Source: an uncultured Bacilli bacterium
Lineage (GTDB): Bacteria; Bacillota_I; Bacilli_A; RF39; UBA660
Direction of reading: 5' to 3'
NCBI GenBank assembly: GCA_934090935.1
Contig: CAKOKD010000003.1
Coordinates: 92,604-156,603 of the forward strand
Length of the DNA: 64,000 bases
Part shown: piece after piece, positions 1-64,000 of the stretch
Position numbering within the stretch: the stretch's first letter is position 1
How the letters are laid out: every line of letters starts with the position of its first letter
The notes under the pieces: model-generated
Databases searched by the model: none
What the model saw: only the letters and a program-made list of their open reading frames with translations
What the model was told of the DNA's origin: nothing
Translations under genes and position numbers: made by a program

Positions 1-545
1 ATTTGATGAGTTCTTTCTTTAACACTTAACTCTTTTTTCATTATTTTAGTATTAAGCGGTTTATTGAGTTTTTGTCTTGATAAGAAAAGTTCAAAAGCGT
101 TTATTAAATCGTCTAAATCGTTTTCTCCAAAAAGAATGGTTTCTTCTTTTTTATATTCGCTTAAATCACTTGGAAGTTTTGTATAAAATTCACTTCTCTT
201 ATCCTCAAGTTCTTTAAAAGAATCCGTTATTCCTTTTATTTTTTCATATTCAAGCAAACGTATCTTTAAGTCTTCTTCAGAGTTGAATTCATATTCACTT
301 TCTTCATCCTCATCCTCTTTATTTAAAAGAAGTTTACTTTTTAAATGGATTAGCTCTGCAGCCATAACCAAATACTCACTTGAATCATCCATCGATAAGT
401 CTTTATTGTTATTAATAAAATCTAAATATTGACGGGTAATGCTTTCAATGTTGATATCATATATATCCATTTTACTGCTTCTTATTAGATGTAGAAGTAA
501 ATCAAGTGGACCTTCAAAATCATTTATACTAAAATTGGGAATCAT
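1..545 (-). CDS. scpA: Segregation and condensation protein A (ScpA), N-terminal part; the gene runs off the window start
   Basis: Reverse-strand translation from ATG at 545 gives MIPNFSINDFEGPLDLLLHLIRSSKMDIYDINIESITRQYLDF...EYLVMAAELIHLKSKLL. This matches the kleisin ScpA N-terminal signature (FEGPLDLLL, EYLVMAA). The ATG overlaps the stop of the upstream ORF as ATGA. Confidence 0.7.
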   Translation of the reverse strand, partial: MIPNFSINDFEGPLDLLLHLIRSSKMDIYDINIESITRQYLDFINNNKDLSMDDSSEYLVMAAELIHLKSKLLLNKEDEDEESEYEFNSEEDLKIRLLEYEKIKGITDSFKELEDKRSEFYTKLPSDLSEYKKEETILFGENDLDDLINAFELFLSRQKLNKPLNTKIMKKELSVKERTHQ

Positions 546-1510
546 TCACAATCAAATCCTTTTCCTATCATAGAATAAGTTACACGTTTTACATTTGTAG
601 ATGCATCATAATAGTTATAATCATTGATATCCTCAGGTAAGCTTGTTTTTTCAAGGTCGATGTCTGCCTTATAAAGAATACCATCACTTGTTTCTTCAAC
701 ACTAGCAATGCTTCCTAATTTAGAAGCTTTTAAGCGATAACTTTCCAAAGTACTTAAATACTTTTCTGTGCTTAAATTAGCCGATGATATAACTTCATTG
801 TCTTTTATTTCAATTAGTTTATCATTCGCGAAAACATATTCAATTTTTCTTGAATCGTTTTTACAAGTAACACTTCCAATACCTGATTCATCAGTTGTAA
901 GAGCATATTCTGGATAATCCTCTTCATTCATAAGAACGATTTTCCCTAAATACGTGATATTACTATTAAAGTTTGCTGATGTTTTAAATTCTACTTCTTT
1001 TTCTTGGTAATCATATGTACCTGTTAGTTTTATATATGCAATTTTATTATTGTTTTTGCTGGATAGAACCTCGAAATAATACTCTTTTTCATCTAAATTA
1101 ATGACATTATTGTAACTTGATATCGTCATCTTTATCGTATTATTATAAAGAGAAAAATCTTTTAAAACAATATTTCCACTTTTTAATGTAGTAGTTCTAA
1201 GAAGTGATTGAGCTTTATTTCCGTCAAGATAAGTTTTGTTTGTTGTGATATTTACGTCGTTGGATGAATTGCCATTTAAAAATTTATAAAGAACACTGTT
1301 CTCATCATTCATCATGCTAGTTACAATCGGTAAACCGATCAAAACTATAATAAATAGGATACCAAGTTCAATGACAATCATCGGTCTTCCTATTTTTTCT
1401 TTTCGAAGTTCGCCTATTACTACCGGTTCAACATCTTTTGGGCTTGTATAAGTAGTTTCTTCTACATTATTTTGATTTTTATCTTGCATATATATCCCCT
1501 CTATCCTCAA
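542..1510 (-). CDS. hypothetical membrane-anchored protein (single N-terminal TM, Asn/Lys-rich ectodomain)
   Basis: 322-aa ORF with hydrophobic segment MIVIELGILFIIVLIGLPIV. No recognisable family. Translationally coupled to scpA. Confidence 0.45.
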   Translation of the reverse strand: MRIEGIYMQDKNQNNVEETTYTSPKDVEPVVIGELRKEKIGRPMIVIELGILFIIVLIGLPIVTSMMNDENSVLYKFLNGNSSNDVNITTNKTYLDGNKAQSLLRTTTLKSGNIVLKDFSLYNNTIKMTISSYNNVINLDEKEYYFEVLSSKNNNKIAYIKLTGTYDYQEKEVEFKTSANFNSNITYLGKIVLMNEEDYPEYALTTDESGIGSVTCKNDSRKIEYVFANDKLIEIKDNEVISSANLSTEKYLSTLESYRLKASKLGSIASVEETSDGILYKADIDLEKTSLPEDINDYNYYDASTNVKRVTYSMIGKGFDCE

Positions 1511-1544
1511 GAATAATTATATCAAAAAAAGAAGAAAAGTAAAA

Positions 1545-2966
1545 CTACTTTTCCACTACACCATCTAAACTAAAGCTTTTTGCTTCAGTAATTTTTACAT
1601 CAACAATTTGACCTACTAAAGATTTATCACAAGAAACATTTACAAGCTTTTGAGTTTCAGTATATCCAAATAATTTGTTTTCATCCTTTTCACTTGTTCC
1701 TAAAAGTAAAACTTTAACCGTTTGATTTAAATATTTTTGATTGTTCATATTTGAATATTTATTAACAATTTCATTTAATCTATGAAGTCGATCCTCTTTA
1801 ACACTTTTAGGTACTTTATCCTCCATACGAGCTGCAGGAGTTCCTTCCCTTGGAGAATATATGAATGTAAATGCTCCATCATACTTACATTTTTCTACAA
1901 CATCCAAAGTTTCTTGAAAATCCTCTTCAGTTTCATTTGGGAATCCGACAATTATGTCTGTTGTTATTGCAGCATCTTTTACACGATTTTTTATCTTCTC
2001 ATAAAGGCTTAAGTATTCTTCTTTTGTATATCTTCTTCCCATAAGTCTTAAAATATTATTTGATCCACTTTGTAAGGGTAGATGAATGTATGGCATTATG
2101 TTATCATATTTAGCAATAATATCTATCATTTCATCTGTAAAGTTCCATGGATGACTGGTAACAAAACGAACACGTTCTATTCCTGTTTTGGCAACACTCT
2201 CTAAAAGAGATGCAAAACTTATCTCTTCTTCTCTATCAGATCCATAAGCATTAACATTTTGTCCAAGCAAAGTAATCTCTTTATAACCTTTTTCTTTTAA
2301 ACAATTTACCTCTCTTAGGATATCTTCACTTTTTCGGCTTCTTTCTTTTCCTCTAGTGTATGGAACTATGCAATAAGTACAGAATTTATCACATCCATAA
2401 GATATATTTACCCAAGCAACATATTTTGAATCTCTTTTATAAGTTTCACCGATTTCAAAAACATTTCCTTCATTACTTTTAACTTCAATATTTAAACCAT
2501 CACTTAAATTCATTAAATAGTTAGGAAGTTCATGAATATTATGAGTTCCAAATACTAAATCAATATATTTATGATGATCCATTATTTCTTTTACAACACT
2601 TTCTTCTTGAGCCATACATCCACAAAGAATTATTTTCAAATCTGGTTTTGATTCTTTCAAATGTTTACATAAGCCAAGGAATCCAAAAACTTTATCATGA
2701 GCATTTTCTCTAATTGCACAAGTATTTAAAACAATGATATCAGCATTTTCATATTCCAAAACAGGTTCAAATCCTAAGTTTTCTAAAAGAGCACTTATTT
2801 CCTCCGAATCATGCACATTCATTTGACAGCCATAAGTTCTAATAAAGTATTTTTTACCATTAAATTTATTACTAACTATTGGGTCATTATAAACAAATTC
2901 AACTTTTTCTTGATTTCTAGATTTTTCTTTTTTCATATCCGGTATATTCATAAACTTCACTTCCAT
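1545..2966 (-). CDS. miaB: tRNA-i6A37 methylthiotransferase MiaB (radical SAM + TRAM)
   Basis: N-terminal MTTase motif YFIRTYGCQMNVHDSE. Radical-SAM cluster motif GCDKFCTYCIVPYTRGKERSR, which is MiaB-type CDKFC-TYC. C-terminal TRAM-like end. Confidence 0.85.
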   Translation of the reverse strand: MEVKFMNIPDMKKEKSRNQEKVEFVYNDPIVSNKFNGKKYFIRTYGCQMNVHDSEEISALLENLGFEPVLEYENADIIVLNTCAIRENAHDKVFGFLGLCKHLKESKPDLKIILCGCMAQEESVVKEIMDHHKYIDLVFGTHNIHELPNYLMNLSDGLNIEVKSNEGNVFEIGETYKRDSKYVAWVNISYGCDKFCTYCIVPYTRGKERSRKSEDILREVNCLKEKGYKEITLLGQNVNAYGSDREEEISFASLLESVAKTGIERVRFVTSHPWNFTDEMIDIIAKYDNIMPYIHLPLQSGSNNILRLMGRRYTKEEYLSLYEKIKNRVKDAAITTDIIVGFPNETEEDFQETLDVVEKCKYDGAFTFIYSPREGTPAARMEDKVPKSVKEDRLHRLNEIVNKYSNMNNQKYLNQTVKVLLLGTSEKDENKLFGYTETQKLVNVSCDKSLVGQIVDVKITEAKSFSLDGVVEK

Positions 2967-3038
2967 TTAAAGATTATAACATAAGAAAATAAAAATCTCT
3001 ACATATAATTAAGTAAAGATTTTTATTCAATTAAACCA

Positions 3039-3179
3039 CTATTTTTCATAGATTGTTGCTTGTTTTATATCACTTGCATTCTCAATCATTCGAACATTTA
3101 TCGACATAAGAGAAAAACCTATGAATAAAACAAGTAGAACTAAAATCACCCCACGATACTCATATAAAAGTTTTTGCAT
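3039..3179 (-). CDS. small SOS-type membrane protein divergent from lexA (SosA/YneA-like candidate cell-division inhibitor); start chosen at internal Met with RBS
   Basis: The 75-aa ORF 3039..3266 contains TM GVILVLLVLFIGFSLM. Internal ATG at 3179 is preceded by GAAAGGAAG RBS (7-nt spacing). A canonical Cheo box lies about 36 nt upstream. It is divergent from lexA, as sosA is in Staphylococcus and yneA in Bacillus. Confidence 0.4.
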   Translation of the reverse strand: MQKLLYEYRGVILVLLVLFIGFSLMSINVRMIENASDIKQATIYEK

Positions 3180-3214
3180 ATCAACACTTCCTTTCGACAA
3201 ATCAATCATATCAA

Positions 3215-3227
3215 GAACATTTGTTCG
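3215..3227. promoter_or_regulatory. LexA/DinR operator (Cheo box GAACATTTGTTCG)
   Basis: Exact GAAC-N4-GTTC palindrome in the lexA divergent intergenic region. Confidence 0.6.
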
Positions 3228-3260
3228 TGTCAATAATAAAAAAGTTATTTTTGTAATATT

Positions 3261-3273
3261 AAACATTTGTTTG
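3261..3273. promoter_or_regulatory. degenerate second LexA box (AAACATTTGTTTG) overlapping the lexA -35 (TTGACA 3270..3275)
   Basis: 10/12 symmetric. Sits on a TTGACA-17-TAAAGT promoter facing lexA. Confidence 0.3.
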
Positions 3274-3319
3274 ACATTTCATGTTTTTTTTGATAAAGTT
3301 TTAGTAGGAGGAATAAAAT

Positions 3320-3940
3320 ATGACTCAAGAATTAACTAAAAAACAAAATGAAACATTGACATTTATAAAAAAATATATTGTATCTCATGGATATGCTCCA
3401 AGTGTAAGAGAAATATGTGCCGGTATGAATCTTTCAAGTCCAGCTACTGCACATACTCATTTAAAAGAACTTGAAAAAAAAGGTTTTATTAGAAAAGAAG
3501 AAAATAAGTTTAGAACAATCGAGCTTTTAGTCGACAATGAATATGATAAAAAGGAAGAGGATGTTGTTTCAGTTCCCCTTCTTGGTAAGATATCTTGCGG
3601 TAATCCAATTGAAGCAATCGAAAATCCTAATGAATTCTTTACTCTACCAGCAAGTTTAATCCCTGCGAAGGAATCAATTTTTACTTTAAAGTGTTCTGGA
3701 GATTCAATGATTAATGTTGGTATATATGATAAAGATATTGTTATTATAAAGAAACAAAGTGTTGCTCATAATGGTGATATTGTTGCTGCTATGACTGAAG
3801 AAAATGAAGTTACTTTAAAAACTTTTTATAAGGAAAGCGACCATATTAGACTTCAACCTGAAAATGATGAATTATCCCCTATTATAGTTAAAAATTGTAC
3901 TATTTTAGGTGTTGCTATCGGACTTTATAGAAAATTATAA
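3320..3940 (+). CDS. lexA: LexA transcriptional repressor (SOS regulator)
   Basis: N-terminal wHTH (GYAPSVREICAGMNLSSPATAHTHLKELEKKGFI). Cleavage region CGNP. S24 peptidase Ser/Lys dyad context (SGDSM ... K). 206 aa. Confidence 0.9.
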   Translation: MTQELTKKQNETLTFIKKYIVSHGYAPSVREICAGMNLSSPATAHTHLKELEKKGFIRKEENKFRTIELLVDNEYDKKEEDVVSVPLLGKISCGNPIEAIENPNEFFTLPASLIPAKESIFTLKCSGDSMINVGIYDKDIVIIKKQSVAHNGDIVAAMTEENEVTLKTFYKESDHIRLQPENDELSPIIVKNCTILGVAIGLYRKL

Positions 3941-3959
3941 AAAAAGGAAACTGTGTTTC

Positions 3960-4820
3960 CTATAGACCAAGAGTTTTCATAAACTCTTTTTTCTTTTTAT
4001 CAAAATTCTCATAATAACTAACAAAATCCGTTGGTATATTTATTCCGTGTTTTTCTTCAATTCTTGAAAGTATGCTAGTTATGCTATAATTCAATATCAT
4101 ATTCAAATATTCTTCAAAGTATTCATTGTTTTCCTTTATATAAGCTGATGATTCGGGATTGAATGAATAATTTATTAACGGATCTATATAGGTTTCTTCA
4201 TCCAACTTTATAAATGACGATTCATAGTCAAATGTTGGAGTAAAGACTAATTTTCCATCAGATATTCCATAATATGTATTTTCGCTACGATCATTTAAAG
4301 ATGTATAGAAATGTTTAATCAACATGGCTGTGTAGTTTCTTCTTAAAGATTCATCACATTCATAGGATTTGTCGGTTAGTATTTTTCTTATTTCTAACAA
4401 AGTATTTTTACTGGCATGAATACCTTTGTGATAATTATAGGTACCGTCTAAAAAGTTTTCTGAAAATACACCGATGATATCATCGTCGTCTGTTGCAAGG
4501 CTATAGTGGATAGTAGGAATACCCATTAATATAGCTAGTTCTTCACCTATTAATTCATTTAATATAGCAAAATTGTTTACACGTTTTTTTAAATAATATG
4601 TTTTTTCATCAATAAAGTACCATGTGTTATAACGTTTTATAGTCTCCAATGGAGTTCTTGTTAGCTTTTCTGTTCTATCATCAGCTGGTAGCTTTATTCC
4701 AGAATTTATATCAATCGTTTTAGTTTTGTCCGTTTTTAACATAGACGTATCTATAATTCTAGAGTCATCTTTATATTTAAATTCAGCATCCAATATACTA
4801 CAATCATAAACTTTTCCCAT
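3960..4820 (-). CDS. hypothetical protein
   Basis: 286-aa ORF, no recognisable motif. A GGAAAC-tgtg-GTTTCC hairpin plus U-run (3938..3962) lies at its 3' end. Confidence 0.45.
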   Translation of the reverse strand: MGKVYDCSILDAEFKYKDDSRIIDTSMLKTDKTKTIDINSGIKLPADDRTEKLTRTPLETIKRYNTWYFIDEKTYYLKKRVNNFAILNELIGEELAILMGIPTIHYSLATDDDDIIGVFSENFLDGTYNYHKGIHASKNTLLEIRKILTDKSYECDESLRRNYTAMLIKHFYTSLNDRSENTYYGISDGKLVFTPTFDYESSFIKLDEETYIDPLINYSFNPESSAYIKENNEYFEEYLNMILNYSITSILSRIEEKHGINIPTDFVSYYENFDKKKKEFMKTLGL

Positions 4821-4939
4821 AAAACCCCCATTTGTCTTTTTGTAAAAGTATCTAGATTATAGCATAAAGAGGTGTTTTTTTCAAATTTTAAGGTATTAAT
4901 TTTTTTTAGCCAATAATGCAATTTTATAAAAATTTTTTA

Positions 4940-6193
4940 TTAAGATATTTTAAACGCTGGAGAAATACCATAGATCGCGATAGTGTTTGTATATGAAAGC
5001 TTACCTGATTCACTAACGTTACAGAATCCTTGAGCATCCTTTGCAGCAGCAGTTCTAAGCCAATAACTAGTGTTTGTTCCTTGATAAGTCTTTATGGCTG
5101 GAGAGTACTCTGTTAAAGTAACTGAAGCATTCTTATAATAGTCAAGTTGTCTTGTTGAAGCACCTGATGAATCATAGAATGTTGAATTTTCTCCCCAAAT
5201 CTCTTTTGGTGAAAACAAATATATTTTGTCGCTTGATTGAAAATCCATTTCTCCCCTTGTTGGACCATGTCCCGATATTATTTTGGTTGTAGTTATAACA
5301 TTTTGTAACTCACTTGGAAGAGCAGAATAAATAGTGTCATTAAGATAAAGTTTTAAATATGTTGAATTCCAACCTCCTACGTTAGTAGCTGTGCTATTTA
5401 CATATATTTTATCTATAATATCTACAATTTCAAATACAAAACCACAGGCCGTTTCACTTCTTTCAGTAGTACATGCACTTGTATTCATAATGCGAACTTG
5501 AACAGTTTGAGATGGAATAACGGCAGATTTACATGTATAAGAAGTAGTATTCTTTATAATTGTTCCACAGTTATTTGTATAAGAACTTAATGTTATAGTT
5601 TTAGTATCTCCTACTTTATATTCACTTGTATTACCATTTTCGATGTCGTTTTTAATAGTTTCCCAGCTATTCTTTTCAAAAGCACTGGCACCTGTTTCAA
5701 TCTCAGTTCGTTCTGTTGCATTAAATTCTAATGTACAGGTATATTCTTCACTTACCTCTTCTGTTGATGTTTTATTAAGAGTTGTTGTAAGAGTTCCATT
5801 TACTGACTTTTTAGCTTTTACAACATCGGCATTTCCTTCAAGTTCATTCTTGATACTTGTATATTTTGCTGTTGCTCCGTCCTTTGGTACACATGTTACT
5901 TTAACCTCTGCATCATAAATGCTTGAGTTATTAGTTATCGTATATTCTAGAATTGAAGTTTGATTTAATGTCTTTAATTCTGATGTTTCAAAAGTTATAA
6001 CCTTTTTAGTATCATCAATTACATCATCATATACATCTTTACCATCAAGACTAGCAGCAGTAAATGCTACTGAAAAATCATCCTCATTTTCAGATATTCT
6101 TGTATTCGAATTTATTATAAGCGTTGTTGATACGGCAGCAAATCCAATACTCATAATCAATATTACTAAAGCTAACATATTCTTATTTTTCAT
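4940..6193 (-). CDS. variable secreted protein paralog, conserved N-module + C-terminal SPAFRI-type domain; tandem copy without poly-G promoter
   Basis: MKNKNMLALVILIMSIGFAAVSTTLIINSN... N-module is about 75% identical to the other copies. C-terminus has ...WLRTAAA...GISPAFKIS. RBS GAGAGG. Confidence 0.75.
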   Translation of the reverse strand: MKNKNMLALVILIMSIGFAAVSTTLIINSNTRISENEDDFSVAFTAASLDGKDVYDDVIDDTKKVITFETSELKTLNQTSILEYTITNNSSIYDAEVKVTCVPKDGATAKYTSIKNELEGNADVVKAKKSVNGTLTTTLNKTSTEEVSEEYTCTLEFNATERTEIETGASAFEKNSWETIKNDIENGNTSEYKVGDTKTITLSSYTNNCGTIIKNTTSYTCKSAVIPSQTVQVRIMNTSACTTERSETACGFVFEIVDIIDKIYVNSTATNVGGWNSTYLKLYLNDTIYSALPSELQNVITTTKIISGHGPTRGEMDFQSSDKIYLFSPKEIWGENSTFYDSSGASTRQLDYYKNASVTLTEYSPAIKTYQGTNTSYWLRTAAAKDAQGFCNVSESGKLSYTNTIAIYGISPAFKIS

Positions 6194-6240
6194 ATATTTT
6201 CCTCTCTATCAACTTTAGTATGTGTATTATTAACTATTTT

Positions 6241-6269
6241 AAACAAAAAAAGATAGATTTAATCTATCC
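6241..6269 (-). terminator. rho-independent terminator of paralog 6289..7476
   Basis: Minus-strand GGATAGATT-aa-ATCTATC hairpin followed by TTTTTTT. Confidence 0.5.
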
Positions 6270-6288
6270 ATTTATATTTAAACTAGTG

Positions 6289-7476
6289 TTATGCGATTCG
6301 GAATGCTGGAGAGACTCCATTGAAATAGTTTGCATCGTTACTGTACCATCTGCCATCACTGTCGACGCCAAGGAAACCAATGTCATAATCAGAATAAGCC
6401 GAACGAAGCCACCATGTTGTATTTATTCCGTTATGTTGTTTTATTGCTCCTGCGTAACTGCTTGTTGTTACTCCTTGATTTTTATAATAATCTAATTGTT
6501 TTGATGTTCCTATTGATGTATCATGATCATTACCATTCCAAACTTCTTGTGCACTCAATAAGTATAATTTATCTTGGGTTTCAAAATTCGTTTCTCCACT
6601 TGTACTTCCATGACTTGATATTACTTTTGTTATTGTAATCACGTTTTGTAATTCAATTGGAAGTGCATTATATATTGTTCCATTTACATATGTACGTAGT
6701 TCTGAATCTTTCCATCCACCTACATTTGTTGCTGTACTATTTATTTTGTGATCTGCTATATAGCTTGCAAATTCTACTACAAATCCACATGCTGTTTCAC
6801 TTGTTTCTGTTGTACATGAACTCATGTTTGCAATACGCACTGTATGTGTTCCTAAATCCCCCAAGTCTACTTCTTTAGTATCTCCCACATTGTATTTATC
6901 TGTATTTCCTGATTTTACAGCTTTTTGTATTGTTTGCCAACTATCAGTTGAAAATGAGATAGGATCCGGAATGTTTACTCCAACAGTATCTCTTTCTACT
7001 GCATTAAATGTAAGTGTACATACATATTCTTCTCTTACTTCTTCTGTTGCTGTTTTATTAAGTGTTACTGTTAATGTTCCATTAACACTTTCCTTTGCCA
7101 ATACTTTCGTTACATTTCCTTCTAGTTCATTTTTTATACTTGTGTATTTTGCTGTAGTTCCATCTTTTACTTTACAATTTACTTGCACTTCAGCATCATA
7201 GTTTGCTGAATTATTTGTTACTTCATAATTTAACACACTTGTTTGATTTAGTGTTTTTAATTCTGATGTTTCAAATGTTATTATCTTCTTTGTTTCATCT
7301 ACTACAGAACTATATACATCCTTTCCATCTATACTTGCAGCTGTAAAGATAACTGAGAAGTCATCTTGATTTTCACTTACGTTTGCATTTCCATTTATTA
7401 TTAATGTTGTTGAGATCGCTGCAAATCCAATTGACATTAAAATAATTGCTACTATAAGCATACTCTTCTTTTTCAT
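6289..7476 (-). CDS. variable secreted protein paralog (N-module + SPAFRI-type C-domain)
   Basis: MKKKSMLIVAIILMSIGFAAISTTLIINGNA... Conserved blocks NVGDTKEVDLG, CTTETSETACGFVVEF, TNVGGW, LQNVITxTKVIS, QLDYYKN, WWLRSAYS, GVSPAFRIA. Confidence 0.8.
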   Translation of the reverse strand: MKKKSMLIVAIILMSIGFAAISTTLIINGNANVSENQDDFSVIFTAASIDGKDVYSSVVDETKKIITFETSELKTLNQTSVLNYEVTNNSANYDAEVQVNCKVKDGTTAKYTSIKNELEGNVTKVLAKESVNGTLTVTLNKTATEEVREEYVCTLTFNAVERDTVGVNIPDPISFSTDSWQTIQKAVKSGNTDKYNVGDTKEVDLGDLGTHTVRIANMSSCTTETSETACGFVVEFASYIADHKINSTATNVGGWKDSELRTYVNGTIYNALPIELQNVITITKVISSHGSTSGETNFETQDKLYLLSAQEVWNGNDHDTSIGTSKQLDYYKNQGVTTSSYAGAIKQHNGINTTWWLRSAYSDYDIGFLGVDSDGRWYSNDANYFNGVSPAFRIA

Positions 7477-7503
7477 ATTATACCTACTTTCCTTTACTTT
7501 TTT

Positions 7504-7530
7504 ATTTTATAATACCCCCCCGATTTTCAA
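7504..7530 (-). promoter_or_regulatory. phase-variable-type promoter: -35 TTGAAA (7525..7530), G7 tract (7515..7521), -10 TAAAAT (7504..7509); spacer 15
   Basis: The coding strand reads cTTGAAAatcGGGGGGGtattaTAAAATaaaaa. The same element recurs with G8 or G9 at five other loci. Confidence 0.6.
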
Positions 7531-7681
7531 GTCATTTTGGAGGGTTTACACTACTTCTTGTAAATATCCTACTGTATAACTTTATTATACTACATATTTG
7601 TTGTATTTTACTTATTTTATTTTTTTATGTGTAAAGTCAAAAAAAGCACTTAAGTTTTAATCCTTAAATGCTTATTTATTT

Positions 7682-7741
7682 GGAAGTATTTTTACTTCCT
7701 GTTATTATTATGTGTAGTTTTTAAAAAATATACATTATTTT
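7682..7741. repeat. conserved about 60-bp boundary element (GGAAGTA-loop-TACTTCC hairpin + TGTTATTATTATGTG + AAAATATACATTATTTTT) immediately 3' of the rhomboid stop codon; second copy at 19566..19631
   Basis: About 50 nt are nearly identical at the 3' flanks of two unrelated genes (rhomboid and mutM). Each faces the upstream end of a paralog cassette. Confidence 0.5.
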
Positions 7742-8863
7742 TTATCTAAATAACAACATGTAGATTAAAAATCCTATTAAAATAGTTGTTATGATAATTC
7801 CATTAATTGTATCTGTTTTATCAGTTCTTCCTTCAACACCAACTATCATACCAGAGAATAATCCTCCAACAAGTCCACCAATATGACCAAAGTTATCAAT
7901 CATTGGATTCATAAAGCCGATTACTAGGTTTAAGATTATTACAGGAACTATACCAGTCATCATTACATTTCCTAAATATAATCTATAATGATATCCAAAG
8001 TATAATAAAGATCCCATAAGACCAAATATTGCTCCGCTTGCTCCAATTGATGAATAATTACCTAATACTCCACTTAAAAGTGAAGAAACAATTGCACTCA
8101 TTAAATATACAAATATAAATTTTTTCTTCCCTAAAACGTTTTCTAATTCTTTACCAATTATAGCAAGTGAATACATATTGCAAAGCAAATGTATTATATC
8201 TGCATGGAAAAATGCGGCTGTTATTAATCTATAGAATTCATGATTTTGTATTCCTGTTTTATTCATTGAAAAAGCGTTTACATCCAATATTCCTGAAACG
8301 GATAACATAAATATAAGTACATTTATAAATATCAAAACATAAGTGATGATAATTGGCTTTTTCTTAAATGTTTTTTCAAATAATTTGTTTTTTTCTTCTG
8401 TTTTAACATTGATATCATTCGTAACGTTTATGAAGAAATCCATATTATCGCTTGAAGATATTTCATCATTTTTTATATCTGGGAATATCTCAAGAAGTCG
8501 GTTGTTTTCGATTCCTTCATCAACATCTATTTTACATAGATCCATGTTTTTTCGATGCTCATCAAACTTAACATTTTCACCAATATTTAAGAATATATTT
8601 AAAGTTTTACATTTAAATGATAAAGTTTTCTTTTTTATTTGTTTGACTACTGAATTTGTTTTATAGATATCAAAATCCAATTGTTCATTATTATGAATAT
8701 AATTGCTATTGATTCTTACAACTTCGTAGTCTGAATCTAAGTTTTCTAACCATATTTCATTTTCAACACCATTTACAAGTATTGGTTGATAGTTTTCTTT
8801 TGTAATAAAGTAATGCACTAAACGCATCACTAATTGATCAGTATTTGACATGTTCATAACCAT
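7742..8863 (-). CDS. rhomboid-family intramembrane serine protease with N-terminal cytoplasmic extension
   Basis: C-terminal half has GASGAIFGLMGS (catalytic Ser in GxSG) and ...H... in the last TM helix. Multiple TM helices. Confidence 0.75.
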   Translation of the reverse strand: MVMNMSNTDQLVMRLVHYFITKENYQPILVNGVENEIWLENLDSDYEVVRINSNYIHNNEQLDFDIYKTNSVVKQIKKKTLSFKCKTLNIFLNIGENVKFDEHRKNMDLCKIDVDEGIENNRLLEIFPDIKNDEISSSDNMDFFINVTNDINVKTEEKNKLFEKTFKKKPIIITYVLIFINVLIFMLSVSGILDVNAFSMNKTGIQNHEFYRLITAAFFHADIIHLLCNMYSLAIIGKELENVLGKKKFIFVYLMSAIVSSLLSGVLGNYSSIGASGAIFGLMGSLLYFGYHYRLYLGNVMMTGIVPVIILNLVIGFMNPMIDNFGHIGGLVGGLFSGMIVGVEGRTDKTDTINGIIITTILIGFLIYMLLFR

Positions 8864-8868
8864 TCCTC

Positions 8869-9768
8869 CTATTTTTCTTCAAGTGTGTCTAAAAATTCTT
8901 TAAAATATTCTGGTAATTCACATTCAAAATGCATATGTTCTTTTGTTATTGGATGATAAAAATCAATGCTAGATGAATGCAAAAATTGACCAAACTCCGT
9001 TGTTTTATCGTTTGTATAAACTGGATCATTATAAACTGGATAACCAATATATTCCATATGAACTCTTATTTGATGAGTACGTCCTGTATGCAATGATAAA
9101 CGAACTAAAGTATAACCTTTATATCTTTTTAAAACACGCATATCTGTTATTGCATCTTTAGAATTTTCAGCCGTAACTGTCATTTTTTTTCTGTTTAATT
9201 TATCTCGCCCAATTGGTGCATCAATTGTGGCTGTATCACTTAAAAATTCGCCTTTTAAAAGAGCAATATAATCTCTTTTTATCTCATGTCTAGAAAGAGC
9301 ATCAGCAAGAATTTCATGGGCTTTATTATTCTTAGCAACAACCATAAGTCCTGAAGTATCCTTATCTATTCGATGAACTATTCCTGGTCTTACTTCTCCA
9401 TTTACATTAGATAATGCATTTGTATGATATAAAAGAGCATTCACTAAAGTTCCATTATTGTTTCCATTTCCAGGATGAACTACCATTCCAGATTCTTTAT
9501 TTAAAACAATTATATCGTCATCCTCATAAACAATATTTAAAGGAATATTTTCTGGTTTTACATCAAGTGGTTCAATAAAACCATCTTTAATTTCAATCTT
9601 ATCTCCAGATTTTAATACATAGTTGTTTTTAGTTTTCTTACCATTAACTAAAACATATTCATTTTCAATCATTTTAGCTATTAAACTTCTTGAATATTCT
9701 GTATTAGCTGCTAAATATTTATCTATTCTTAAACTTCCTTCTTCTACTAAAAGTTCCATTTTTAACAT
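8869..9768 (-). CDS. rluD: 23S rRNA pseudouridine synthase, RluA/RluD family (S4 domain + catalytic HRIDKDTSG)
   Basis: S4-like N-terminus (IDKYLA...SRSLIAKMI). Catalytic motif HRIDKDTSGLMVVAKN. Confidence 0.85.
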   Translation of the reverse strand: MLKMELLVEEGSLRIDKYLAANTEYSRSLIAKMIENEYVLVNGKKTKNNYVLKSGDKIEIKDGFIEPLDVKPENIPLNIVYEDDDIIVLNKESGMVVHPGNGNNNGTLVNALLYHTNALSNVNGEVRPGIVHRIDKDTSGLMVVAKNNKAHEILADALSRHEIKRDYIALLKGEFLSDTATIDAPIGRDKLNRKKMTVTAENSKDAITDMRVLKRYKGYTLVRLSLHTGRTHQIRVHMEYIGYPVYNDPVYTNDKTTEFGQFLHSSSIDFYHPITKEHMHFECELPEYFKEFLDTLEEK

Positions 9769-10201
9769 CTCCTTTAACGGTTGCTATAACAAGTAATATA
9801 ACTCCAATTACTATTGACATATCTGCTATATTAAATATTGGAAAATGATAACCAAATATATTTATACCTATAAAATCTCTTACATAACCATAAAATATTC
9901 TATCAATTAAGTTACCAAGTATTCCACCAAATAAAAGACCAAATGATGTATCATTATACTTATTTGATGGATAAGAAAACATTAAGCTATAAACAATAAC
10001 TAACATAACTATTGAGATAGCAATCAATAAAGTTACTTTTCCCTCTAAAATAGACCATGATGCACCTGTATTTTTACTATATGTGAAATAAAGTACATTA
10101 CTTATGATATTAACACTTGTATTAGCCATTTGAACCACTAACTTAGTGATTTGATCAAGCAACAATACTATAATTGATATAATAACTATTCTTTTATTCA
10201 T
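9719..10201 (-). CDS. lspA: lipoprotein signal peptidase (signal peptidase II)
   Basis: NTGASWSIL and FNIADMSI motifs. 4 TM helices. 160 aa. Confidence 0.85.
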   Translation of the reverse strand: MNKRIVIISIIVLLLDQITKLVVQMANTSVNIISNVLYFTYSKNTGASWSILEGKVTLLIAISIVMLVIVYSLMFSYPSNKYNDTSFGLLFGGILGNLIDRIFYGYVRDFIGINIFGYHFPIFNIADMSIVIGVILLVIATVKGDVKNGTFSRRRKFKNR

Positions 10202-10234
10202 ATATCAACACCCATAAAGATTATAACTTATAAA

Positions 10235-10459
10235 TCATAAATCTACAAGTATTACATCCTCTCCTATTTTAACAACTTGATTCAATTTTATACTTGTTTC
10301 ATTATTATATATATTAAGTTTTTTTAATATTTTTTTTGGTTCAACTACAAAAAAGTTAATCATACCACTTTCTAGGATGTCCACATCTATAATTCTCCCG
10401 ATATTTCTTCCATCATTTTTATTAACAACATCTTTTGTTTGTAAATCACTTATACGCAT
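10235..10459 (-). CDS. YlmC/YmxH-family PRC-barrel protein
   Basis: MRISDLQTKDVVNKNDGRNIGRIIDVDILE... resembles the YlmC/YmxH consensus (RxSELxxKEVINxxDGxRLG). Confidence 0.55.
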   Translation of the reverse strand: MRISDLQTKDVVNKNDGRNIGRIIDVDILESGMINFFVVEPKKILKKLNIYNNETSIKLNQVVKIGEDVILVDL

Positions 10460-10503
10460 ATAAACACCCATTAAATTATACGGGAAAAATTATTTTTTTA
10501 TAC

Positions 10504-10923
10504 TTAAAACTTCCAAGTAGATTGATCACTTAATTTGAAATGGTCATTTACTTCAAAATTAATATTAAATCGTTTTATAAATTCATCGATTTCTTCCCTG
10601 CTTATAAAACAGTTATCATGGCTTGTAACTTCTTCAATTGCTGAAAGTATTGGAACACATTGATAAATGTATAAAATAATGTTCATGAATTCAATATTTT
10701 CATTAAACTTAATTTCATGGTAATTTTTTTCTACCAAAGTCAAAAGTTCACTTAAATCTCCACCATCAAAATAATCATTTTCAAAATTTTTTAAACTCAA
10801 CTTAGGTATATCTTTTATATTAGAATTTTTGTATTCAATGTCAAAATAAATTATGTATGTATTATTATTAATTGTAATTTTTCTTTTTACTTGCATAGTA
10901 TTCTCCTTTATCAATTCATACAA
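10504..10923 (-). CDS. hypothetical protein
   Basis: 139-aa ORF, no motif. Confidence 0.4.
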   Translation of the reverse strand: MYELIKENTMQVKRKITINNNTYIIYFDIEYKNSNIKDIPKLSLKNFENDYFDGGDLSELLTLVEKNYHEIKFNENIEFMNIILYIYQCVPILSAIEEVTSHDNCFISREEIDEFIKRFNINFEVNDHFKLSDQSTWKF

Positions 10924-10982
10924 GATTATACCACTAAGGACTAAATAAAAATACCTAGAATAAATATTCTAAGTATTAATTA

Positions 10983-13391
10983 TTATTTTACAACTATATT
11001 AACAATTCTACCCTTTATTACAATAACTTTAACTATTTCTTTTCCTTCAATATGCTTTTTAACGTTTTCTTCATTTAAGGCTTTTTCTTTTATTTCATCT
11101 TCAGTTTCATCAGCTGAAACAGTAATTGTTCCTCTTACTTTACCATTAACTTGAACACCTATAGTTGTTTCATTTTCAACAAGTTTAGATTTATCAGCTA
11201 CTGGCCAAGAAGATTTACAAATTGTATCTCCTAAAGCATAATATTCATTCAATTCCTCCGTAATATGTGGAGCAATTGGATTTAAAAGAGTTAACAATAA
11301 TCTATATTCGTCTTTAGTAATTGATTCATAAGAATCAAGTTCATTAAGCAAAATCATTAAAGCGGATACTGCTGTATTATATTTCAAAGTTACTAAATCA
11401 TTTGAAACCTTATCAATGGTTTTATTTATCAACACTTCATTTGAATAACCAGTCTTATCGTTAAGTTTTTCTCCTAATTTAATAACACGATCAATGAAAC
11501 GTTTACATCCTTTTAATGAATCAGTATTCCATGGAGCATCCATTTGATAATCTCCCATAAACATTTCATATGTTCTTAAAGTATCAGCACCATATTCATT
11601 TACTATGTCATCTGGATTGATAACATTACCTTTACTCTTGCTCATCTTTTGATTATCTGAACCTAAAATCATACCATGACTTACACGTACATCAATCATC
11701 TCTTTATTAGGAACATACCCGAAATTATAAAGCATTTGAACCCAGAATCTTGCATAAAGTAAATGTCTAGCTGTATGTTCCATACCACCATTGTACCAAT
11801 TTACTTTACCCCAATATTTCATTGCATCCATCGAAGCAAATTCATGAGTGTTATGGGCATCCATAAATCTTAAGAAATACCAACTAGATCCTGCCCATTG
11901 AGGCATTGTATCTGTTTCTCTTGTGGCATCCCCACCACATTTTGGACATTTTGTATTTACCCAAGTTGTGATTTTTGCTAAAGGGGACTCTCCATCATCT
12001 GTTGGTTCATATTCAGCTACATCAGGAAGCACTAGAGGTAGGTCGCTTTCATTCATTGGAACCCATCCACATTTTGGACAATTAATCATTGGAATTGGTT
12101 CACCCCAGAATCTTTGTCTTGAGAAAATCCAATCACGCATTTTATAATTATTTACACGTCTTGCAATTCCTTCATTCTCTAGTTTCTTAGTTATTGCTTC
12201 TTTTGCATCCTCTACAGTTAAACCAGTGAATTCTTCAGAGTTGATAAGTTTACAACGCTTACCTAAATAATCTTGTTTTTCAAAAGCATGCTCACTTACG
12301 TCAGCTCCATCTATAACTTGAATCATCTCAAGATCATGAGCAACAGCATATTCAAAATCTCTTTGATCATGACTAGGAACTGCCATAACAGCACCTGTTC
12401 CATAAGAACCTAAAACAAAGTCTCCTAAGAATACTGGAACTTCACGGCCATTTACTGGATTAATTGCTTTAATTCCTTTTAAGATACAACCCGTTTTTCC
12501 CTTATTAAGTTCTGTTCTATCCATTGCACTTTTCTTAGCTGTTTCATTGATATAAGCTAAAGCTTCATCCTTATTTTCAACTCTTGGAAGAAGTTCTTTT
12601 ATAAGTTTACCATCTGGTGCAATTACAAAGAAAGTAATACCATAAACTGTTTCAATACAAGTTGTAAATATTGAGAATTTACCGCCACCGACAATATTAA
12701 TATCCATTTCAACACCAGTTGATTTACCTATCCAATTTATTTGACCTAATTTTACTTTTTCAGCAAAGTGAGTATCCTCAAGTCCAGTAAGCAAATCTTC
12801 AGCATAATCACTCATTCTAAGCATCCATTGACTTTTTTCTTTTTGAACAACATTTGTTCCACATCTTTCACAAACTCCACCAGCAGCATCCTCATTTGAT
12901 AAAACACTTTTACATTTTGGACACCAGTTAACAGGAACTGTATCTTTATAAGCCATACCATGTTTATAGAATTGTAAGAATTGCCATTGAGTCCACTTAT
13001 AATATTCAGGATCAGTTGTTGAAAATTCTCTACTCCAATCAAAAGACATTCCTAAACTCTTCATTTGTTCTCTAAAGTGATCTATATTTATTTTTGTTGC
13101 TTCTTTAGGATGAACATGATTCTTTATAGCATATTCTTCAGCAGGTGCTCCAAAAGCATCAAATCCCATTGGATATAAAACATTATAACCTTGCATTCTT
13201 TTCATTCTAGCCATCGCATCTTGAGCAGTATAACTTCTTACATGCCCAACATGAAGACCAGCACCACTTGGATAAGGAAACTCAACCAATATATAATAAG
13301 GGTTTGCTCCTTCATTTTTTACTTCAAAAGTATGATTTTCATCCCAATACTTTTGCCATTTTTTTTCAATATTTTTAAAATTATATTCCAT
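10983..13391 (-). CDS. leuS: leucyl-tRNA synthetase
   Basis: HVGH-type motif PYPSGAGLHVGH, KMSKS motif KMSKSKGN, editing CP1 domain. About 800 aa. Start trimmed to MEYNFKNIEKKWQ. Confidence 0.95.
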   Translation of the reverse strand: MEYNFKNIEKKWQKYWDENHTFEVKNEGANPYYILVEFPYPSGAGLHVGHVRSYTAQDAMARMKRMQGYNVLYPMGFDAFGAPAEEYAIKNHVHPKEATKINIDHFREQMKSLGMSFDWSREFSTTDPEYYKWTQWQFLQFYKHGMAYKDTVPVNWCPKCKSVLSNEDAAGGVCERCGTNVVQKEKSQWMLRMSDYAEDLLTGLEDTHFAEKVKLGQINWIGKSTGVEMDINIVGGGKFSIFTTCIETVYGITFFVIAPDGKLIKELLPRVENKDEALAYINETAKKSAMDRTELNKGKTGCILKGIKAINPVNGREVPVFLGDFVLGSYGTGAVMAVPSHDQRDFEYAVAHDLEMIQVIDGADVSEHAFEKQDYLGKRCKLINSEEFTGLTVEDAKEAITKKLENEGIARRVNNYKMRDWIFSRQRFWGEPIPMINCPKCGWVPMNESDLPLVLPDVAEYEPTDDGESPLAKITTWVNTKCPKCGGDATRETDTMPQWAGSSWYFLRFMDAHNTHEFASMDAMKYWGKVNWYNGGMEHTARHLLYARFWVQMLYNFGYVPNKEMIDVRVSHGMILGSDNQKMSKSKGNVINPDDIVNEYGADTLRTYEMFMGDYQMDAPWNTDSLKGCKRFIDRVIKLGEKLNDKTGYSNEVLINKTIDKVSNDLVTLKYNTAVSALMILLNELDSYESITKDEYRLLLTLLNPIAPHITEELNEYYALGDTICKSSWPVADKSKLVENETTIGVQVNGKVRGTITVSADETEDEIKEKALNEENVKKHIEGKEIVKVIVIKGRIVNIVVK

Positions 13392-13393
13392 AA

Positions 13394-13732
13394 TTACCAA
13401 CCTTTCTTCTTTAAGATATAACCTATCAAATTATAACTAACAAGTATTAATATAATAAATAAACAAATAGAAATAACTGCTAAAACTAAATAGTTTATAT
13501 TTAATCTTATAATAAGTTCAAGTGCGATACTTATTATAAGTGTATTATCAACTATCAATATCTTTGACAGTAAGTTTATTCTTTTATCATTCAGTTTTAA
13601 CTTATATTTCTTCTGAATATATAATAATGCTTTATTGCTTATAAGAGCATCATTTTTCTTCATATGAACATAGTTTATAAGATAATTAATTATAAATATA
13701 ATAAATGCGATTATTACAAATTCTAAAATCAT
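13394..13732 (-). CDS. small hydrophobic membrane protein between the T-box leader and leuS (start at internal Met with GGAGG RBS)
   Basis: GGAGGUAAU-AUG lies directly after the T-box terminator U-run. Product MILEFVIIAFIIFIINYLINY... (112 aa). Confidence 0.4.
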   Translation of the reverse strand: MILEFVIIAFIIFIINYLINYVHMKKNDALISNKALLYIQKKYKLKLNDKRINLLSKILIVDNTLIISIALELIIRLNINYLVLAVISICLFIILILVSYNLIGYILKKKGW

Positions 13733-13741
13733 ATTACCTCC

Positions 13742-14077
13742 AAAAAAAAGATGATACCAAAAGGACGAAATGACTCGTGGTACCACCTTAAATTTATTCT
13801 TATAAGACTTTAAAGGGTCAAACCTAACACATCCAAAAACAAGTTCATAAATATCTTATTGTTTATTTTCACCAACCATAAACTCTCTTCAAATAAGTTT
13901 ATTTATTACTACTTTTTCTTCATCTGCTTAAATGTATTATACAAAAAAGATGATTAATTGTAAATATTTTTTTATCTAATCAATTCTAAAGGTTAAAGAT
14001 ACCGAGAATAATTCCATAACTATATGAACCACCTATGCATTCATTAGACTTAAAATAGAGTCTAAAAGTTTAATACA
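13742..14077 (-). promoter_or_regulatory. T-box riboswitch leader (Leu-type by context) preceding the small ORF and leuS
   Basis: Minus-strand AAUUUAAGGUGGUACCACGAG (13777..13797 region) matches the T-box consensus AAnnnGGGUGGnACCGCG. A terminator hairpin plus UUUUUUUU follows (13744..13790). An AGAGA-containing Stem-I-like region lies upstream. Located 5' of an aminoacyl-tRNA synthetase gene. Confidence 0.5.
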
Positions 14078-14106
14078 ACAAAAAATAGGCAACTTAATTG
14101 CCTATT
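14078..14106 (-). terminator. rho-independent terminator of surface protein gene 14110..16269
   Basis: Minus-strand AATAGGCAATT-aag-TTGCCTATT plus UUUUUUG. Confidence 0.5.
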
Positions 14107-14109
14107 TCT

Positions 14110-16269
14110 TTAATCAAATATGCTTTTACACTTAGTTACTTCGCCATCTAAATGCCATCCGTCATTAGTGTTATATTTTAATACATACCATTCAAATTGA
14201 CAGTCTTTCTTTAAAAAGTTTTTCTTTTCATACTTTTTAATAGCTTGTTCTTCTATTGATTTTAGCTCTATCTTTGATTCAGCAGTCATATAATTATATA
14301 TTTCATCTTGATTTAATGATAAAACGGCTTCATGTTTTTTATTTTTCTTAGCCTCTGCTATTATATTGCTGATTCTGTTTGACGATAAAACAAATTTAAT
14401 TTTTTTATTCTTTCCTAATTCTTCATACCAAATAGGATTTCTACCTGCTCCATTGCTTGGTCTGTTAAGTACTTTTAATCTATATAGTCTTGTTGTTGCA
14501 ATTCCAAGTTTTTCATATACAGCTTCAATATTTGTATTCTCTTTTATATTTTTTAAAGATTTATTCCATTTTTTAAACTCTAAATAATAAGGATTTTCTC
14601 CATCAACATATACTAAAGAATCATATTTAGGTTCTTCTACAGCTTCATCATATTTAACTTTCTTTTGAGTTTCTACTAAAGCATTATTTTGATAATATTT
14701 AAATGTAACAATAAACTCTTTTTTGCTTGTAGTTGCATAATATGATGTATCCTTAGAAGGCATTGTTTCATCAACCTTCCAAGAACTAAATGTATATCCT
14801 TCTTTTACTTTATAATCAGGTAGTTTTATTTTCTCTCCATATTTATAATTTTCTTCTTTATATAAATCATTATCTATAAAGAATTTTGCTTTATAAGTTT
14901 CTAAATCATAAGTGATAGTTAGTACTAAACTTCCATCTGCTTTAATAATACCAGTTAGAATAGATTTTTCTTTGTTGATTTTATAACCAGACTTTTTATC
15001 ATTTAAAGTTATTTTTTCATTTGTTTTGCCAGTTTTAACTTTCTCATTTTCTTTATAAGTACCATCTAGATTTTCTAATCTTTCAATTATTTTATACTTA
15101 GTGTTTTCACTTTCTTTGAAAAGTGCTTTTAAAGATAAATCGCCTGTTGTTCCTCGTTTTATCTCATCCACTTTTTTTCCGGATTCATCCTCCCATGAAA
15201 CAAATACATATCCTTGTTTTTCTATTTTGTTTAATTTAAATGTCTTTGTTTCTATAGTATATGAAGTTTTATTATCAGTTTTACTTCCACCATTTAAATC
15301 ATATTCAATCTTATAAGTAATTAGATTATATTCAGCTTTGATAACTAAATCACTTTTAATATTTTTTTCACTTTTATTCCATGATTTAAAAGTATAACCT
15401 GTTCTTTCTTTTACTTCAGGAATTGTTGCATCATTTCCATATTTAACAGTTTGTTCACTTATAATAGTATCATTATAATCAACAAATTTAACTTTAAAAG
15501 TCATATTATTTATCTTTTCGATAATCTCTTCTATTTTCTTAGTTTCTTTATCGATTTCTTCTTGAGTTGACTTTTCATTATCAATAATTTTTTCAGCTGA
15601 TTTTATCTCTTTTTCTAAATCAGCAAGTATTTTTTTTGCCTTTGAATCATCAGTTGAATAAAGATATTCTTTTGATCTTTTAATAGCGTTTTTTAATTCT
15701 GTATCATCAACGACTGTAATAGTTCTTGTAACTGTTAATGCTGCGTTTTTACTTGAATCTGTTACATCATAAGTTACTTTATAAACTCCTTTTTTAGAAG
15801 TATCAACCATATTTTTAGTAACAATCTTTTTTGTTAAATCACCATCATAGTTGTCACGTGCTTTAGCTTTTAAATCATTGTAAACTGTATTAATTCTAAT
15901 TATTTCATCACTTCCATTTAAAGTGATAACTGGTGCAGTTGTATCAACAACAAGGAATTCTTTTTTTATTTCATTTGATAATCCAGCTTCATCAGTAGCA
16001 ATAAATGTTACTTCATATTTTCCTACCTTTTTATTGTTGATATTGTTTTCGATTTTTAAAGTAACATTATCTGCAACTTTTCCGTTAAATTTTGGAATGT
16101 TATCAAATACTTCTATTTTAAATTTATTACCTGTTATATCTATATCAGGTTTTGTAGAAGTTGATATTAAAGTTTCACTTCCATTTTCTTCACTTGGATT
16201 AGCAAATGAGAATGCAAAGAATCCAAAGAAAACAAATATTATAAGTGCAAGTAATTTCTTCTTATCCAT
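14110..16269 (-). CDS. secreted surface protein with Ig-like (DUF5011-type) domain and Listeria-Bacteroides (flg_new) repeats
   Basis: Signal peptide present. DTTAPVITLNGSDEI...YDGDLT is Ig-like. Repeated modules have the pattern YxVxFxxNGG...GYTFxxW (e.g. VKFVDYNDTIISEQTVKYGNDATIPE...GYTFKSWN). Confidence 0.7.
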   Translation of the reverse strand: MDKKKLLALIIFVFFGFFAFSFANPSEENGSETLISTSTKPDIDITGNKFKIEVFDNIPKFNGKVADNVTLKIENNINNKKVGKYEVTFIATDEAGLSNEIKKEFLVVDTTAPVITLNGSDEIIRINTVYNDLKAKARDNYDGDLTKKIVTKNMVDTSKKGVYKVTYDVTDSSKNAALTVTRTITVVDDTELKNAIKRSKEYLYSTDDSKAKKILADLEKEIKSAEKIIDNEKSTQEEIDKETKKIEEIIEKINNMTFKVKFVDYNDTIISEQTVKYGNDATIPEVKERTGYTFKSWNKSEKNIKSDLVIKAEYNLITYKIEYDLNGGSKTDNKTSYTIETKTFKLNKIEKQGYVFVSWEDESGKKVDEIKRGTTGDLSLKALFKESENTKYKIIERLENLDGTYKENEKVKTGKTNEKITLNDKKSGYKINKEKSILTGIIKADGSLVLTITYDLETYKAKFFIDNDLYKEENYKYGEKIKLPDYKVKEGYTFSSWKVDETMPSKDTSYYATTSKKEFIVTFKYYQNNALVETQKKVKYDEAVEEPKYDSLVYVDGENPYYLEFKKWNKSLKNIKENTNIEAVYEKLGIATTRLYRLKVLNRPSNGAGRNPIWYEELGKNKKIKFVLSSNRISNIIAEAKKNKKHEAVLSLNQDEIYNYMTAESKIELKSIEEQAIKKYEKKNFLKKDCQFEWYVLKYNTNDGWHLDGEVTKCKSIFD

Positions 16270-16570
16270 ATTTTACCTCCTGTTTTTCCATTCCTATAAA
16301 AAATGGTGAAAATTGACTTTTAATTTTAATTGAATCACGATGATATGTATATACTTTGTATCCAAGTCCAACACATTCGTCAACTGTTCCATCATCAAAT
16401 TTATGTTCAATACGCTTTACACAGAATATTGGTTTTTCTGAATTTCTTGTCTTTACAAAATCTGTTATCCAAGTTGCAAATAAAACAACTATTATTACCC
16501 AGAACAATACATTTCCAATTATTTTTAATAATCCACCTCTTTTTTTCTTCACGCTTTTTTCTTCTTCCAT
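16262..16570 (-). CDS. small membrane protein, translationally coupled to the surface protein gene
   Basis: RBS GUAAGGAGG. TM segment NVLFWVIIVVLFATWI. 102 aa. Confidence 0.45.
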   Translation of the reverse strand: MEEEKSVKKKRGGLLKIIGNVLFWVIIVVLFATWITDFVKTRNSEKPIFCVKRIEHKFDDGTVDECVGLGYKVYTYHRDSIKIKSQFSPFFIGMEKQEVKYG

Positions 16571-16602
16571 AAAATATCCTCCTTACAAAAAAAAGCATTC
16601 AT
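16571..16602 (-). terminator. rho-independent terminator after sipS
   Basis: Minus-strand GCATTTATA-cgcgag-TATGAATGC plus UUUUUUUU. Confidence 0.5.
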
Positions 16603-16722
16603 ACTCGCGTATAAATGCAACTGACTACCTTTATTTCATATGAAATAATAAGGCTCTTGAGCTTTGCGTCACTACATTTCTATAGTTTTGCCCTAATCTA
16701 CTTTAATAAAATATAACATAAT

Positions 16723-17265
16723 TTAGTTTATTAGTAAATTAAAATTTTTAAATATTTGAAATTTGTTTATTGGGAATATACGTAGATTAACCTTACCTAT
16801 AATGTTTTCTTTTTTTACTAGACCAAATTCACGGCTATCGCTTGAGTTTGTACGATTATCACCTAAAACAAAATACATGTTATCAGGTATTTTATCGTAT
16901 CCAATGTCCTCTAGTTTAAAGTTTTTTGTTGACTCTTTTATGTTTTTTTCTTTATACATCTGTCCATCTATATATAATATATTATCTTTATACTCAATAT
17001 GTTCTCCTGGTAAGCCAATTATTCTTTTTACCATTACTTTATCGTTTTGTTTAATGGATACAATTTCATTTCTTTTAATTTTTCTTAAATGATATATAAG
17101 TTTATTGACTACTGTGACATCACCACTTTTTAAAGTAGTATTCATAGAAGGACCGATAACCTCTTGAAATGATACGACATATATTGCAATAAATAAAATG
17201 ATAGCGATCGCGGCCAAATATTTAAATGCATCACGAAAAAATTCTTTTATATCTCTTAGATCCAT
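16723..17265 (-). CDS. signal peptidase I (LepB/SipS type, Ser/Lys dyad)
   Basis: N-terminal TM. Box B GPSM, box D GDNRTNSSDSR, KRIIGLPGE. 180 aa. Confidence 0.85.
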   Translation of the reverse strand: MDLRDIKEFFRDAFKYLAAIAIILFIAIYVVSFQEVIGPSMNTTLKSGDVTVVNKLIYHLRKIKRNEIVSIKQNDKVMVKRIIGLPGEHIEYKDNILYIDGQMYKEKNIKESTKNFKLEDIGYDKIPDNMYFVLGDNRTNSSDSREFGLVKKENIIGKVNLRIFPINKFQIFKNFNLLIN

Positions 17266-17361
17266 AATTATACCTCTACCATGATTATATCATATCGGTA
17301 TAATAATTTATATTTTAAATTACTTATTTTTATGATAAAATTATTTTTAAGAGGGATATTT

Positions 17362-17751
17362 ATGGCTTATGTAAAATATAAAGAACTTACAAAATATTTT
17401 AATTTTAATAAAGAAATACCTATTGATGATTTACCTAAATATGTTTTAGATTATGTATCGGATACAGAAAATATTTTTAAAGCTTATAAAACTATTAGAG
17501 ATAAAGCGGTTTTTACTGATAAAAGAATGATTTTATTTGATGTATCAGTTTTAGGAACAGAAAAAAAGATTCATATCATTCCATATAAATCTATTTCAAC
17601 TGCTGCTATTCATTTTAAGCCAACTAAATCAAGTATTTTTATTTCATTTGATAGTGGCTATCAAATGAGATTAGACTTTGTTAATCAAAATGCAGAAAGT
17701 AAAACTGAACTTAGAAAACTATATTGTAAAATAATGGATAGTATTTTATAA
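17362..17751 (+). CDS. bacterial PH-domain protein (YokE-like)
   Basis: AGAGGGA RBS. MAYVKYKELTKYFNF...TDKRMILFD...IPYKSISTAAIH... This is the only clear plus-strand gene in the first 39 kb. Confidence 0.55.
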   Translation: MAYVKYKELTKYFNFNKEIPIDDLPKYVLDYVSDTENIFKAYKTIRDKAVFTDKRMILFDVSVLGTEKKIHIIPYKSISTAAIHFKPTKSSIFISFDSGYQMRLDFVNQNAESKTELRKLYCKIMDSIL

Positions 17752-17791
17752 CATATTAAAACGTTTAAGAACTAACTTAAACGTTTTTATT

Positions 17792-18970
17792 TTATACTAT
17801 TCTAAATGCTGGGGAAACACCTTTAGAGACGTTCGCATCGAAAGCGGAGTTGACGCCGCTGCTACTGACGCAAAGAAACCAGTAATTAACGCCAGAATAA
17901 GCCGAACGTAACCACCAATAGTCATTTCTTCCTTTATATTGTTTTATTGCTCCTGCATATTTATCAGCTGTTATTCCTTGATTTTTGTAATAATCTAATT
18001 GTCTTGACGTTCCTACTGATGTATCATGATCATCACCATTCCATACCTCTTGTGCATTTAATAAATATAATTTATCTTGTGTTTCAAAATTTGTTTCTCC
18101 AGAATTTTTTCCATGGCTTGATATTATTTTTGTTGAAGTTATTACACTTTGTAAGTCACTTGGAAGTGCATTATATATTGTTCCATTTATATATGTACGT
18201 AACTCTGAATTTTTCCATCCACCAACATTTGTTCTTGTACTGTTAAATGCTCGCATTGTTATTATATCTGCAAACTCAACTACAAATCCACATGCTGTTT
18301 CACTTGTTTCAGTTGTACATGCACTCATGTTTGCTATACGCACTGTATGTGTCCCTAGATTACCTAATTCTACTTCTTTAGTGTCTCCTACATTATATTT
18401 GCTTGTATTTCCATTCTTTACGTTTGATGCTATTGCTGACCAACTATCCTTTTGGAATTGAGTTAATTCTACACCAACTGTGTCCCTTTCTACTGCATTG
18501 AATTCTAACTTACATGTATATTCTTCACTTACTTCTTCTGTTGATGTTCTATCAAGTGTTACTGTTAATGTTCCGTTTAATGAAGTCTTTGCTTTTACAA
18601 CTGTGGCATTATTTTCAAGTTCATTCTTGATACTTGTATATTTTGCTTTTGTTCCGTCCTTTGGTACACATGTTACTTTAACCTCTGCATCATAGTTTGC
18701 TGAGTTATTTGTTACTTCGTAATTTAATATACTTGTTTGATTTAATGATTTTAATTCTGATGTTCCAAATGTTATTATCTTCTTTGTATCATCTACTACA
18801 GAACTATATACATCCTTTCCATCTATACTTGCAGCTGTGAAGATAACTGAGAAGTCATCTTGATCTTCGCTTACTTTAGCATTTCCGTTTATTATTAATG
18901 TTGTTGAGATCGCTGCAAATCCAATTGACATTAGTAATATTGCTACTATAAGCACACTCTTCTTTTTCAT
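17792..18970 (-). CDS. variable secreted protein paralog (N-module + SPAFRI-type C-domain)
   Basis: MKKKSVLIVAILLMSIGFAAISTTLIINGNAKV... C-terminus ends ...WWLRSAYS...GVSPAFRIV. Confidence 0.8.
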   Translation of the reverse strand: MKKKSVLIVAILLMSIGFAAISTTLIINGNAKVSEDQDDFSVIFTAASIDGKDVYSSVVDDTKKIITFGTSELKSLNQTSILNYEVTNNSANYDAEVKVTCVPKDGTKAKYTSIKNELENNATVVKAKTSLNGTLTVTLDRTSTEEVSEEYTCKLEFNAVERDTVGVELTQFQKDSWSAIASNVKNGNTSKYNVGDTKEVELGNLGTHTVRIANMSACTTETSETACGFVVEFADIITMRAFNSTRTNVGGWKNSELRTYINGTIYNALPSDLQSVITSTKIISSHGKNSGETNFETQDKLYLLNAQEVWNGDDHDTSVGTSRQLDYYKNQGITADKYAGAIKQYKGRNDYWWLRSAYSGVNYWFLCVSSSGVNSAFDANVSKGVSPAFRIV

Positions 18971-18997
18971 ATTCTACCTACTTTCCTTTACTTTTTT

Positions 18998-19025
18998 ATT
19001 TTATAATACCCCCCCCGATTGTCAA
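18998..19025 (-). promoter_or_regulatory. phase-variable-type promoter: -35 TTGACA (19020..19025), G8 tract (19009..19016), -10 TAAAAT (18998..19003); spacer 16
   Basis: The coding strand reads TTGACAatcGGGGGGGGtattaTAAAAT, then the leader with AAGGAAAG RBS and ATG at 18970. Confidence 0.6.
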
Positions 19026-19069
19026 ATTTTTCTGTTGAAAAGTTGTAAAGTTCGTGTTATATTTTATTT

Positions 19070-19151
19070 AGTGAGAAGCAAAGTTTCTTTAGGACGCGAT
19101 GCTTACCACCATTGGTGTTTGCACCTTTTTCAAAAGAAAAGGTGCTTTTTT
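19070..19151 (+). ncRNA. candidate antisense small RNA (type I antitoxin-like), promoter TTGAAA-17-TATATT at 19035..19063, intrinsic terminator 19121..19151
   Basis: Promoter, repeat motif A (GTGAGAAGCAAAGTTTCTTTAGGACGCGATGCTTACCAC), then GCACCTTTT-tcaaaag-AAAAGGTGC plus TTTTTT. No ORF. Convergent with the peptide ORF. Confidence 0.4.
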
Positions 19152-19156
19152 ATAGT

Positions 19157-19252
19157 TTATATTCCTTTTTTACAAAGTAGATATAATAATATAAAAATTA
19201 TAACGAATAAACTTACAATTAAAACATCTGTTTTAAATGATTTCTTAAACAT
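19157..19252 (-). CDS. 31-aa hydrophobic peptide (type I toxin-like): MFKKSFKTDVLIVSLFVIIFILLYLLCKKGI
   Basis: AAGGGAG RBS 9 nt before ATG. Single TM helix with charged ends. 5' UTR contains the reverse complement of motif B (19304..19339). Its 3' end overlaps the sRNA terminator. Confidence 0.4.
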   Translation of the reverse strand: MFKKSFKTDVLIVSLFVIIFILLYLLCKKGI

Positions 19253-19565
19253 TATAAATCACTCCCTTACTACAGCCTTTGCTGAAATTTACGTCCTACA
19301 TATAAGAAAGTGATAAGCATCTTTCCCTTGCTTCTCGAGTATTTATTTAAACATAATTTTTTTATATTTCAAAACTACAAAATTTTAAATTTGGAGTCTC
19401 AGATTTTTAATATCTGTAGCGATTTATATGCAAATCGTTAAAATCTGTCAAAAAAAAGCTACCAATTTTTAAGTTTAGTAGTTTTAACACTTTTTTTATA
19501 AAAAAAGAGTATTGAATAATCAATACCCTAAGCAAATTAAGTAAAATCTTAAATGCTTTAATATC

Positions 19566-19631
19566 GGAAGTATAAATTAACTATTTATCTACTTCCTGTT
19601 ATTATTATGTGCAATAATTTTAAAATATACA
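19566..19631. repeat. second copy of the conserved boundary element (GGAAGTA-loop-ACTTCC + TGTTATTATTATGTG + AAAATATACATTATTTTT) directly 3' of the mutM stop
   Basis: See 7682..7741. 21/21 identical core ACTTCCTGTTATTATTATGTG. Confidence 0.5.
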
Positions 19632-20441
19632 TTATTTTTGACAGTTTTCACAAAAATAAGTTCCACGTCCGCCTACTCTTATTTTCTTTATTTTATTTTT
19701 ACAGTTTGGACATATTTCTTTTGTATGAACTTTTAAATAATCTTGATAATGACCAGTTACTCCTAAAGATGAAGTATAGCTTCTTATTGTTGAACCTCCA
19801 AGTTCTGTTGCTTTTTCAATAATAACTTTTGAAGAAATACGTATTTTATCACATTCATCTAAAGTGATACTTGATCCACTTCTATTTGGATTTATGTTTG
19901 AGGCAAATAAAACTTCATCAACATATATGTTTCCTAAACCATTTATAATTGATTGATCTAAAAGAAGTGTCTTTATCGGTTTATTTTTATTATGAATAGA
20001 TTTGTAGATATATTCTTTTGTTAAAGAATCATTATCGGGTTCTATTCCTAATTTCTTTATTTCCTTTGAAGAATATACATCTTTAGTTTTTAAAACTCGC
20101 ATACGACCAAATTTTCTTGTATCATGATATCTTAAAGTGAATTCATCAAATATGAATATCACATGTTCATGTTTTTCTATTGGCTCTTCTGCTTTCTTTA
20201 TAAAATATTTTCCTTCCATACGTAGATGAGATATTAACGTATATTCTCCTAAATTAAATAGTAAATATTTTCCAAAGCTACTAACACTTTCAATCGTTTT
20301 TCCAATTAATATATTTTTAAATTCGTTTATATCTTGATCAATTATACGATCATATATAACATTTATATCCTTTATTTTATTTCCTGGTAGACTTTTATTT
20401 AAAGTTCTTGCTACTGTTCTTACTTCAGCGATTTCAGGCAT
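19632..20441 (-). CDS. mutM: formamidopyrimidine-DNA glycosylase (Fpg/MutM)
   Basis: N-terminal MPEIAEVRT (catalytic Pro2/Glu3). C-terminal zinc finger CPNCKNKIKKIRVGGRGTYFCENCQK. Confidence 0.9.
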   Translation of the reverse strand: MPEIAEVRTVARTLNKSLPGNKIKDINVIYDRIIDQDINEFKNILIGKTIESVSSFGKYLLFNLGEYTLISHLRMEGKYFIKKAEEPIEKHEHVIFIFDEFTLRYHDTRKFGRMRVLKTKDVYSSKEIKKLGIEPDNDSLTKEYIYKSIHNKNKPIKTLLLDQSIINGLGNIYVDEVLFASNINPNRSGSSITLDECDKIRISSKVIIEKATELGGSTIRSYTSSLGVTGHYQDYLKVHTKEICPNCKNKIKKIRVGGRGTYFCENCQK

Positions 20442-20455
20442 AACCTCACCTTTTT

Positions 20456-21277
20456 CTAATGTTTTTTTCTAACTTCATTGTAGTTAATTTCACTTAAATT
20501 TTTTAATGTAAGTGAATAACATAATTCATTAAATTTTTTTGTTGAATAAATCGGAAGTCCATGCGTAATAATTTCTTCAGGAGAAATGTTACTAGTATCT
20601 ATGTTTTCGTTAATTCTTAAATATTTGAATGTTTTTTCCATCGGTGAAACATACGAATTATCCTTTAATTCATACCCAGAAAATAAATTAGAATTGTATA
20701 AAAAAGTTATTAAATTTTTTAATTCAGTATCTTCATATATTCTTCTATTTTCTCTAAAAGCAATTACATTCGCGCTTCTTTCATAAAACATTTTATATTT
20801 CATAATCTTATAAACAATGCAGGAATATACTGGAGAAGATTCCACTTTACTAAATGCTAAATTATATACTCTACCTAATAAATCATCACATTTTCTTGCA
20901 AGTGAAAGTTGATATAAGTGAGCAGTTTCATGTAAAAGAATTGTCATTATAAATAACAGATCTATCTCTAATTTATCTACATTCGAAAAATCTTTATAGA
21001 AATTAGCAGCTAGTCTTTTAGCATGTGCTTCAATTCCACTCACACCTCCGTATATAGTATAATCAATGTCACTATTTAAAGACGTCTTTACTTTAGCAGA
21101 TGATCTTGACTTCAATACTATTTCACTTTTTACTATATCATCTAGTATATGATTTCTATTTATTATTTCAATATAATAATTAATTAAATTTTCATAATCA
21201 TGACTTTTACTAATCATTTCTTTTAAATCAGAAAGTTCTGCAATGCATTTTTCGTTTAATTCCATGACCCACCTCAA
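20456..21277 (-). CDS. hypothetical protein with HExxH (LHETAHLYQ) zinc-metallopeptidase-like motif
   Basis: 273-aa ORF between polA and mutM. Only the HExxH motif is recognisable. Confidence 0.45.
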   Translation of the reverse strand: MRWVMELNEKCIAELSDLKEMISKSHDYENLINYYIEIINRNHILDDIVKSEIVLKSRSSAKVKTSLNSDIDYTIYGGVSGIEAHAKRLAANFYKDFSNVDKLEIDLLFIMTILLHETAHLYQLSLARKCDDLLGRVYNLAFSKVESSPVYSCIVYKIMKYKMFYERSANVIAFRENRRIYEDTELKNLITFLYNSNLFSGYELKDNSYVSPMEKTFKYLRINENIDTSNISPEEIITHGLPIYSTKKFNELCYSLTLKNLSEINYNEVRKKH

Positions 21278-21314
21278 CGATTTATATATTAATATTTAAA
21301 AGTATTCTTGTCAA

Positions 21315-23873
21315 TTATTTTGTTTCATATAAATTGATTCCAAAATCAGTTGATACTTTTAGAGGTACTTTTAATGTAACTGTATGTTCCATAATATCTT
21401 TTACTATCTTTCCAACCTCTTCTTTTTCACTTTCAACAATATCAAACACAAGTTCATCGTGAATTTGTAAAATCATTTTAGATTTGATATTATGTTTTTC
21501 AAATTCATTATCAATTTCAATCATGGCTTTTTTTATTATGTCAGCACTTGATCCTTGAATTGGAGTATTTAAGGCAATACGCTCCCCAGCACTTCTTACC
21601 ATAAAATTCGAATTAAATAATTCATCAATTGCCCTTTTTCTTTTAAACATCGTTCTGACATATCCACAGTCATAGGCATCCTTAATAGTTAAATCCATAT
21701 AATTTTTTACTCCTGGATAAAGAGATAAATACATATCAATAAACTTCTTTGCTTCTTTTGGAGAAACTCCAATGTTTTCACCTAAACCAAAACCACTTAT
21801 TCCATAAACTATTCCAAAGATAACAGCTTTTGCTGTACGTCTTTCTTGTGGAGTAACTTCATTCATTGGTTTTTTGAATATGTCTGATGCAACTTTAGTA
21901 TGAATATCATCTCCATTAACGAAAGCTTTTATTAAAGCTTCACTTCCAGAAAGATGAGCTAAAATACGTAGTTCAATTTGAGAATAATCGCTTGATAAGA
22001 ATAAATCATTAACAGGAACAAAGGCTTTACGAATTAATTTACCTAAATCATCACGTGCAGGAATGTTTTGTAAGTTAGGATCAGCACTTGAAAGACGACC
22101 AGTACGTGTTAAAGTTTGTTTATAAATAGTGTGTATTTTTCCATCTTCATGAATGAATTCTTTTAAACCTTTTAAATAAGTTGAATTTATCTTTGTTAAG
22201 TTACGATATTTTATTATTTGTTCAATAATTGGATGTAAGCCAAGAAGCTTTTCCAAAGTTGCAGCATCAGTTTTATAAGCATTTGTTAATTTCTTTCCAT
22301 GTGGAAGATTTAATTTTTCAAACAAAACTTCACTTAATTGAATACGAGAAGCTATATTAAACTCACAGCCAGAAAGTTCATATATAACTTTACTAACTTC
22401 TTCGATTTCACCTTCAATAGCTTGTTGCATTTCATTTAAAACGTTAATGTCACACTTTATTCCTTCAATTTCCATCTTAGCTAATACTTTTGATAGAGGA
22501 AGTTCAATATCAGTATAAAGTTCATACATATCCTCAGATTTGATATCTATAATATTTTTGTCATGAGTATCATAAATATATTTAGCTTTCTCAGCAACAA
22601 TGCTTTTTATATCCATTTTATTTTTTATAATATCATGTATTAGAGGTATAGAAGCAGAATCATTATTCATAAGAACAGCAACATCATCTTTAACAACCTT
22701 ATTTAAAAGATAAGCAATTAAATTTAAATCATAGATAACGTTTAAATCAAATCTATTTAAAAGCACATAAGCCTTCTTAACATCAAATGTATATTTCTTT
22801 ACATCTTTTGTATAATCAAATACTTGATCAATATCTTTTGCTTCTACAAAGAAAGCATTTGTTCCATCAAAAAGTCCCATTCCTAATATATTTGCCATAT
22901 GATAGTTTTCATTGTCACATTCAATATAGAAACTTATCTCTTTTGATCTGTCTATTTCATAAACACTTTCTAACTTTTTAAACTCAAATTCATGAGTACT
23001 CTCTTTTACTTCATGAGAAGTCATAAGTGAATAAAATTCTAAATCACGATAAAAATCATTTAAAGTATTTTTTGGACCAGTGTATCTCATATCTTCAAAA
23101 GAAAAGGGAATCGGAACTTCACGATATATAGTTGCAAGTTTCTTTGAAAAGTATGCAGAATCTTTTCCGTTTTCAAGTTTTTCTTTTAACTTTCCTTTTA
23201 TAGAATCAATATTTTCATAAACACCATCTAAAGAACCATAATCTTGTAAAAGTTTTAAAGCTGTTTTTTCGCCTATTCCAGCAACTCCTGGAATATTATC
23301 ACTTGAATCTCCCATAAGAGCTTTTAAATCTATTACTTTAATTGGTTCAATTCCATACTCTTCTTTAAAGTTCGTTGGATTATATCTCGTAAAATCTTTT
23401 GATTTTAAAAGTTTTACTTCTACAACATTAGAAATAAGTTGTAAATAATCATGGTCACTTGTTATAACTGTTGCATCCCATTCAGGATCTTCATCAGCTC
23501 TTTTAGCGAGAGTTCCAATTATATCATCAGCTTCATAATCCTCTATACCAATATTTTTTATTCCCATATGATCTAACATCACACGAGCAAGTGGCATTTG
23601 GCTTTTTAATTCTTCTGGCGTTTTAGCACGTCCTGCTTTATAATCTGCATATTCCCTGTGTCTAAAAGTTTTACCGATATCAAAAGCAACCAACATATAA
23701 TCCGGATTTTCTTCTTTGATTATTTTATTAATCATTGTTGCAAATCCATATAAAGCATTTGTTACTACTCCCTTAGAATTTTTCATCAAATTTCCTGTAT
23801 AAGCAGTTGCATAATAACTTCTAAACATTAAGTTATTTCCATCAATTAAGACTATTTTTTTCACGTTTATCAC
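21315..23873 (-). CDS. polA: DNA polymerase I
   Basis: 5'-3' exonuclease N-terminal domain. Polymerase motifs DYSQIELR (motif A), RRTAKAVIFGIVYG (motif B), QIHDELVF (motif C). 852 aa. Confidence 0.95.
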   Translation of the reverse strand: MINVKKIVLIDGNNLMFRSYYATAYTGNLMKNSKGVVTNALYGFATMINKIIKEENPDYMLVAFDIGKTFRHREYADYKAGRAKTPEELKSQMPLARVMLDHMGIKNIGIEDYEADDIIGTLAKRADEDPEWDATVITSDHDYLQLISNVVEVKLLKSKDFTRYNPTNFKEEYGIEPIKVIDLKALMGDSSDNIPGVAGIGEKTALKLLQDYGSLDGVYENIDSIKGKLKEKLENGKDSAYFSKKLATIYREVPIPFSFEDMRYTGPKNTLNDFYRDLEFYSLMTSHEVKESTHEFEFKKLESVYEIDRSKEISFYIECDNENYHMANILGMGLFDGTNAFFVEAKDIDQVFDYTKDVKKYTFDVKKAYVLLNRFDLNVIYDLNLIAYLLNKVVKDDVAVLMNNDSASIPLIHDIIKNKMDIKSIVAEKAKYIYDTHDKNIIDIKSEDMYELYTDIELPLSKVLAKMEIEGIKCDINVLNEMQQAIEGEIEEVSKVIYELSGCEFNIASRIQLSEVLFEKLNLPHGKKLTNAYKTDAATLEKLLGLHPIIEQIIKYRNLTKINSTYLKGLKEFIHEDGKIHTIYKQTLTRTGRLSSADPNLQNIPARDDLGKLIRKAFVPVNDLFLSSDYSQIELRILAHLSGSEALIKAFVNGDDIHTKVASDIFKKPMNEVTPQERRTAKAVIFGIVYGISGFGLGENIGVSPKEAKKFIDMYLSLYPGVKNYMDLTIKDAYDCGYVRTMFKRKRAIDELFNSNFMVRSAGERIALNTPIQGSSADIIKKAMIEIDNEFEKHNIKSKMILQIHDELVFDIVESEKEEVGKIVKDIMEHTVTLKVPLKVSTDFGINLYETK

Positions 23874-23904
23874 CTAAAAAAATTATACCACAAATTGGGT
23901 ATAA

Positions 23905-24672
23905 TTACTCTTTAATTAAATCAATTAAATCAACTATCTCTAAATTGTTATATTTCAATTTACTTAAATATACTTTAAATTCATTTAATGTAAGATTATT
24001 ATCAATCTTAATAATTGATCCTCCTTTAGTATTATTTACATAAGAAGAAATATTAGAACTTTTTAATTCTATTGTTGGTTTTATTATAAATGATTTTGTA
24101 CTTATACAAGCTGAATGATTGGATACATCAACAACACATATATTTTTATTTAAACTATTTTTCTTTAAAAAACGACGAATATCATTAAAATCATCTTCAT
24201 TAGAAGCACCGTTTATATATGTGATTTCTTTCTTATTTATTTCATCTTGTTCTTTTACTATTTTAGAAAACTTTATTTTTTCAGTTAATAAATATTCTTC
24301 AATAGTTTTATTATCAACTACTAAAGCAACATCCGTTTCACTTACATTTCCAATTATTACTTTATCTAAATGATCCATTACAGAAATTTCAGGTTTTATG
24401 TAATCATAGACAAAGAAAGTTTCATTAAACGATCCAAAATCATTCATTTTTAAATAACTTTCACGTTTATTTAATTCTCTTCCCCTTTTTCCAGTTATTA
24501 TTGTATTATCTTCAATAATGGCATTAACGGGACTTTCATATAAGGAATCTTCATACATCTTTATTTCTTTCATAAGAGGGCTTAAATTTTCAACATAAAG
24601 TATTAGTCTATCCGATGCATAAAAGGATAGAACACATAAAGCTATTACAAGAGCATATTTAACATATTTCAT
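23905..24672 (-). CDS. hypothetical secreted or membrane-anchored protein
   Basis: N-terminal signal or anchor MKYVKYALVIALCVLSFYA. No family assigned. Confidence 0.4.
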   Translation of the reverse strand: MKYVKYALVIALCVLSFYASDRLILYVENLSPLMKEIKMYEDSLYESPVNAIIEDNTIITGKRGRELNKRESYLKMNDFGSFNETFFVYDYIKPEISVMDHLDKVIIGNVSETDVALVVDNKTIEEYLLTEKIKFSKIVKEQDEINKKEITYINGASNEDDFNDIRRFLKKNSLNKNICVVDVSNHSACISTKSFIIKPTIELKSSNISSYVNNTKGGSIIKIDNNLTLNEFKVYLSKLKYNNLEIVDLIDLIKE

Positions 24673-24749
24673 ATTTTCACCTATTTAATATATATGATAA
24701 ATGCTCATTTAAATAACTAAATTATCAGCAAAGTTAAAACTAAAATATA

Positions 24750-24772
24750 CAAAAAAAATCACATAAGTGATT
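24750..24772 (-). terminator. rho-independent terminator of paralog 24786..26153 (AATCACTTATGTGATT + U8); direct repeat of the whiA terminator
   Basis: Hairpin plus TTTTTTTT on the minus strand. 22/23 identical to 26341..26362. Confidence 0.55.
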
Positions 24773-24785
24773 CTTTATTATTTTA

Positions 24786-26153
24786 TTATTTTATTAATGT
24801 TATACGTGCATATCCATTTCCTTGTTTAGAACAGTTTTCGGTTGGTGTTTCGCTTGTGCATGTAGTTGATATGGTTTTTGTTGACTCTTCACTAGATTCA
24901 GTACAGTTGTAACAATACATCGATTTTTCGGATAAAAGTGAATTTCCTATGTATCCTGAACCTCCGCCAGCGGTATATCCAGCAACAGTTCCACCATAGA
25001 AACCTCCACCGCCTCCAGCCCAGGCCAAAGTGCCTCCACCGCCTTGACCAAATGTTCCAAAATTAGGATTATTTTTATTTGAAGACTCATTCACTGAATT
25101 ATATATTCTTTTGCCTCCATTTGTTTGGGTTCCTCCAAATCCTTGATAGGGTTTGCCTGAAGATGCTGCTATATAAGATCCCGAGTTTCCTCCAATATAA
25201 CCACCACCGGATCCAGAAACTATTTTATAATTATGGTCGTTATTACCACCACCGGCTCCTCCTCCAGAAACAATTAATACATCATCAATGTTATTATTAA
25301 AAGCATATAGTAAACCAGATTCTAATGCTATGTGTGTCGCACCACCTCCACTTGCATTATATGAATTAGTAGCCGAATTAAATGATGCAGATCCTCCTCC
25401 ATTATAGCCGCCTTCTTTGTTTACCCAAGTTAATTCTCCAAGGCCTTGTCCTCCAATATTAATATAAAACTTATTATTCTTTTCTAAATAAATTATTCCT
25501 TGAGAATACCCTCCATATCCACCAGAAATATTTACAGTTTTTCCACCTTCTGCTCCCCAAGTTTCAAGCTTATATGTTCCATTTACTGGAACTTCAAATG
25601 TTTGTTCATCTCCAGTATAATCAAATGTCCATTCTGTTGGTCCATCGTAACTAACACCTAATTCTGTTCTTTCTACGGCATTAAATTCTAATGAACATGT
25701 ATATTCTTCAGTTGTTTCTTCTATTGATTGTTTATCTAAGGTAACAGTTAATGTTCCATTTAATGTTTCGTTTGCTTTTACAACTGTTGCATTTCCTTCT
25801 AATTCATTTTTGATACTTGTATATTTTGCTGTTGTTCCGTCCTTTGGTACACATATAACACGCACTTCTGCATCATAGTTTGCTGAATTGTTTGTTACTT
25901 CATATGTTAGTACTGATGTATCATTTAGTTTTTTTAGGTCTTTACTTTTAAATGTTATTGTCTTCTTTGTATCATCTGTTACTTCATCATATACATCTAT
26001 TCCATCTAATGTTGCTGCTGTAAATATTACTGAATAATCATCTGTATTTTCATTTACTTTTGCATTTCCATTTATTATCAATGTTGTACTTACTGCTGCA
26101 AATCCAATTGACATCAATATTATTGCTACTACTAACATGCTCTTCTTTTTCAT
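24786..26153 (-). CDS. variable secreted protein paralog: conserved N-module + ALK/LTK-like glycine-rich (poly-Gly) domain + Cys-containing C-terminal tail
   Basis: N-module MKKKSMLVVAIILMSIGFAAVSTT... Then PTEWTFDYTGDEQTFEVPVNGTYKLETWGAEGG...GGYGGYSQG...GGGATHIALESGLL...LIVSGGGAGGG... Tail YCYNCTESSEESTKTISTTCTSETPTENCSKQGNGYARITLIK. Confidence 0.8.
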   Translation of the reverse strand: MKKKSMLVVAIILMSIGFAAVSTTLIINGNAKVNENTDDYSVIFTAATLDGIDVYDEVTDDTKKTITFKSKDLKKLNDTSVLTYEVTNNSANYDAEVRVICVPKDGTTAKYTSIKNELEGNATVVKANETLNGTLTVTLDKQSIEETTEEYTCSLEFNAVERTELGVSYDGPTEWTFDYTGDEQTFEVPVNGTYKLETWGAEGGKTVNISGGYGGYSQGIIYLEKNNKFYINIGGQGLGELTWVNKEGGYNGGGSASFNSATNSYNASGGGATHIALESGLLYAFNNNIDDVLIVSGGGAGGGNNDHNYKIVSGSGGGYIGGNSGSYIAASSGKPYQGFGGTQTNGGKRIYNSVNESSNKNNPNFGTFGQGGGGTLAWAGGGGGFYGGTVAGYTAGGGSGYIGNSLLSEKSMYCYNCTESSEESTKTISTTCTSETPTENCSKQGNGYARITLIK

Positions 26154-26180
26154 ATTCTACCTACTTTCCTTTACTTTTTT

Positions 26181-26208
26181 ATTTTATAATACCCCCCCCG
26201 ATTTTCAA
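26181..26208 (-). promoter_or_regulatory. phase-variable-type promoter: -35 TTGAAA (26203..26208), G8 (26192..26199), -10 TAAAAT (26181..26186); spacer 16
   Basis: Same element as the other copies. Followed upstream by an about 130-bp block shared with 31835..31960. Confidence 0.6.
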
Positions 26209-26340
26209 GGGCATTATCTTGTTTTACATTACTTTTGTCGTCTTTTTTATTTTGTTCTCCTATTGTTTCTTATATTATACAACATTTTTATTGTGCTTTG
26301 TATATTCATTTTTATTATGTGTAAAATATTTGTTTTAAAT

Positions 26341-26362
26341 AAAAAAAATCACAAAAGTGATT
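26341..26362 (-). terminator. rho-independent terminator of whiA (AATCACTTTTGTGATT + U8)
   Basis: Hairpin plus TTTTTTTT immediately after the whiA stop at 26365. Confidence 0.55.
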
Positions 26363-26364
26363 AT

Positions 26365-27276
26365 TTAAACATTATCCTTATTTTTATTTTTTTCAACTAA
26401 TTCTTTTATCTTTCTAAAATGATGATTAATTCCTGATTTGGTTATATTTATATCAGTTTCTAAAGAAATTATTTCAGCTAATTCACTCATTGTTGTTTCT
26501 GGATATTTAATTCTATAAGAAATGATTAATTTTGTTTTATCATCCAATAAAGATTCTAAATCATTTTCTTTTAAATAATTAATATTCTCAAGTTGTTCAT
26601 TGCAGGTTTTCATCGATTTTTCAACATTTGCTTGCTCACAGTTATTAAGTCTATTAACCATATTTTTATGATCTCTATAGATTCTTATATCCTCAAAATA
26701 GAACAAAGCATTTATCGCACCAATCAATTTTATGAAGTCGCTTATCTCCTCTGCTTGTTTTAAATAAACCATATATCCTTTTTCTCTTTTTAAAATTTTA
26801 CTAGAAAATCTAAAATGTTTAAGCAATTTGTCTATTGTCTTTGAATTCTTTTCATCACCAATTAAAAATTCAAGATGATATTTACTTTTAGCTGGATCGT
26901 TTATGGAACCTACTGCTAAAAAAGTTCCTTTAAGATATGATGCTTGTTCTTCATCAGTTAAATCATTTATTGATCTATATACACTTTCAATATCATTTTT
27001 TATAATATTAACCTTCTCAACAACATTCAAATAATATATTTTTTTGTTAAAAAACTTTTTTTGAGTACGCACGGTAAGATTGATATTTACTCCATAAATT
27101 CTTTTTAGTAAATTAAATATTCTTCTTGCTACGCTTGGATTTTCTGTTTTTACAGTTAAAATGTTATCCATTGCATCATTATATTTTAAAAATGCACATA
27201 GTTCACTTATAGACTCAAGTTTATTTGTTTCTATTTTAGTTATCTCATCTTTTATTTGAGTTGTAAATGATGCCAT
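26365..27276 (-). CDS. whiA: DNA-binding cell-division/sporulation regulator WhiA
   Basis: MASFTTQIKDEITKIE...LCAFLKYN (LAGLIDADG-like N-terminal domain). C-terminal HTH (MSELAEIISLETDINITKSGINHHFRKIKEL). Confidence 0.85.
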   Translation of the reverse strand: MASFTTQIKDEITKIETNKLESISELCAFLKYNDAMDNILTVKTENPSVARRIFNLLKRIYGVNINLTVRTQKKFFNKKIYYLNVVEKVNIIKNDIESVYRSINDLTDEEQASYLKGTFLAVGSINDPAKSKYHLEFLIGDEKNSKTIDKLLKHFRFSSKILKREKGYMVYLKQAEEISDFIKLIGAINALFYFEDIRIYRDHKNMVNRLNNCEQANVEKSMKTCNEQLENINYLKENDLESLLDDKTKLIISYRIKYPETTMSELAEIISLETDINITKSGINHHFRKIKELVEKNKNKDNV

Positions 27277-27291
27277 ATATATTTTCCTCTC

Positions 27292-27810
27292 TTAAGCTTT
27301 TATAAAATTCATGTTTAAAGTAAAACTATATATATATCCTTCAATATCAGAAGGATTTTTATTTTCTATTTTCAATTTTATTCTTTTTTGGCTTTGTTTA
27401 CTTATTATATCACCAATCTCTACCTTTTTTCCATCTTCCCATTCAATAACATAATCAATATTTTCACATAAATCTAAATCATCAGTTTTTTTATTTTTAG
27501 AATACATAAATTGATTTAGTTTAACATCAAATGTTCCATCATTTGCTACATCTATTGTATATTCATAGATATCTTCATTTTTTAAAGGAATTTCAAAGGA
27601 AATTGTTGTTTTACTTGTTTTGAAATCCAATCCTTGAACTGAGGCCGTATTATCTTTTAAGTTTATTGGATTTTCAAAATGTACATCATATTTTTCACTT
27701 TTAACAGTAGTTTTTTCTTTAAAATTATAGATATATACTCCATATCCAATAGATAATATGATTATCATAACTCCTAAAAATATAATTATTTTATTTAAAC
27801 CACTTTTCAT
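27292..27810 (-). CDS. hypothetical membrane-anchored protein
   Basis: N-terminal TM IIIFLGVMIIILSIGYGVYIY. 172 aa. Confidence 0.4.
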   Translation of the reverse strand: MKSGLNKIIIFLGVMIIILSIGYGVYIYNFKEKTTVKSEKYDVHFENPINLKDNTASVQGLDFKTSKTTISFEIPLKNEDIYEYTIDVANDGTFDVKLNQFMYSKNKKTDDLDLCENIDYVIEWEDGKKVEIGDIISKQSQKRIKLKIENKNPSDIEGYIYSFTLNMNFIKA

Positions 27811-27861
27811 AATTCACCTACTATTAACATAAATATGGAAATGCATATGCATTTCCATTAT

Positions 27862-29508
27862 CTAAAATAATTCTTTTAATTCGTGTTTTATATCCTTTAT
27901 AGTGTTAACTATATCTGGATTATATTTGTTTTCTTCAACCATAAGAATATTCTTCATCGCGATGTTGAAAGATTTGCTTAAAGTATATTGCAATATTTTT
28001 ACAGAAATATTTGTTATTTGAGCTTCTATTGGAATATTTTCTCCTGTTAAAGCATTTGGGTATCCAGCTCCATTATACATCTCAAAACTATAATTAATGA
28101 TATTGCTTGCAACTTTAAAATGTAAATTATCCTTTATATAGTTTTGAATTAAAATATGTCCATAGTCTATTTCTTCTTTAATGGAATCACTTGTTATAAC
28201 CGAATCCTTTGATATCGCGATTGATCCAACATTATATAATGCACATGATTTAACTATATTATCTATATATTTTGAATCTAAATTATATTTTGGATATTTA
28301 TTAGCAAGACTTACACTTACTAGTCTAACTATTTTCTTTAAAAGCATGGATTCTTTTGATGTCTCAATATTTGTAATAATTTTATTTATGATTAACTCCA
28401 ATGATTTATTATCATTTACAGTTTTTAATTCCTCATTTTGAACTTCAACTATATTTTGTAAACTATTACTAGATTGATATAGGTTAATAATTTTTCCAAA
28501 TCTTCTTCTAATATTTTCTGTATTAAATGGTTTTTCAAGCATATCTACTATGTCATATTGATATACTCTCTTTCTCGTCTCTCTTGTTTCATCCCCACTT
28601 ATTATGGCAACAGGAATTCTATTGAATAAGTCATTAGATTTCATAAATTCAAGAACGTCGAAGCCATCAGATTCAGGCATCACTAAATCAAGAAGCATAC
28701 CTACAATATTTTCATGATTTCCACTTACTGATGATGTTAAAACATTATCAGTAATAATGTTTATCGCTTCTAAACCATTTTTAGCAACTAATATCTCAAA
28801 ATCATTAGAGAATATTCTTTTTAACGAGTTTCTAATTATTGAAGAATCATCTACGATTAAAATTGATGGCTTTTTATAACTGCTCATCTCCGCCATTCTA
28901 TTTAAGATGGCTTTATTTAACTCAGGATGTTCTTCTGTTACTTTGTTGAATATCGAATTTATATAGTTTCTTGTTTGTTCACTTCCATTAGATGTGTCAA
29001 GAGCATGATTTATAAGATAGATTGCATCACTTATGCTCTTGTTTTCCTTATCCAATCTCTTCTTATAATCAGTAACTTCAGTTTCAAGTTTATCATTTTC
29101 ACTTTCAATATCAGTTAAACGATTGCTTATATCTTCACTCATCATAAATATAAGTTTTTTGCCTTCAAATGGCAAATAATTGATTATATTTACAAACCAT
29201 TTATACTCTCCAGTTTCACATAGTTTACGATATTTTATTTTTGTTTCATTGTTTCCCTTTTGACTTTCTTCTTCTAATTTATTAATTGATAAAGCATCAA
29301 AATAGTTTGATAAATCAGCAGAATTTACAAAACGTTTAGCTACATCTATGAAAGATGTATATGATGTAGTTTCTTTAATGATTAGATTATTGCTTATTGT
29401 AAAATCAAATTTGTATACTTTATCAGCTATTACATCGATTACATATATATTAGAGTAATTAGCATTTATAATTCTTGATACTTGTTCAATTAAACCTGAT
29501 TCGTTCAT
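27862..29508 (-). CDS. response-regulator receiver protein with N-terminal coiled-coil region and C-terminal degenerate HD-GYP-like domain
   Basis: REC domain (SILIVDDSSIIRNSLKRIF...LLDLVMPESDGFDVLEFM...). C-terminal ...YNGAGYPNALTGENIPIEAQI matches the GYP signature, but the upstream HHE metal motif is not evident. Confidence 0.5.
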   Translation of the reverse strand: MNESGLIEQVSRIINANYSNIYVIDVIADKVYKFDFTISNNLIIKETTSYTSFIDVAKRFVNSADLSNYFDALSINKLEEESQKGNNETKIKYRKLCETGEYKWFVNIINYLPFEGKKLIFMMSEDISNRLTDIESENDKLETEVTDYKKRLDKENKSISDAIYLINHALDTSNGSEQTRNYINSIFNKVTEEHPELNKAILNRMAEMSSYKKPSILIVDDSSIIRNSLKRIFSNDFEILVAKNGLEAINIITDNVLTSSVSGNHENIVGMLLDLVMPESDGFDVLEFMKSNDLFNRIPVAIISGDETRETRKRVYQYDIVDMLEKPFNTENIRRRFGKIINLYQSSNSLQNIVEVQNEELKTVNDNKSLELIINKIITNIETSKESMLLKKIVRLVSVSLANKYPKYNLDSKYIDNIVKSCALYNVGSIAISKDSVITSDSIKEEIDYGHILIQNYIKDNLHFKVASNIINYSFEMYNGAGYPNALTGENIPIEAQITNISVKILQYTLSKSFNIAMKNILMVEENKYNPDIVNTIKDIKHELKELF

Positions 29509-29564
29509 ATCACACTCACCTTACTATTGTAATTATAACATGTATATCTTTAGTTGTAAATTAA

Positions 29565-29594
29565 TGAAAAAGAAAAAAGTTCATTTGAACTTTT
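29565..29594 (-). terminator. rho-independent terminator of 29601..31772
   Basis: Minus-strand AAAAGTTCA-aa-TGAACTTTT plus TTTTC. Confidence 0.5.
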
Positions 29595-29600
29595 GAATTG

Positions 29601-31772
29601 TTATTTTATTAAAGTTATACGTGCGTATCCATTTCCTTGTTTTGAACAATTTGCTGTTGGCGTTGCACTTGTGCATGTAGTTGAAATTGTTTTTGTGGAC
29701 TCTTCAGTAGATGTAGCACAGTTATAACAATACATCACTTTTTCGGATAATTTTGAATTACCGATGTATCCTGAACCACCGGCTGCTGAAGAACCATTAT
29801 AATAAGCTCCGCCTCCACCATAAAGTCCACTTCCGCCTCCAGATGCGCTTTGAGTTTTCTCGTAATTTCCTCCATAACCGAATCCTCCATTAGAAATCGT
29901 TAAAGCTGTACTTCCATTAGTTCCATATTTGCTTTGTGAACCTCCAGTTGCTAAACTATCTTTCTCTGTTATTCCATTAGATCCTAAATAACCTCCACCA
30001 GATCCTCCTGAATGTGGATTGTATGGAGATTGGGGAGTTGTTAGATACTTTTTATAGTGCCAACCGGCTCCTCCGCCTCCACCAGAAACAATAAGAACAT
30101 TTTCAATATTATTGCTATAATTTTTTAACTGACCATCATCTATCAATAAGTTCTGAATGGAAGTTGCTCCGCCTCCAGCTCCCCAGACTGTTCCTCCATC
30201 TGATTTTGCGTTTCCTCCTCCATTATAGCCACCATCATATATTTTAACTGTAGAATAATCATCTCCATCAGTTCCTTTTCCTCCAACTATAATATATAAA
30301 ATATCATTTTTATTTAAAGTAACTACTCCTTTTGAATATCCACCATATCCACCAAGAGCCTCGCTTGTTTGAGCATAACCACCTTGTGCTCCCCATGTCT
30401 CTAACTTATATGTTCCAGATACTGAGGCAGTAAATGTTTGCTCGCCTCCTGTATAATCAAATGTCCATTCAGTTGGACTTTTATATGCTTTTTCTGTTCT
30501 AGATATTTTATTAACCTTTAACTTACAAGTAAAATTCTCCATATTGATATTCTCTAGTGTTATAGTCTTCCTATCTTGAGCTTCAATAGTTATTGGATCT
30601 GTTGATATTTTACTATCTTTATCATTTAAAACTAAAGTAATACGTGCATATCCGTTTCCTTGTTTTGAACAGTTTTCGGTTGGTGTTTCATTTGTACATG
30701 TTGTTGATATGGTTTTTGTTGACTCCTCACTAGATTCAGTACAGTTATAGCAATACATCACTTTTTCGGATAATTTTGAATTTCCAATGTAACTTGAACC
30801 ACCTCCAGCTCCTTGTAAAGTACCTGATGTACCGCCATATAAACCGCCTCCGCCACTAATTGTACCAGTATTTATATTTGTTCTTCCTGTACCAAATGAA
30901 CCATTATACTTGCCGCTTGTGTCAAGTGAATTATAGCTTTCTGTTTGAGTTCCACCTACTCCACAAACATAGCCTTTTTTACCATTATATGCATCATGAC
31001 AATCATAAGCGGAAACACCGATATAACCACCAGCATGTCCACCTTTTCCGTTCCAACCACCATGGTTAGAACAACCGCCTCCGCCTCCAGAGACAATAAT
31101 TAAATTTTCAAGACTATTTTTAAACGTAGTTAATAATCCAGAAGATGTTGCTATATGTGTTGCACCTCCGCCTGATGACACTCTTCCAGAGGTATCCGCG
31201 CTTCTTTTGGAATGACCTCCTCCATTATATCCTCCATTGACTAAATTTTTATCACTTGTTCCATTGTTAGCTTTGCCTGAACCGCCAACATTTATATATA
31301 AAACGTCATCCTTATTAAGTGTTGTTGTACCAGACGAATATCCACCGTAACCTCCAAAGTATGTTGAATCGATTACTCCACCTTGTGCTCCCCATGTCTC
31401 TAACTTATATGTAGCAGACATTGGTGCTGTAAATGTTTGTTCAGCACCTGTATAATCAAATGTCCATTCAGTTTTATCTGGTACTATATTATTTTCACAT
31501 TCAATATAACTTTCTGTGTCATATTCTGTTGAATCATTTACTATATCTATACTTATATTTCCATCTATATTGCTTAAAGTAAATTCATCTTTTGTTGCAT
31601 TTATTCCTGTATTTTCTGTATCATTTACTTTTAAATTATCTAAATATACCTTAAAATCACTTATGTTTTCTGATATTTTACCTAATCCATATATATTTAC
31701 TGTTGCATTATATGCTGCATACCCTATTATCATAAATAAAACAGTAACTAGCATTATTGTCGTCTTTTTCAT
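29601..31772 (-). CDS. large secreted protein with two ALK/LTK-like glycine-rich domains, each followed by the Cys-containing tail
   Basis: Signal MKKTTIMLVTVLFMIIGYAAYNATVNIYG. Two copies of TEWTFDYTGxEQTFTAxxSxTYKLETWGAQGG...GGYGGYS...GGGAT...SGGGGG...YCYNCxxSxEESTKTISTTCT..PT.NCSKQGNGYARITL. Confidence 0.75.
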   Translation of the reverse strand: MKKTTIMLVTVLFMIIGYAAYNATVNIYGLGKISENISDFKVYLDNLKVNDTENTGINATKDEFTLSNIDGNISIDIVNDSTEYDTESYIECENNIVPDKTEWTFDYTGAEQTFTAPMSATYKLETWGAQGGVIDSTYFGGYGGYSSGTTTLNKDDVLYINVGGSGKANNGTSDKNLVNGGYNGGGHSKRSADTSGRVSSGGGATHIATSSGLLTTFKNSLENLIIVSGGGGGCSNHGGWNGKGGHAGGYIGVSAYDCHDAYNGKKGYVCGVGGTQTESYNSLDTSGKYNGSFGTGRTNINTGTISGGGGLYGGTSGTLQGAGGGSSYIGNSKLSEKVMYCYNCTESSEESTKTISTTCTNETPTENCSKQGNGYARITLVLNDKDSKISTDPITIEAQDRKTITLENINMENFTCKLKVNKISRTEKAYKSPTEWTFDYTGGEQTFTASVSGTYKLETWGAQGGYAQTSEALGGYGGYSKGVVTLNKNDILYIIVGGKGTDGDDYSTVKIYDGGYNGGGNAKSDGGTVWGAGGGATSIQNLLIDDGQLKNYSNNIENVLIVSGGGGGAGWHYKKYLTTPQSPYNPHSGGSGGGYLGSNGITEKDSLATGGSQSKYGTNGSTALTISNGGFGYGGNYEKTQSASGGGSGLYGGGGAYYNGSSAAGGSGYIGNSKLSEKVMYCYNCATSTEESTKTISTTCTSATPTANCSKQGNGYARITLIK

Positions 31773-31799
31773 TTCTACACCTTCGCATCTTACTTTTTT

Positions 31800-31827
31800 A
31801 TTTTATAATACCCCCCCCGATTTTCAA
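31800..31827 (-). promoter_or_regulatory. phase-variable-type promoter: -35 TTGAAA (31822..31827), G8 (31811..31818), -10 TAAAAT (31800..31805); spacer 16
   Basis: Identical architecture to the 26181..26208 copy. Confidence 0.6.
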
Positions 31828-31998
31828 GGGCATTGTCTTGTTTTACATAACTTTTGTCGTCTGTTTTATTTTGCAGTTGTATTATATCTTATATTATACA
31901 ACATTTTCGTTGTATTTTGCATATTCATTTTTATTATGCGTAAAGTGTATTTATTTATTATCATTGTAATTTATATTGAAAAATGTTATATTTATTTT

Positions 31999-32089
31999 AG
32001 TGAGAAGCAGAAGTTTTCTTTTGAGGCTGATGCTTACCACGTGTTATGTGTACGCATCCTTATTCAGTAGAATAAAGATGCTTTTTTTT
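31999..32089 (+). ncRNA. candidate antisense small RNA copy 2 (promoter TTGTAA-17-TATATT at 31964..31992; terminator 32054..32089)
   Basis: Motif A (GTGAGAAGCAGAAGTTTTCTTTTGAGGCTGATGCTTACCAC), then GCATCCTTATTC-agta-GAATAAAGATGC plus T8. Convergent with the 27-aa peptide ORF, whose stop lies in the U-tract. Confidence 0.4.
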
Positions 32090-32171
32090 ATTGCCATAAT
32101 AATTTTAAAATTATTACTAGCAATATAAAAACGATTAGATAAAGTAATCTTATATGATTATCTTTTTTCAT
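32088..32171 (-). CDS. 27-aa hydrophobic peptide (type I toxin-like): MKKDNHIRLLYLIVFILLVIILKLLWQ
   Basis: AGAGGAAG RBS 7 nt before ATG. Near-consensus promoter TTGACA(32289..32294)-16-TATAAT(32267..32272) fires directly into the reverse complement of motif B (32229..32261). Confidence 0.45.
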   Translation of the reverse strand: MKKDNHIRLLYLIVFILLVIILKLLWQ

Positions 32172-32344
32172 CGTATCACTTCCTCTCGTACTCCTTAACC
32201 AAAACCCTGAATATTTAGCCTCTAGTTTGGAAGTGATAAGCACCTTTTTCTGCTTCTCGAGTTTGTATTATATATGCTAAATTTTTCTTGTCAATAAATC
32301 CGACAAATGTCGACAAAATTAGAACCTAAAAAAAATAAAATATA

Positions 32345-32369
32345 TAAAAAAAATCGCATTCTTGCGATT
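32345..32369 (-). terminator. rho-independent terminator of 32368..34497 (stop codon lies inside the hairpin)
   Basis: Minus-strand AATCGCAAGAATGCGATT plus TTTTTTTT. Confidence 0.5.
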
Positions 32370-34497
32370 ATTTTATTAAGGTAATACGTGCGTATCCGTT
32401 TCCTTGTTTTGAACAGTTTGCTGTTGGAGTTTCATTTGTACATGTAGTTGATATAGTTTTTGTTGCCTCTTCACTAGACTCGGTACATTTATAACAATAC
32501 ATTGATTTTTCACTTAATTGTGAATTTCCTATATATCCTGAGCCTCCACCAGCTCCAGCATAATGTGAAAAACCGCCTCCATAAAAGCCAGCACCTCCTC
32601 CGGCTCCAGAAGTTCCTGTATCATATCCACCAATTCCAAAGACTCCATAATTAGTTGTTCTTATACCATGATCTGTACTAGAGTTATATCCATTTCCATA
32701 AACTACAGTTCCACCACTTGTTTGACTTCCTCCAAAGCCTATCCAATAGTAATCACCACTGTTGGTTCCATCGTTACCTTTGTATCCACCACCGGCTCCT
32801 CCAGATCCACTATAAGATGAAGAGTCATTTGTTCGATATCCAAAAGCTGCTCCTCCGCCTCCGGAAACCATTAAGATGGAATCAAGATCGTTTTGTAGAT
32901 TTTCTAGTCTTTCACTTTTTAGTAAAATATAACTAGCATCTCCTCCATCACTACTTCCTTTATAAACTTCATTTCCTTGACCTCCACCAAAGACTTTGTT
33001 TTGTCCACCAACAGTTATATATAAATTATCTTTTTTGTTTAGATAAATTTCTCCAATAGAATATCCTCCATATCCTCCGATATAGGAAACTCCCGCCTTT
33101 GAAGTTGCATTACCTCCTTGTGCTCCCCATGTCTCTAACTTATATGTTCCACTTGTTGGTGCTGTAAATGTTTGCTCTAATCCAGTATAATCAAATGTCC
33201 ATTCAGTTGAGCCTGTATATATTTCTTCTTTTGTCGTTCTTGATATCTTGTTAACTTTTAATTTACAAGTGAAATTCTCCATATTAATATTCTCTAATGT
33301 TATTGACTTCTTATCTTGTGCTTCTATTGTTACCACTTCTGTTGAAGTAATTTCTTTTGAATTACTTGAAACTAGAGTAATACGAGCGTATCCATTGCCT
33401 TGCTTTGCACAATTTTCAGTTGCTGTTGATGAAGTACATGTAGTTGAAATGGTTTTTGTTGACTCTTCATCTGACTCAGCACAGTTATAGCAATACATTG
33501 ATTTTTCACTTAATTGTGAATTACCAATATATCCTGAGCCACCTCCAGCGCCTCCATGGAAACTACCTCCGCCTCCATAAAAGCCAGCACCTCCGCCACA
33601 AGCAACATAATTTGCCACAGTTGATCCAAATCCTTTACCAAATGTACCAATACATGCTCGATATCCGCTTGATGTTCCTTTTATCCAGACCATATCTCCT
33701 CCAGTTGTTTGACTACCACCTGTTCCATAACCATATCCATATCCGTTAGTATGGTTAACTGACTCTCCGTTGTTTCCTTTTATTCCTCCGGCAGATCCTC
33801 CGTTTCCATCTCCATAACCTGAGCCTCTGTTTGCTGCTCCGCCTCCACCTCCAGAAACAATCAATATGTTTTCTTTTTTAGTTTCAAAAGTGGATAATAA
33901 TCCCGATAAATCTGCTATATGTGTTGCTCCGCCGCCAGCTTTTCCGTAATTGCCATTATTAACGTACCCACCGCCATTATATCCTCCGGTAAGAGCAACT
34001 CCTTGACCACCTGCATTTATATATAGAATTTTTCCACCTTCTAAGGTCATTTTACCAGAAGAATATCCGCCATAGCCTTCAAAATAATTTGATGAATAAG
34101 ACCCACCTTGTGCTCCCCATGTTTCAAGCTTGTATGTTCCACTTATTGGTGCTGTAAATGTTTGCTCCGATCCTGTGTAATCAAATGTCCATTCAGTTTT
34201 CTCCGGTGTTACATTGCTTTCACACTCAAGATAACTTTCTGTGTCATATTCTGTTGAATCATTTACTATATCTATACTTATGTTTCCATTTATATTGCTT
34301 AAAGTAAATTCGTCTTTTGCATCATTTATTCCTGTACTTTCCGTATCATTTACTTTTAAATTATCTAAATATACTTTAAAGTCACTTATGTTTTCTTCTA
34401 GTTTACCCAATCCATATATATTCACTGTTGCATTATAAGCAGAAAAACCTATCACCATAAACAATATTGTTAAAAGCAAAATGATTCCTTTCTTCAT
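32368..34497 (-). CDS. large secreted protein with two ALK/LTK-like glycine-rich domains (tandem paralog of 29601..31772)
   Basis: MKKGIILLLTILFMVIGFSAYNATVNIYG... Same two-domain organisation and the same C-terminal tail. No poly-G promoter upstream. Confidence 0.75.
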   Translation of the reverse strand: MKKGIILLLTILFMVIGFSAYNATVNIYGLGKLEENISDFKVYLDNLKVNDTESTGINDAKDEFTLSNINGNISIDIVNDSTEYDTESYLECESNVTPEKTEWTFDYTGSEQTFTAPISGTYKLETWGAQGGSYSSNYFEGYGGYSSGKMTLEGGKILYINAGGQGVALTGGYNGGGYVNNGNYGKAGGGATHIADLSGLLSTFETKKENILIVSGGGGGAANRGSGYGDGNGGSAGGIKGNNGESVNHTNGYGYGYGTGGSQTTGGDMVWIKGTSSGYRACIGTFGKGFGSTVANYVACGGGAGFYGGGGSFHGGAGGGSGYIGNSQLSEKSMYCYNCAESDEESTKTISTTCTSSTATENCAKQGNGYARITLVSSNSKEITSTEVVTIEAQDKKSITLENINMENFTCKLKVNKISRTTKEEIYTGSTEWTFDYTGLEQTFTAPTSGTYKLETWGAQGGNATSKAGVSYIGGYGGYSIGEIYLNKKDNLYITVGGQNKVFGGGQGNEVYKGSSDGGDASYILLKSERLENLQNDLDSILMVSGGGGAAFGYRTNDSSSYSGSGGAGGGYKGNDGTNSGDYYWIGFGGSQTSGGTVVYGNGYNSSTDHGIRTTNYGVFGIGGYDTGTSGAGGGAGFYGGGFSHYAGAGGGSGYIGNSQLSEKSMYCYKCTESSEEATKTISTTCTNETPTANCSKQGNGYARITLIK

Positions 34498-34596
34498 TAT
34501 TCATCACCATATTCTATTATACTTTTATTATATAATATCTTCATTTTTCTTTCAATAAGTTAAAAGCATAAAAAAAACACGTTTTTTATAAACGCG

Positions 34597-36579
34597 TTAT
34601 TTTACTTCGTATAAACCATATTTATCATTGTTGTCTTTAGTTTGTTTTACAATTAAGAAGATTTTTTCTTCATCATCATTTCTTTTCAATTTAGATAACT
34701 CTACTTTATCTATTTTTTTCAACACTTTTCCTTTAAAATTAATTACTTTTACATATTTATCAGTGCTATTATTTATTATAATTGTATCTTTATATGGATT
34801 AATCATTGATCCACTAGCATCATTCATTTTTTCATTTTCTTTTAAAGAATATGTGTTTGTTTTATTTTTATCAATATCATATATATTAAGTTTATTATCA
34901 CTCATGTAAACATAGTAGTTATCAATAGCTTTGAAATAATCTTTTCTACCAACTTTAATTATTTCTTTTCCATCTTTATTTAATACATAGATATTATCAT
35001 CATCATTATATTTGTAAAGAATATTTTTAAAATCATCAACTATTGAAACTGTTTGTTCAGTTAAAGCTTTGTTTTCTTTAGATGAATAAAGTATTGCTGA
35101 ATAACTTGGTTTATCTCCAAAAAGCATTTCTGAATCAACTAGCAATACACTATATTTTGATGAATATAAATTTTTATTATCTTTATTCAATACAGAATAC
35201 TTATCATCAGTATTTGATAAACCTATAACTTTATATCCATTTTCATATTCAGAATAACTTGTTACATAATTATCTCCCTCATAACTATATAGTTCCTTAT
35301 TGTTTTTAATATCATAAACAACGGATTCATTTTTTTCACAGTAATATGTACAAGTAATTTTGATAATCGGTGCACTTTCATCTTTTTGATTAGTTACTTT
35401 ATACACGTTAGATGAGAAATAACTCTTTTCTTGATTGTATTTGTATAATTCTTTAAATTCATTTGATTTTACATTATATATACCGATTGATTTATCCTTT
35501 TTATTATCAACTAATATATTTTCTTGATCTTTAGAATATAAACTACGACTATATATAGCATAAGCATCCTTATCAACTTTGTCTTTAAATACTTTATATA
35601 AGTCATCACTTGTTTCATTTGTTTCTTCAGTATCCTCTATTTTAGTTTGTTTTCCATCTTTAGTTAAAGTATATTTTACTGTTTTATCATTTTCTTTTTT
35701 AGAAATAATGTATGTTCCGGTTTCGTCTGATGAAGTATAGCTGTTGAAACTATCACCTACTACTTGAGCTTTAATTAAATCAAAATAGTAGTATACTTTG
35801 TCTTTTTCATTTCTTACGATTGCATATAGATATAAATCAGATTCATCTTTTACCATCTTAGATATTGAGTAATCTGTTAGGAATTTTTCTCCTACTTCAT
35901 TTAATAAAGCATATGTTCCATCAACGTCAACTTCTATAATTTTTCCAAAAAGATATGGATTCATATCACTTATATTGCTGTAAATTGCTTTTCCTTTTTT
36001 ATCATATAAAGTTATTTTGCTAGTTTCTGAATCATCAATATAAACTAAATTATTGTTTAAAATATTTATCTTGTTTTTAGAATTAAGTAAAACTTTTCCT
36101 TTTTTGTTTTTCATATTGTATGATGATTCACTTAATTTTTCTAGATTTGCAACACTTGTTAGATAGAAATCTTTACCTACAGCATAAGGTATTTCTGTTG
36201 CTTTTTTAGATGCATCATATACTTCTTTGTAATCAGCAACTTTTTCTCCATTTACATTGAAAAGGACAACTTTATATTTAGTAAGTTTATCTCCTTCAAT
36301 CGCCATAAAACCATTACAGTCTGAATCAATACATGTTATTGAATCAGACTTAGTATCTAAAAGTTTGGTTACACCTTTAGTACTTGATCCTTTACTTATT
36401 CCTTTTACAACACTTATGATTATAATCAAGACTACTAAAACTGCTATAACAGCAAGAAGAAATTTGGTAGTTTTATCTTTATCAAAGCGTCCAAGAAATA
36501 AATCTTTTTTTGCTTCATTTGAAACTTGTTCTTTTATTTCATTAGAACTATCATTTTCTTTTTTCATATAAACTCTCAC
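34597..36579 (-). CDS. hypothetical single-pass membrane protein with large Asn/Lys/Tyr-rich ectodomain
   Basis: TM FLLAVIAVLVVLIIIISVV. 660 aa. A terminator hairpin overlaps the stop codon. Confidence 0.45.
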   Translation of the reverse strand: MRVYMKKENDSSNEIKEQVSNEAKKDLFLGRFDKDKTTKFLLAVIAVLVVLIIIISVVKGISKGSSTKGVTKLLDTKSDSITCIDSDCNGFMAIEGDKLTKYKVVLFNVNGEKVADYKEVYDASKKATEIPYAVGKDFYLTSVANLEKLSESSYNMKNKKGKVLLNSKNKINILNNNLVYIDDSETSKITLYDKKGKAIYSNISDMNPYLFGKIIEVDVDGTYALLNEVGEKFLTDYSISKMVKDESDLYLYAIVRNEKDKVYYYFDLIKAQVVGDSFNSYTSSDETGTYIISKKENDKTVKYTLTKDGKQTKIEDTEETNETSDDLYKVFKDKVDKDAYAIYSRSLYSKDQENILVDNKKDKSIGIYNVKSNEFKELYKYNQEKSYFSSNVYKVTNQKDESAPIIKITCTYYCEKNESVVYDIKNNKELYSYEGDNYVTSYSEYENGYKVIGLSNTDDKYSVLNKDNKNLYSSKYSVLLVDSEMLFGDKPSYSAILYSSKENKALTEQTVSIVDDFKNILYKYNDDDNIYVLNKDGKEIIKVGRKDYFKAIDNYYVYMSDNKLNIYDIDKNKTNTYSLKENEKMNDASGSMINPYKDTIIINNSTDKYVKVINFKGKVLKKIDKVELSKLKRNDDEEKIFLIVKQTKDNNDKYGLYEVK

Positions 36580-36641
36580 TTTCTAAAACAAATATATCAT
36601 ATTGAAATAAACTTTACAAGAAATGTTATTTAAATAAAGTA

Positions 36642-37217
36642 TCATAGTTTTTCCTTTATTTCCTTTAATAAATCAGCAAATAATTTTTCTCTGTTGAAAG
36701 ATGTATCAATATACTTTATGTTATATTTCTTACATTGATCAATTATTTTATTTTCAAATTCTTTGGCCTTTTTTATATGATTTAATAGGTTTTCATCAGT
36801 TCTTCTTTTCGTCCATGCAGATTCATCATCATAAAGTCTACAGTTTTCTAAGATTTCTTCAATCGTTAATTTTGAATTTACAAAAAAGTAAACTAAAGTA
36901 TTTGAAGTGTCAAAATAGTTGATTATATCTTCTGGCATTATTGAATCTGAATTGATTATATAACCTAATTCATTTCCTAATCTATTTTTATTTTTTTCAA
37001 GCAATGTATTTATAAATTTGGATAATTTGTTATCCTTTAAATCATCGTGAGCAAAACCGATTTGAATTCCTTCAAAAGTACTTTGTAAAGCTGAGATGAT
37101 GGAATCAACTTCAATTATTTCAAAGTTATTTAATTCTCTATATAACAGTTTAGAAAATGTTGTTTTTCCTGTTCTGCAAGTTCCTAATATCATTATATTT
37201 TTCATGCTATTCACCAC
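36642..37217 (-). CDS. P-loop NTPase / kinase-like protein
   Basis: Walker A ILGTCRTGKTT. 191 aa. Confidence 0.45.
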   Translation of the reverse strand: MVNSMKNIMILGTCRTGKTTFSKLLYRELNNFEIIEVDSIISALQSTFEGIQIGFAHDDLKDNKLSKFINTLLEKNKNRLGNELGYIINSDSIMPEDIINYFDTSNTLVYFFVNSKLTIEEILENCRLYDDESAWTKRRTDENLLNHIKKAKEFENKIIDQCKKYNIKYIDTSFNREKLFADLLKEIKEKL

Positions 37218-37245
37218 TCTTTGGATTATAAAATATATTTATGAG

Positions 37246-37965
37246 TTATTTTTGAATTAAATTTTTATTATAATGGTTAAGTAAATAATCATATAATCTT
37301 GGGCATATATTTTCTAAATCAAGTGTTGAATTCTTTATTGTGTAATCAAAGATAGCATTTAATTTATACGAATTGTCTAAATAACATAGTTTTATTTTAT
37401 CACTGCTGATGATATGATTAGATAAGCAATGCATATTCCACTTATCCATATAATTATTATCAAGTGAAGAATATTTTTTAGAGTAACCCATTAATTCTAA
37501 ATGTCTTTTTTTATAGTTTTTTGATTTTATTTCATCTATATCATTATATTGAAAATCGATATTTTCTTTTAAATCCAATTTAAGTAAAACCGACTCATTT
37601 ATTATTTTATCAAAGACTTTGTATGCTCTTTTTCGATGAACTTTTGTTTCCTTTAATACTCCAAAATATACATCTGCAATAATTTGTGGAAACCATTTTT
37701 GTTTTAAAAGACGCGCGCCTAAAGCGTAAATAAAGGTTATTCTTGGAATGTAATAATAACAATTTATCCAACAATCAAATAGAATCAATAAATTGTCTAA
37801 TCCTTCAACAAAGAAAACTTTTTCCGATTTTTCTATAAATCTAGCATTCTTTCCGATTTTTGGGATGAGACCATTTTGTTTAATCGATTGTAAATTTTTG
37901 CTTGAAGTAAAATGAAAATAATTATGTTTTATATCATCAATTGTTATCTTATATTCTTCTGGCAT
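37246..37965 (-). CDS. hypothetical protein with N-terminal HxT...GLIP motif (ART-fold, DarT/Tpt1-like?)
   Basis: HNYFHFTSSKNLQSIKQNGLIPK resembles the YHFTHxxNLxSILxxGLL (DarT) and YHGTxxxxLxxIxxxGL (Tpt1/KptA) motifs. 239 aa. Weak. Confidence 0.35.
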   Translation of the reverse strand: MPEEYKITIDDIKHNYFHFTSSKNLQSIKQNGLIPKIGKNARFIEKSEKVFFVEGLDNLLILFDCWINCYYYIPRITFIYALGARLLKQKWFPQIIADVYFGVLKETKVHRKRAYKVFDKIINESVLLKLDLKENIDFQYNDIDEIKSKNYKKRHLELMGYSKKYSSLDNNYMDKWNMHCLSNHIISSDKIKLCYLDNSYKLNAIFDYTIKNSTLDLENICPRLYDYLLNHYNKNLIQK

Positions 37966-38232
37966 TATGAACTTCCCTCACTAATAAATTTATTATTTCT
38001 AAAAGAATTTTACCATAAAATCAAACTTATTAAAACTTAAAACGAAGTTGAATTTCATATCTTTAACTTTTTACAACATATATCTAGTATAATGAAATTT
38101 ATAAAAATTAAAAAAATGATATAAAGCATTAAAGCCCGATATCATCATCTTATGTTAATCAAATTTTTTGAATTATTAAAATACCAATAATATTTTATGA
38201 TTTTAACTACTTAATTATCAATTTCTTAAAAA

Positions 38233-38547
38233 TCACATATGTTTTCTTGATGAAACCATTTTATCAGGAATATAATCTTGAACAAATGAAAGTGCTTGAT
38301 CAGCTGAATTAACAACAGCAGATGAAGTATGTCCAAGCCTATCTTGATATTGAACAGTGACGTGATCAGTGGCACTTAAACCAGATTGCTTTGATATAAA
38401 ATCAAATGTTAAACTACAATCTTCTGAGTAAACGATAACTCTTTTACACCCTGGAGCTAAATCTTGTTCTCTACAACTGGATAATCCATTTGTAAGTCCT
38501 TCATATATTTCATTTAAATTTGTGTTAGTTTCAACACTCATATTCAT
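38233..38547 (-). CDS. small soluble hypothetical protein (104 aa), compositionally foreign (about 40% GC), driven by a poly-G promoter copy
   Basis: MNMSVETNTNLNEIYEGLTNGLSSCREQDLAPGCKRVIVYSEDC... No signal peptide. GAGAGG RBS. Confidence 0.45.
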   Translation of the reverse strand: MNMSVETNTNLNEIYEGLTNGLSSCREQDLAPGCKRVIVYSEDCSLTFDFISKQSGLSATDHVTVQYQDRLGHTSSAVVNSADQALSFVQDYIPDKMVSSRKHM

Positions 38548-38573
38548 AATATATTTACCTCTCTTTCTCCCTT

Positions 38574-38601
38574 ATTTTATAATACCCCCCCCGATTTTCA
38601 A
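38574..38601 (-). promoter_or_regulatory. phase-variable-type promoter copy: -35 TTGAAA (38596..38601), G8 (38585..38592), -10 TAAAAT (38574..38579)
   Basis: Same element. Here it is upstream of a non-paralog cargo gene. Confidence 0.55.
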
Positions 38602-38747
38602 GTCATTTTGGATGATTTACATTTTGTTGTCAATCCATGATTGTAAATTTAAAGGAGATAACTAAAAGAAATAAATAAACTATAAAAGATACTTTCTAGA
38701 ATAAATAATAATTATTTATATTTAATTGAATATATTCCTATCATTTT

Positions 38748-39338
38748 TTAGATGGTATGGCCATAATCTTTGATCATACTTCTTTTCAAATTTATTGCGT
38801 CTGCTGTTTGCTTATTTTTTATTTGATTGTTTAAGTCACTTTGTTCCAGATTATATAACCTTTCTTTAGCGCTAAATAAAGTATAGGCATCACGAATACT
38901 TAATTCTGTGTAGCAGCCATCTTTGGATGCTATATATCTTTTTAAATCATCTACTGTTCTAAGCTCATCTAAAATTAAAGAAACTTCATTCTTTACTTCT
39001 TCTGAAATCATGCTGTTTACTAAACTTTTTAAGGAAGTACTACGCATAAAAATGACCACTCTATCATGTTCCTCTTGAGTACATTCTCTATTTTTATATT
39101 TAATTAATAATTTAGATAATTCCATTCTTTCTCTTATTTTTAAATATTCTTGTATCTTATCAGTTTGCATTAAACTAAGTGGAGTTTGATTAAGTTCATT
39201 TATATAGTTAATTTCTTCCTCAGAAAAAATGCTAGTAAATTTTATCCATATTTCTAAGGCATTGCTAATATTTGGGTATGAATCACATATAACAGGATAT
39301 GATAAAGTTACACTTTTAGGTATTATAATTTTACTCAT
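38748..39338 (-). CDS. hypothetical protein
   Basis: 196-aa ORF, no motif. Confidence 0.4.
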   Translation of the reverse strand: MSKIIIPKSVTLSYPVICDSYPNISNALEIWIKFTSIFSEEEINYINELNQTPLSLMQTDKIQEYLKIRERMELSKLLIKYKNRECTQEEHDRVVIFMRSTSLKSLVNSMISEEVKNEVSLILDELRTVDDLKRYIASKDGCYTELSIRDAYTLFSAKERLYNLEQSDLNNQIKNKQTADAINLKRSMIKDYGHTI

Positions 39339-39783
39339 TGGTAAACCTCCTATATTTTATTTTTTTCTCGATAATTAATTGTTGATTATTCTATGTATGC
39401 GATGACTTGGATAAATAATCTCTTAACATTTTCAAAAACCACTTCATAATTTATGAGGTAAAAAATCAATAAATTATCACTTTCATCTACAAAGATTATA
39501 TCAATTTTTTAAATAAAAAAAAGTCTTAGAAAAATAATTCAAGACTTTTTTAAGAAAGCTGTCTTATAATAAATCAATTAGCTTTGTATCATGCATTTAT
39601 GGTGCCTGTGAAGAAGAAGTCGAATAACTTTTCCTACAAACAATTAATAGGTAGCAATAACTTACTAACTAATATAAGTATATCACAATATTTAGCATTT
39701 TTAACAAAAAAATTGATAACATAGTATTTCAAATAATAGAATTTATAAAAAAGATGATATAATTAAAAAGGAAGTGATTAATT

Positions 39784-40704
39784 ATGCAAGAAATTATTAA
39801 TAAAATAATACAACAAAATCAAAATTTATTTAGAGAAAATTCAACAGTAAGTAAAATTAATGTTGGATTTACCAATACTTTATATAGTGTTAATGATTCT
39901 TTTATTATCAAAATATGTACTGATTTAAATAATGAACCTAAATTCAATAAAGAAATAGAATTTTATAATGCAAATAACAATAATGATTTAATACCAAAGT
40001 TATATTATGCTAACACTGATAAAGCTGATATTCCATTTTTCTATGAAATATTAGAAAAAATTAATGGAGTTTCATTATATGATGTTTGGCATACTTTTAA
40101 CGAAGAACAACGAGAAGACATTATTAAACAATTATGTGAAGCAATGAAACAATTTCATAGTAATAAAGGGCAAAGTTATGATTGGGTAAAAAGAACTAGC
40201 TATTTATTTATAAATTCGTATAACAAAGCAAAAGAATTGAATTTACTTACTAGCGAGGAACAAGAATTGTTAGAAAGTGCTTATTCAAAATTTGATGGAT
40301 ACTTACAATCTGATGAATTTGTTTTAATCCATAATGATTTGCACTTTGATAATGTATTTTATGATAATGGAAAAATAAAATTAATTGATTTTGAAAGATC
40401 AATATATGCACCAAGAGATTTTGAATTAGATATTCTTTATAGAATGATCAGAAAACCTTGGAAGTTTGCAAGTGAAGAAAATGAGCGATATACAAAACTA
40501 GAAGATTATGAAAATATAATGTCTTATATTGAAAAATATTATCCAGAATTAATACATATTGATAATTTATATCAAAGACTTGCAATATATGATATTGTTT
40601 ATTTCTTGAAACAATATGTTAATGCACCACAATATGATGAATTAAAACAAGATGTATTAAATGCAGCCAAGATTGTTGTAGGAAATCAAAAAGTAAAATT
40701 ATAG
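39784..40704 (+). CDS. aminoglycoside/choline-kinase (APH) family phosphotransferase
   Basis: Brenner motif HNDLHFDNVFYDNGKIKLIDFE (catalytic HxDxxxxN ... D). 306 aa. Confidence 0.65.
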   Translation: MQEIINKIIQQNQNLFRENSTVSKINVGFTNTLYSVNDSFIIKICTDLNNEPKFNKEIEFYNANNNNDLIPKLYYANTDKADIPFFYEILEKINGVSLYDVWHTFNEEQREDIIKQLCEAMKQFHSNKGQSYDWVKRTSYLFINSYNKAKELNLLTSEEQELLESAYSKFDGYLQSDEFVLIHNDLHFDNVFYDNGKIKLIDFERSIYAPRDFELDILYRMIRKPWKFASEENERYTKLEDYENIMSYIEKYYPELIHIDNLYQRLAIYDIVYFLKQYVNAPQYDELKQDVLNAAKIVVGNQKVKL

Positions 40705-40717
40705 GAAGTGATGATTA

Positions 40718-41245
40718 ATGGATAGTTTTGTATGTAAAATTGCTACTCGAGATGAAATTATAAAAAGAATGAACTATTTAATAGAAACTCATCCTAACAA
40801 TAATGTATGGATAGAGGCAAAAGAAAATGCTCTTAAAGGATTTGATGAACAAAGTAAAATAATGTATATAGGCGTTCTTAATGATGAAATAATTTGTGAA
40901 GCAACCACTTATATAAAAGAATCCGCATTCATAGGAGATGTAAAAGAACCAGAAGGCTTATTAAGTAAAACTATGGCATATTTTAGTGGTTTTAGAACAA
41001 ATAAAGAGTACGAAGGTAAAGGTTATTTTGGTAAATTGTATAACTTTATGGAAGATGATTTAAAAAAAAGAGGATATACTGAATTTTGTTTAGGGGTTAA
41101 ACCTCGTAATGTTAGAAATATGGAAATATACTTTCATTTAGGATTTAGAGAATTTATTAAATCAATTATTGAATATGAACCAGTAAAAAATAACAAATCT
41201 AAAACAGAATTAGTGGTTATAAACTATTTTAAAAAGAAGATATAG
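40718..41245 (+). CDS. GNAT-family N-acetyltransferase (putative)
   Basis: 175 aa. EYEGKGYFGKL (motif A, Q/RxxGxG/A-like). Immediately downstream of the APH-family gene. Confidence 0.5.
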   Translation: MDSFVCKIATRDEIIKRMNYLIETHPNNNVWIEAKENALKGFDEQSKIMYIGVLNDEIICEATTYIKESAFIGDVKEPEGLLSKTMAYFSGFRTNKEYEGKGYFGKLYNFMEDDLKKRGYTEFCLGVKPRNVRNMEIYFHLGFREFIKSIIEYEPVKNNKSKTELVVINYFKKKI

Positions 41246-41529
41246 CAAAATAAAAATCGTGGCACGTTATGAACTTACAAAGTAATTTTGTAAGTGGCGA
41301 TAGATTTTTATAATTTATTTTCATTACGAAGTTTTGAAAATAAACAATTGCAATTTATTACAATTCAAAAAAACATAATTTGCTTGAACGAATTGTTCTT
41401 GCTTAATTATGTTTTAGGGTTTCAAAAGGGAATATTCCCTTTGCACACACCTATTGGCTCTGCCAATAGAGAAGTGTGTTTTATCTATTGGAAATAAATA
41501 TTACTGACAAGCGAATGCTTGTCTTTTTA

Positions 41530-42357
<828 letters not shown>

Positions 42358-42557
42358 TCAAAAATACTAGTAGTTCAAACTAATACTCTTGACTCCTCAA
42401 TAATACTAATATAATAAGTTTTTAAATGTTTTCGTTTACTTTTAACCATAGAAGTACCTCGCTTTCTAATAAAAGACTAGATACTGCTTGCTTTTATTGG
42501 TTTACTATATTATACTTTTATCTTTGATTTGTCAATTCCTTATTTAGGGAATGAATA

Positions 42558-42875
42558 TTAGTTTGATTTAATATATTCTAATAAATCTTTAAACTTAATC
42601 TTTTTATCATGGCCATTAATATAAATATCATCACATTCATCAAACATTAAATAATCAATTTTATTAATAGTTATTATGTGGGGTTTTACATAAGCAATAT
42701 TTGTTCCTTTAATATTTCTAATATTACCATTTTTGTATGTCGGTTTAGCATAAGCAAACTTACATATCATATCGACTTTCTTTCTTAATTCCTCACTTAT
42801 ATTTAATTCTTTAGTTTCTATTGTTAACATATAATCACTCTCACTTTCTTTCTTAAATAACAAAAAAACTAACAT
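42558..42875 (-). CDS. hypothetical protein
   Basis: 105-aa ORF between the recombinase remnant and the tRNA. Confidence 0.3.
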   Translation of the reverse strand: MLVFLLFKKESESDYMLTIETKELNISEELRKKVDMICKFAYAKPTYKNGNIRNIKGTNIAYVKPHIITINKIDYLMFDECDDIYINGHDKKIKFKDLLEYIKSN

Positions 42876-42931
42876 TTCTGTTAGTAATTTATTACTCTCG
42901 AAACTTTAAAAGTTCGAGTTTCCTATCAATA

Positions 42932-43006
42932 TGGTGTCCTAGATGAGAATCGAACTCATATCTAAGCTTTAGGAGAGCCTTGTACTATCCATTGTACTAC
43001 CAGGAC
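42932..43006 (-). tRNA. tRNA-Arg (anticodon CCU), CCA-encoded
   Basis: Reverse complement GTCCTGG-TA-GTAC..GTAC-A-AGGCT-CTCCTAA-AGCTT-AGAT-ATGAG-TTCGATT-CTCAT-CTAGGAC-A-CCA. Cloverleaf with 7-bp acceptor stem (one G-U), TPsiC GTTCGATTC. Anticodon loop CU-CCU-AA. Confidence 0.8.
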
Positions 43007-43049
43007 GTATATTCATTATAACACAAATTCATGTAAATAAAAACAATGG

Positions 43050-43598
43050 TTATTTTCTTCCCATTGTTAATATATTAAATGCAAATATTAAAGATAAACT
43101 TATCGCAGTATTTACTCTTCCAGTTAGTTTTGTATAATTAAATTTATAACTTGCATATTCATAAATCGCAACTGCTTTGTCCACTAGAGTTAATATCCAA
43201 GATTCTTTATATCTTGGTAAAGTCATACATAAAGGAAACATATGAGCTGCAATCGCATTTTGTTCTTTTTCATTAAGATCAAATTCGCCTAAAGCATTTG
43301 TAAGTGCTATATCAGGATGAACTACACCTTGAATCAATCCATGATTGCTTCCAAATTCTTCATTGGTAAAGAAATCATGCAATATCGCGGCACGTGTTGC
43401 AGATACATAATCCATATTCATCTTTTTTGATATCTTGTAAACATGTTTAGCAACTCTCATAGAATGCATATATCTAGTTATTCCATGATGAGATTCTTGT
43501 TTTAATTTTAAAAACTTTTTATTTACAATAATATCTTTAGCTATATCATCAAAACTTAAATCAGTTTTCATTTCATCACTCCATTGTTTTGTATTCAT
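43050..43598 (-). CDS. HD-domain phosphohydrolase
   Basis: H...HD motif (ITRYMHSMRVAKH ... AAILHDFF). Confidence 0.6.
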   Translation of the reverse strand: MNTKQWSDEMKTDLSFDDIAKDIIVNKKFLKLKQESHHGITRYMHSMRVAKHVYKISKKMNMDYVSATRAAILHDFFTNEEFGSNHGLIQGVVHPDIALTNALGEFDLNEKEQNAIAAHMFPLCMTLPRYKESWILTLVDKAVAIYEYASYKFNYTKLTGRVNTAISLSLIFAFNILTMGRK

Positions 43599-43647
43599 CG
43601 CTGAACACTATATAAGTATAGCAAATAAAAGGAAAAATTTCAATTCA

Positions 43648-44391
43648 TTAGCTATGGATATAAGTAATTCCATTGTAAAGTAAATCATCGCCTTTTTTGC
43701 TAAACTTTTTATCACCTATCGTTATACTTTCGTCATCTTCTAAAAAGGTATCACTTGTAACGTTTGATGATGTGACTATATAAGCATTTTGAAATTCACT
43801 TGATGCGTTTATAAGAATAATTTCATCGGCACTTGTATAATATTTAAATTCGGAATCATCGATTATTAATTCTTCATCGTTCTTTAGTCCATTTTTAGTA
43901 AAATAATAGTCTTTTAACTCATTATCATATAATATGCTTATTTTATCACTCATTATATTATATGTTCCATAAGTTGAACTTATTAGTGAGAATGTTTGAA
44001 TATCTATCGAAACAACTAAATTATTCGTATTTGCAGGGAATAAAAACATTATTTCTTTATCATTTTTTAACTTTCTAACTCGATTTATATTGTTGATATA
44101 TGTTTTAACACTATCATCGTTTTTTAAAGTTGTTGTTGAAGTTGATGTTATCTCATCCATTTTTTTATTTATATATTTTACACCATAATATGTTAAAGAT
44201 ATAGCTACTATCAAGCATAATATTATTATCAATATTTTTAGGAAAGGATTTTTCTTTTTAACCTTTATTCGATTGTTGACATCATTCACTTTAGATTCAT
44301 CAATACTTTTATTGGCATTATTTGTTGCAACAATAATATTTTCTCTTTCTCTTGCTATAAATGACTCTTGTTCGTTATTCATGATTTTCAC
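43648..44391 (-). CDS. hypothetical single-pass membrane protein
   Basis: TM FLKILIIILCLIVAISLTYYGV. 247 aa. Confidence 0.4.
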   Translation of the reverse strand: MKIMNNEQESFIARERENIIVATNNANKSIDESKVNDVNNRIKVKKKNPFLKILIIILCLIVAISLTYYGVKYINKKMDEITSTSTTTLKNDDSVKTYINNINRVRKLKNDKEIMFLFPANTNNLVVSIDIQTFSLISSTYGTYNIMSDKISILYDNELKDYYFTKNGLKNDEELIIDDSEFKYYTSADEIILINASSEFQNAYIVTSSNVTSDTFLEDDESITIGDKKFSKKGDDLLYNGITYIHS

Positions 44392-45784
44392 TCATCTGTT
44401 CTTTATTGTTAATTACTTGTCTATTTATTCCATTAGTGTTGATTGTTTTTATTACTTTTACTTGAGGAGATGGAGTACTATTAATTAAGTTTTCTCTTTC
44501 ATTTACATTATGACTGTTTATAACTTTTGTTGGAATTACTACTCTTCTTCCCACTCCAATACTGTTTTCACCATTGATACTAGCTTGAACACTTGTATTA
44601 CGAATCAGATTTTCTCTTTTCTCATCAGCTATTTCTTTTACCACTTCATCTTTTACTTCGCCTTTTTTCTTTCTTGTAAAGAAAGCATATAAACCAAATG
44701 ATAATGAAGTCATAGAAAACAATATTATAAATATCAAACTTGTATAGTTTCTTTTTATGTTTATCGTATATTTTGTCTCTGAAAGATCTCCATAAGAAGA
44801 TGTAACAACTATTGTATTTTTTCCTTTGCTTAAAACTTGAAGACCAGCGTTTTTAACAACTACATCTTCACTTTTAGGAAGTGCCATTATATAGATTTCT
44901 TTTACATTATAAGGAACTGTTATGCTATAGCTTAATGTTTCTGGATTAAAAGTAAAATCATAGTTAACAACTTTTAAAGATGATAATTTAGTGTCTATGT
45001 CTTTATTTCCTTCTGGTTTTGTTATTACTACATTGATTGTAGCTGTTTGATCAAATTCATTTTTTAATACCAAATCAACGACGTTTTTACCGTCTGAAAG
45101 AGTTCTCTTTCCAAGACCAATGATTGTTATACCAGCTCCAGCAGTCGCGTTTATATTAACCTCTGTAGTATCTTGATTTACAGTTACATAGTATATTTCG
45201 TTTTCATAAGTTACATTAAAATCATCCACTGTTAAACTTGTTAATTTTAAAGGAGCAATATATTGAGTAGTCGTGCTTGTTACTCTTTCAGTTGCTCTTG
45301 TTTGGGTAGCTGTTGTTATCTTTTTTGTTGTCGTTGTTGTTGTTACATGATCTAGAATCTTAAAGCTTCCTGTTGCATTGTTGATACCGCTTATATTTTC
45401 AAAGTTAGAATCACTTGCTTCAATTCCTGATAAGGTGATAGATGCAGATCCAACGGATGATGTTTTTAAAGTTATTGTTCCGATAGAAAATGTACCTGTT
45501 TTCATCGTATCAGTATATAAATCGATTACTCCATTGCTTCCCTCACCTAACCAGCCTGAAGCGGTTTGAAAGCTTTCAAAAGTTGCATTAGTTACATTTA
45601 TCTTACCATGGAAACTTGAAATGTCTGTTCCACTAGATGTTCCTGTTAATGTACATTTAGTGATAGCACCTACTTCAACATTGTTACACTTTACCGATAC
45701 TCTAAATGTTCCAGCTGCAAATACTTTGAATGGTATAAATAGAGAAAGTGCAACTATAATCAATACAAAACTTTTTCCTTTCAT
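44375..45784 (-). CDS. membrane-anchored cohesin-like + cadherin-like beta-sandwich protein (scaffoldin-like anchor)
   Basis: Signal peptide. N-terminal module FRVSVKCNNVEVGAITKCTLTG...VIDLYTDTMKTGTFSIGTITLK has cohesin-like spacing. Thr-rich linker. LSSLKVVNYDFTFNPETLSYSITVPYNVKEIYI...GDLSETKYTINIKR (cadherin-like/CHB domain). C-terminal TM plus basic tail. Confidence 0.5.
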   Translation of the reverse strand: MKGKSFVLIIVALSLFIPFKVFAAGTFRVSVKCNNVEVGAITKCTLTGTSSGTDISSFHGKINVTNATFESFQTASGWLGEGSNGVIDLYTDTMKTGTFSIGTITLKTSSVGSASITLSGIEASDSNFENISGINNATGSFKILDHVTTTTTTKKITTATQTRATERVTSTTTQYIAPLKLTSLTVDDFNVTYENEIYYVTVNQDTTEVNINATAGAGITIIGLGKRTLSDGKNVVDLVLKNEFDQTATINVVITKPEGNKDIDTKLSSLKVVNYDFTFNPETLSYSITVPYNVKEIYIMALPKSEDVVVKNAGLQVLSKGKNTIVVTSSYGDLSETKYTINIKRNYTSLIFIILFSMTSLSFGLYAFFTRKKKGEVKDEVVKEIADEKRENLIRNTSVQASINGENSIGVGRRVVIPTKVINSHNVNERENLINSTPSPQVKVIKTINTNGINRQVINNKEQMSENHE

Positions 45785-46224
45785 AAACTTTTCCTCCTTT
45801 TAATTAACAAAATAACTATAAATAATATAACAATGGTAACTATGGGTATAAATATATAACAATATGTATGATTATTTTCTTTATTATATATTACTACTTC
45901 TTGAAAAGATTCATCTCCATAGCTTAAATATGTTTCTTTTAACTTGCCTTTATAGGTTATCTTTCCTATCTCAAACCTTCCTTCTTTAAACGAATCTGTA
46001 TAGAGAAGGATTGAATTAGAATCATAATCTCCTTGAAAATCATTTGATGGTTCAAAATTTATAACGTCTCCTTTTATATGATATTCAATTGCTGATACTA
46101 AGAAGTTTGAATTAGCATACATCGTACATGTGTGTTCACTTTTTTTATCCTCGCATTCATAGTCAATATTCTCTGCAAGAACAAGCGTTGGAAGAAGTGA
46201 TAACATAACAATTATCATTTTCAT
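45781..46224 (-). CDS. small membrane-anchored protein with a mini cohesin-like module
   Basis: Signal peptide. LLYTDSFKEGRFEIGKITYKGK parallels LYTDTMKTGTFSIGTITLK of the neighbour. C-terminal TM plus RRKSL. Confidence 0.4.
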   Translation of the reverse strand: MKMIIVMLSLLPTLVLAENIDYECEDKKSEHTCTMYANSNFLVSAIEYHIKGDVINFEPSNDFQGDYDSNSILLYTDSFKEGRFEIGKITYKGKLKETYLSYGDESFQEVVIYNKENNHTYCYIFIPIVTIVILFIVILLIKRRKSL

Positions 46225-49200
46225 TATATACCACTTATCCTATTCCTTACAAAACTATATAGTTTTGATACATCAGCAACTTTTATTTCATTTTGTTTTC
46301 TTATATGAGCCGATGCTAAACTGTATTTATCAAGTTCAGTTTTGCCTCTTACATAATTGTATAACATGGATACATCAAAGACATTGATTTTGCCATCCTT
46401 GTTTAAGTCTCCAATTATTACAATTGCATATGTTTCTTCACCGTTTTGTAAATACATACCTGTACCGATTTCATTTACTTTTGATGTGATATCTGAATGA
46501 TTTTTATCAAGAATCTTATAGTCAGTTACAACTCCATTTAAATTCGATAAGAACTCAGATTTAGTTAAACTTTTTTTATTCATGCTTAAGACATTTATTA
46601 TTGTTTCATCATAATTTATGCTATAAACATTTGATGTTAATCTTTGTCTAGCAGTTATTTTTATTTTTTTAACAACGTCATTATGAGTGAATACAAGTTC
46701 ACATGAACCTATACCATTTACTTTAATTCTTCCATCATCAAGCACTTTAACAATCGCTTCATCAGTTGAAGTAACAGTTACTGAATTATCAGTATGATTA
46801 CTTGGATTTAAAACGTAATTATAAGGTTTGAATTCCCCATAAAATAAAGTTAAATTATCATCAACTTCAACATTATCGATAATCACCTTTAATTCATCAA
46901 CTTTGATATATTTTTTTACAGGTGAACTTATACGCGTATATGGTAAACCATTTATACATAGATAGAAATCAAGATTTCCTTCTTTTAAAGCATTAGTTTT
47001 AAAATCTATTTTTTTGAATGTATTTCCATATAAATCTTCAGAAGTATATGATACTTTTATTTCATCAACTAAAGTAAGTGAATCGAATACTTTAATCGAA
47101 TAAACATCAGTATCCACATCATCATAAGTAGTCATAAAATAATATGTTCCCTTTGCTCCATCGATATCATATATCGAGTTATCTCCATAGTTTTTAACCG
47201 GTTCAACTTTAGAATATCCGCTTAAACTAACATTATAGTAGTTTTTCTCGATTATGAATGAAAGCATATTAGAAGCGGAATAAGATCCATCACTTTCATA
47301 GTAATATAGTTGTACACGATACTCCCCAACTCTTGCTTTAAATGGAATGATATTGATATAGTATTTTCCTTCATCCGCAATTTTATTTTCTAGATTAAAG
47401 GCATTGGTAACATTATCCTCTTTGATATCACTATAAAGAATATTATCTTCAGCGTCATAGATTCTTGCTTTGATGTTATTTAAATCATTTCCTGTTAAGA
47501 CAGTACTTACATCAAATGTATATCCCATATTTTCTTGGTCTGCATAAACAATAGAATTTAATGAAATCATATTTGATAGAATTATGCTCTTATATGAAGA
47601 ATTCATTTCATAATCAACATTTTTTGTAATGCTCTTCAGTGGATTTTCTTGATAAGTTAAACTTATGACATAATTATCAGCTTGGATAGAAGAATTCTTA
47701 TCATATTTTATTCTAATTTGATTGTCATATTTCTCAACTGTGAATTTATCAGTAACATCAACATTTTTAGATGAAGTTATCTTAACTAACATGTCAGATG
47801 CAAATAGCTCATAATCACTTTTTATAAATATTGTGAAAACACTGTCGACATTATTATGAAGTCTTCCATCCATTGCATCAGTCATAATCTCTGTTTTTTC
47901 TATTTCAAAATCTTTTACATAATTACCTATGTCAAATGTTTGAGTTTTTTCTACTCTATATCCATCCATGTCATAGTATGTTACTAATCGATAAGTTCCT
48001 GGTTCTACCGAGTTTTTAGCATATTCAACATTTAAAATAAATGATGTTAAAGAAGTACTTGAATTAGTTGAATAGATTTTAAAGTTCGAAGTAACATCAT
48101 TATCCTCAGCATCAAATATTTTAGAGTTTTTACTGAATACATGCTTGTTAGAATCTCTGTCGATATGAGATGAACTTATTTGAATATCAGGAATGTCTAC
48201 TGTGCTTATATCATACTCTATTTTTCCACCATTTTCTGCATTTGGATAAAGTGGATTTGGATCAGTTTTATATGAATCAAAATAGAAATTGAAATAAGTT
48301 TTATTTACTGTAAACGTTAAGGAATCTTTTATCGTTTTTTTGCTATTTGAATAGCTAACTTCAACCATATATTTTCCTGATTCAATTTGTTTTAGAGTTG
48401 GATCGTAATTTATCTCTAGATTATGACTTGCTACAAATTCACTTCTGTTGAAATTGAAATATGAAGTGTAGTCTCTTAAACCATCCTCAGATAAAACTTT
48501 AATTTGAATATCTTCATTACTATAATCTATTCCATATATACGAACAGGTATATATATTTTACCAACCTTGTTTGTAAACAATCCATCAGATACTTGATTA
48601 TTCGATATTTTAGAGTATATAAGTGTATTATCTTTATCAAAAATGATATCTGCATATTCATCTTGAACATCAAAAGTATATGTTTTATAATCCGAACTAT
48701 TATAATATAAAGTTAATGCATATTTTCCTTCTTCTAATTTTAAATTCGAATCCAGATTATCTTTAAGAGTTAACTTCAATTTTTGATTATCTTTAGTTGT
48801 ATTTAAATCGTTAAAACGATTATTATAGTTTGTTCCACTTGTTGGATCACATACACCATTTATGCAGTCTTTATTGATAACCCAAGATGCATTTTTTTCA
48901 TATGGAGATGAAAGAGTTACATCGATTGTTACATCATTTAAATTATTGTAGAATCCTGGTACATCAATGTAATTTCCATTATCATTATATTTGGATGTGA
49001 TAACTACGTCGCTTATCTTCCACTCGAATAGAGACTTCAATGTCTTTCCGTAATCGGTTAATTCATATTCAACATTTCTTGTAGCATAGGAAGCAAGAAG
49101 TGTATAAGTTCCTTTCATATCAACCGTATTTTGAATAAGCTCAATAATCAATTTTCCTTTGAAATCAGGACCTGTACTTAAATCCCAGTTATCTCTTATC

Positions 49201-52200
49201 TTAAACATACGTGTGCTTGCATCTACACTTGAAACATCAACGTATTTCTTTTCATTTGTATCATAATAATAGATAAAGTACTCAATCTTATCTAGCTCAT
49301 TTTCAGCGATATTTTTTGTTGAAATGTCATAATATATGAACATTCCATCATCATTTACCTTTGGAGTTCTATTAGTTAACTCTATAAGATATTCTTCTTT
49401 AGTTACATTAAAAGTCAAATTAGAAGTTATAAGTTCATTATCACCCTCTTGATATGATAAACCTAAGACATATTCACCTACTTCAGCGGCATTTTTTACA
49501 TTTGTTAACAAGAATTGATAATAAGTTAATTCACTATCTTGTTGATGATAGACATAATCGTATCTAAATATAGTTTCTCCAGCTATGTTTTTGAATGCTT
49601 TATTTTGTTTATCTAAAATAAAGTTTTCATCAGTACTTCCAGGGATTTTTCTTGTGATACTTGGAACTATATTCTCCGGTGAAGATACAAAATGAAGATT
49701 CGCGTTTATTGATGCGTTTTTTTCAACATTTCTAGCGAAAGCAAGAGGTGTTTCATCAGTTAGTTCAATGTCATAATATTTTCCAGAGATAGTAAATTCT
49801 TTTTCACATTGTCCAGTTACACCATTATTTTTATATTCAACGACTAATTTATAATCACCAGCATTTACTCTTCCTGGTATAGTTTGTAAGTTAACTGTTC
49901 CTGATGATTCTATTGAGTCAACAGGATTAACAAATTTTGATTTTATAACAAATTTTGATGTCGCATCAACATAAGATCCTTCAACTTTTTCTAATACTTT
50001 AATATCAAATCTACTCTTTTGATTTTCATCATCCACTGAATAGATATATTTAGTTTTAATCGTAAAATCAAGATTTCCATCAACATTATAATAAACAACA
50101 TGTTTATCATTTCTCTCATTTGTTGCATCTACGTCGCTTACTTCAAGATTATATATAGGATCATTATAAGAAATGGATGTCATATGAACATTTTGAAGCC
50201 ACATCTCAGGATATAAATCTTTGCTGATTGTTGCTTCAATCGTTTCTCCAGTTATTGGATCTACACTATTTTGGTTGATATAACCTATAGCATCCATTGT
50301 TTCATATTTTGTATATACATAATATGTTCCTTTATCAACTTCAGTTTTAGGTAAAATAGTAACTGCTTTTTCAACGTTTGTTAAATCGTCGTAGTCAACT
50401 GTAATATTAAATTTGTTAGTGACTTCATTACCTTTAATTGCATCCCCATTTATGCTATATACTTTATATTCACCCATGAATGTTCCACGGATGATATTTC
50501 CTGATGCATCAAAGATAAATTTTGTTATTAAGTAGTTATAGATATCTGGATATTGTACTTTGAATGTAGTCAAAGGCATTGATTTGTTTTTTGTCTGTAA
50601 AACGTTTGATTCGTTATAGAAGTCAAAAACCACATCAACATCTGTTCCCTCAGCATTTGATTTAAATGATTTTATAACCATTTTATAATTCTTACCTGAT
50701 GGATCAGTATGATAGAAGTTGTCATCATCAGTTATAATATTGTTGTTTTGATCATACTTATAGCATTCTAAAAAGTTGTTATTTCCGCAAGTTGGAAATC
50801 TTTCATCTATTTGATATCTGCTTGCAAACTCCGCATAAGTAAGCTCATTTGTTAAAGTTTGACCTCCATTTATAGTTACATCAAAATTTACTTTTGTTGT
50901 TGCTTTATTATAACTATTTATTTTTATTTGATAAGAATCAACATCATAATATTTTAAAATGTTTTGTCCTTTTGAATCTTTCTTCAAAGCCCCAGTTTCA
51001 TCAGTTTCATATTCAACATGATGGTCAAATATTCTAGTCGAAATAGATCCTGCAGTTCTTGTATCAACTTTCTTTCCACCTTTGATCAAATATAATCCTA
51101 AATAGTATTCATATCTTTGGTTTGATGGAGGTAAAATTGAAGATGGAAGTTCATCTTCTTTTTCGGCATGTGTATCAAACATACTAGTTAAGTAGTAATC
51201 TGTGTTTTGATCATAAATTTCAAATTTAATCGATTGCTCCTCTGCATCCTCAAAAGGTAAAACTATTTTATAGACTCCCGTATATTTCTCTTTTGTATTA
51301 TCATAATCGACACTGCAAGTTATTTGACCAGTAGAATCATCAACTGGGCTATATTTACAAGTAAGAGTAAAACCATCTGCTGATGCACAAATTCCATTTT
51401 GACAAGTATCAGGGTTTTCCGCTTTAACTATATATGGACTAAAATTATCAAATTCTTCACTTCTCACTCCGTCATAAGATATCGTTTTTGTAATAATACC
51501 ACCGGATAAAGCAAATACATTTTGATTTTTAGGATCAATTGTTTTATTTTCTTCAGGAACTGCATAAATCAAATTATAGATCAAATATCCATTTGCATCA
51601 TATTCATAATTATTAACTAAGAATTGATAAGCATCTTGGTATTTTGCTTTAAAGTCAGCCACCATTAAAGTGTTGGAAGTTCCTCCTAGAGTATAAGTTA
51701 TGTTTGTACCATTATAGTTTGTGATGATTAAATCATCCGAATATTTATAAGTTATGTGTCCTTCTTCATCGCTTGTTAAAACATCAATATTAGCTGTTTC
51801 ATAAGTTTTTTTAAAATCAGCAATTGTAGTAGTTTTACCTGTTCCAGATATAATATAAGTTATATTTTGACTAGTTAGAGATGTTATCTTCATAGAATAT
51901 TTTTTATCAACAATTTGTCTTATATATCTATGAGATTCAGCATCAACATCCGTAAGCCTTATATAACGTTTACCAATCTTAAATGTAGTTTTTTGACTAT
52001 AAGTAGTTTCTTTAAAGTCAGATGATGTATGAGTTATTGTCACTTCATAAGTACCTGATTTGGGTATATTGAAAAATGATCTTTTATTAGTTATATATAT
52101 TTTATTCTTTTCTTGTGTTACATCAAATTTAGATGTAGTTACATCCTTATCGTTATATTTAATGGAGATTGATATTCCGCTTATATCACCCGAGCCTACT

Positions 52201-52811
52201 ATCTTATTGTACATTTGATCAGCAAGACCAGTTAAGTCTATTTCAAAGCGGTTTGTTTCATTTGCATATCCATGTGTTCCATTTATTATTTTAGGTTCAG
52301 TTAATTCGAAGTAATTATAGTATCCTTCAACTGTGAAAGATACACTCGTCTTAGATGAAGTAACACGGTTATTAGTTACTTGAACTTTGTATGAACCAGG
52401 TATTGGATAGCTTCCACTTCTTCTAAATCTTATAGTTAACTTATTTCCAGTTTTGCTCTTTTCATATATATTCCAGTTTCCAGTATCATCAGTATTGTTT
52501 GGATTCAAGATTTTAACCGTATAAGCACTTTCAACACTAGTGGCATTATTAACAGTCACTTCTACATATTGGATTTTATCACGATATAAAGTCGATGAAT
52601 TCATGTTGTTCATCGTTTTTACGCTTGATGTAAGGGATGCACCTACAAGCTCTTCGTTTGAATTTAAAGATGCATTAAAAAAATTACTTACTTTAGAATA
52701 ATAAGCAAACGAAAAATCATATCTATCACTTAAATTGCCTAAAAACATAAACATAAAGGCAAAAGATAAAAGCGCTAAAGTTTTAACTATATTCCCTTTC
52801 ATATCATACAC
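46224..52811 (-). CDS. giant (2195 aa) secreted multi-beta-sandwich adhesin with Big_2 domain and C-terminal dockerin-like module
   Basis: Signal peptide, dozens of Ig-like repeats. VTVTSTDEAIVKVLDDGRIKVNGIGSCELVFTHND (Big_2). C-terminal GDLNKDGKINVFDVSMLYNYVRGK (canonical Ca-binding dockerin repeat) plus a degenerate second repeat KVADVSKLYSFVRNR. Confidence 0.75.
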   Translation of the reverse strand: MYDMKGNIVKTLALLSFAFMFMFLGNLSDRYDFSFAYYSKVSNFFNASLNSNEELVGASLTSSVKTMNNMNSSTLYRDKIQYVEVTVNNATSVESAYTVKILNPNNTDDTGNWNIYEKSKTGNKLTIRFRRSGSYPIPGSYKVQVTNNRVTSSKTSVSFTVEGYYNYFELTEPKIINGTHGYANETNRFEIDLTGLADQMYNKIVGSGDISGISISIKYNDKDVTTSKFDVTQEKNKIYITNKRSFFNIPKSGTYEVTITHTSSDFKETTYSQKTTFKIGKRYIRLTDVDAESHRYIRQIVDKKYSMKITSLTSQNITYIISGTGKTTTIADFKKTYETANIDVLTSDEEGHITYKYSDDLIITNYNGTNITYTLGGTSNTLMVADFKAKYQDAYQFLVNNYEYDANGYLIYNLIYAVPEENKTIDPKNQNVFALSGGIITKTISYDGVRSEEFDNFSPYIVKAENPDTCQNGICASADGFTLTCKYSPVDDSTGQITCSVDYDNTKEKYTGVYKIVLPFEDAEEQSIKFEIYDQNTDYYLTSMFDTHAEKEDELPSSILPPSNQRYEYYLGLYLIKGGKKVDTRTAGSISTRIFDHHVEYETDETGALKKDSKGQNILKYYDVDSYQIKINSYNKATTKVNFDVTINGGQTLTNELTYAEFASRYQIDERFPTCGNNNFLECYKYDQNNNIITDDDNFYHTDPSGKNYKMVIKSFKSNAEGTDVDVVFDFYNESNVLQTKNKSMPLTTFKVQYPDIYNYLITKFIFDASGNIIRGTFMGEYKVYSINGDAIKGNEVTNKFNITVDYDDLTNVEKAVTILPKTEVDKGTYYVYTKYETMDAIGYINQNSVDPITGETIEATISKDLYPEMWLQNVHMTSISYNDPIYNLEVSDVDATNERNDKHVVYYNVDGNLDFTIKTKYIYSVDDENQKSRFDIKVLEKVEGSYVDATSKFVIKSKFVNPVDSIESSGTVNLQTIPGRVNAGDYKLVVEYKNNGVTGQCEKEFTISGKYYDIELTDETPLAFARNVEKNASINANLHFVSSPENIVPSITRKIPGSTDENFILDKQNKAFKNIAGETIFRYDYVYHQQDSELTYYQFLLTNVKNAAEVGEYVLGLSYQEGDNELITSNLTFNVTKEEYLIELTNRTPKVNDDGMFIYYDISTKNIAENELDKIEYFIYYYDTNEKKYVDVSSVDASTRMFKIRDNWDLSTGPDFKGKLIIELIQNTVDMKGTYTLLASYATRNVEYELTDYGKTLKSLFEWKISDVVITSKYNDNGNYIDVPGFYNNLNDVTIDVTLSSPYEKNASWVINKDCINGVCDPTSGTNYNNRFNDLNTTKDNQKLKLTLKDNLDSNLKLEEGKYALTLYYNSSDYKTYTFDVQDEYADIIFDKDNTLIYSKISNNQVSDGLFTNKVGKIYIPVRIYGIDYSNEDIQIKVLSEDGLRDYTSYFNFNRSEFVASHNLEINYDPTLKQIESGKYMVEVSYSNSKKTIKDSLTFTVNKTYFNFYFDSYKTDPNPLYPNAENGGKIEYDISTVDIPDIQISSSHIDRDSNKHVFSKNSKIFDAEDNDVTSNFKIYSTNSSTSLTSFILNVEYAKNSVEPGTYRLVTYYDMDGYRVEKTQTFDIGNYVKDFEIEKTEIMTDAMDGRLHNNVDSVFTIFIKSDYELFASDMLVKITSSKNVDVTDKFTVEKYDNQIRIKYDKNSSIQADNYVISLTYQENPLKSITKNVDYEMNSSYKSIILSNMISLNSIVYADQENMGYTFDVSTVLTGNDLNNIKARIYDAEDNILYSDIKEDNVTNAFNLENKIADEGKYYINIIPFKARVGEYRVQLYYYESDGSYSASNMLSFIIEKNYYNVSLSGYSKVEPVKNYGDNSIYDIDGAKGTYYFMTTYDDVDTDVYSIKVFDSLTLVDEIKVSYTSEDLYGNTFKKIDFKTNALKEGNLDFYLCINGLPYTRISSPVKKYIKVDELKVIIDNVEVDDNLTLFYGEFKPYNYVLNPSNHTDNSVTVTSTDEAIVKVLDDGRIKVNGIGSCELVFTHNDVVKKIKITARQRLTSNVYSINYDETIINVLSMNKKSLTKSEFLSNLNGVVTDYKILDKNHSDITSKVNEIGTGMYLQNGEETYAIVIIGDLNKDGKINVFDVSMLYNYVRGKTELDKYSLASAHIRKQNEIKVADVSKLYSFVRNRISGI

Positions 52812-52973
52812 ATCCTATATTAAAATTATAGCATTACAAATAATTGATGTAAACTATATTATGACAAATTTCGACATTTTAACCATTAATTAGTTTAACC
52901 AAATTTAAAAAATTTACTCGCTTTTTACTTGTGATTAATTCAATCGTATTTTATAATTAGTTTAGGTGATGAT

Positions 52974-53585
52974 ATGTATTGTAAAAATTGTAATAAACTT
53001 TTAAAAAACAATGAAAAAATATGTTCTGAATGTGGTTTTAACAATGATATCACCGATAATAAACTTATCGAAAAGAAAAAATATAAAAAGGAAAAGGATA
53101 ATTCTAAAGGAGCTATTACGATAATCGTATTTCTTTTAGTAATAACAGCTTCATTTGCTTTTATCTATACAGTAAGAGATATGAAAAAGCAAGACGAAGC
53201 CGGTATAAATGGTACATTAACAACGACTGAAGAGGTTAAATTAAAAAAATTTAAATACGATAATTTGATTTTGGAATATCCACCATCTTTTGGTGTTTCT
53301 TCAAGCGTTATATTTCTTAAAGAAAACTCTAATATCAATATCGAATTATCAAAAGTAAGTTTAGATGAATATAATAGTTTAATTGAATTAAATGATACGC
53401 TTGATAACAAAGTTGGAGAATTTTCTAGTAAAACTTTTGCTGATGAAAACGCTTATTTTAATTTAATAGCTTTAAACGATAAATATTATGTAATAAAAGT
53501 AAATTATATAAGTGATACAAACGTATATACTGAAAGTGTTCAATTACAAATATCCAATATATTAAACACATTAAAAAAGAAATGA
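52974..53585 (+). CDS. zinc-ribbon (CxxC...CxxC) single-pass membrane protein
   Basis: MYCKNCNKLLKNNEKICSECGF. TM ITIIVFLLVITASFAFIY. Confidence 0.5.
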   Translation: MYCKNCNKLLKNNEKICSECGFNNDITDNKLIEKKKYKKEKDNSKGAITIIVFLLVITASFAFIYTVRDMKKQDEAGINGTLTTTEEVKLKKFKYDNLILEYPPSFGVSSSVIFLKENSNINIELSKVSLDEYNSLIELNDTLDNKVGEFSSKTFADENAYFNLIALNDKYYVIKVNYISDTNVYTESVQLQISNILNTLKKK

Positions 53586-53594
53586 AACAAAAAA

Positions 53595-54242
53595 TCATTT
53601 CTTTTTTAGTTCATAGATCTCATCCGCATATTTGCATACATTCTCTGAATGAGTTACAATTATCACACATTTTCCAGACTTAGCTTGTTTTTTAAATATT
53701 TGCATTATCTCATTTTCAGTTAAAGTATCAAGATTTCCTGTCGGTTCATCAGCAATAATAATTTTAGGATTATAAGAGATGCTTCGCGCGATAGAAATCC
53801 TTTGTTGTTCTCCACCGGAGAGTTTAAGTATTCTTCTTGTAGCATAGCTTTCATCAAGTCCAACTGCTTTCATAAGCTCAAGTGCTTTTTTCTTTTTATC
53901 AGTTTTTATTCCATTTATATCCATCGATAAAATAATATTTTCTGATGCATTTAAAGATGGTAAAAGATTATAACTTTGAAAAACTATACCTATGTCGTGA
54001 TTTCTATATCTATCAAGATTTATTTTCTTAAGTTCATTGTTTTCATATAATATGCTTCCTTCATAACCAGTTTCTAGTCCACTTATAAGGGATAGAAAAG
54101 TCGTTTTTCCACTTCCGCTTCTACCCTTTATAATATATAATTTCCCCGTATCAAATCGATAGTCTATATCTTTAAGCACATATTCATCAAGTGATGCATC
54201 CTTATATCTATAGGATACATTTTTTAGTTCAAGTATAGTCAT
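53595..54242 (-). CDS. ABC transporter ATP-binding protein (FtsE/MacB-type)
   Basis: Walker A GRSGSGKTT, signature LSGGEQQRISIARS, Walker B IIIADEPTGNLD. Confidence 0.85.
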   Translation of the reverse strand: MTILELKNVSYRYKDASLDEYVLKDIDYRFDTGKLYIIKGRSGSGKTTFLSLISGLETGYEGSILYENNELKKINLDRYRNHDIGIVFQSYNLLPSLNASENIILSMDINGIKTDKKKKALELMKAVGLDESYATRRILKLSGGEQQRISIARSISYNPKIIIADEPTGNLDTLTENEIMQIFKKQAKSGKCVIIVTHSENVCKYADEIYELKKK

Positions 54243-55756
54243 TATCCTCTCTCCTTTAATATTGTAAGTGGTTTGAATCTATTGATTGAGAATACCGCGA
54301 CAGCGGATGATGTAATGGTTAAAATTATCAAAGATTCCATCATCGAAATAATTACACGAATATCAACAATTGCATTGATAGAATCAATTTTTTGAACACC
54401 ATTCTTTTTAAAAGTACGCATATTTTCTCGATTACCAAAATTATCATTTATTTTATTGTTTTCTTCAGTTGATGCGCTTATTTCATCTTTAAGCAAATTA
54501 TTAGCAACATTTACACTTAATGATGAACCTACTGCTGTTCCAATAATAAATGAAATAATAGCTACGATAAATATTTCTGATACAAATTGAAGAGATACTA
54601 AAGATTTTTTCATACCAATTGTTCTTAATACTCCAATTTCATACTTTCTCTCACGAATAATAAGAGTGTTGATTAAAATTAATATGGATCCACCAATAAT
54701 CATAGTTATTATTAAAAAGGTATTAGCAAAATTTTCTAGATTTTTTATAGATGATAAACTTTCTTCTATTTCATCCTTATTAGTAGTTATTGTGTAATAT
54801 TCACTCAATCCCTTTTCACTTACTTCTTCAGTAAAGGCATCTATTACTTCACTTGATGTAAGAATAAATGTTGGAGTTATTGTTGCATTTAATTTAGAAT
54901 CATTTTCAATTATATTATTAACAAAGTTAGCATTAGTTATAATTGAGTTTGCTGAATCAGAAAACATCTTAGTTAAATCATTTGCAGAAGAACTTACTTC
55001 TTCATATATACCAGTAATAGTTAAAGTATAAGTTTTTTTACTGCTTTTAGGATCAACAATAGTTATTTCTTCACCTACACTTAAATCATTTAGTTCAGCA
55101 AGTTCACTAGAAATAACACAAGTTGAACTTTCAAAATCATCACTTATTGAACCTTCTTTAATTTGATATTTTCCATTTATAAATTCACTCATTGAGGAAT
55201 AATCACTGTAACCTATTAAGCTAAAAGCTCCTTCTTCAGCTTTTTCATTATAAATTTTTTCAACACTTTTAGTTGTTGTTTTCTTTTGTTCAGTTGGAGG
55301 CATTCCACCAAATCTTTCACCAAAATTTTTTGTTTCAACTTTTGTCTCAGTTGTTTCTTTCACTAAAGAATCTGTTGCTGATTCCAAATCCTTAGCATTA
55401 ACCCTTAAGTTATAAGTATAAAAGTATGAAGATACATAGACACTGTTGGCATAATTTTTAATCTCATCTAATGTAACACTTTCAATTTCATTAAATGCTT
55501 TAATCTTATCTTCACTGGTATCTTCATTATTTAAGTTTTCCATAAGTTTTTCCCTATTCATACTTATATTTGCTTCAGTATTATTTTCACTTTCATAAGA
55601 TTTTACTATATTATTTGCACTTTTCTTAATCGCAAAAGTTATAGATAATATCGAAGCAATAACAATAGATATTAAACTTAATAATATATTACGCATCTTA
55701 TTTCTACTTATATTCTTACAAGCATTCTTAAATATATACATTCTTTCATCTCCCAA
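54242..55756 (-). CDS. ABC transporter permease, FtsX/MacB-like
   Basis: N-terminal TM, large extracytoplasmic domain, C-terminal 3-4 TM FtsX-like (GVLRTIGMKKS...). ATGA-coupled to the ATPase gene. Confidence 0.65.
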   Translation of the reverse strand: MGDERMYIFKNACKNISRNKMRNILLSLISIVIASILSITFAIKKSANNIVKSYESENNTEANISMNREKLMENLNNEDTSEDKIKAFNEIESVTLDEIKNYANSVYVSSYFYTYNLRVNAKDLESATDSLVKETTETKVETKNFGERFGGMPPTEQKKTTTKSVEKIYNEKAEEGAFSLIGYSDYSSMSEFINGKYQIKEGSISDDFESSTCVISSELAELNDLSVGEEITIVDPKSSKKTYTLTITGIYEEVSSSANDLTKMFSDSANSIITNANFVNNIIENDSKLNATITPTFILTSSEVIDAFTEEVSEKGLSEYYTITTNKDEIEESLSSIKNLENFANTFLIITMIIGGSILILINTLIIRERKYEIGVLRTIGMKKSLVSLQFVSEIFIVAIISFIIGTAVGSSLSVNVANNLLKDEISASTEENNKINDNFGNRENMRTFKKNGVQKIDSINAIVDIRVIISMMESLIILTITSSAVAVFSINRFKPLTILKERG

Positions 55757-56057
55757 ATAAAATATATTAAAAATATTTGAAATACTTATGAAAAATAAAA
55801 GAAGATATTATGAAATAAAAAACTTAACTAAATTAGTTAAGTTAAAAATTATTATGTTTGATATCAATTATACCATTATTTTGTTACAATTACTTTTTAT
55901 AAATAATTGTAACTATTAATTGTTTTTTCTTTATAACGTTATTTATACTGGCTTTACTCGCGTTGCTCGTAGTGCGCCTACGTATAAATAACTATCGGTT
56001 TAGTGTGTATCTCCACTTATGCTCATCTAAATTTATAGTTTTCTACATCTACATTGC

Positions 56058-57263
56058 TTATGCGATTCGGAAAGCTGGAGAGACTCCGCAGGAATCGCTC
56101 GCACCGTAGCTGCCCCAGTTGCCGATGAAGATGACATTAAGGAAGCCGGACGTATTGAGAGAATAAGCCGAACGAAGCCACCAATTAGAGTTAGCTCCTT
56201 TATATTGTTTTATTGTTCCTGCCTTATTACTTGTTGTTACTCCTTGATTTTTATAATAATCTAGTTGTTTCGATGTTCCTACTGCTGTATCATATTGAGC
56301 GCTAGAAGAACTTGCAAAGTCTCCATATATCTCTTCATTTGATAATAAATATAATTTATCTTGTGTTTCAAAATTTGTTTCTCCACTTGTACTTCCATGT
56401 CCTGATATTACTTTTGTTGTTGCTATTACGTTTTGTAAGTCACTTGGAAGTGTATTGTATATTGTACCATTTACATATGTGCGTAATTCTGAATCTTTCC
56501 ATCCTCCTACATTTGTTTCTGTACTATTAAATGATTGTTTAGTTATTATATTTGCAAACTCAACTACAAATCCACATGCTGTTTCACTTGTTTCAGTTGT
56601 ACATGCACTCTTATTTGCTATTCTTACTGTATGCGTTCCAAGAGAACCTAAGTCTACTTCTTTTGTATCTCCCACATTATATTTACTTGTGTTTCCTATT
56701 TGTACTGCTTTTTGAATTGTTTTCCACGAATCTGTTGCAAATGATACTGGATCTAGAATATCTTCTCCTATAGTATCTCTTTCAACTGCATTAAATGTAA
56801 GTGTACATACATATTCTTCTCTTACTTCTTCTGTTGCTGTTTTATTTAATGTTACTGTTAATGTTCCATTTAAGCTTTCTTTTGCTTTGACAACTGTGGC
56901 ATTATTTGCTAATTCATTTTTAATACTTGTATATTTTGTTGTTATTCCAGTCTTTGGTACACATGTTACTTTAACCTCTGCATCATAGTTACTTGAGTTG
57001 TTTGTTACTTCATAATTTAAGATACTTGTTTGATTAAGTGTTTTTAAATCACTTGTTTCAAATGTAATTATTTTCTTTGTACCATCTATTACATTTGCAT
57101 ATACATCTTGTCCATCTAAGGTTGCTGCAGTGAAAATAACACTAAAATCATCTGTATTTTCTCCTACTTTTGCATTTCCATTTATTATTAATGTTGTTGA
57201 TACAGCCGCAAATCCTATTGCTAATAATAGTATAGTAACTGCTATAATCGATTTTCTTTTCAT
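56058..57263 (-). CDS. variable secreted protein paralog (N-module + SPAFRI-type C-domain)
   Basis: MKRKSIIAVTILLLAIGFAAVSTTLIINGNAKV... C-terminus ends ...WWLRSAYS...CGVSPAFRIA. Confidence 0.8.
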   Translation of the reverse strand: MKRKSIIAVTILLLAIGFAAVSTTLIINGNAKVGENTDDFSVIFTAATLDGQDVYANVIDGTKKIITFETSDLKTLNQTSILNYEVTNNSSNYDAEVKVTCVPKTGITTKYTSIKNELANNATVVKAKESLNGTLTVTLNKTATEEVREEYVCTLTFNAVERDTIGEDILDPVSFATDSWKTIQKAVQIGNTSKYNVGDTKEVDLGSLGTHTVRIANKSACTTETSETACGFVVEFANIITKQSFNSTETNVGGWKDSELRTYVNGTIYNTLPSDLQNVIATTKVISGHGSTSGETNFETQDKLYLLSNEEIYGDFASSSSAQYDTAVGTSKQLDYYKNQGVTTSNKAGTIKQYKGANSNWWLRSAYSLNTSGFLNVIFIGNWGSYGASDSCGVSPAFRIA

Positions 57264-57294
57264 TGTTCACAACTCCTCTATTTTTTACATTTTT

Positions 57295-57321
57295 AGTATA
57301 TCATCCCCCCCCGATTTTCAA
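57295..57321 (-). promoter_or_regulatory. phase-variable-type promoter: -35 TTGAAA (57316..57321), G9 tract (57304..57312), -10 TATACT (57295..57300) preceded by TG; spacer 15
   Basis: The coding strand reads TTGAAAatcGGGGGGGGGatgTATACTaaaa. Longest G tract, and a different -10 from the other copies. Confidence 0.55.
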
Positions 57322-57450
57322 GTCGTTTTGTTGAAAAAACTTAATTTTACAAATTTTTTTACACTTTTTGCAAATTATTTTATACAATATAAAAAAAATT
57401 ATTATATTGTATACTTGCGTAAACTATTTCATTTGAAAAGACTTATTTTT

Positions 57451-58254
57451 TTATAAGTCTTTAAGTCTTATTATATCCTCTTTAGAATAAATACTTTTAT
57501 ATAGTAGATTTGATAAGGATTCAAAATCATTTAAACTGATTAGTTCATCAGGTATATTTATCTTTTTTAAATACCAATATATTGTTTCACATAATTCTTT
57601 AATAAAAAATTTTCTTTGATTACCAATCATTTTTCTTCTTTTTTCAATATCAATTATTCTTTTTTCTGGAGATATTACTCCATTTTCTGATGCCATTAAA
57701 TCAGCTAAATTTAAAATTCTATCATAATCAGTATAAGTATATGTTGAAAGAAATTTATATACTTCATTCTCTTTAACTTCTTCACTTATATAAATAATGT
57801 TTAAATCATCATCAACCTTATATTCATCACTTGGGCTATAACAAGCAAAGTAATTGCCATTTAAATATGAATGTGTAAGGCAACCAATTGATTCAGTAAT
57901 ATAACCTAATGAAAAAAGATTATTAAAACCTAAAGTTACATGTAATCCACCATGATTATATTTTCTTCCATAATCATGAAGTAAACCCATTTTAAAAGAT
58001 TTATCAGTATCTAAATTTGCTTTTTCTGCCATAAGACTACATAATCTCGCTTCTTCTAGAGAATGCGATAAAAAAGCAGATTTATTAAAACCATATTGAT
58101 TAATTCCGCTTCCAAGTGTTTTATGATTGTCAATACATTCGTATGCTAAATCAAATACTTTAATTTTTAACTCTTTTAAAGTATCTTTATTTTGGATTAT
58201 TTTATAACTATCATTTTTACTTAAATTAAATCTTTCTTGCATTAACTCTATCAA
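57451..58254 (-). CDS. hypothetical HD-motif protein
   Basis: LLHDYGRKYNHGGLH. Weak HD-domain resemblance only. Confidence 0.35.
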   Translation of the reverse strand: MIELMQERFNLSKNDSYKIIQNKDTLKELKIKVFDLAYECIDNHKTLGSGINQYGFNKSAFLSHSLEEARLCSLMAEKANLDTDKSFKMGLLHDYGRKYNHGGLHVTLGFNNLFSLGYITESIGCLTHSYLNGNYFACYSPSDEYKVDDDLNIIYISEEVKENEVYKFLSTYTYTDYDRILNLADLMASENGVISPEKRIIDIEKRRKMIGNQRKFFIKELCETIYWYLKKINIPDELISLNDFESLSNLLYKSIYSKEDIIRLKDL

Positions 58255-58398
58255 ATTATCTAAAAAATCTATATCTAGTGAATTTATTAATTCAAAAAAG
58301 CAATCATATCTATCATGATAAGTTTCATTTTTTTATCTCTCATTTATTTCATCTATAAGTTGCATAGTTTACCTCTACAAGAAATAATTATAATATTT

Positions 58399-59478
58399 TT
58401 ATTTATCTTTGGCAATATTTAGAATTATTCCAATCATGATTAAACAAGTAAGCAAACTTGAACCTCCATAGCTTAAAAAAGGAAGTGTTACCCCAGTAAC
58501 TGGGATAAGTCCAACTACAACAAGTAGATTTAATAAAGTTTGCAAGATTAGTTCTAAGATAAGACCAAATGATAAATATTTTCCAAATAGATCCTTAGTT
58601 TCTAAAGATATTTTTACAACATTATAAAACAGGGTTATATAGCAAGCGGTTATTATTAAGATACCAATAAATCCTAGTTCTTCTGAAATGATTGCAAAGA
58701 TAAAATCAGTTTGAGGTTCTGGCAGATAAAAATGTTTTTGAATTGAGTTACCGAGACCTAATCCAAATAAACCTCCTGGACCAATCGCATATAAACTTTG
58801 AATTATTTGAAAGCCACTTCCTAAGGGATCACTCCAAGGATTAAGGTAAGCAACTATTCTAGCAACTCGATATGGAGCAGCTATTATTAAACCGACTATT
58901 CCAACAACACCTAAGAACCCTAGTTTTACAAAAAAAGATATCTTAATTTTAGATGTAAATATTAAAGCAATAAGCGATAAAACTAAAATCGCACCACTTC
59001 CAAAGTCTGGTTCTAATAAAATGAGAAGAAAGCATATTATAACTAATCCTAAAATAGGAAGAGAATATTCTTTGATATTATCCATATATGAATCGTGTTT
59101 GGACAAATACTTTGATACAAATATAATCATAGCAATTTTCGCGATTTCACTAGGTTGAATACCAAATGGACCTATACCAAACCAACTTCGGCTTCCATTT
59201 CTTACAATTCCTATTCCAGGAATGAGCACCAATACAAGCAGTATAAAAGATCCAATAAGTATCTTATTTGCCCAATTTTTATAGTATCTATAATCTATTT
59301 TGCTTATAAAAAACATTAAAACTATACCAATTAAAGCAAATAAGGATTGATGAATCATATATTTATAAGGATTGTTAAACTTATATTCCGCCCATATACT
59401 TGAGGATGAAGAAATCATAATGATTCCAAATATAGTTAAAAATATTGAGATAAATGTTATTATAAATTTTCTATTCAT
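58399..59478 (-). CDS. ftsW: SEDS-family peptidoglycan glycosyltransferase (FtsW/RodA/SpoVE)
   Basis: 10-TM protein with the conserved SEDS periplasmic loop (...RSWFGIGPFGIQPSE...) and C-terminal block PVTGVTLPFLSYGGSS. Confidence 0.8.
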   Translation of the reverse strand: MNRKFIITFISIFLTIFGIIMISSSSSIWAEYKFNNPYKYMIHQSLFALIGIVLMFFISKIDYRYYKNWANKILIGSFILLVLVLIPGIGIVRNGSRSWFGIGPFGIQPSEIAKIAMIIFVSKYLSKHDSYMDNIKEYSLPILGLVIICFLLILLEPDFGSGAILVLSLIALIFTSKIKISFFVKLGFLGVVGIVGLIIAAPYRVARIVAYLNPWSDPLGSGFQIIQSLYAIGPGGLFGLGLGNSIQKHFYLPEPQTDFIFAIISEELGFIGILIITACYITLFYNVVKISLETKDLFGKYLSFGLILELILQTLLNLLVVVGLIPVTGVTLPFLSYGGSSLLTCLIMIGIILNIAKDK

Positions 59479-59508
59479 AATACATTTTATGAAAAAAAAT
59501 ATGGAGTA

Positions 59509-60501
59509 TTACAACCATACTCCATATATAACACCAAACATCGCTAGTAAGAATCCAGCTACCCAGAACACTTTTACAATGTCGGTTTCACTCCATCCTA
59601 ATTCTTCAAAATGATGATGAAGAGGTGCCTTTAAGAAAACTTTTTTATTGAATTTTCTTATCGCGATTATTTGAATAAAGCTTGATAATGTTTCAATAAC
59701 ATATACTCCACCGATTATTACCAATGAAAATTCATGATGTGTTAAAATTGCTATACTAGCTAGCGCTCCACCTAAAGCAAGGGAACCAGTATCACCCATG
59801 AATACTCTTGCAGGATGTGTGTTGAATAGTAAGAATCCTAGTATTGAGCCTACCAATACAAATGAGAATATTGCCATTGTATCATATCCAGGAATCCAAT
59901 TGCTACCCCATGATATAACTCCATAAGCTAAGAATGCCATCGCTGAAAGACCTCCGCATAAACCATCTAGTCCATCAGTAATATTAACTGCATTAGTTGT
60001 TCCAACAAGCACGAATAGAATAAAAATTCCATATACAAATCCTAACTCCCATTTGATTCCAAAAAGAGTTACTTCTAGAGTTGTTGAACCACCATTACAT
60101 TTATATATTGTATAAAATACAACTGCTATAAATATTTGAAATATTAGTTTTGTTAAAGTTGATAATCCTTTATTGTTATGAAACTTAATCTTTAAAAAGT
60201 CATCCACAAATCCTAAACATGCATAAGCAATAAACACAAACAACACAATTATTATATTTGTTGATAAAGCAATACTTCCTTTCAAATATAAAAGGAGCAT
60301 TGTTATTATCGGAGGTATTATAAAAATAAGTCCTCCTATAGTCGGCGTACCATTTTTTAATTGATGCCTTTTATTTATTAAATTACTTACTGTTTGACCA
60401 GCTTTTAACTTTCTTAACACAGGAATAATTAGCAATCCAACTATGATTGATAATACAAAACCTAGTGTTAATCCTAAAATCGATTTTGCTAAAATAAGCA
60501 T
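59509..60501 (-). CDS. mraY: phospho-N-acetylmuramoyl-pentapeptide transferase
   Basis: MraY signature blocks (KxGTPTIGG, DDxxKI, NAVNxTDGLDGL, HHHFE). Confidence 0.9.
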   Translation of the reverse strand: MLILAKSILGLTLGFVLSIIVGLLIIPVLRKLKAGQTVSNLINKRHQLKNGTPTIGGLIFIIPPIITMLLLYLKGSIALSTNIIIVLFVFIAYACLGFVDDFLKIKFHNNKGLSTLTKLIFQIFIAVVFYTIYKCNGGSTTLEVTLFGIKWELGFVYGIFILFVLVGTTNAVNITDGLDGLCGGLSAMAFLAYGVISWGSNWIPGYDTMAIFSFVLVGSILGFLLFNTHPARVFMGDTGSLALGGALASIAILTHHEFSLVIIGGVYVIETLSSFIQIIAIRKFNKKVFLKAPLHHHFEELGWSETDIVKVFWVAGFLLAMFGVIYGVWL

Positions 60502-60638
60502 AAAACCACCACCATTGATATTATTATACTATAAAACTATAATTTATATAGAGTTTTATACATTTGATTTACATAATATTTATATATAATTATATTCATA
60601 ATAAGAATTTATATAATAAAAAAAGAAAATAAACTTAA

Positions 60639-61271
60639 TTATTTTCTTAAAGTTCTATCTTCTCTATCTTGTTCTTGATAGAATTCATCTTCAAATTTAT
60701 TGTTACGGTTTATTTCAATAGCTTTAAATACTCCGATAGTTCCAGCTATAACCATAGCGCTTCCAAGTGATATAAGAATATATCTAGATGCATCTCCAGT
60801 TTTAGGAATAGGTGTTGTTTCTTCTTTAGTTGCAACCTCTGGTGTTGGAGTAGTTATTTCAACAACTGTTTCTGGCGTTGGCTCAGGATTAACTGGTGTT
60901 GGAGTTGGTGTTGGAGTATCTGGAGTTGGCGTAGGTGTTGGTGTTGGTTTAATACCTTTTCTTTCAGCTTCTGTTTCTACAGTATCAGGTATGTATTTAC
61001 CAGCATCTGGATCCTTATCAGTTTCTGGACTCCAATTTGTGTCATCTAGTGTTATTTGTGGTTCTTTAACCTCTTCAGTTTTTTCCTCTTCTTTAATAGA
61101 GTTATCAGGATTTACATTGTTTATATCCTCTTCTTTATGATCATCTTTATCACTTTCCCAAAGAATTTCTTCTTCCTCAGCATAAACATTTACTGGTGTT
61201 ATAGCTACTAAAGATGCTGCAAGTCCAATCGTTGATGCAAATAATTTTAAATTTTTTACTACTTTCTTCAT
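60639..61271 (-). CDS. cell-wall sorting-signal protein (IPKTG) with Pro/Thr-rich stalk
   Basis: Signal peptide. PTPTPTPTPDTPTPTPTP linker. IPKTGD, then a hydrophobic segment and a charged tail. Confidence 0.5.
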   Translation of the reverse strand: MKKVVKNLKLFASTIGLAASLVAITPVNVYAEEEEILWESDKDDHKEEDINNVNPDNSIKEEEKTEEVKEPQITLDDTNWSPETDKDPDAGKYIPDTVETEAERKGIKPTPTPTPTPDTPTPTPTPVNPEPTPETVVEITTPTPEVATKEETTPIPKTGDASRYILISLGSAMVIAGTIGVFKAIEINRNNKFEDEFYQEQDREDRTLRK

Positions 61272-61280
61272 AATTTTCTC

Positions 61281-62216
61281 CTATCTTATCAATTTATAGT
61301 CTTTTGTTTCTTCTAATTGTTCTATTTTTGTATATTGTTTTTCTAGTTTAAAATAAACTATACATCGAGCATTTTCTTTTTCATATGTACATGTTACGAG
61401 TGCTAAAATCTTATCTCCAGGTTTTATTTCTTCTTCAGTCTTTATAAGCGATTCATCTCGAATAAGGTCCATATATTTTAAAAACTCCTCATCACTTTGG
61501 AAATTGTTTTTAAAGACCTCAGTTTCATCTTTACCATCGACAACCATCGATGCAACAACGCTTAATTTATAAGCATATCCATCAGGTGTGTACATGACTC
61601 CAAAGGGATGATTATCAGCATATTCTTGATTTTTGTAGTTGCATATACTTGCAAGCATTCTTCCACCCTTCATATGATGTCCATATATAAATGTTATATC
61701 GTCAGGGTTTTCACTTGTAAGTTTTTCATTACGATAATCCGTAAACAACGTTCCTGATGAACTTTTATTGCCTTCAATATCATGATGTAAATAAAATTCA
61801 TTGTCAGGTGCACTTACTACTGGAAGATCTATCTTGGTATCAGAAAATACCATCCAACCCTCTGCATCCGAATTGATTTTTTGTAATGAATCAAAATCAA
61901 TTGTTTCAAAATTGTAACCACTTTCTAATAATTCTGTACTTATGTATTGGCTTTCTATCTCTTCTACCTCTTCAGGTATATCTTCGATCGGTTCTTCAAT
62001 ATGAATGTTTAAATCAGGATTTTTATCAATAGAAGATATTATTTCATCTTTGATATCATTTTCCGTTATATCATCCTTAATCGAAGATATCTTTTCATCA
62101 GTTTCAAATATGCTTTTGGAATCAACTAAGACATATGTTGCTGATAAAGACAGAACTAATAAATATGGTGCAATTGTGAGCGACCTTTTTAGATGTCGTT
62201 TTCTCCTAGCATTCAT
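61281..62216 (-). CDS. sortase (class B-like)
   Basis: N-terminal TM. GHHMKGGRM. LALVTCTY (TLxTC active-site Cys) ...R. 311 aa. Confidence 0.55.
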   Translation of the reverse strand: MNARRKRHLKRSLTIAPYLLVLSLSATYVLVDSKSIFETDEKISSIKDDITENDIKDEIISSIDKNPDLNIHIEEPIEDIPEEVEEIESQYISTELLESGYNFETIDFDSLQKINSDAEGWMVFSDTKIDLPVVSAPDNEFYLHHDIEGNKSSSGTLFTDYRNEKLTSENPDDITFIYGHHMKGGRMLASICNYKNQEYADNHPFGVMYTPDGYAYKLSVVASMVVDGKDETEVFKNNFQSDEEFLKYMDLIRDESLIKTEEEIKPGDKILALVTCTYEKENARCIVYFKLEKQYTKIEQLEETKDYKLIR

Positions 62217-62283
62217 AAATAATTCCCCCTAATTATCCTTTTTATGTGCTATATAATAGCAAATTATTGTCATTTAGTCAAAT

Positions 62284-62754
62284 CTATATGGCTGCATCAA
62301 TATTTATGCTATATCTACATGATACTTCATTTGTTGGATAAGTCCCTTCATATTGATTAGATATGTATATATACACAGTTTCATCTTTATCAATTTTTAT
62401 GCTTTCATACTTATGAATCTTATCTTTAGAGTAAAGCACTTTGATTTTGATGTTTTTTTCAACTAATGCTTCATCGTCCTCTTTATTTTCACCAGAACCA
62501 TTACACTTTATCTTGATGTTAGACTCATTCAATGTCAAAGAATATTTGTATTCGTTCTTATAAGTTATGATGTTTTCTTTACTTTTAGATTCATTAGTAA
62601 ATGATGTATCATCCAGATTATATGATATTTCATTTTTTGATGAAGAACTATTATCGGCAATTTCACTGAATGATTTTCCATCAATATACTTATTTGAAAC
62701 AAAGATAACTGCTAGCAATGATAGAATAACCCCTAAACTTCTATACATTTTCAT
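62284..62754 (-). CDS. hypothetical secreted protein
   Basis: Signal peptide MKMYRSLGVILSLLAVIFVSN. 156 aa. Confidence 0.4.
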   Translation of the reverse strand: MKMYRSLGVILSLLAVIFVSNKYIDGKSFSEIADNSSSSKNEISYNLDDTSFTNESKSKENIITYKNEYKYSLTLNESNIKIKCNGSGENKEDDEALVEKNIKIKVLYSKDKIHKYESIKIDKDETVYIYISNQYEGTYPTNEVSCRYSINIDAAI

Positions 62755-62821
62755 AATCCAAATCCCCCTTGAATTGCCGTATATACTAACACTTTAATTG
62801 CTTTTTGTCAAATTTGAAGCA

Positions 62822-62852
62822 TAAAAAAAACTAGTGAAATAATTCACTAGTC
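62822..62852 (-). terminator. rho-independent terminator after hsp20
   Basis: Minus-strand ACTAGTGAA-ttat-TTCACTAGT plus TTTTTTTT. Confidence 0.5.
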
Positions 62853-63239
62853 AATACTGATATGTTTGATTTCGTCTTTTTTATCTTCTTCTTTTGGAAC
62901 ACTTATTGTTAAGATTCCATCTTTGAAAGAAGCTTTGATTGATGATTCATCAATATCACCAACATAGAAATCTCTTGTACATTCGCTTACAGATCTTTCA
63001 CGACGAATGTATTTTTTATCCTCATTTTCTTCAACTACATTTTTTGCTGATACTTTTAAGTATCCGTCCTTATAGTCTAGATTGATATTTTCTTTTTTAA
63101 ATCCAGGTAAGTCCATCTCGATATTATAAAGTCCATCCTTTTCATAAATATCGCATTTCATCATTTTATCTAATTTTTTTGGAGTATCTAAATCATCAAA
63201 GAAATTATCGAAGAATAATTTGCTTGGTAACATACTCAC
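62847..63239 (-). CDS. small heat-shock protein, Hsp20/alpha-crystallin family
   Basis: Alpha-crystallin domain (DIYEKDGLYNIEMDLPGFKKENINLDYKDGYLKVSAK ... GILTISVPK). 130 aa. Confidence 0.85.
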   Translation of the reverse strand: MSMLPSKLFFDNFFDDLDTPKKLDKMMKCDIYEKDGLYNIEMDLPGFKKENINLDYKDGYLKVSAKNVVEENEDKKYIRRERSVSECTRDFYVGDIDESSIKASFKDGILTISVPKEEDKKDEIKHISID

Positions 63240-63277
63240 ACTTCCTTTCTTTTACAATTATAACTATACTACTTTAA

Positions 63278-63304
63278 TTAGCACTTGTCAATAGCAAGTG
63301 CTAA
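63278..63304. promoter_or_regulatory. CIRCE element (HrcA operator) TTAGCACTT-N9-AAGTGCTAA overlapping the hsp20 promoter
   Basis: Matches CIRCE consensus TTAGCACTC-N9-GAGTGCTAA at 16/18 arm positions. A TTGACA sits in the spacer, 17 bp from TATAGT, about 40 nt upstream of the hsp20 ATG. Confidence 0.65.
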
Positions 63305-63345
63305 TTCTTTTATATTTTATGTAAATTTTTTTAATTTATACGTTT

Positions 63346-64000
63346 TTAACCTAACATTAGCTTTATTTTTTCTCCCTGTTTTACAAATTCACCTTCTTTT
63401 GGAGATTGATATATTACTTTTTCGCCAGTACCTGAGTATTCAATTTGATAGTTAATACCAATTGCTGCTCTTGCTTCTTTTTTAGTCATGCCAATTACAT
63501 TAGGCACTTCATAATACTTAATATCCCAAAGTTCATATTCCCTTTCAATATCACTTTTGCTCTTTTTAATATTTAGAGCATTAGCACTTGCTTCGAGCAC
63601 TCTTTTAGCAATTGGCGCAGCAACTGTTCCTCCATACTGAACAACACCTTTAGGATTATCGACAGCAACATAAACAACAACTTCAGGATCATTGGCTGGC
63701 ATAAATCCAATAAATGATAAGATATAATTACCATCCATATATCTTCCATCTTTAACCTTTTGAGCTGTTCCGGTTTTTCCGCCTACTCGATAACCATTAA
63801 GATAAGCATTTCTTCCTGTTCCTTTAGCAACAACACTTTCTAAAGCATATCTTACAAGTTTAGATGTTTCTTCAGATATAACATCTCTTTTTAGTTTTGG
63901 TTTATTTACTAAAACAGTATCTAAAGTATTGGCATTCGAGATTGATGAAACTAGATAAGGAGTATATAAATGTCCTCCATTAACCGCAGCTGATACTCCC
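63346..64000 (-). CDS. class B penicillin-binding protein (transpeptidase) C-terminal part with PASTA domain; continues beyond the window end
   Basis: KTG motif (GGKTGTAQ) upstream of the annotated Met. PASTA domain (VPNVIGMTKKEARAAIG...KIKLMLG). The reading frame is open to position 64000. Confidence 0.75.
   Translation of the reverse strand, partial: GVSAAVNGGHLYTPYLVSSISNANTLDTVLVNKPKLKRDVISEETSKLVRYALESVVAKGTGRNAYLNGYRVGGKTGTAQKVKDGRYMDGNYILSFIGFMPANDPEVVVYVAVDNPKGVVQYGGTVAAPIAKRVLEASANALNIKKSKSDIEREYELWDIKYYEVPNVIGMTKKEARAAIGINYQIEYSGTGEKVIYQSPKEGEFVKQGEKIKLMLG

Follow-up and report, generated by a model that had tools for sequence, protein, structure and literature searches.

A multi-copy, probable type I toxin-antitoxin-like module pairing a small membrane peptide gene with a convergent structured RNA in uncultured low-GC gut bacteria

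What is encoded between positions 19035 and 19372 of the 64,000 nucleotides of DNA from an uncultured Bacilli bacterium that were analysed here, and which we refer to as the window? A first-pass annotation had proposed that a short hydrophobic peptide and a convergent small RNA (sRNA) form a type I toxin-antitoxin (TA) module, with a repeated motif allowing the sRNA to pair with the leader of the peptide mRNA. The locus is probably one of several chromosomal copies of a type I TA-like module with a putative toxin. The module consists of a gene for a membrane peptide of 23-31 residues with a helix-locked ribosome binding site, facing a small structured RNA, and this gene pair looks to be previously undescribed, with uncultured low-GC gut bacteria as its hosts and many copies per genome. 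The promoter, the 82-nt terminator-ended RNA, the 31-aa ORF and the repeated motif are all present where they had been placed, and a second copy of the module is found at 31964-32326 (Table 1).

Table 1. Features of the two module copies, in coordinates of the window
Feature	Position	Strand	Details
sRNA promoter, copy 1	19035..19063	+	-35 TTGAAA 19035-19040, 17-nt spacer, extended -10 TGtTATATT 19055-19063; promoter scan
sRNA, copy 1	19070..19151	+	82 nt, predicted start A19070; covariance model R1 82.8 bits, E 3e-16
sRNA 5'-terminal hairpin, copy 1	19071-19109	+	invariant basal arms GUGAGAAGCA / UGCUUACCAC, covarying apical stem
sRNA linker	19110-19120	+	CAUUGGUGUUU; hypervariable, G/U-rich, sole predicted single-stranded stretch of the sRNA
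sRNA terminator, copy 1	19121-19151	+	stem 19121-19145, T-run to 19151
Small ORF, copy 1	19252..19157	-	31 aa, MFKKSFKTDVLIVSLFVIIFILLYLLCKKGI; putative membrane toxin; HMM E 1.3e-14
SD region and flank	19258-19271	-	AAGGGAG at 19268..19262; 3' strand of the SD-sequestering helix
Y' segment	19292-19298	-	UAGGACG; same-sense identity with loop and 3' arm of the sRNA apical stem, 19091-19097
Anti-SD	19302-19314	-	AUCACUUUCUUAU; overlaps the end of the H1 3' arm
H1, 5'-terminal hairpin of the toxin mRNA (‘motif B’ of the annotation)	19310-19336	-	GAGAAGCA-AGGGAAA-GAUGCUUAUCAC; pattern search and folds
Candidate toxin promoter, copy 1	19372..19344	-	TTGAAA(19372..19367)-17-TAAATA(19349..19344); read from sequence
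Motif sites	19073-19109(+), 19310-19336(-), 32002-32040(+), 32233-32258(-)		two convergent pairs
sRNA and promoter, copy 2	31964..32087	+	TTGTAA-17-TATATT with TG extension; sRNA 31999-32087
Small ORF, copy 2	32171..32088	-	27 aa, MKKDNHIRLLYLIVFILLVIILKLLWQ
Leader and promoter, copy 2	32172..32326	-	SD helix GGAAGUGAU:AUCACUUCC; Y' GAGGCU; H1 32233-32258
Toxin promoter, copy 2	32294..32267	-	TTGACA(32294..32289)-16-TATAAT(32272..32267); family consensus
Upstream element, copy 2	32300-32326	-	CCGACAAATGTCGACAAAATTAGAACC

A generic REP-like repeat had been named in the annotation as the competing account, and a MITE-like or REP-like element, in which the ORF and the ‘sRNA’ are incidental, would suit the many copies, the assemblies that break there at contig ends and a unit bounded internally by inverted repeats. 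In a pattern search of the window, GAGAAGCA-N(4-24)-GRTGCTTAYCAC gave four matches against 0.00 expected; a covariance model (CM) of the sRNA matched only the two sRNA genes over the whole window (E ~1e-16 to 1e-17), and a peptide HMM only the two ORFs and a weak 10-aa remnant at ~41228-41257. Across genomes and metagenomes the motif is always accompanied by a complete gene pair or a recognisable remnant and never occurs separately from it. The coding-type substitution in the ORF, the conserved promoters outside the inverted repeats and the compensatory changes in RNA helices on the transcribed strands also stand against the incidental repeat, which by these sequence comparisons is largely refuted and which we consider exceedingly improbable.

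The four motif sites are real, but ‘direct repeat’ is not their best description: motif A, on the sRNA side, and motif B have an inverted similarity of 8/8 and 11/12 and a direct similarity of 9/10 and ~7/10, and are better regarded as the same hairpin read 5' to 3' on both transcripts. Two other interpretations of the region were rejected, namely a gene in the 92-aa plus-strand ORF at 19035..19313, which is conserved neither in the second copy nor in relatives, and recombinase sites bounding an invertible segment, of which no flipped-orientation copy was found among ~90.

Extending the motif search beyond the window, as had been suggested, recovered ~45 related modules in low-GC gut metagenome-assembled genomes (MAGs); each assembly has at least 5-10 loci, and contig ends are where many of them fall. 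A metagenome scan anchored on the terminator alone gave 42 further full sRNAs, for most of which the source was the human gut, and the comparative sRNA set comprises ~90 copies. So far the family is known only from MAGs of uncultured, low-GC ‘Bacilli’; gut samples are the source of most, and relatives of Firmicutes bacterium CAG:582 are among them. No report of type I or RNA-regulated TA systems for these lineages was found in the literature, where matches to sequence words were unrelated PCR primers; if confirmed, the modules would constitute a new type I TA family.

On the plus strand the locus is predicted to encode a structured sRNA with its own promoter and terminator, converging on the putative toxin gene. 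The ~82-nt transcript with a strong intrinsic terminator that had been proposed stands as a predicted RNA on which the promoter scan, the CM match and covariation agree. The extended -10 element (TGnTAnnnT) occurs in 36 of the 37 sRNA genes of related modules and is placed 5-7 nt before AGTGAG in 35/36. The copy 1 fold has a minimum free energy (MFE) of -23.9 kcal/mol (z = -2.30), while copy 2 scores 89.1 bits with the CM and folds with z = -3.39. Its -35 element, previously given as TTGAAA at 31976, is in fact TTGTAA at 31964-31969. Within the sRNA alignment 93.7% of cells are paired, compared with 87.1% in shuffles, and double changes occur at 15 pairs; compensatory changes were seen in all six apical pairs and in 7 of the 11 terminator pairs, and each of the 22 distinct apical inserts of the hairpin folds to a stem. 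The module matches no family in Rfam scans at either gathering or permissive settings.

The linker between hairpin and terminator varies even where its surroundings do not, the 13 copies with an identical 40-nt hairpin carrying 12 distinct linkers, and 68 of 92 linkers are distinct overall. Its composition is U52 G29 A15 C4, and as read on the minus strand it forms a C/A-rich segment 3' of the toxin ORF. The sRNA T-run ends 5 nt short of the toxin stop codon. A bidirectional terminator was looked for here, and the hairpin is indeed common to both strands, but the T-run is present only on the sRNA side, the mRNA side being C/A-rich.

The 31-aa transmembrane peptide with an AAGGGAG ribosome binding site, the other half of the proposed pair, is supported by the position of the ORF and its Shine-Dalgarno (SD) sequence and by conservation across the family. 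Members are 23-31 aa in length, with a KKD-type N-terminus, ~18-20 consecutive hydrophobic residues around an IIFILL core and a C-terminal K/R (consensus M-x-KKD-..-IIFILL-..-K in alignment A5), and an ORF with the core KKD...IIFILL is kept in every subfamily. These are the properties of a small hydrophobic single-TM peptide (<60 aa, charged ends) by which type I toxins are generically recognised. Differences by codon position number 107/89/206, with the third in excess, and the ratio of synonymous to nonsynonymous codon differences is 155:155, a pattern of substitution indicating that the ORF evolves as coding sequence under purifying selection. The toxicity of the peptide is suggested by this anatomy and by the way the family decays, in forms typical of TA loci that include an orphan sRNA (L039), a promoter-deleted toxin gene (L094) and a frameshifted toxin gene (L089).

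Known toxins offer no relative of the peptide in the collections that were searched. The Fst/Ldr signature, consisting of a conserved W, a P/D/S/TXXXG motif and a charged C-tail (PMC7472228), is absent in 20/20 aligned peptides, and Pfam and NCBIfam, including the Fst model, gave no match, only sub-threshold DUF noise for both window peptides. An exact look-up of the 31-aa peptide returned no record and a phmmer search with it against 1.84 billion representative predicted proteins returned 0 matches. Current annotation therefore misses the family, its peptide being absent from those proteins and its sRNA from Rfam.

Upstream of the ORF, most family members have a toxin promoter of the form TTGACA-16/17-TATAAT; the copy 1 candidate is weaker than this and is without the upstream TGTCGA element, a type of promoter also seen at two further loci (L022 and L058). 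The predicted mRNA opens within ~3 nt of its 5' end with H1, which resembles the base of the sRNA hairpin and is degenerate in two loci (L053 and L081). The leader is shown by covariation to contain a helix that would sequester the SD sequence. This SD:anti-SD helix of 8-13 bp was found in 28/28 distinct leaders, with compensatory variants across all subfamilies (AUCACUUCC/GGAAGUGAU, AUCACAUUCC/GGAGUGUGAU, ACCACU/AGUGGU and GCUACCUU/AAGGUAGU), and in copy 1 the duplex AUCACUUUCUUAU:AGUAAGGGAGUGAU has an energy of -14.9 kcal/mol. The ~90-copy sRNA set is unusually informative in that it brings together a covariation-proven SD-sequestering switch and an invariant hairpin common to the toxin mRNA and the antitoxin. 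Two further candidate functions of the leader were discarded: uORFs from a conserved AUG in the a' segment, for which neither length nor frame is conserved, and an antiterminator formed by a' with the 5' arm of the terminator, which is not conserved in type A.

How, then, would the sRNA make contact with this message? In a par-type mechanism, which is what the annotation had in mind with its repeat-mediated leader pairing, the 5' end of the sRNA (AGUGAGAAGCA plus the pyrimidine-rich arm) would pair in trans with the leader (the H1 loop plus UGCUUAUCACU) and block translation, and a kissing contact would form at the shared terminator. The repeat on which this depends is present, and segment a of the sRNA pairs with a' of the mRNA at 10/11 positions, better than the 8/10 and 7/8 of the intramolecular stems, the gain coming from a family-wide difference, C in the sRNA but U in the mRNA. 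Both arms are almost invariant even in a search anchored elsewhere, with substitutions that are rare, single and uncompensated, which is the pattern expected if four strands must stay mutually compatible, and purines always predominate in the H1 loop of the mRNA, as pyrimidines do in the sRNA arm. The raw duplex energy of -9 to -15 kcal/mol is, however, set against opening costs of 12-25, giving a net energy of -0.3 to +11.6 kcal/mol, and RNAcofold, a check proposed in the annotation, gave no consistent trans duplex site for sRNA and leader. Nor was complementary covariation found between the two, antisense shared words being at background (4.38 vs 4.39). The complementarity covers the H1 loop and 3' arm into the anti-SD, ~60 nt upstream of the AUG, and misses the start codon and SD, unlike the DRa/DRb repeats of par, in which it extends over the toxin translation initiation region (PMC7472228). 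Moreover, pairing to a' would displace the anti-SD, so that the SD should open rather than close. We regard the par-type contact as conceivable but rather doubtful.

The covariation that does exist between sRNA and leader is same-sense identity, not complementarity, a same-sense shared word of at least 7 nt being present in 62% of cognate and 4.7% of non-cognate pairs. This cognate-specific sharing is exactly what one would expect to see were the leader required to pair with the complementary strand of the sRNA gene, as in a hok-like fold-back, in which the 3' extension of a read-through mRNA (anti-sRNA) would pair with those parts of its own leader that resemble the sRNA (a, a', Y' and UAUUCAG); the full-length message would be locked, and the sRNA would mimic the leader and compete for the 3' region. 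The words UUUAGGGACU, CCUUUGGGAU, AGAGGCU and UAGGACG are common to leader and sRNA in this cognate-specific way, the mRNA strand is without a terminator, and MFE folds of the read-through mRNA have 19-30 leader-to-3'-extension pairs in six subfamilies. Some of these folds, on the other hand, free the SD instead of hiding it, the shared segments are not all colinear, and the scheme needs an mRNA 3' end for which there is no conserved signal. The same pattern could also be produced by pairing of the sRNA 5' arm with Y' or by template-switch homogenisation of nearby inverted repeats, and on balance we find the hok-like fold-back unlikely. As a cognate-specific contact, the sRNA 5' arm with Y' or with the SD was itself rejected, since its energies were weak and cognate pairs had no advantage over non-cognate ones (p = 0.23 and 0.31).

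A 3' cis-antisense overlap is more likely to be the sRNA-mRNA contact than 5' leader pairing. For the two RNAs to be perfectly complementary, the mRNA would have to reach beyond 19145. Since no U-tract follows the hairpin on the mRNA strand, the message most likely continues into the sRNA gene. The locus looks like a representative of a new type I TA-like family of par-like architecture, whose putative toxin is without the Fst/Ldr signature. As for the original proposal of a convergent pair of small hydrophobic peptide and sRNA with type I TA anatomy, it is strongly sustained by the ~45 modules, sRNA covariation, selection on the ORF, the SD helix and the decay forms.

In the mechanism that we favour, the minus-strand mRNA would comprise a ~90-nt leader and the coding region of a 31-aa single-helix membrane peptide. 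The leader would open with H1, and the pyrimidine stretch just after H1 would pair with the SD, so that the message would be translationally closed from birth. From the plus strand, the extended -10 promoter would supply an abundant-looking 82-nt sRNA, for which covariation supports the structure and the promoter and terminator suggest transcription. Through run-on, the mRNA 3' end and the sRNA would be perfectly complementary over ~35-85 nt; the sRNA would nucleate on the mRNA 3' region, probably via its single-stranded linker, and might then promote decay, of RNase III type as in Bacillus subtilis systems, and/or maintain the closed leader. The look-alike 5' hairpins may provide protected 5' ends for both RNAs and perhaps a secondary contact.

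An elaboration in two layers, to which we attach little probability, combines a barcode in the hypervariable linker with a toxin leader that mimics its own antitoxin. The 10-14-nt linker between invariant hairpins would be the nucleation site and confer cognate specificity among the 10 or more near-identical copies of a genome, and its G/U-only (sRNA) versus C/A-only (mRNA) alphabet would rule out wobble rescue of non-cognate pairs. In the second layer, sRNA-like leader segments evolving in concert with the sRNA would compete with it for the mRNA 3' region, and a fold-back lock of the leader would be opened or replaced by the sRNA. To our knowledge, no type I TA system has been described in which a barcode and an antitoxin-mimic leader are combined. 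The hypervariable linker could reveal how numerous paralogous TA pairs within a single cell escape cross-talk or put it to use.

Each step has a published precedent, in that convergently overlapping transcripts and a sequestered SD are known from par (PMC7472228), Clostridium difficile (PMC5961336) and bsrG/SR4 (PMC3834814). The module resembles the RNA I/RNA II pair of par(pAD1)/Fst of Firmicutes in being chromosomal and multi-copy, in its convergent promoters, in a sRNA terminator hairpin that abuts the toxin stop codon, in a helix at the extreme 5' end of the toxin mRNA and an intramolecular SD-sequestering helix, in repeats at the 5' ends of both RNAs, and in a ~30-aa single-TM toxin, here putative (PMC7472228). 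The par logic invoked in the annotation thus holds for promoters, 5' hairpin, SD sequestration and paired repeats, but not for the terminator, peptide signature and repeat position: the module has a U-tract on one side only, its peptide is without the conserved Trp, P/D/S/TXXXG motif or highly charged C-tail, and its repeat is one hairpin duplicated in inverted orientation that does not span the initiation region. The module differs further from par/Fst in an energetically unfavourable predicted 5' pairing and in a sRNA of ~82-90 nt with a long covarying 5' hairpin.

As in bsrG/SR4, txpA/RatA and yonT/SR6 of B. subtilis, a convergent sRNA is placed at the toxin mRNA 3' end, with a predicted overlap here, and the SD is sequestered; the B. 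subtilis antitoxins that have been characterised act by promoting decay, with SR4 reinforcing SD sequestration as well (PMC3834814, PMC5848175). The B. subtilis toxins are unrelated and longer (38-59 aa), the pairs have mapped overlaps of ~75-120 nt and separate terminators where the module has a deduced overlap, and neither the look-alike 5' hairpins nor the hypervariable linker of the module is found in them. The Ibs/Sib systems of Escherichia coli share with the module several near-identical copies per genome and very small hydrophobic toxins (putative in the module), and their short variable recognition segments, by which each sRNA represses only its own mRNA (PMC2943612), are a precedent for the hypervariable linker as a specificity barcode. 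They belong to a different phylum and have no sequence relation to the module, and Sib, unlike the module sRNA, is fully antisense to ibs, with discrimination domains shown experimentally whereas the barcode proposed here is deduced. CD2517.1/RCd8 and similar pairs of C. difficile, also a gut Firmicute, are multi-copy, convergent and overlapping, as predicted for the module, with a sequestered RBS and a long 5' UTR of ~90 nt in the toxin mRNA (PMC5961336). Their toxins, at 50-53 aa with a Lys-rich tail, and their overlaps of 130-280 nt differ from those of the module, for which the CRISPR-array and prophage association of the C. difficile systems was not seen.

The genomic setting bears on what such a module might be for. 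Searches of phage and plasmid collections gave no module match, and pattern matches in viral contigs were at the level of chance and without a CM match; a role in classical addiction thus gains no support. Of 37 modules, at least eight are directly upstream of, and co-directional with, paralogous surface-protein genes of TasA/SipW-signal-like type, which leaves room for a regulatory role. This arrangement and the lack of plasmid and phage copies would also suit a non-TA repeated intergenic cassette, either a small membrane protein under antisense control or a boundary or regulatory element of phase-variable surface-protein genes, carried along when those genes duplicate, and read-through from the peptide promoter would enter the paralog genes. 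We nevertheless think such a cassette decidedly improbable: the neighbours of most modules are unrelated, three other paralog promoters in the window are without a module, the peptide has no partner gene, and selfish TA dynamics are a better fit to the number of copies and to the presence of an orphan sRNA and of peptide genes that have lost their promoter or been frameshifted. The modules mark flanks of phase-variable surface-protein genes and may matter for the duplication of those loci; in seven of them a polyC promoter is situated 74-202 nt from the sRNA.

Copy 1 of the module occupies window positions 19035-19372 and copy 2 positions 31964-32326, each pairing a minus-strand gene for a small membrane peptide, the putative toxin, with a convergent plus-strand small RNA (sRNA) gene. 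A promoter scan and folding recovered the plus-strand promoter and terminator that the first-pass annotation had described for the copy 1 sRNA, together with a 5' hairpin (MFE -23.9 kcal/mol, z = -2.30; regional G+C 28%). The minus-strand ORF of 31 aa that it placed against this terminator is likewise present, with 5 nt between its stop codon and the last base of the T-run, and with its Shine-Dalgarno (SD) sequence, AAGGGAG, 9 nt 5' of the AUG. The promoter-like site upstream predicts an mRNA start at ~19336-19340, so that the toxin mRNA would begin directly at its 5'-terminal hairpin, H1. The repetition of one motif at both 5' ends was also borne out, as GAGAAGCA-N4-24-GRTGCTTAYCAC is found at exactly four sites in the 64-kb window (0.00 expected), arranged as two convergent pairs (19073/19310; 32002/32233), the latter being the copy 2 of the earlier annotation. 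A weak remnant, IFILLYLLFK, similar to the C-terminal part of the toxin (window-wide HMM E 1e-4), is seen at 41228-41257 on the minus strand, where a plus-strand gene ends and no sRNA hairpin is nearby.

Features of the two module copies (window coordinates)
Feature	Position	Strand	Description
sRNA promoter, copy 1	TTGAAA(19035)-17-TATATT(19063)	+	TG extension; among the best local promoter-like sites
sRNA 5' hairpin, copy 1	19071-19109	+	AGUGAGAAGCA…GAUGCUUACCAC, from A19070, ~7 nt 3' of promoter
sRNA linker, copy 1	19110-19120	+	11 nt, G/U-rich, between hairpin and terminator
sRNA terminator, copy 1	19121-19145	+	10-bp stem, T-run to 19151
Toxin ORF, copy 1	19252..19157	-	31 aa, MFKKSFKTDVLIVSLFVIIFILLYLLCKKGI
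Candidate toxin promoter, copy 1	TTGAAA(19372)-17-TAAATA(19344)	-	weaker promoter-like site
H1, copy 1	19336..19310	-	GAGAAGCA-AGGGAAA-GAUGCUUAUCAC
sRNA, copy 2	31999-32087	+	
Toxin ORF, copy 2	32171..32088	-	MKKDNHIRLLYLIVFILLVIILKLLWQ
Toxin promoter, copy 2		-	consensus TTGACA-16-TATAAT

The best explanation of the module, and on comparative sequence evidence a reasonably likely one, is a putative type I toxin-antitoxin (TA)-like gene pair, to which sRNA structure, ORF, SD helix, promoters and decay forms all contribute. In the alignment of the sRNA model, paired cells make up 93.7%, compared with 87.1% after shuffling and 42-51% with the partners slid, and compensatory changes affect 6/6 apical-stem and 7/11 terminator pairs. 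Each of the 22 distinct apical inserts forms a stem by itself (for example AGUUUC/GAGGCU, AGUC-UUCG-GACU, AAGUCUU/GGGACUU and UUAUUCC/GGGAUGA). The basal arms are near-invariant even in a search not anchored on them, and their rare single substitutions are never compensated, which argues for constraint on sequence and not on pairing alone. An ORF of 23-31 codons with the core M-x-KKD-…-IIFILL-…-K is kept in every subfamily; its differences at codon positions 1/2/3 number 107/89/206, and its 155 synonymous and 155 nonsynonymous codon changes point to purifying selection, since most random codon changes would be nonsynonymous. The -10 element is extended in 36 of 37 sRNA genes, and most toxin genes of the family have TTGACA-16/17-TATAAT. 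Decay forms among the related loci outside the window include an sRNA left orphaned by deletion of the toxin half as far as the GTCAACAAAATTAGAACC element (L039:5252-5334, minus strand), a toxin gene that has lost its promoter by deletion (L094:2056-2344), a frameshifted toxin gene adjoining a rearranged sRNA promoter with the sRNA 5' end partly duplicated (L089:3640-3950), and leaders with a degenerate H1 (L053, L081).

In every one of 28 distinct leaders the SD and its 3' flank pair with a pyrimidine stretch just after the H1 3' arm (the anti-SD), forming a helix of 8-13 bp (-8.6 to -15.9 kcal/mol). Compensatory changes maintain this helix, including a compensated 1-bp insertion (AUCACAUUCC/GGAGUGUGAU vs AUCACUUCC/GGAAGUGAU), a U-A to C-G exchange in L007 and a C-G to U-A exchange in L013. 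The L007 leader (L007:1200-1227, minus strand) carries an sRNA-type 3' arm, UUACCAC for UUAUCAC, compensated by GUGGUA in the SD flank, which suggests sequence exchange between a module's two hairpins. That the ORF is incidental to a REP-like repeat is ruled out by the covariation, coding-type substitution, SD helix, promoters and decay forms.

The first-pass proposal that the sRNA pairs in trans with the toxin leader through direct repeats, as in par, finds some support in the complementarity, but several points count against it as a working contact. Nucleotides 1-11 of the sRNA match mRNA UGCUUAUCACU at 10/11 positions, better than either intramolecular stem owing to a U/C difference that the whole family keeps, and the pyrimidine-rich sRNA arm faces the purine-rich H1 loop. 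However, the duplex nets -0.3 to +11.6 kcal/mol with opening energies included, RNAcofold gives no consistent trans duplex (a gain of just -2.5 to -7.7 kcal/mol, at varying sites), the direct repeat can equally be read as a single hairpin copied in inverse orientation, and an sRNA bound at the leader would displace the anti-SD, so that the SD should open and not close; leader pairing is thus ranked as a possible secondary contact. On the mRNA strand no U-tract stands after the shared hairpin, where GGUGC leads into AAACACCAAUGG, so the toxin mRNA very probably reads through into the sRNA gene, and would then show complete complementarity to the sRNA across 35-85 nt. We infer that this 3'-end overlap is the simpler contact; it would resemble the bsrG/SR4-type overlap and other 3'-overlapping systems of B. 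subtilis, in which decay is set off by the antitoxin and SR4 in addition strengthens sequestration of the SD (PMC3834814).

The sole predicted single-stranded part of the sRNA is a linker of 10-14 nt between CCAC and the terminator (32041-32053 in copy 2), seen from the mRNA strand as a C/A-only stretch between two hairpins. Twelve different linkers occur among 13 copies with identical 40-nt hairpins, and 68 distinct ones among 92 sRNA copies (L006-L198), with a mean normalised distance of 0.46 as against 0.02-0.03 for the basal arms; composition across the 92 stays restricted even so (U 52%, G 29%, A 15%, C 4%). If included in the mRNA, the linker would be a natural nucleation site for sRNA:mRNA pairing and would make each paralogous module cognate-specific, a specificity conferred in Sib/Ibs by variable recognition domains (PMC2943612). 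The leader also carries a word of 6-10 nt, Y', that is identical, read in the same sense, to the loop and 3' arm of the apical stem of its cognate sRNA; words of at least 7 nt are shared by 62% of cognate and 4.7% of non-cognate pairs, antisense words in this comparison are at background level, and the sRNA 5' arm pairs weakly with Y' or the SD and shows no cognate specificity in doing so. Such same-sense sharing is expected of a leader that base-pairs with the complement of the sRNA gene, as it would in a hok-like fold-back onto the 3' read-through portion of the mRNA to which it belongs, with the sRNA as a leader mimic, and MFE folds of the read-through mRNA contain 19-30 leader-to-3' pairs. 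The sharing could alternatively stem from template-switch homogenisation between inverted repeats lying close together.

Taken as TA-like pairs, the modules are filed as a new family, with a putative toxin, within the known type I TA kind. In architecture they come closest to par/Fst loci, which likewise have converging promoters, a 5' helix, a sequestered SD, repeated sequence at the 5' ends of both RNAs and a TM peptide of ~30 aa (PMC7472228). The module nevertheless falls outside Fst/Ldr, as it lacks the toxin signature and a bidirectional terminator and has its repeats at another position, and in copy number and possible discrimination between copies it resembles Ibs/Sib.

Exact-protein look-up of the neighbouring fpg led to near-identical modules (98-99.8%) in gut metagenome contigs. 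A hairpin-pattern scan of one genome per species returned at least 115 stretches, the high-GC ones being chance matches. Among the matches listed, genuine modules lie in MAG contigs of 21-30% G+C, their hosts being four Hadza "uncultured Bacilli" assemblies, HGM10793, Firmicutes bacterium CAG:582, Bacilli MAG100, Bacillota SIG197 and an Erysipelotrichaceae MAG, together with low-GC contigs binned as Muribaculaceae; these matches give at least 5-10 loci per assembly, many at contig ends, as expected of a repeat that breaks assemblies. Nine module-bearing contigs of 23-30% G+C deposited as 'uncultured Muribaculaceae' MAGs (L006, L011, L031, L055, L067, L069, L079, L117, L120) are probably mis-binned low-GC Bacilli contigs. 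A covariance model built from 36 sRNAs found exactly two copies in the window and 55 in related loci, and a second search, of an independent metagenome scan anchored solely on terminator sequence, gave 64 stretches, 42 with a complete sRNA, mostly from human gut samples. The module was not found in phage, plasmid or viral-contig collections and has no match in Rfam, Pfam or NCBIfam, nor has the peptide among 1.84 billion predicted proteins.

Copy 1 is flanked by the fpg 3' end (19632..20441) and a TasA/SipW-signal-like surface-protein paralog (17792..18970), whose promoter, TTGACA-16-TAAAAT with a G8 tract, has its -35 ending 9 nt from that of the sRNA. In at least 8/37 modules such a paralog follows the toxin gene directly and co-directionally, and in seven the polyC promoter is 74-202 nt from the sRNA; the remaining modules have unrelated neighbours, and three more of the window's paralog promoters have no module beside them. 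A conserved TGTCGA stands 5-6 nt 5' of the -35 at most toxin promoters, in most subfamilies; it occurs at modules only, is absent at window copy 1, and may be an operator or cassette boundary. In the type B subfamily the upstream element is a tandem TCGACAAA-TG-TCGACAAAA followed by TTAGAACC; TCGACAAA-TG-TCGACAAAATTAGAACC, with the palindrome TGTCGACA, lies immediately upstream of the toxin -35 at window 32300-32326 and in L012, L021, L045, L054, L060, L062, L078, L080, L081, L089, L094, L100 and L113, and E-type copies have a TTCGA-type motif farther upstream.

The paralog promoter is itself a repeated element (window 7481-7521, 18975-19025, 26154-26208, 31790-31827 and 38572-38601), reading TTGACA-16-TAAAAT on the gene strand with a C7-C8 tract in the spacer. 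Related genomes have a tract of 7 or 8, a length difference that fits phase variation of these promoters. A signal peptidase I-like ORF (16723-17265, minus strand) lies near the surface-protein paralogs with SipW-type N-termini, and a c-di-GMP-I riboswitch (RF01051, 59.6 bits; 16613-16702, minus strand) is found upstream of genes for a 102-aa membrane protein (16262..16570) and a 719-aa surface protein (14110..16269).

Follow-up and report, generated by a model that had tools for sequence, protein, structure and literature searches.

The paralog unit between whiA and g255

The DNA analysed here (the window) is a 64-kb stretch from an uncultured human-gut lineage of Bacilli, in which secreted glycine-rich-domain (GRD) and DUF6273 proteins form a large, recombining family with more than 4,000 relatives in public data. 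On the minus strand of the window, whiA (26365..27276; Pfam domains WhiA_N, LAGLIDADG_WhiA and HTH_WhiA) is followed by the gene for a secreted GRD paralog of 455 amino acids (24786..26153). The paralog begins with a hydrophobic leader, continues with a domain that is common to the DUF6273 genes, and has a C-terminal ALK_LTK_GRD domain (Pfam PF12810, E = 2.4e-34); no lipobox cysteine is present in the GRD and DUF6273 proteins. Part of the gene (25669-25968) is 79% identical to positions 18486-18785. Between strains, the 455-aa paralog is hypervariable (about 30-80% nucleotide identity), and its flanks are 98-100% identical.

The gene is preceded by a sigma-70-type promoter (26181..26208, minus strand) that reads TTGAAA-ATCGGGGGGGGTATTA-TAAAAT. 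Its 16-nt spacer contains a run of eight G residues (G8, 26192-26199), which places a homopolymer between the -35 and the -10. Tract length, as read from consensus assemblies, is G8 in most of them, G9 in L006 (orthologous tract) and in L007, and G7 at window position 7521, with an interrupted TG6 in L114 and G4 in L123. Upstream of the promoter lies a block of about 130 nt (26209..26340, minus strand) with an invariant TTGTATAAT box, which is shared with a 723-aa gene (87%), with L120 and with the region downstream of whiA in L008 and L010. At the other end, a spacer (24673..24750, minus strand) runs from the distal hairpin described below to a 255-aa gene (g255), and only the g255-proximal ~50 nt of this spacer (from TAGTTATTTAAATGAG) is orthologous to the sister species. 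The gene polA follows g255.

The unit of gene, promoter and upstream block also occurs elsewhere. A copy next to def (L114) matches window 26325-24783 with 83% identity along 1547 nt. It has a terminator of its own, as does a copy next to a DHH gene (L120). In the g660-RR548 slot, GRD723 is now followed by the resident terminator tail, with no duplication. Flanking direct repeats were found at none of L114, L120 and the 709/723 loci, and the hairpin repeat at the borders of the window unit is missing in three other contexts. A T8 run in front of the block in L120 was considered as a relic of the hairpin and rejected, the similarity being too weak. An earlier note on this DNA had described the unit as a 1.6-kb mobile or duplicated cassette; it is indeed a unit in a gene family whose members are duplicated and dispersed, but its mobility was not borne out. 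At the ends of GRD genes, the 3′ end and terminator are swapped in L003/L005, with a different downstream context, and in L007 a Band_7 gene is joined to the last 10 nt of GRD709 and its terminator. These results show that recombination breakpoints lie at GRD gene ends.

A direct repeat of two predicted terminators

On the gene strand, whiA is followed by AATCAC-TTTT-GTGATT-T8 and the paralog by AATCAC-TTAT-GTGATT-T8. The right, whiA-side copy (26341..26367, minus strand) comprises the whiA TAA, 2 nt, the hairpin and the T8 run, and is the predicted intrinsic terminator of whiA. The left, distal copy (24751..24779, minus strand) comprises TAAAG, the hairpin and the T8 run, and is the predicted terminator of the paralog. 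Against shuffled sequences, the right copy folds at -6.5 kcal/mol (z -2.5) and the left copy with its flanks at -10.9 kcal/mol (z -3.9). The hairpin begins 2 nt past the whiA TAA; past the paralog TAA this distance is 2 nt in most strains and 13 nt in the window allele, which has an 8-nt tandem duplication. The run after each copy is T7-T8, and a separate promoter stands beyond the whiA copy. The left copy is present in same-species contigs, with a mutated stem in L001/L002 (AACCAC, -4.2 kcal/mol, z -0.2). As the earlier note had proposed, the right copy has the predicted shape and position of a whiA terminator, and the left copy those of a paralog terminator. Both look like stop-codon-proximal intrinsic terminators, and actual termination is something that we infer from the sequence. 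A search of Rfam matched no RNA family, either within the cassette or nearby. A stretch of 25 nt with 84% complementarity between the whiA terminator and the upstream block was considered as an anti-terminator; it was rejected as low-complexity pairing of an A-run with a T-run, because the block has kept the same sequence at the 723 locus, which has no such hairpin directly upstream.

The same motif, AATCAC-N4-GTGATT, would also suit an operator for a DNA-binding regulator rather than mainly a terminator, since it is a perfect 6+6 palindrome that occurs twice near putative phase-variable promoters. However, both copies lie past stop codons, their T-runs are confined to the transcribed strand, no promoter overlaps with either of them, and the other family promoters lack the motif. 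In addition, the left stem is broken in L001/L002 with nothing else changed, and an operator function appears extremely improbable.

When the two copies are aligned (24751-24772 and 26341-26362), 21 of 22 nt match, and the sole mismatch is in the loop. The earlier note had counted 22 of 23; both copies are present where it placed them, but the right copy has eight A's before TCAC and not nine. The likeness reaches the stop codon on the minus strand, as TAAA[G/T]AATCACTT[A/T]TGTGATTTTTTTT, with 27 of 29 positions matching in the window and 28 of 29 when the whiA copy is taken from strain L002 and the paralog copy from strain L004. Homology between the copies is limited to this module, from the TAA to the end of the T-run, and stops there on both sides. 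The loop centres, TTTT in the whiA copy and TTAT in the paralog copy, are distinct in every strain.

Both the 20-mer with up to two mismatches and the pattern AATCRC-N4-GYGATT occur exactly twice in the 64 kb, compared to 0.01 expected from shuffles. In a comparison of gene 3′ flanks (1378 pairs), the whiA/paralog pair ranked second (21/22). The top pair (22/22) was that of genes 7742..8863 and 19632..20441, which may reflect a sequence that the two DUF6273 genes next in line have in common in their upstream regions. Among the 12 perfect hairpin terminators of the window, the AATCRC stem is common to whiA, the 455-aa gene and the 709-aa GRD gene only, and the stems of the first two are identical.

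Two independent, simple AT-rich terminators could nevertheless have come to share a stem by chance. A scan of the JGI metagenomes, a collection without this organism, found the 21-mer in 22 stretches, all from unrelated organisms. Because the identical 21-mer recurs independently in about 16 unrelated AT-rich contexts, mostly right past stop codons or tRNA, such simple terminators can converge, and about 4 G/C positions hold most of the information. The shuffle expectation and the restriction of the stem to three of the 12 window terminators argue against convergence here, as do the adjacency of the two genes and the extension of the match beyond the stem, to three of four loop positions, the prefix and the length of the T-run, and we give chance very little weight. 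In the DNA examined, the hairpin occurs only at the ends of whiA and of GRD genes, and the ubiquity that the earlier note had named as a refuting observation was not seen. Taken together, these results confirm that the repeat is real and beyond chance, and they support the two hairpins as homologous copies.

A third member of the hairpin family (32352..32370, minus strand; AATCGCA-AGAA-TGCGATT-T8) overlaps the stop codon of the 709-aa GRD gene. The earlier claim of kindred hairpins at the ends of other glycine-rich genes is right for this gene (32352-32369) but fails for the 723-aa gene, which ends in an unrelated hairpin, AAAAGTTCAAATGAACTTTT. In the 10 nt past its T-run, the left copy is nearer to the flank of the 709-aa gene terminator (20/22) than to that of whiA, and it could therefore descend from a family terminator. 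The left copy would then be the GRD family's own terminator (AATCRC...GYGATT, as after the 709- and 712-aa genes and the L003 allele), carried with the 3′ end of the gene, and its closeness to the whiA hairpin would be due either to a compensatory change of G-C to A-T or to an older common ancestry. In this species, GRD genes end in four variants with AATCGC, all of which overlap the stop codon, and L003/L005 show 3′ end and terminator modules moving among family members. In contrast, stem and loop match the whiA copy at 15 of 16 positions, the TAAAG prefix is that of the L002 whiA allele, the 709 type differs in stem length (6 vs 7 bp), in one stem base pair and in the loop, and GRD genes of the sister species have unrelated terminators. 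We regard descent from a family terminator as unlikely, if still worth weighing.

The whiA-g255 slot in related genomes and the origin of the distal copy

About 100 kb of this lineage was examined, with sister species defined by WhiA proteins of 84-86% identity (the best WhiA match in the genome-contig search was 86%). An empty site, in which the whiA hairpin is joined straight to GTATATTTTAG...g255, was found on none of the about 30 same-species contigs that carry identical WhiA, g255 or the paralog. The whiA stop codon with the left flank 15-40 nt on gave 0 matches in the JGI metagenomes, in which this organism is not represented. In the sister species, the slot between whiA and g255 was occupied by family-derived DNA in every case: one GRD gene in L010, two in L008, a 281-aa gene and a GRD gene in L011, 280- and 384-aa ORFs with DUF6273 and GRD genes in L013, and a promoter, a small ORF, g239, a truncated AAA gene and a GRD remnant in L123. 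The whiA stem AATCAC/GTGATT is kept in L008, L009 and L123-L132 (AAATCAC-CAAAA-GTGATTT) and is found in a decayed version in L010. In both L008 and L010, the whiA terminator is directly followed by the same upstream block and a G8 promoter, which shows that the proximal junction predates speciation. The distal hairpin copy is missing from the orthologous position in L008, L010, L011, L013 and L123, and no sister species has one. Taken together, these results show that the whiA-side junction is ancestral and that the distal copy is species-specific. The sister species may have lost a distal copy, and their g255 side has itself undergone exchange by recombination, which bears on the whiA-first polarity; g255 and polA are 92-99% identical to those of L008/L010, and WhiA only 85-86%.

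The earlier note had taken the repeat for a target duplicated by site-specific insertion or duplicative transposition. The unit would then have entered the whiA terminator by a site-specific, Campbell-type or transpositional event, perhaps after its excision as a circle from a different locus of the family, and would have duplicated a 22-29-bp target in which the hairpin was att-like. The claim of exact flanking is correct, because the hairpins stand just outside the limits of paralogous homology (26341 and 24783), and the repeats thus bracket exactly the paralogous unit. The sequences abutting the whiA T-run differ between lineages, as if the whiA hairpin were a preferred breakpoint, and kindred AATCRC hairpins lie at other rearrangement junctions (L007, L003/L005). 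However, the PF12810 protein is the only gene of the unit, which has no integrase or transposase by Pfam, and no inverted repeat pairs its two ends. Target duplications are typically 2-14 bp, and 22-29 bp would be long for one. The proximal junction is common to sister species that have no distal copy and hold family genes or remnants in the slot, three other copies of the unit have no such repeat, and the same-species contigs yielded no empty site. The earlier note had itself named relatives in which the paralog is ancestral at this site and the repeat is single as refuting its reading, and the sister species show this pattern. The distinct loop centres are also unfavourable for a crossover core. 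An insertion footprint is, in our judgement, quite unlikely.

The recombinase search applied Pfam to most window ORFs of at least 100 aa up to 61.3 kb, apart from a 2195-aa ORF. The only recombinase-like ORF among those scanned was a truncated resolvase (serine recombinase, 41848-42324) near tRNA-Arg, 15 kb from the unit. It was rejected as a player, since the ORF is incomplete and far from the unit and the two hairpins differ in their loop centres. Terminator hairpins of the type AATCRC...GYGATT, with the stop codons before them, might also be preferred att-like or breakage-prone joints for the capture, duplication and exchange of promoter-carrying surface-protein units in this lineage. If true, this would mean a cassette system based on terminators, either independent of a recombinase or acting in trans, and it would explain the varied sequences at the whiA T-run as well as the L007 and L003/L005 junctions at hairpins; we find it highly doubtful.

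The distal repeat probably arose when the terminator module was duplicated locally, as surface genes with poly-G promoters were turned over in a plastic slot. Both repeats would be copies of one predicted module, consisting of a stop codon, a hairpin with a 6-bp stem and a U-tract. The whiA copy would be the older one and would mark the fixed proximal edge of the plastic whiA-to-g255 slot, which would have held poly-G-promoter surface-protein genes since before the split of these species. The distal copy would have arisen within this species, by local duplication rather than by insertion. Two routes could have produced it. An unequal crossover may have duplicated the segment terminator-block-promoter-GRD in tandem, joined at the TAAA after both stops, and the second gene copy would then have been lost. 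Alternatively, a short templated copy may have been made in one step, with microhomologies TAAA on one side and ATATTT on the other. Both microhomologies are present at the required junctions, and a terminator-unit-terminator-unit intermediate was not observed in the contigs examined. We infer the direction of copying and the two-step or templated mechanism from these comparisons. The unit itself would spread and diversify by homologous recombination, with crossovers in the conserved parts at its two ends (the 5′ block with the promoter, and the 3′ end of the coding region), and would be neither an autonomous nor a hairpin-targeted mobile cassette.

Significance and comparison with known systems

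Had the repeat been the 22-bp target duplication of a mobile cassette, the cassette would have represented a small mobile unit of a new kind. Because the evidence points to ordinary paralog turnover, the repeat alone matters little, and the gene family with G8 in the promoter spacer is more notable. Its genes have G8-spacer promoters and occupy conserved slots whose contents differ by strain and species, and by analogy the family looks like a mycoplasma-style contingency system. A search of the full-text literature found no relevant paper for RF39 phase variation or for PF12810.

The direct repeats around a discrete 1.6-kb unit resemble transposon target-site duplications or att repeats. Unlike in those systems, there is no transposase, integrase or terminal inverted repeat here, other copies of the unit have no repeats, the repeat is a predicted 22-29-bp terminator, and the proximal junction predates the distal copy. 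Integron cassettes are likewise single-gene units bounded by an imperfect palindrome able to form a hairpin. However, the unit described here has its own promoter, lacks an IntI gene, an attI and an array served by one promoter, and no integrase domain was found by Pfam in the ORFs scanned. The palindrome is 16 bp, whereas attC sites of integron cassettes are 57-141 bp with R/L boxes. With Rho-independent terminators, the hairpins share a short stem-loop with a T-run on the coding strand, 2-13 nt past the stop codon, and an upstream A-run that can extend the stem, but their stems (6 bp, 2 G-C pairs) are too weak to pass the consensus scan applied here. Segmental or tandem duplications that arise when paralog arrays cross over unequally also leave direct repeats at boundaries, a variable number of genes per slot and chimeric paralogs; here, in contrast, the terminator module alone is still duplicated, and the postulated second gene copy is gone.

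Families with a homopolymer in the promoter spacer are known in Mycoplasma hyorhinis (vlp, poly-A) and in Neisseria (opc and porA, poly-C/G). The likeness to these contingency families concerns the content of the cassette, not the flanking repeat. The proteins described here differ in that they carry an ALK/LTK-type glycine-rich domain or DUF6273, and any switching of their expression is putative. As in those families, there is a secreted or surface multigene family with a conserved 5′ region, a tract between -35 and -10, and mosaic, recombining coding regions; in the consensus assemblies the tract reads G7, G8 or G9, and its length may vary between strains.

The hairpin repeat behind whiA and the paralog

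All genes in the region of whiA (26365-27276, three WhiA Pfam domains), the 455-aa paralog (24786-26153), g255 (a 255-aa gene, 23905-24672) and polA (21315-23873) lie on the minus strand. The paralog product is secreted, and Pfam places an ALK/LTK glycine-rich domain in it (GRD; PF12810, E 2e-34); each of two genes farther upstream, of 723 and 709 aa, has two PF12810 domains. A separate promoter (TTGAAA-16-TAAAAT) precedes the paralog, and a G8 tract lies within its spacer. The block of about 130 nt upstream of this promoter is 87% identical to that upstream of the 723-aa gene, and the final ~200 nt of the paralog coding sequence share 71-84% identity with the four other domain ends of the 723- and 709-aa genes. 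In the upstream block (26209-26340), a TTGTATAAT box and further positions are invariant in paralogs and species alike (alignment A1), a pattern suggestive of a second promoter or regulatory site ahead of the poly-G one.

On the gene strand, whiA ends in GTT TAA AT AATCAC TTTT GTGATT TTTTTTTT and the paralog in AAA TAA TAAAATAATAAAG AATCAC TTAT GTGATT TTTTTTTT. The aligned repeat is 22 nt long with one mismatch (24751-24772 vs 26341-26362), and its coordinates and strings agree with the earlier note except for one surplus A in the right-hand string. The paralogous homology spans 26341 to 24783 with the hairpins just outside, which confirms that they flank the unit of gene, promoter and upstream block exactly. 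In the 64 kb there are exactly two occurrences of the 20-mer, with at most 2 mismatches allowed, and likewise two of the motif AATCRC-N4-GYGATT, compared to 0.01 expected from shuffles. When the 60 nt downstream of 53 genes were compared (1378 pairs), the whiA/455 pair ranked second with 21/22, behind a 22/22 pair that presumably reflects sequence common to the upstream regions of two DUF6273 genes next in line. A perfect hairpin with a T-run was present in 12 of these 53 flanks; among the 12, the AATCRC stem is common to the whiA, 455 and 709 terminators only, with identical stems for whiA and 455. Similarity starts at the stop codon (TAAA[G/T]AATCAC...) and ends with the T-run; it amounts to 27/29 in the window, and to 28/29 when the whiA copy in L002 is set against the paralog copy in L004, both same-species contigs.

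Both hairpins beat shuffled controls in folding. Their stems are short, with just 2 G-C pairs, which explains why these two escaped a generic scan for terminators that did pick up the 709-gene hairpin. By sequence, both qualify as intrinsic terminators. An operator function is less likely, as each copy follows a stop codon and runs into a T-run. At the paralog 3′ end, an 8-nt tandem duplication (ATAAAATA, 24773-24795), absent from six other same-species contigs (L001-L006), shifts the stop (ITLIK* instead of ITLIKQ*) and changes the stop-to-terminator distance from 2 to 13 nt.

The interval between whiA and g255 in strains and sister species

Contigs with identical WhiA (n = 21), identical g255 (n = 10) or identical paralog (n = 11) were read; all showed the order whiA-paralog-g255 or a variant thereof, and no empty site was seen among them. 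Between strains, the flanks are 98-100% and the upstream block about 94-100% identical, whereas identity falls to about 30-80% from the 5′ UTR to the stop, which shows that the gene varies and not the whole hairpin-to-hairpin segment. The loop is invariant across strains (TTTT at the whiA copy, TTAT at the distal copy), and the distal stem is damaged in L001 and L002 (AACCAC, -4.2 kcal/mol, z -0.2). In L003 and L005, TAATCGCAAAAACGCGATT replaces the paralog 3′ end and terminator, and a tRNA followed by a polysaccharide deacetylase lies downstream; the locus has been rearranged here, and the break falls within the paralog gene. Strain-level rearrangement junctions at GRD gene 3′ ends were observed at L003 12390-12470, L005 6900-6980 and L007 4890-4930, the last fusing a Band_7 gene to the final 10 nt of a 709-type gene and its terminator.

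The nearest other lineages have WhiA proteins 84-86% identical, and no intermediates were found. The whiA stem is kept in L008, L009 and ten more sister-species contigs, L123-L132 (AAATCAC-CAAAA-GTGATTT plus T8-10), and is decayed in L010, and the sequence after the whiA T-run diverges at once in every lineage. In L008 and L010, the upstream block and G8 promoter can be recognised directly after the whiA terminator (alignment A1), as in the window, which indicates that the whiA-side junction is older than these species. Every sister-species contig spanning whiA-g255 has family-derived DNA in this slot, with variable content: one two-domain GRD gene (L010), two GRD genes (L008), a 281-aa gene and one GRD gene (L011), 280- and 384-aa ORFs with a DUF6273 gene and a GRD gene (L013), or a promoter, small ORF, g239, truncated AAA gene and GRD remnant (L123). 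The AATCAC hairpin is absent from the distal end of all five; in L008, L010 and L123 the TAA joins AATATTTTTTAGTTATTT directly, and L011 and L013 have an unrelated hairpin. The earlier note had read the repeat pair as a duplicated target such as site-specific insertion or duplicative transposition would leave, and these slots, with family DNA but no duplicated distal hairpin, are the result it had itself named as refuting that reading.

The g255 and polA proteins of L008, L010 and L123 are 92-99% identical to those of the window (21315-24672), whereas their WhiA proteins are 85-86% identical, and sister-species WhiA and response regulator reach just 84-86%. The distal side has thus been exchanged between lineages, and an interspecies recombination boundary falls within the GRD slot, which is a caveat to the refutation drawn from the sister species.

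Other copies of the unit and the origin of the distal hairpin

The closest relative of the paralog (84% at the amino acid level) has a 164-aa gene on one side and def, in convergent orientation, on the other (L114-L117). There, homology covers the whole unit (window 26325-24783, 83% over 1547 nt), the terminator is an unrelated one, no flanking repeat is present, and the upstream region runs on into the longer region found upstream of the 723-aa gene. In L120, a DHH-family gene precedes the block and promoter of the unit, and the locus closes with another unrelated terminator. In sister species the response-regulator gene directly follows g660; in the window these two are separated by the 709- and 723-aa genes, and the ancestral terminator tail and response-regulator promoter are now behind the 723-aa gene, without duplication. 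Since repeats are lacking at the L114, L120 and 709/723 loci, insertion or loss of family units does not as a rule leave a hairpin duplication. A conserved region of about 390 nt between the 709- and 723-aa genes (31960-32350, minus strand) contains a perfect TTGACA-16-TATAAT promoter (32294..32267), a ~95-nt leader, a 27-aa hydrophobic ORF and a hairpin; it matched no Rfam family and recurs in part upstream of the L114 unit (L114 4700-4850).

The unit codes for a surface protein only, and no inverted repeats were found at its ends. Among most other window ORFs of at least 100 aa, the sole recombinase-type Pfam match is a 158-aa resolvase fragment 15 kb away. Insertion with target duplication is thus less likely. 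By the criteria tested for each class, the unit is neither a transposable element nor an integron cassette. The resolvase catalytic-domain fragment (41848-42324) lies beside tRNA-Arg(CCT) (42932-43006) in a small island remnant (39784-43006) that also holds an APH-family kinase and a GNAT acetyltransferase.

In JGI metagenomes, AATCACTTWTGTGATTTTTTT matched 22 stretches in about 16 distinct contexts, mostly AT-rich DNA and several directly after a stop codon or tRNA; none of the 22 codes for relatives of the proteins of this region. These unrelated contexts show that the terminator form can arise independently, and the scan is uninformative on this genome. As seen over about 100 kb, AATCRC hairpins in this lineage are confined to whiA and GRD gene ends, plus the one behind the L007 Band_7 fusion, and pure convergence of two terminators is less likely. 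On an unrelated metagenomic contig (L111 1082-1315, GC 0.43), the same 21-nt hairpin occurs three times in about 230 nt, embedded in a longer repeated element. As a credible alternative, the distal copy may be the terminator that the GRD family itself uses (AATCRC type), since the sequence downstream of it agrees with the 709-gene flank at 20/22; the stem of the distal copy, however, is that of whiA.

Taken together, the repeat is best read as a duplicated terminator module, of which the comparisons identify the whiA copy as ancestral and constrained and the distal copy as species-specific. The simplest fit to the junction sequences is a two-step history, in which terminator, block, promoter and gene would have been duplicated in tandem, joined at the TAAA behind both stop codons, and the second gene copy would then have been lost via ATATTT, which occurs both behind the whiA T-run (L002 allele) and behind the ancestral GRD stop codon. 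A single templated patch would be equivalent. The repeat reported in the earlier note is real, and its probable explanation is an ordinary one; more interest attaches to the gene family and the plastic slots it occupies.

Poly-G promoters and surface proteins

Promoters built as TTGAAAATC-G(n)-TATTATAAAAT, with the G-run within the -35/-10 spacer, were found at six places, all on the minus strand: five with G8 tracts (57305-57312, 38585-38592, 31811-31818, 26192-26199 and 19009-19016) and one with G7 (about 7515-7521). They drive genes for secreted proteins of the PF12810 or DUF6273 type, as well as a small ORF. Other surface-protein and regulatory features of the window include a c-di-GMP-I riboswitch (59.6 bits, 16613-16702, minus strand) that precedes a 102-aa ORF and a 719-aa Ig-like/Flg_new surface protein, a response regulator that carries an HD-type domain and lies between GRD genes (27862-29508), and a 2195-aa ORF (46224-52811, minus strand), probably another large surface protein, that adjoins a cadherin-like-domain protein of 469 aa.

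At orthologous sites the tract is G9 in L006 and L007, TG6 in L114-L117 and G4 in L123, and in distant relatives G9-G11 tracts adjoin TATAAT boxes (L036, L051, L055, L059, L077 and L085). This polymorphism (G7, G8, G9 and interrupted tracts) is suggestive only, and the poly-G loci are candidate phase-variable contingency loci. Contingency genes with homopolymer spacers are known in Mycoplasma and Neisseria, and the content of the unit resembles them.

Follow-up and report, generated by a model that had tools for sequence, protein, structure and literature searches.

Three paralogous proteins with ALK/LTK-type glycine-rich domains, probably displayed at the surface and phase-variable, in a gut Bacilli bacterium

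The glycine-rich domain (GRD) of ALK and LTK is best known from these two human receptor kinases, in which it binds cytokines and contains a rare polyglycine-II helix bundle. Homopolymers in promoter spacers underlie phase variation of Mycoplasma hyorhinis vlp (poly-A) and of Neisseria meningitidis porA (poly-G) and opc (poly-C), and recombination of cassettes between conserved flanks is known from Mycoplasma genitalium MgPa/MgPar and Neisseria pilE/pilS. The polyglycine-II helix lattice of ALK comprises 14 helices (PMC12227593); the ALK features used for comparison here were drawn from that paper, from PMC9608196 and from PDB hit descriptions. We analysed a 64,000-nucleotide stretch of DNA (the window) from an uncultured Bacilli bacterium of the human gut, whose relatives include 'Firmicutes bacterium CAG:582' and Hadza and HGM metagenome-assembled genomes. 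We think it probable that three of its genes encode paralogous exported surface proteins with ALK-type ligand-binding heads, which are modulated by G tracts and exchange their cores.

The three genes, all on the minus strand, lie exactly where the initial annotation placed them, at 29601..31772 (723 aa), 32368..34497 (709 aa) and 24786..26153 (455 aa). The 709-aa protein consists of a leader, a short Ig-like N-module, GRD module 1 (33373..34197, residues 101-375, bounded by TEWTFDY and GYARITL), a beta-hairpin linker and GRD module 2 (32377..33207, residues 431-707), and a terminator-like hairpin lies 3' of its gene (32352..32369, minus strand). The 723-aa protein has the same architecture, with GRD modules at 30633..31472 (residues 101-380) and 29610..30473 (residues 434-721), while the 455-aa protein joins a leader and full Ig-like N-module (25638..26153, residues 1-172) to one GRD module (24795..25637, residues 173-453). 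DNA and protein repeats agree that the module is duplicated in the two larger proteins and single in the third: two DNA repeat families of 199 and 135 nt occur in five copies each, and at the protein level the five modules measure 275-288 aa, contain 21-26% glycine and share 56-61% pairwise identity. The tandem pair does hold four domains, as had been proposed, within a window total of five over three genes; the label "giant" does not fit, 709-723 aa being modest beside relatives that reach 7,663 aa and carry up to 11 module copies per protein.

The motifs first read from the sequence fared unevenly. TEWTFDYTGxEQTFTAP..TYKLETWGAQGG, GGYGGYS and (I/L)(I/M)VSGGG(G/A) recur in all five modules, GGYNGGG is missing from one and GGGATHIA..SGLL from two. 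Each module also ends in the tail (M)YCY(N/K)C...TKTISTTCT......NC(S/A)KQGNGYARITL, whose four cysteines are spaced C-x2-C-x14-C-x8-C. In module 1 of the 723-aa protein this tail lies at 30669..30752 (C341, C344, C359 and C368) and is modelled by AF2 with a pLDDT of 95-97; the equivalent tails are at 29646..29729, 33409..33492, 32413..32496 and 24831..24914, all on the minus strand. Across 90 homologs each of the four cysteines reaches at least 90% conservation, in module 1 as in module 2. The tail is present in 68 of 148 distant representatives, and some retain the CxxC pair alone.

By sequence the heads are genuine ALK/LTK-type glycine-rich domains. Pfam PF12810 (ALK_LTK_GRD) matches the three proteins with E-values of 5e-74 to 2e-34 and scores of 249.7, 191.9 and 119.9 bits against a gathering threshold of 24.5 bits, which bears out the initial assignment. 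The matches span the whole model (profile positions 7-243, 6-243 and 7-243 of 243) and fall into two stretches in both large proteins, the best being residues 452-722 of the 723-aa protein (positions 7-243) and 448-708 of the 709-aa protein, which as a whole matches with E=2.3e-56. PF12810 was the sole Pfam domain above threshold, and an Adeno_knob match (E=0.004, sub-threshold) was rejected as noise. Against NCBIfam, these proteins and their neighbours matched no model and gave sub-threshold noise only. ALK itself was reached by a 90-sequence profile but not by phmmer, for which the single 455-aa sequence gave no match to PDB sequences at E<=1. The predicted structure likewise agrees with the early reading: its fold is equivalent to solved ALK/LTK GRDs (PDB 7LS0, 7LRZ, 7NX3, 7LIR, 7NX0), with a TNF-like sandwich and a glycine-rich subdomain. 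The sandwich would combine N-terminal strands (TEWTFDY..TYKLETW) with C-terminal Cys strands (..YCYNC..TIST..YARITL), with the glycine block between them. In the AF2 model the glycine segments have pLDDT above 90, fall outside the DSSP helix and strand classes and superpose on ALK, and this block is expected to form a polyglycine-II helix lattice. The domain is part of a large family that databases have already catalogued; they record its fold and membership, and nothing in that record is changed here.

Every homolog of the GRD proteins is unnamed or "hypothetical", and the best match among GTDB representatives is 58% identical. Close homologs comprise 54 cassette types, in which hypervariable loops separate the glycine motifs of a conserved scaffold. 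Because phage tail-fibre tips combine a conserved scaffold with hypervariable loops in the same way, the head is most likely a ligand-binding module, whose specificity or antigenicity would differ by cassette. Related strains carry the same GRD core at differing loci or positions, and from these metagenome assemblies we infer exchange of module cores between loci of different strains; the conserved module ends would permit it by homologous recombination. Chimeric assembly is an unlikely source of this pattern, since DNA identity between the module ends of paralogs is only 80-84%. More tentatively, the family may serve programmed surface diversification in uncultured gut Bacilli, in which a promoter, leader and stalk cassette switched by G slippage would carry heads of several kinds (GRD, C-type-lectin-like DUF6273 and a Cys-rich head) from a pool that also supplies the receptor-binding tips of gut phages, and GRD cores would be exchanged between loci through conserved, selection-maintained ends.

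Upstream of the 723-aa gene, a promoter scan identified TTGAAA-ATC-G8-TATTA-TAAAAT (31800..31827, minus strand), with a 16-nt spacer and the G tract (31811..31818) between the -35 and -10 hexamers. An identical cassette precedes the 455-aa gene (26181..26208, minus strand; G8 at 26192..26199). The 709-aa gene would instead be driven from a near-consensus site, TTGAAA-17-TATAAT (34527..34555, minus strand), that carries no G tract, and the tract is also absent from this position in the syntenic strain L001. With Rfam, the region between the 709-aa and 723-aa genes gave no match, and the window as a whole gave only a tRNA and a c-di-GMP-I riboswitch; therefore no known RNA element lies 5' of the GRD genes. 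Slipped-strand changes in the tract probably modulate expression of the 723-aa and 455-aa proteins, G8 setting a spacer of 16 nt and G9 one of 17 nt, and could turn the genes on and off.

Is the tract a switch or a fixture? It could be a fixed promoter element, a selected spacer or regulator site, in which case the family would vary in sequence but not in phase; we regard this as unlikely. G8 occurs in 51 of 72 distinct promoter copies (~70% across species), among them most paralogs of several species, and at all three orthologous sites in L001. Tracts range from G6 to G9 across copies, but one contributing assembly is possibly error-prone: VOFC01 supplies five of the seven G6 copies and also shows poly-A length differences, so that its G6 tracts may be homopolymer sequencing errors. 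Against a fixed element, runs of eight or nine G are intrinsically prone to slippage and are otherwise almost absent from the genome (0.49 expected), and paralogs within the window mix G7 and G8. In strain L093 the orthologous tract is G9 where the window has G8, with the 723-aa protein and flanks identical, and the tract is the point at which one assembly breaks. Interrupted forms (G5TG3 and G4AG5) also exist, as expected from decay of a mutable tract.

Each protein would carry its single GRD head or pair of heads on an Ig-like stalk, preceded by a Sec-type leader or a signal anchor. The N-terminal segment, either leader or anchor, is hydrophobic and includes IGFA|A, a plausible site for signal peptidase; the first ~37 residues are of low confidence in the AF2 model. 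As first noted, the leaders of the tandem pair diverge (IGYAAYNATVNIYG and IGFSAYNATVNIYG versus IGFAAVSTTLIINGNAKV). The pair does carry the family N-module, as had also been suggested, in a form shortened to ~100 aa from ~170 aa. The stalk is an Ig-like (PapD/MSP-type) beta-sandwich. Pfam detected no LPXTG, LysM, SLH or WxL anchor in the GRD proteins, and therefore retention at the surface would fall to the N-terminal hydrophobic segment alone; the proteins end in ..GYARITLIK, and an LPXTG-like motif is absent from the 148 distant representatives as well. The inter-module linker of the 723-aa protein (30474..30632, minus strand, residues 381-433) is predicted to be a long beta-hairpin (AF2 strands E388-423), whose end strand NFTCKLKVNKISRTE is similar to EEYTCSLEFNAVERTE, the final strand of the full N-module. 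The hhalign match to the C-terminal half of the N-module is weak and covers this last strand only (15 columns, P=3.8e-4, probability 36%), and the BLASTP match stems for the most part from the TEWTFDY motif. Two invariant cysteines would flank GRD1, which may interrupt the sandwich of the N-module or may belong to a duplicated hairpin-plus-GRD unit. A further, unlikely reading makes the proteins subunits of a fibre or matrix. After cleavage of the leader, the strongly conserved N-terminus of the mature protein (AVSTTLIINGNAKVSEN / AYNATVNIYGLGKISEN) would serve as donor strand and link the Ig-like stalks into a polymer, as in TasA or archaeal bundling pili, so that GRD, DUF6273 and Cys-rich heads would be borne along a filament and not on single molecules anchored in the membrane.

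Origin from phage genes, as remnants of prophage or tailocin receptor-binding proteins, is highly improbable: every protein begins with a basic and hydrophobic Sec-type leader common to a cellular multigene family, the neighbours are housekeeping genes in synteny conserved across strains, genes for tails, baseplates, chaperones or lysis are absent from the vicinity of the GRD loci, and the phage homolog has no leader, stalk or four-Cys tail. That the heads are unfolded low-complexity glycine linkers or wall filler, and the Pfam match a compositional artefact, is effectively refuted, whatever weight is given to their glycine content, to the empty phmmer search and to old Pfam notes that warned of compositional matches for the PF12810 family.

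Read as surface proteins with exchangeable binding heads, these genes put the ALK-type GRD to use as a head that can be swapped within a multigene family of gut-bacterial proteins, a family that is probably phase-variable, and close relatives of the domain by sequence occupy the receptor-binding position of phage tails. This suggests a function for thousands of unnamed bacterial PF12810 proteins, as recognition modules built from a glycine stem and hypervariable loops. The 54 cassette types form a natural variant set for how far a polyglycine-II lattice tolerates loop variation, and the conserved G-tract promoter is a possible marker for phase-variable genes in a poorly known lineage. Were the family indeed a programmed diversification system, the ALK-type GRD would be a general evolvable recognition scaffold of bacteria, phages and animals, made of a polyglycine-II stem and hypervariable loops.

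Compared with ALK and LTK, the window proteins are bacterial and exported, with an Ig-like stalk and a GRD duplicated in tandem. They lack an EGF-like module, MAM/LDLa domains, a transmembrane kinase and an ALKAL-type ligand, and so are not ALK/LTK receptors; they stop at ..ARITLIK, right after the GRD, where ALK and LTK continue to the kinase, and their four-Cys tail segment has no cysteines in the ALK alignment. Unlike sortase- or wall-anchored Gram-positive adhesins, they have neither LPXTG nor a wall-binding domain. With the receptor-binding tips of phage tail fibres, which include the glycine-rich tips of cyanophage Pam3 gp24 (7YPX), Salmonella phage S16 gp38 (6F45), Bxb1 gp33 (9D93) and C. 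difficile phage phiCDHM11 gp21, they share the TNF-like plus glycine-rich fold and the hypervariable loops between glycine motifs on a conserved scaffold. They differ in having a Sec-type leader and Ig-like domain in place of a fibre or baseplate attachment domain, and in lacking an alpha-helical docking or trimerisation domain, a fibre chaperone gene and a phage context. As in MgPa/MgPar and pilE/pilS, conserved segments surround variable cores, whereas no silent promoterless archive was seen, all copies looking like complete genes, and exchange is deduced from the comparison of strains, not from within a clone. In contrast to vlp, porA and opc, variability lies in folded domains (GRD, DUF6273 and the Cys-rich head) in place of short tandem repeats, the promoter of one tandem gene is tract-free, and switching is here a prediction from sequence. 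The window cassettes share with these systems a homopolymer that separates the -35 and -10 hexamers, variable coding regions placed behind a conserved cassette of promoter, 5' UTR and leader, and several paralogs per genome whose tract length varies by copy and strain.

Three genes on the minus strand of the window, the strand that carries nearly all genes here (GC ~28%), encode five copies of a glycine-rich domain module (GRD; Pfam PF12810, ALK_LTK_GRD): two each in a tandem pair of 723 aa (29601..31772) and 709 aa (32368..34497), and one in a protein of 455 aa (24786..26153). The ORF coordinates of the initial annotation were exact for all three, and its repeated module proved real, appearing in the DNA as two repeat families of five in-register copies each. 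Bounded by TEWTFDY and GYARITL, the protein modules span 275-288 aa with 21-26% glycine and contain all the motifs quoted for them, including a four-Cys tail (C-x2-C-x14-C-x8-C); their pairwise identity is 56-61%, and no pair stands out as closer. The sole descriptive error was the label "giant" for the tandem pair: a library-wide search with one module returned 4,745 cluster representatives at E<=1e-3 (630 at <=1e-30), among them related proteins of 4,000-7,663 aa, with module copies reaching 11.

How might expression of these genes be controlled? The 723-aa and 455-aa genes have an identical upstream cassette, CCCTTGAAAATC-G8-TATTATAAAAT, in which TTGAAA and TAAAAT are 16 nt apart, G8 run included, and a conserved RBS follows; the 709-aa gene has, in the window and in the syntenic strain, a TTGAAA-17-TATAAT promoter without a G tract. 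Six tracts (five G8, one G7) lie in cassettes of the form TTGA[A/C]AATC-Gn-TATTATAAAAT, all on the coding strand, here minus, and ~40 nt 5' of start codons: 7515-7521, 19009-19016, 26192-26199 (G8, 455-aa gene), 31811-31818 (G8, 723-aa gene), 38585-38592 (G8, a 104-aa ORF) and 57305-57312. Where 0.49 G7 matches would be expected, the window has 11. Related MAGs and metagenomes also conserve the cassette, its tract ranging from G6 to G9, and it has the anatomy of promoter-spacer phase variation, switching in a population being putative. An alternative that we consider unlikely is that the tract is a fixed promoter element; the 72 distinct copies collected from genomes and metagenomes include 51 G8, 5 G7, 7 G6 (five of them in a single, possibly error-prone assembly in which poly-A tracts differ too), 1 G9 and a few interrupted tracts. 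The most direct evidence of length change comes from L093, a locus encoding an identical 723-aa protein with 99.55% identity over 5.8 kb, where G9 stands against the window's G8 between identical flanks; one other contig breaks off exactly at the G tract.

Further copies of the cassette occur in other settings. In the Hadza MAG CAKOPW the G8 cassette comes back every 2-3 kb (L003, L004, L006, L010 and L014), three times in L006 (4018-9221), so this MAG has tandem arrays of family genes longer than the window's. The 104-aa ORF (38233-38547, minus; MNMSVETNTNLNEIYEGL...), which lacks a leader and a Pfam match, is conserved in L001 and L002, promoter included; here the gene behind the putative phase-variable promoter is not an exported one, and may encode a regulator. 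The spacer between the tandem GRD genes holds a 27-aa hydrophobic ORF (32088-32171, minus; MKKDNHIRLLYLIVFILLVIILKLLWQ), conserved in L093, with a promoter-like site at 32294..32267 (TTGACA-16-TATAAT, a perfect 12/12), a leader of ~90 nt and a hairpin 3' of the ORF. Rfam gave no match for it, and its product resembles a small membrane peptide, perhaps a type I toxin.

A comparison of 90 close homologs shows conserved TNF-like strands and a conserved Cys tail (0.3-1.0 bit per column); between the glycine motifs lie hypervariable segments (2.7-3.2 bit) with indels. Recent conversion is not the source of the conserved ends, since 26-34% of identical-residue codons differ synonymously. In L001, the syntenic locus of a related strain (10001-19668, against window 24786-34497; flanks 98% identical), the first gene (712 aa) has a second module that shares 97% identity with the second module of the window's 723-aa protein and only 55% with its positional counterpart; in the single-module gene (460 aa) the core is of that same type (89% identity), and the second module of the second gene (702 aa) has a novel core, <=55% identical to every window module. 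Clustering 206 cores gave 54 types; 23 of these have several members, and 6 of the 23 occupy more than one position. Module cores appear to move between loci. L093 has no 709-aa gene upstream of the 723-aa gene; Peptidase_M16 and Band_7 genes (1-2395) replace it, and the 99.55% identity runs onward from the 723-aa gene. Homology with the window (32379 onward) begins right around the upstream gene's stop, reflecting either structural variation or rearrangement at a common terminator region.

In the tandem pair the Ig-like base that follows the leader is shortened to ~100 aa, and a beta-hairpin linker joins the two GRDs, its final strand (NFTCKLKVNKISRTE) resembling that of the full base. This could reflect insertion of the first GRD into the sandwich or, alternatively, duplication of a hairpin-plus-GRD unit. 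Pfam searches of the three proteins and inspection of 148 distant representatives found no wall-anchoring motif. The proteins could conceivably be fibre subunits whose conserved N-terminal segment serves as donor strand, an arrangement that we regard as quite doubtful. A 172-aa protein (27292-27810, minus), whose gene adjoins WhiA in every syntenic locus, combines a transmembrane segment at its N-terminus with a beta-rich domain and has no Pfam match; it contains a motif, YEYTIDVANDGTFDVKL, similar to the LTYEVTNNSANYDAEV strand of that base, the family N-module.

Relatives were found only in uncultured human-gut Bacilli MAGs (Hadza CAKOPW, CAKOKS and CAKOJJ; HGM10793; Firmicutes bacterium CAG:582), with several loci per related genome (at least six in CAKOPW) and no functional names in the source records. 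The neighbours are housekeeping genes, coding for PolA, Fpg, WhiA, LeuRS, FtsW/RodA, signal peptidase I, a rhomboid protease and a response regulator whose HD-GYP domain appears degenerate, in synteny conserved in other assemblies. The modules match phage families strongly (phrog_1589, 2e-71); no phage genes are present around the GRD genes, and leader, stalk and genomic context make an origin as phage remnants very improbable. The response regulator (27862-29508, minus), between the GRD genes and syntenic in L001, L093 and L094, fuses a receiver to a partial HD_5; it retains GAGYP, apparently has YN in place of the HD dyad, and may be tied to c-di-GMP signalling. A c-di-GMP-I riboswitch (16613-16702, minus; 59.6 bits) precedes the gene (14110-16269, minus) for a 719-aa surface protein with Ig-like and Listeria-Bacteroides repeat domains, so a second kind of surface protein here has a different switch. 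A 2,195-aa ORF (46224-52811, minus), with only faint or sub-threshold Pfam matches (WxLIP host-binding, dockerin, Big_2), is putatively another large, uncharacterised surface protein; the protein encoded after it, of 469 aa, contains a cadherin-like domain.

The three proteins match PF12810 full-length in the Pfam search, in two stretches per large protein, at 249.7, 191.9 and 119.9 bits against a threshold of 24.5. NCBIfam models did not match the three proteins, nor did a single-sequence search match PDB entries. A profile of 90 family members matches C. elegans SCD-2 (1.2e-9), human ALK (5e-8) and LTK (5e-3) among PDB entries, the alignment spanning the start motif xQxWxVPxTGxYxxExxGAxGG and the GGGGxYIGxN motif. 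The ALK/LTK-like interpretation of the initial annotation therefore holds, and a compositional artefact is refuted. The GRD of ALK is a polyglycine-II bundle of 14 helices (PMC12227593), and from homology and superposition we infer such a lattice in the window modules. The four tail cysteines, at least 90% conserved among close homologs, occur in 68 of 148 distant representatives and are missing from ALK and the phage homolog; the tail is a subfamily feature, and its cysteines may form disulfides or a metal site.

The GRD is the ligand-binding domain of ALK. By this analogy, and from the phage family matches and the systems that follow, the GRD proteins are best read as exported, with a recognition module exposed at the surface. 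In the cyanophage Pam3 fibre, a TNF-like plus glycine-rich domain, likened to C. elegans ALK, mediates host recognition by way of its distal tip, which is hypervariable and sits on a conserved glycine stem (PMC9608196). C. difficile phage phiCDHM11 encodes, after the tail-fibre gene and before the lysis genes, a full-length PF12810 protein, gp21; it starts TEWNFDYTGAEQ and ends GYAKITL, without the Cys tail. Sibling genes, all minus, bear DUF6273 heads instead (6289-7476, 17792-18970, 56058-57263 and, directly downstream of the first and without its own G tract, 4940-6193; E 1e-15 to 1e-23 across the four). Among PHROGs these heads match one with the annotation Hoc-like head decoration; DUF6273 forms C-type-lectin-like heads on gut-phage receptor-binding proteins (PMC10743442). 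Candidate roles are adhesion, immune or phage evasion, or a combination.

PF12810 membership is already in databases, precomputed for every homolog. Switching by promoter tracts and exchange of cassettes are mechanisms described before. The novelty lies in the instance: four-Cys-tailed ALK-type GRD heads that an uncultured gut lineage carries on an expression cassette both conserved and probably phase-variable, together with the head modules common to this protein family and phage receptor-binding proteins.
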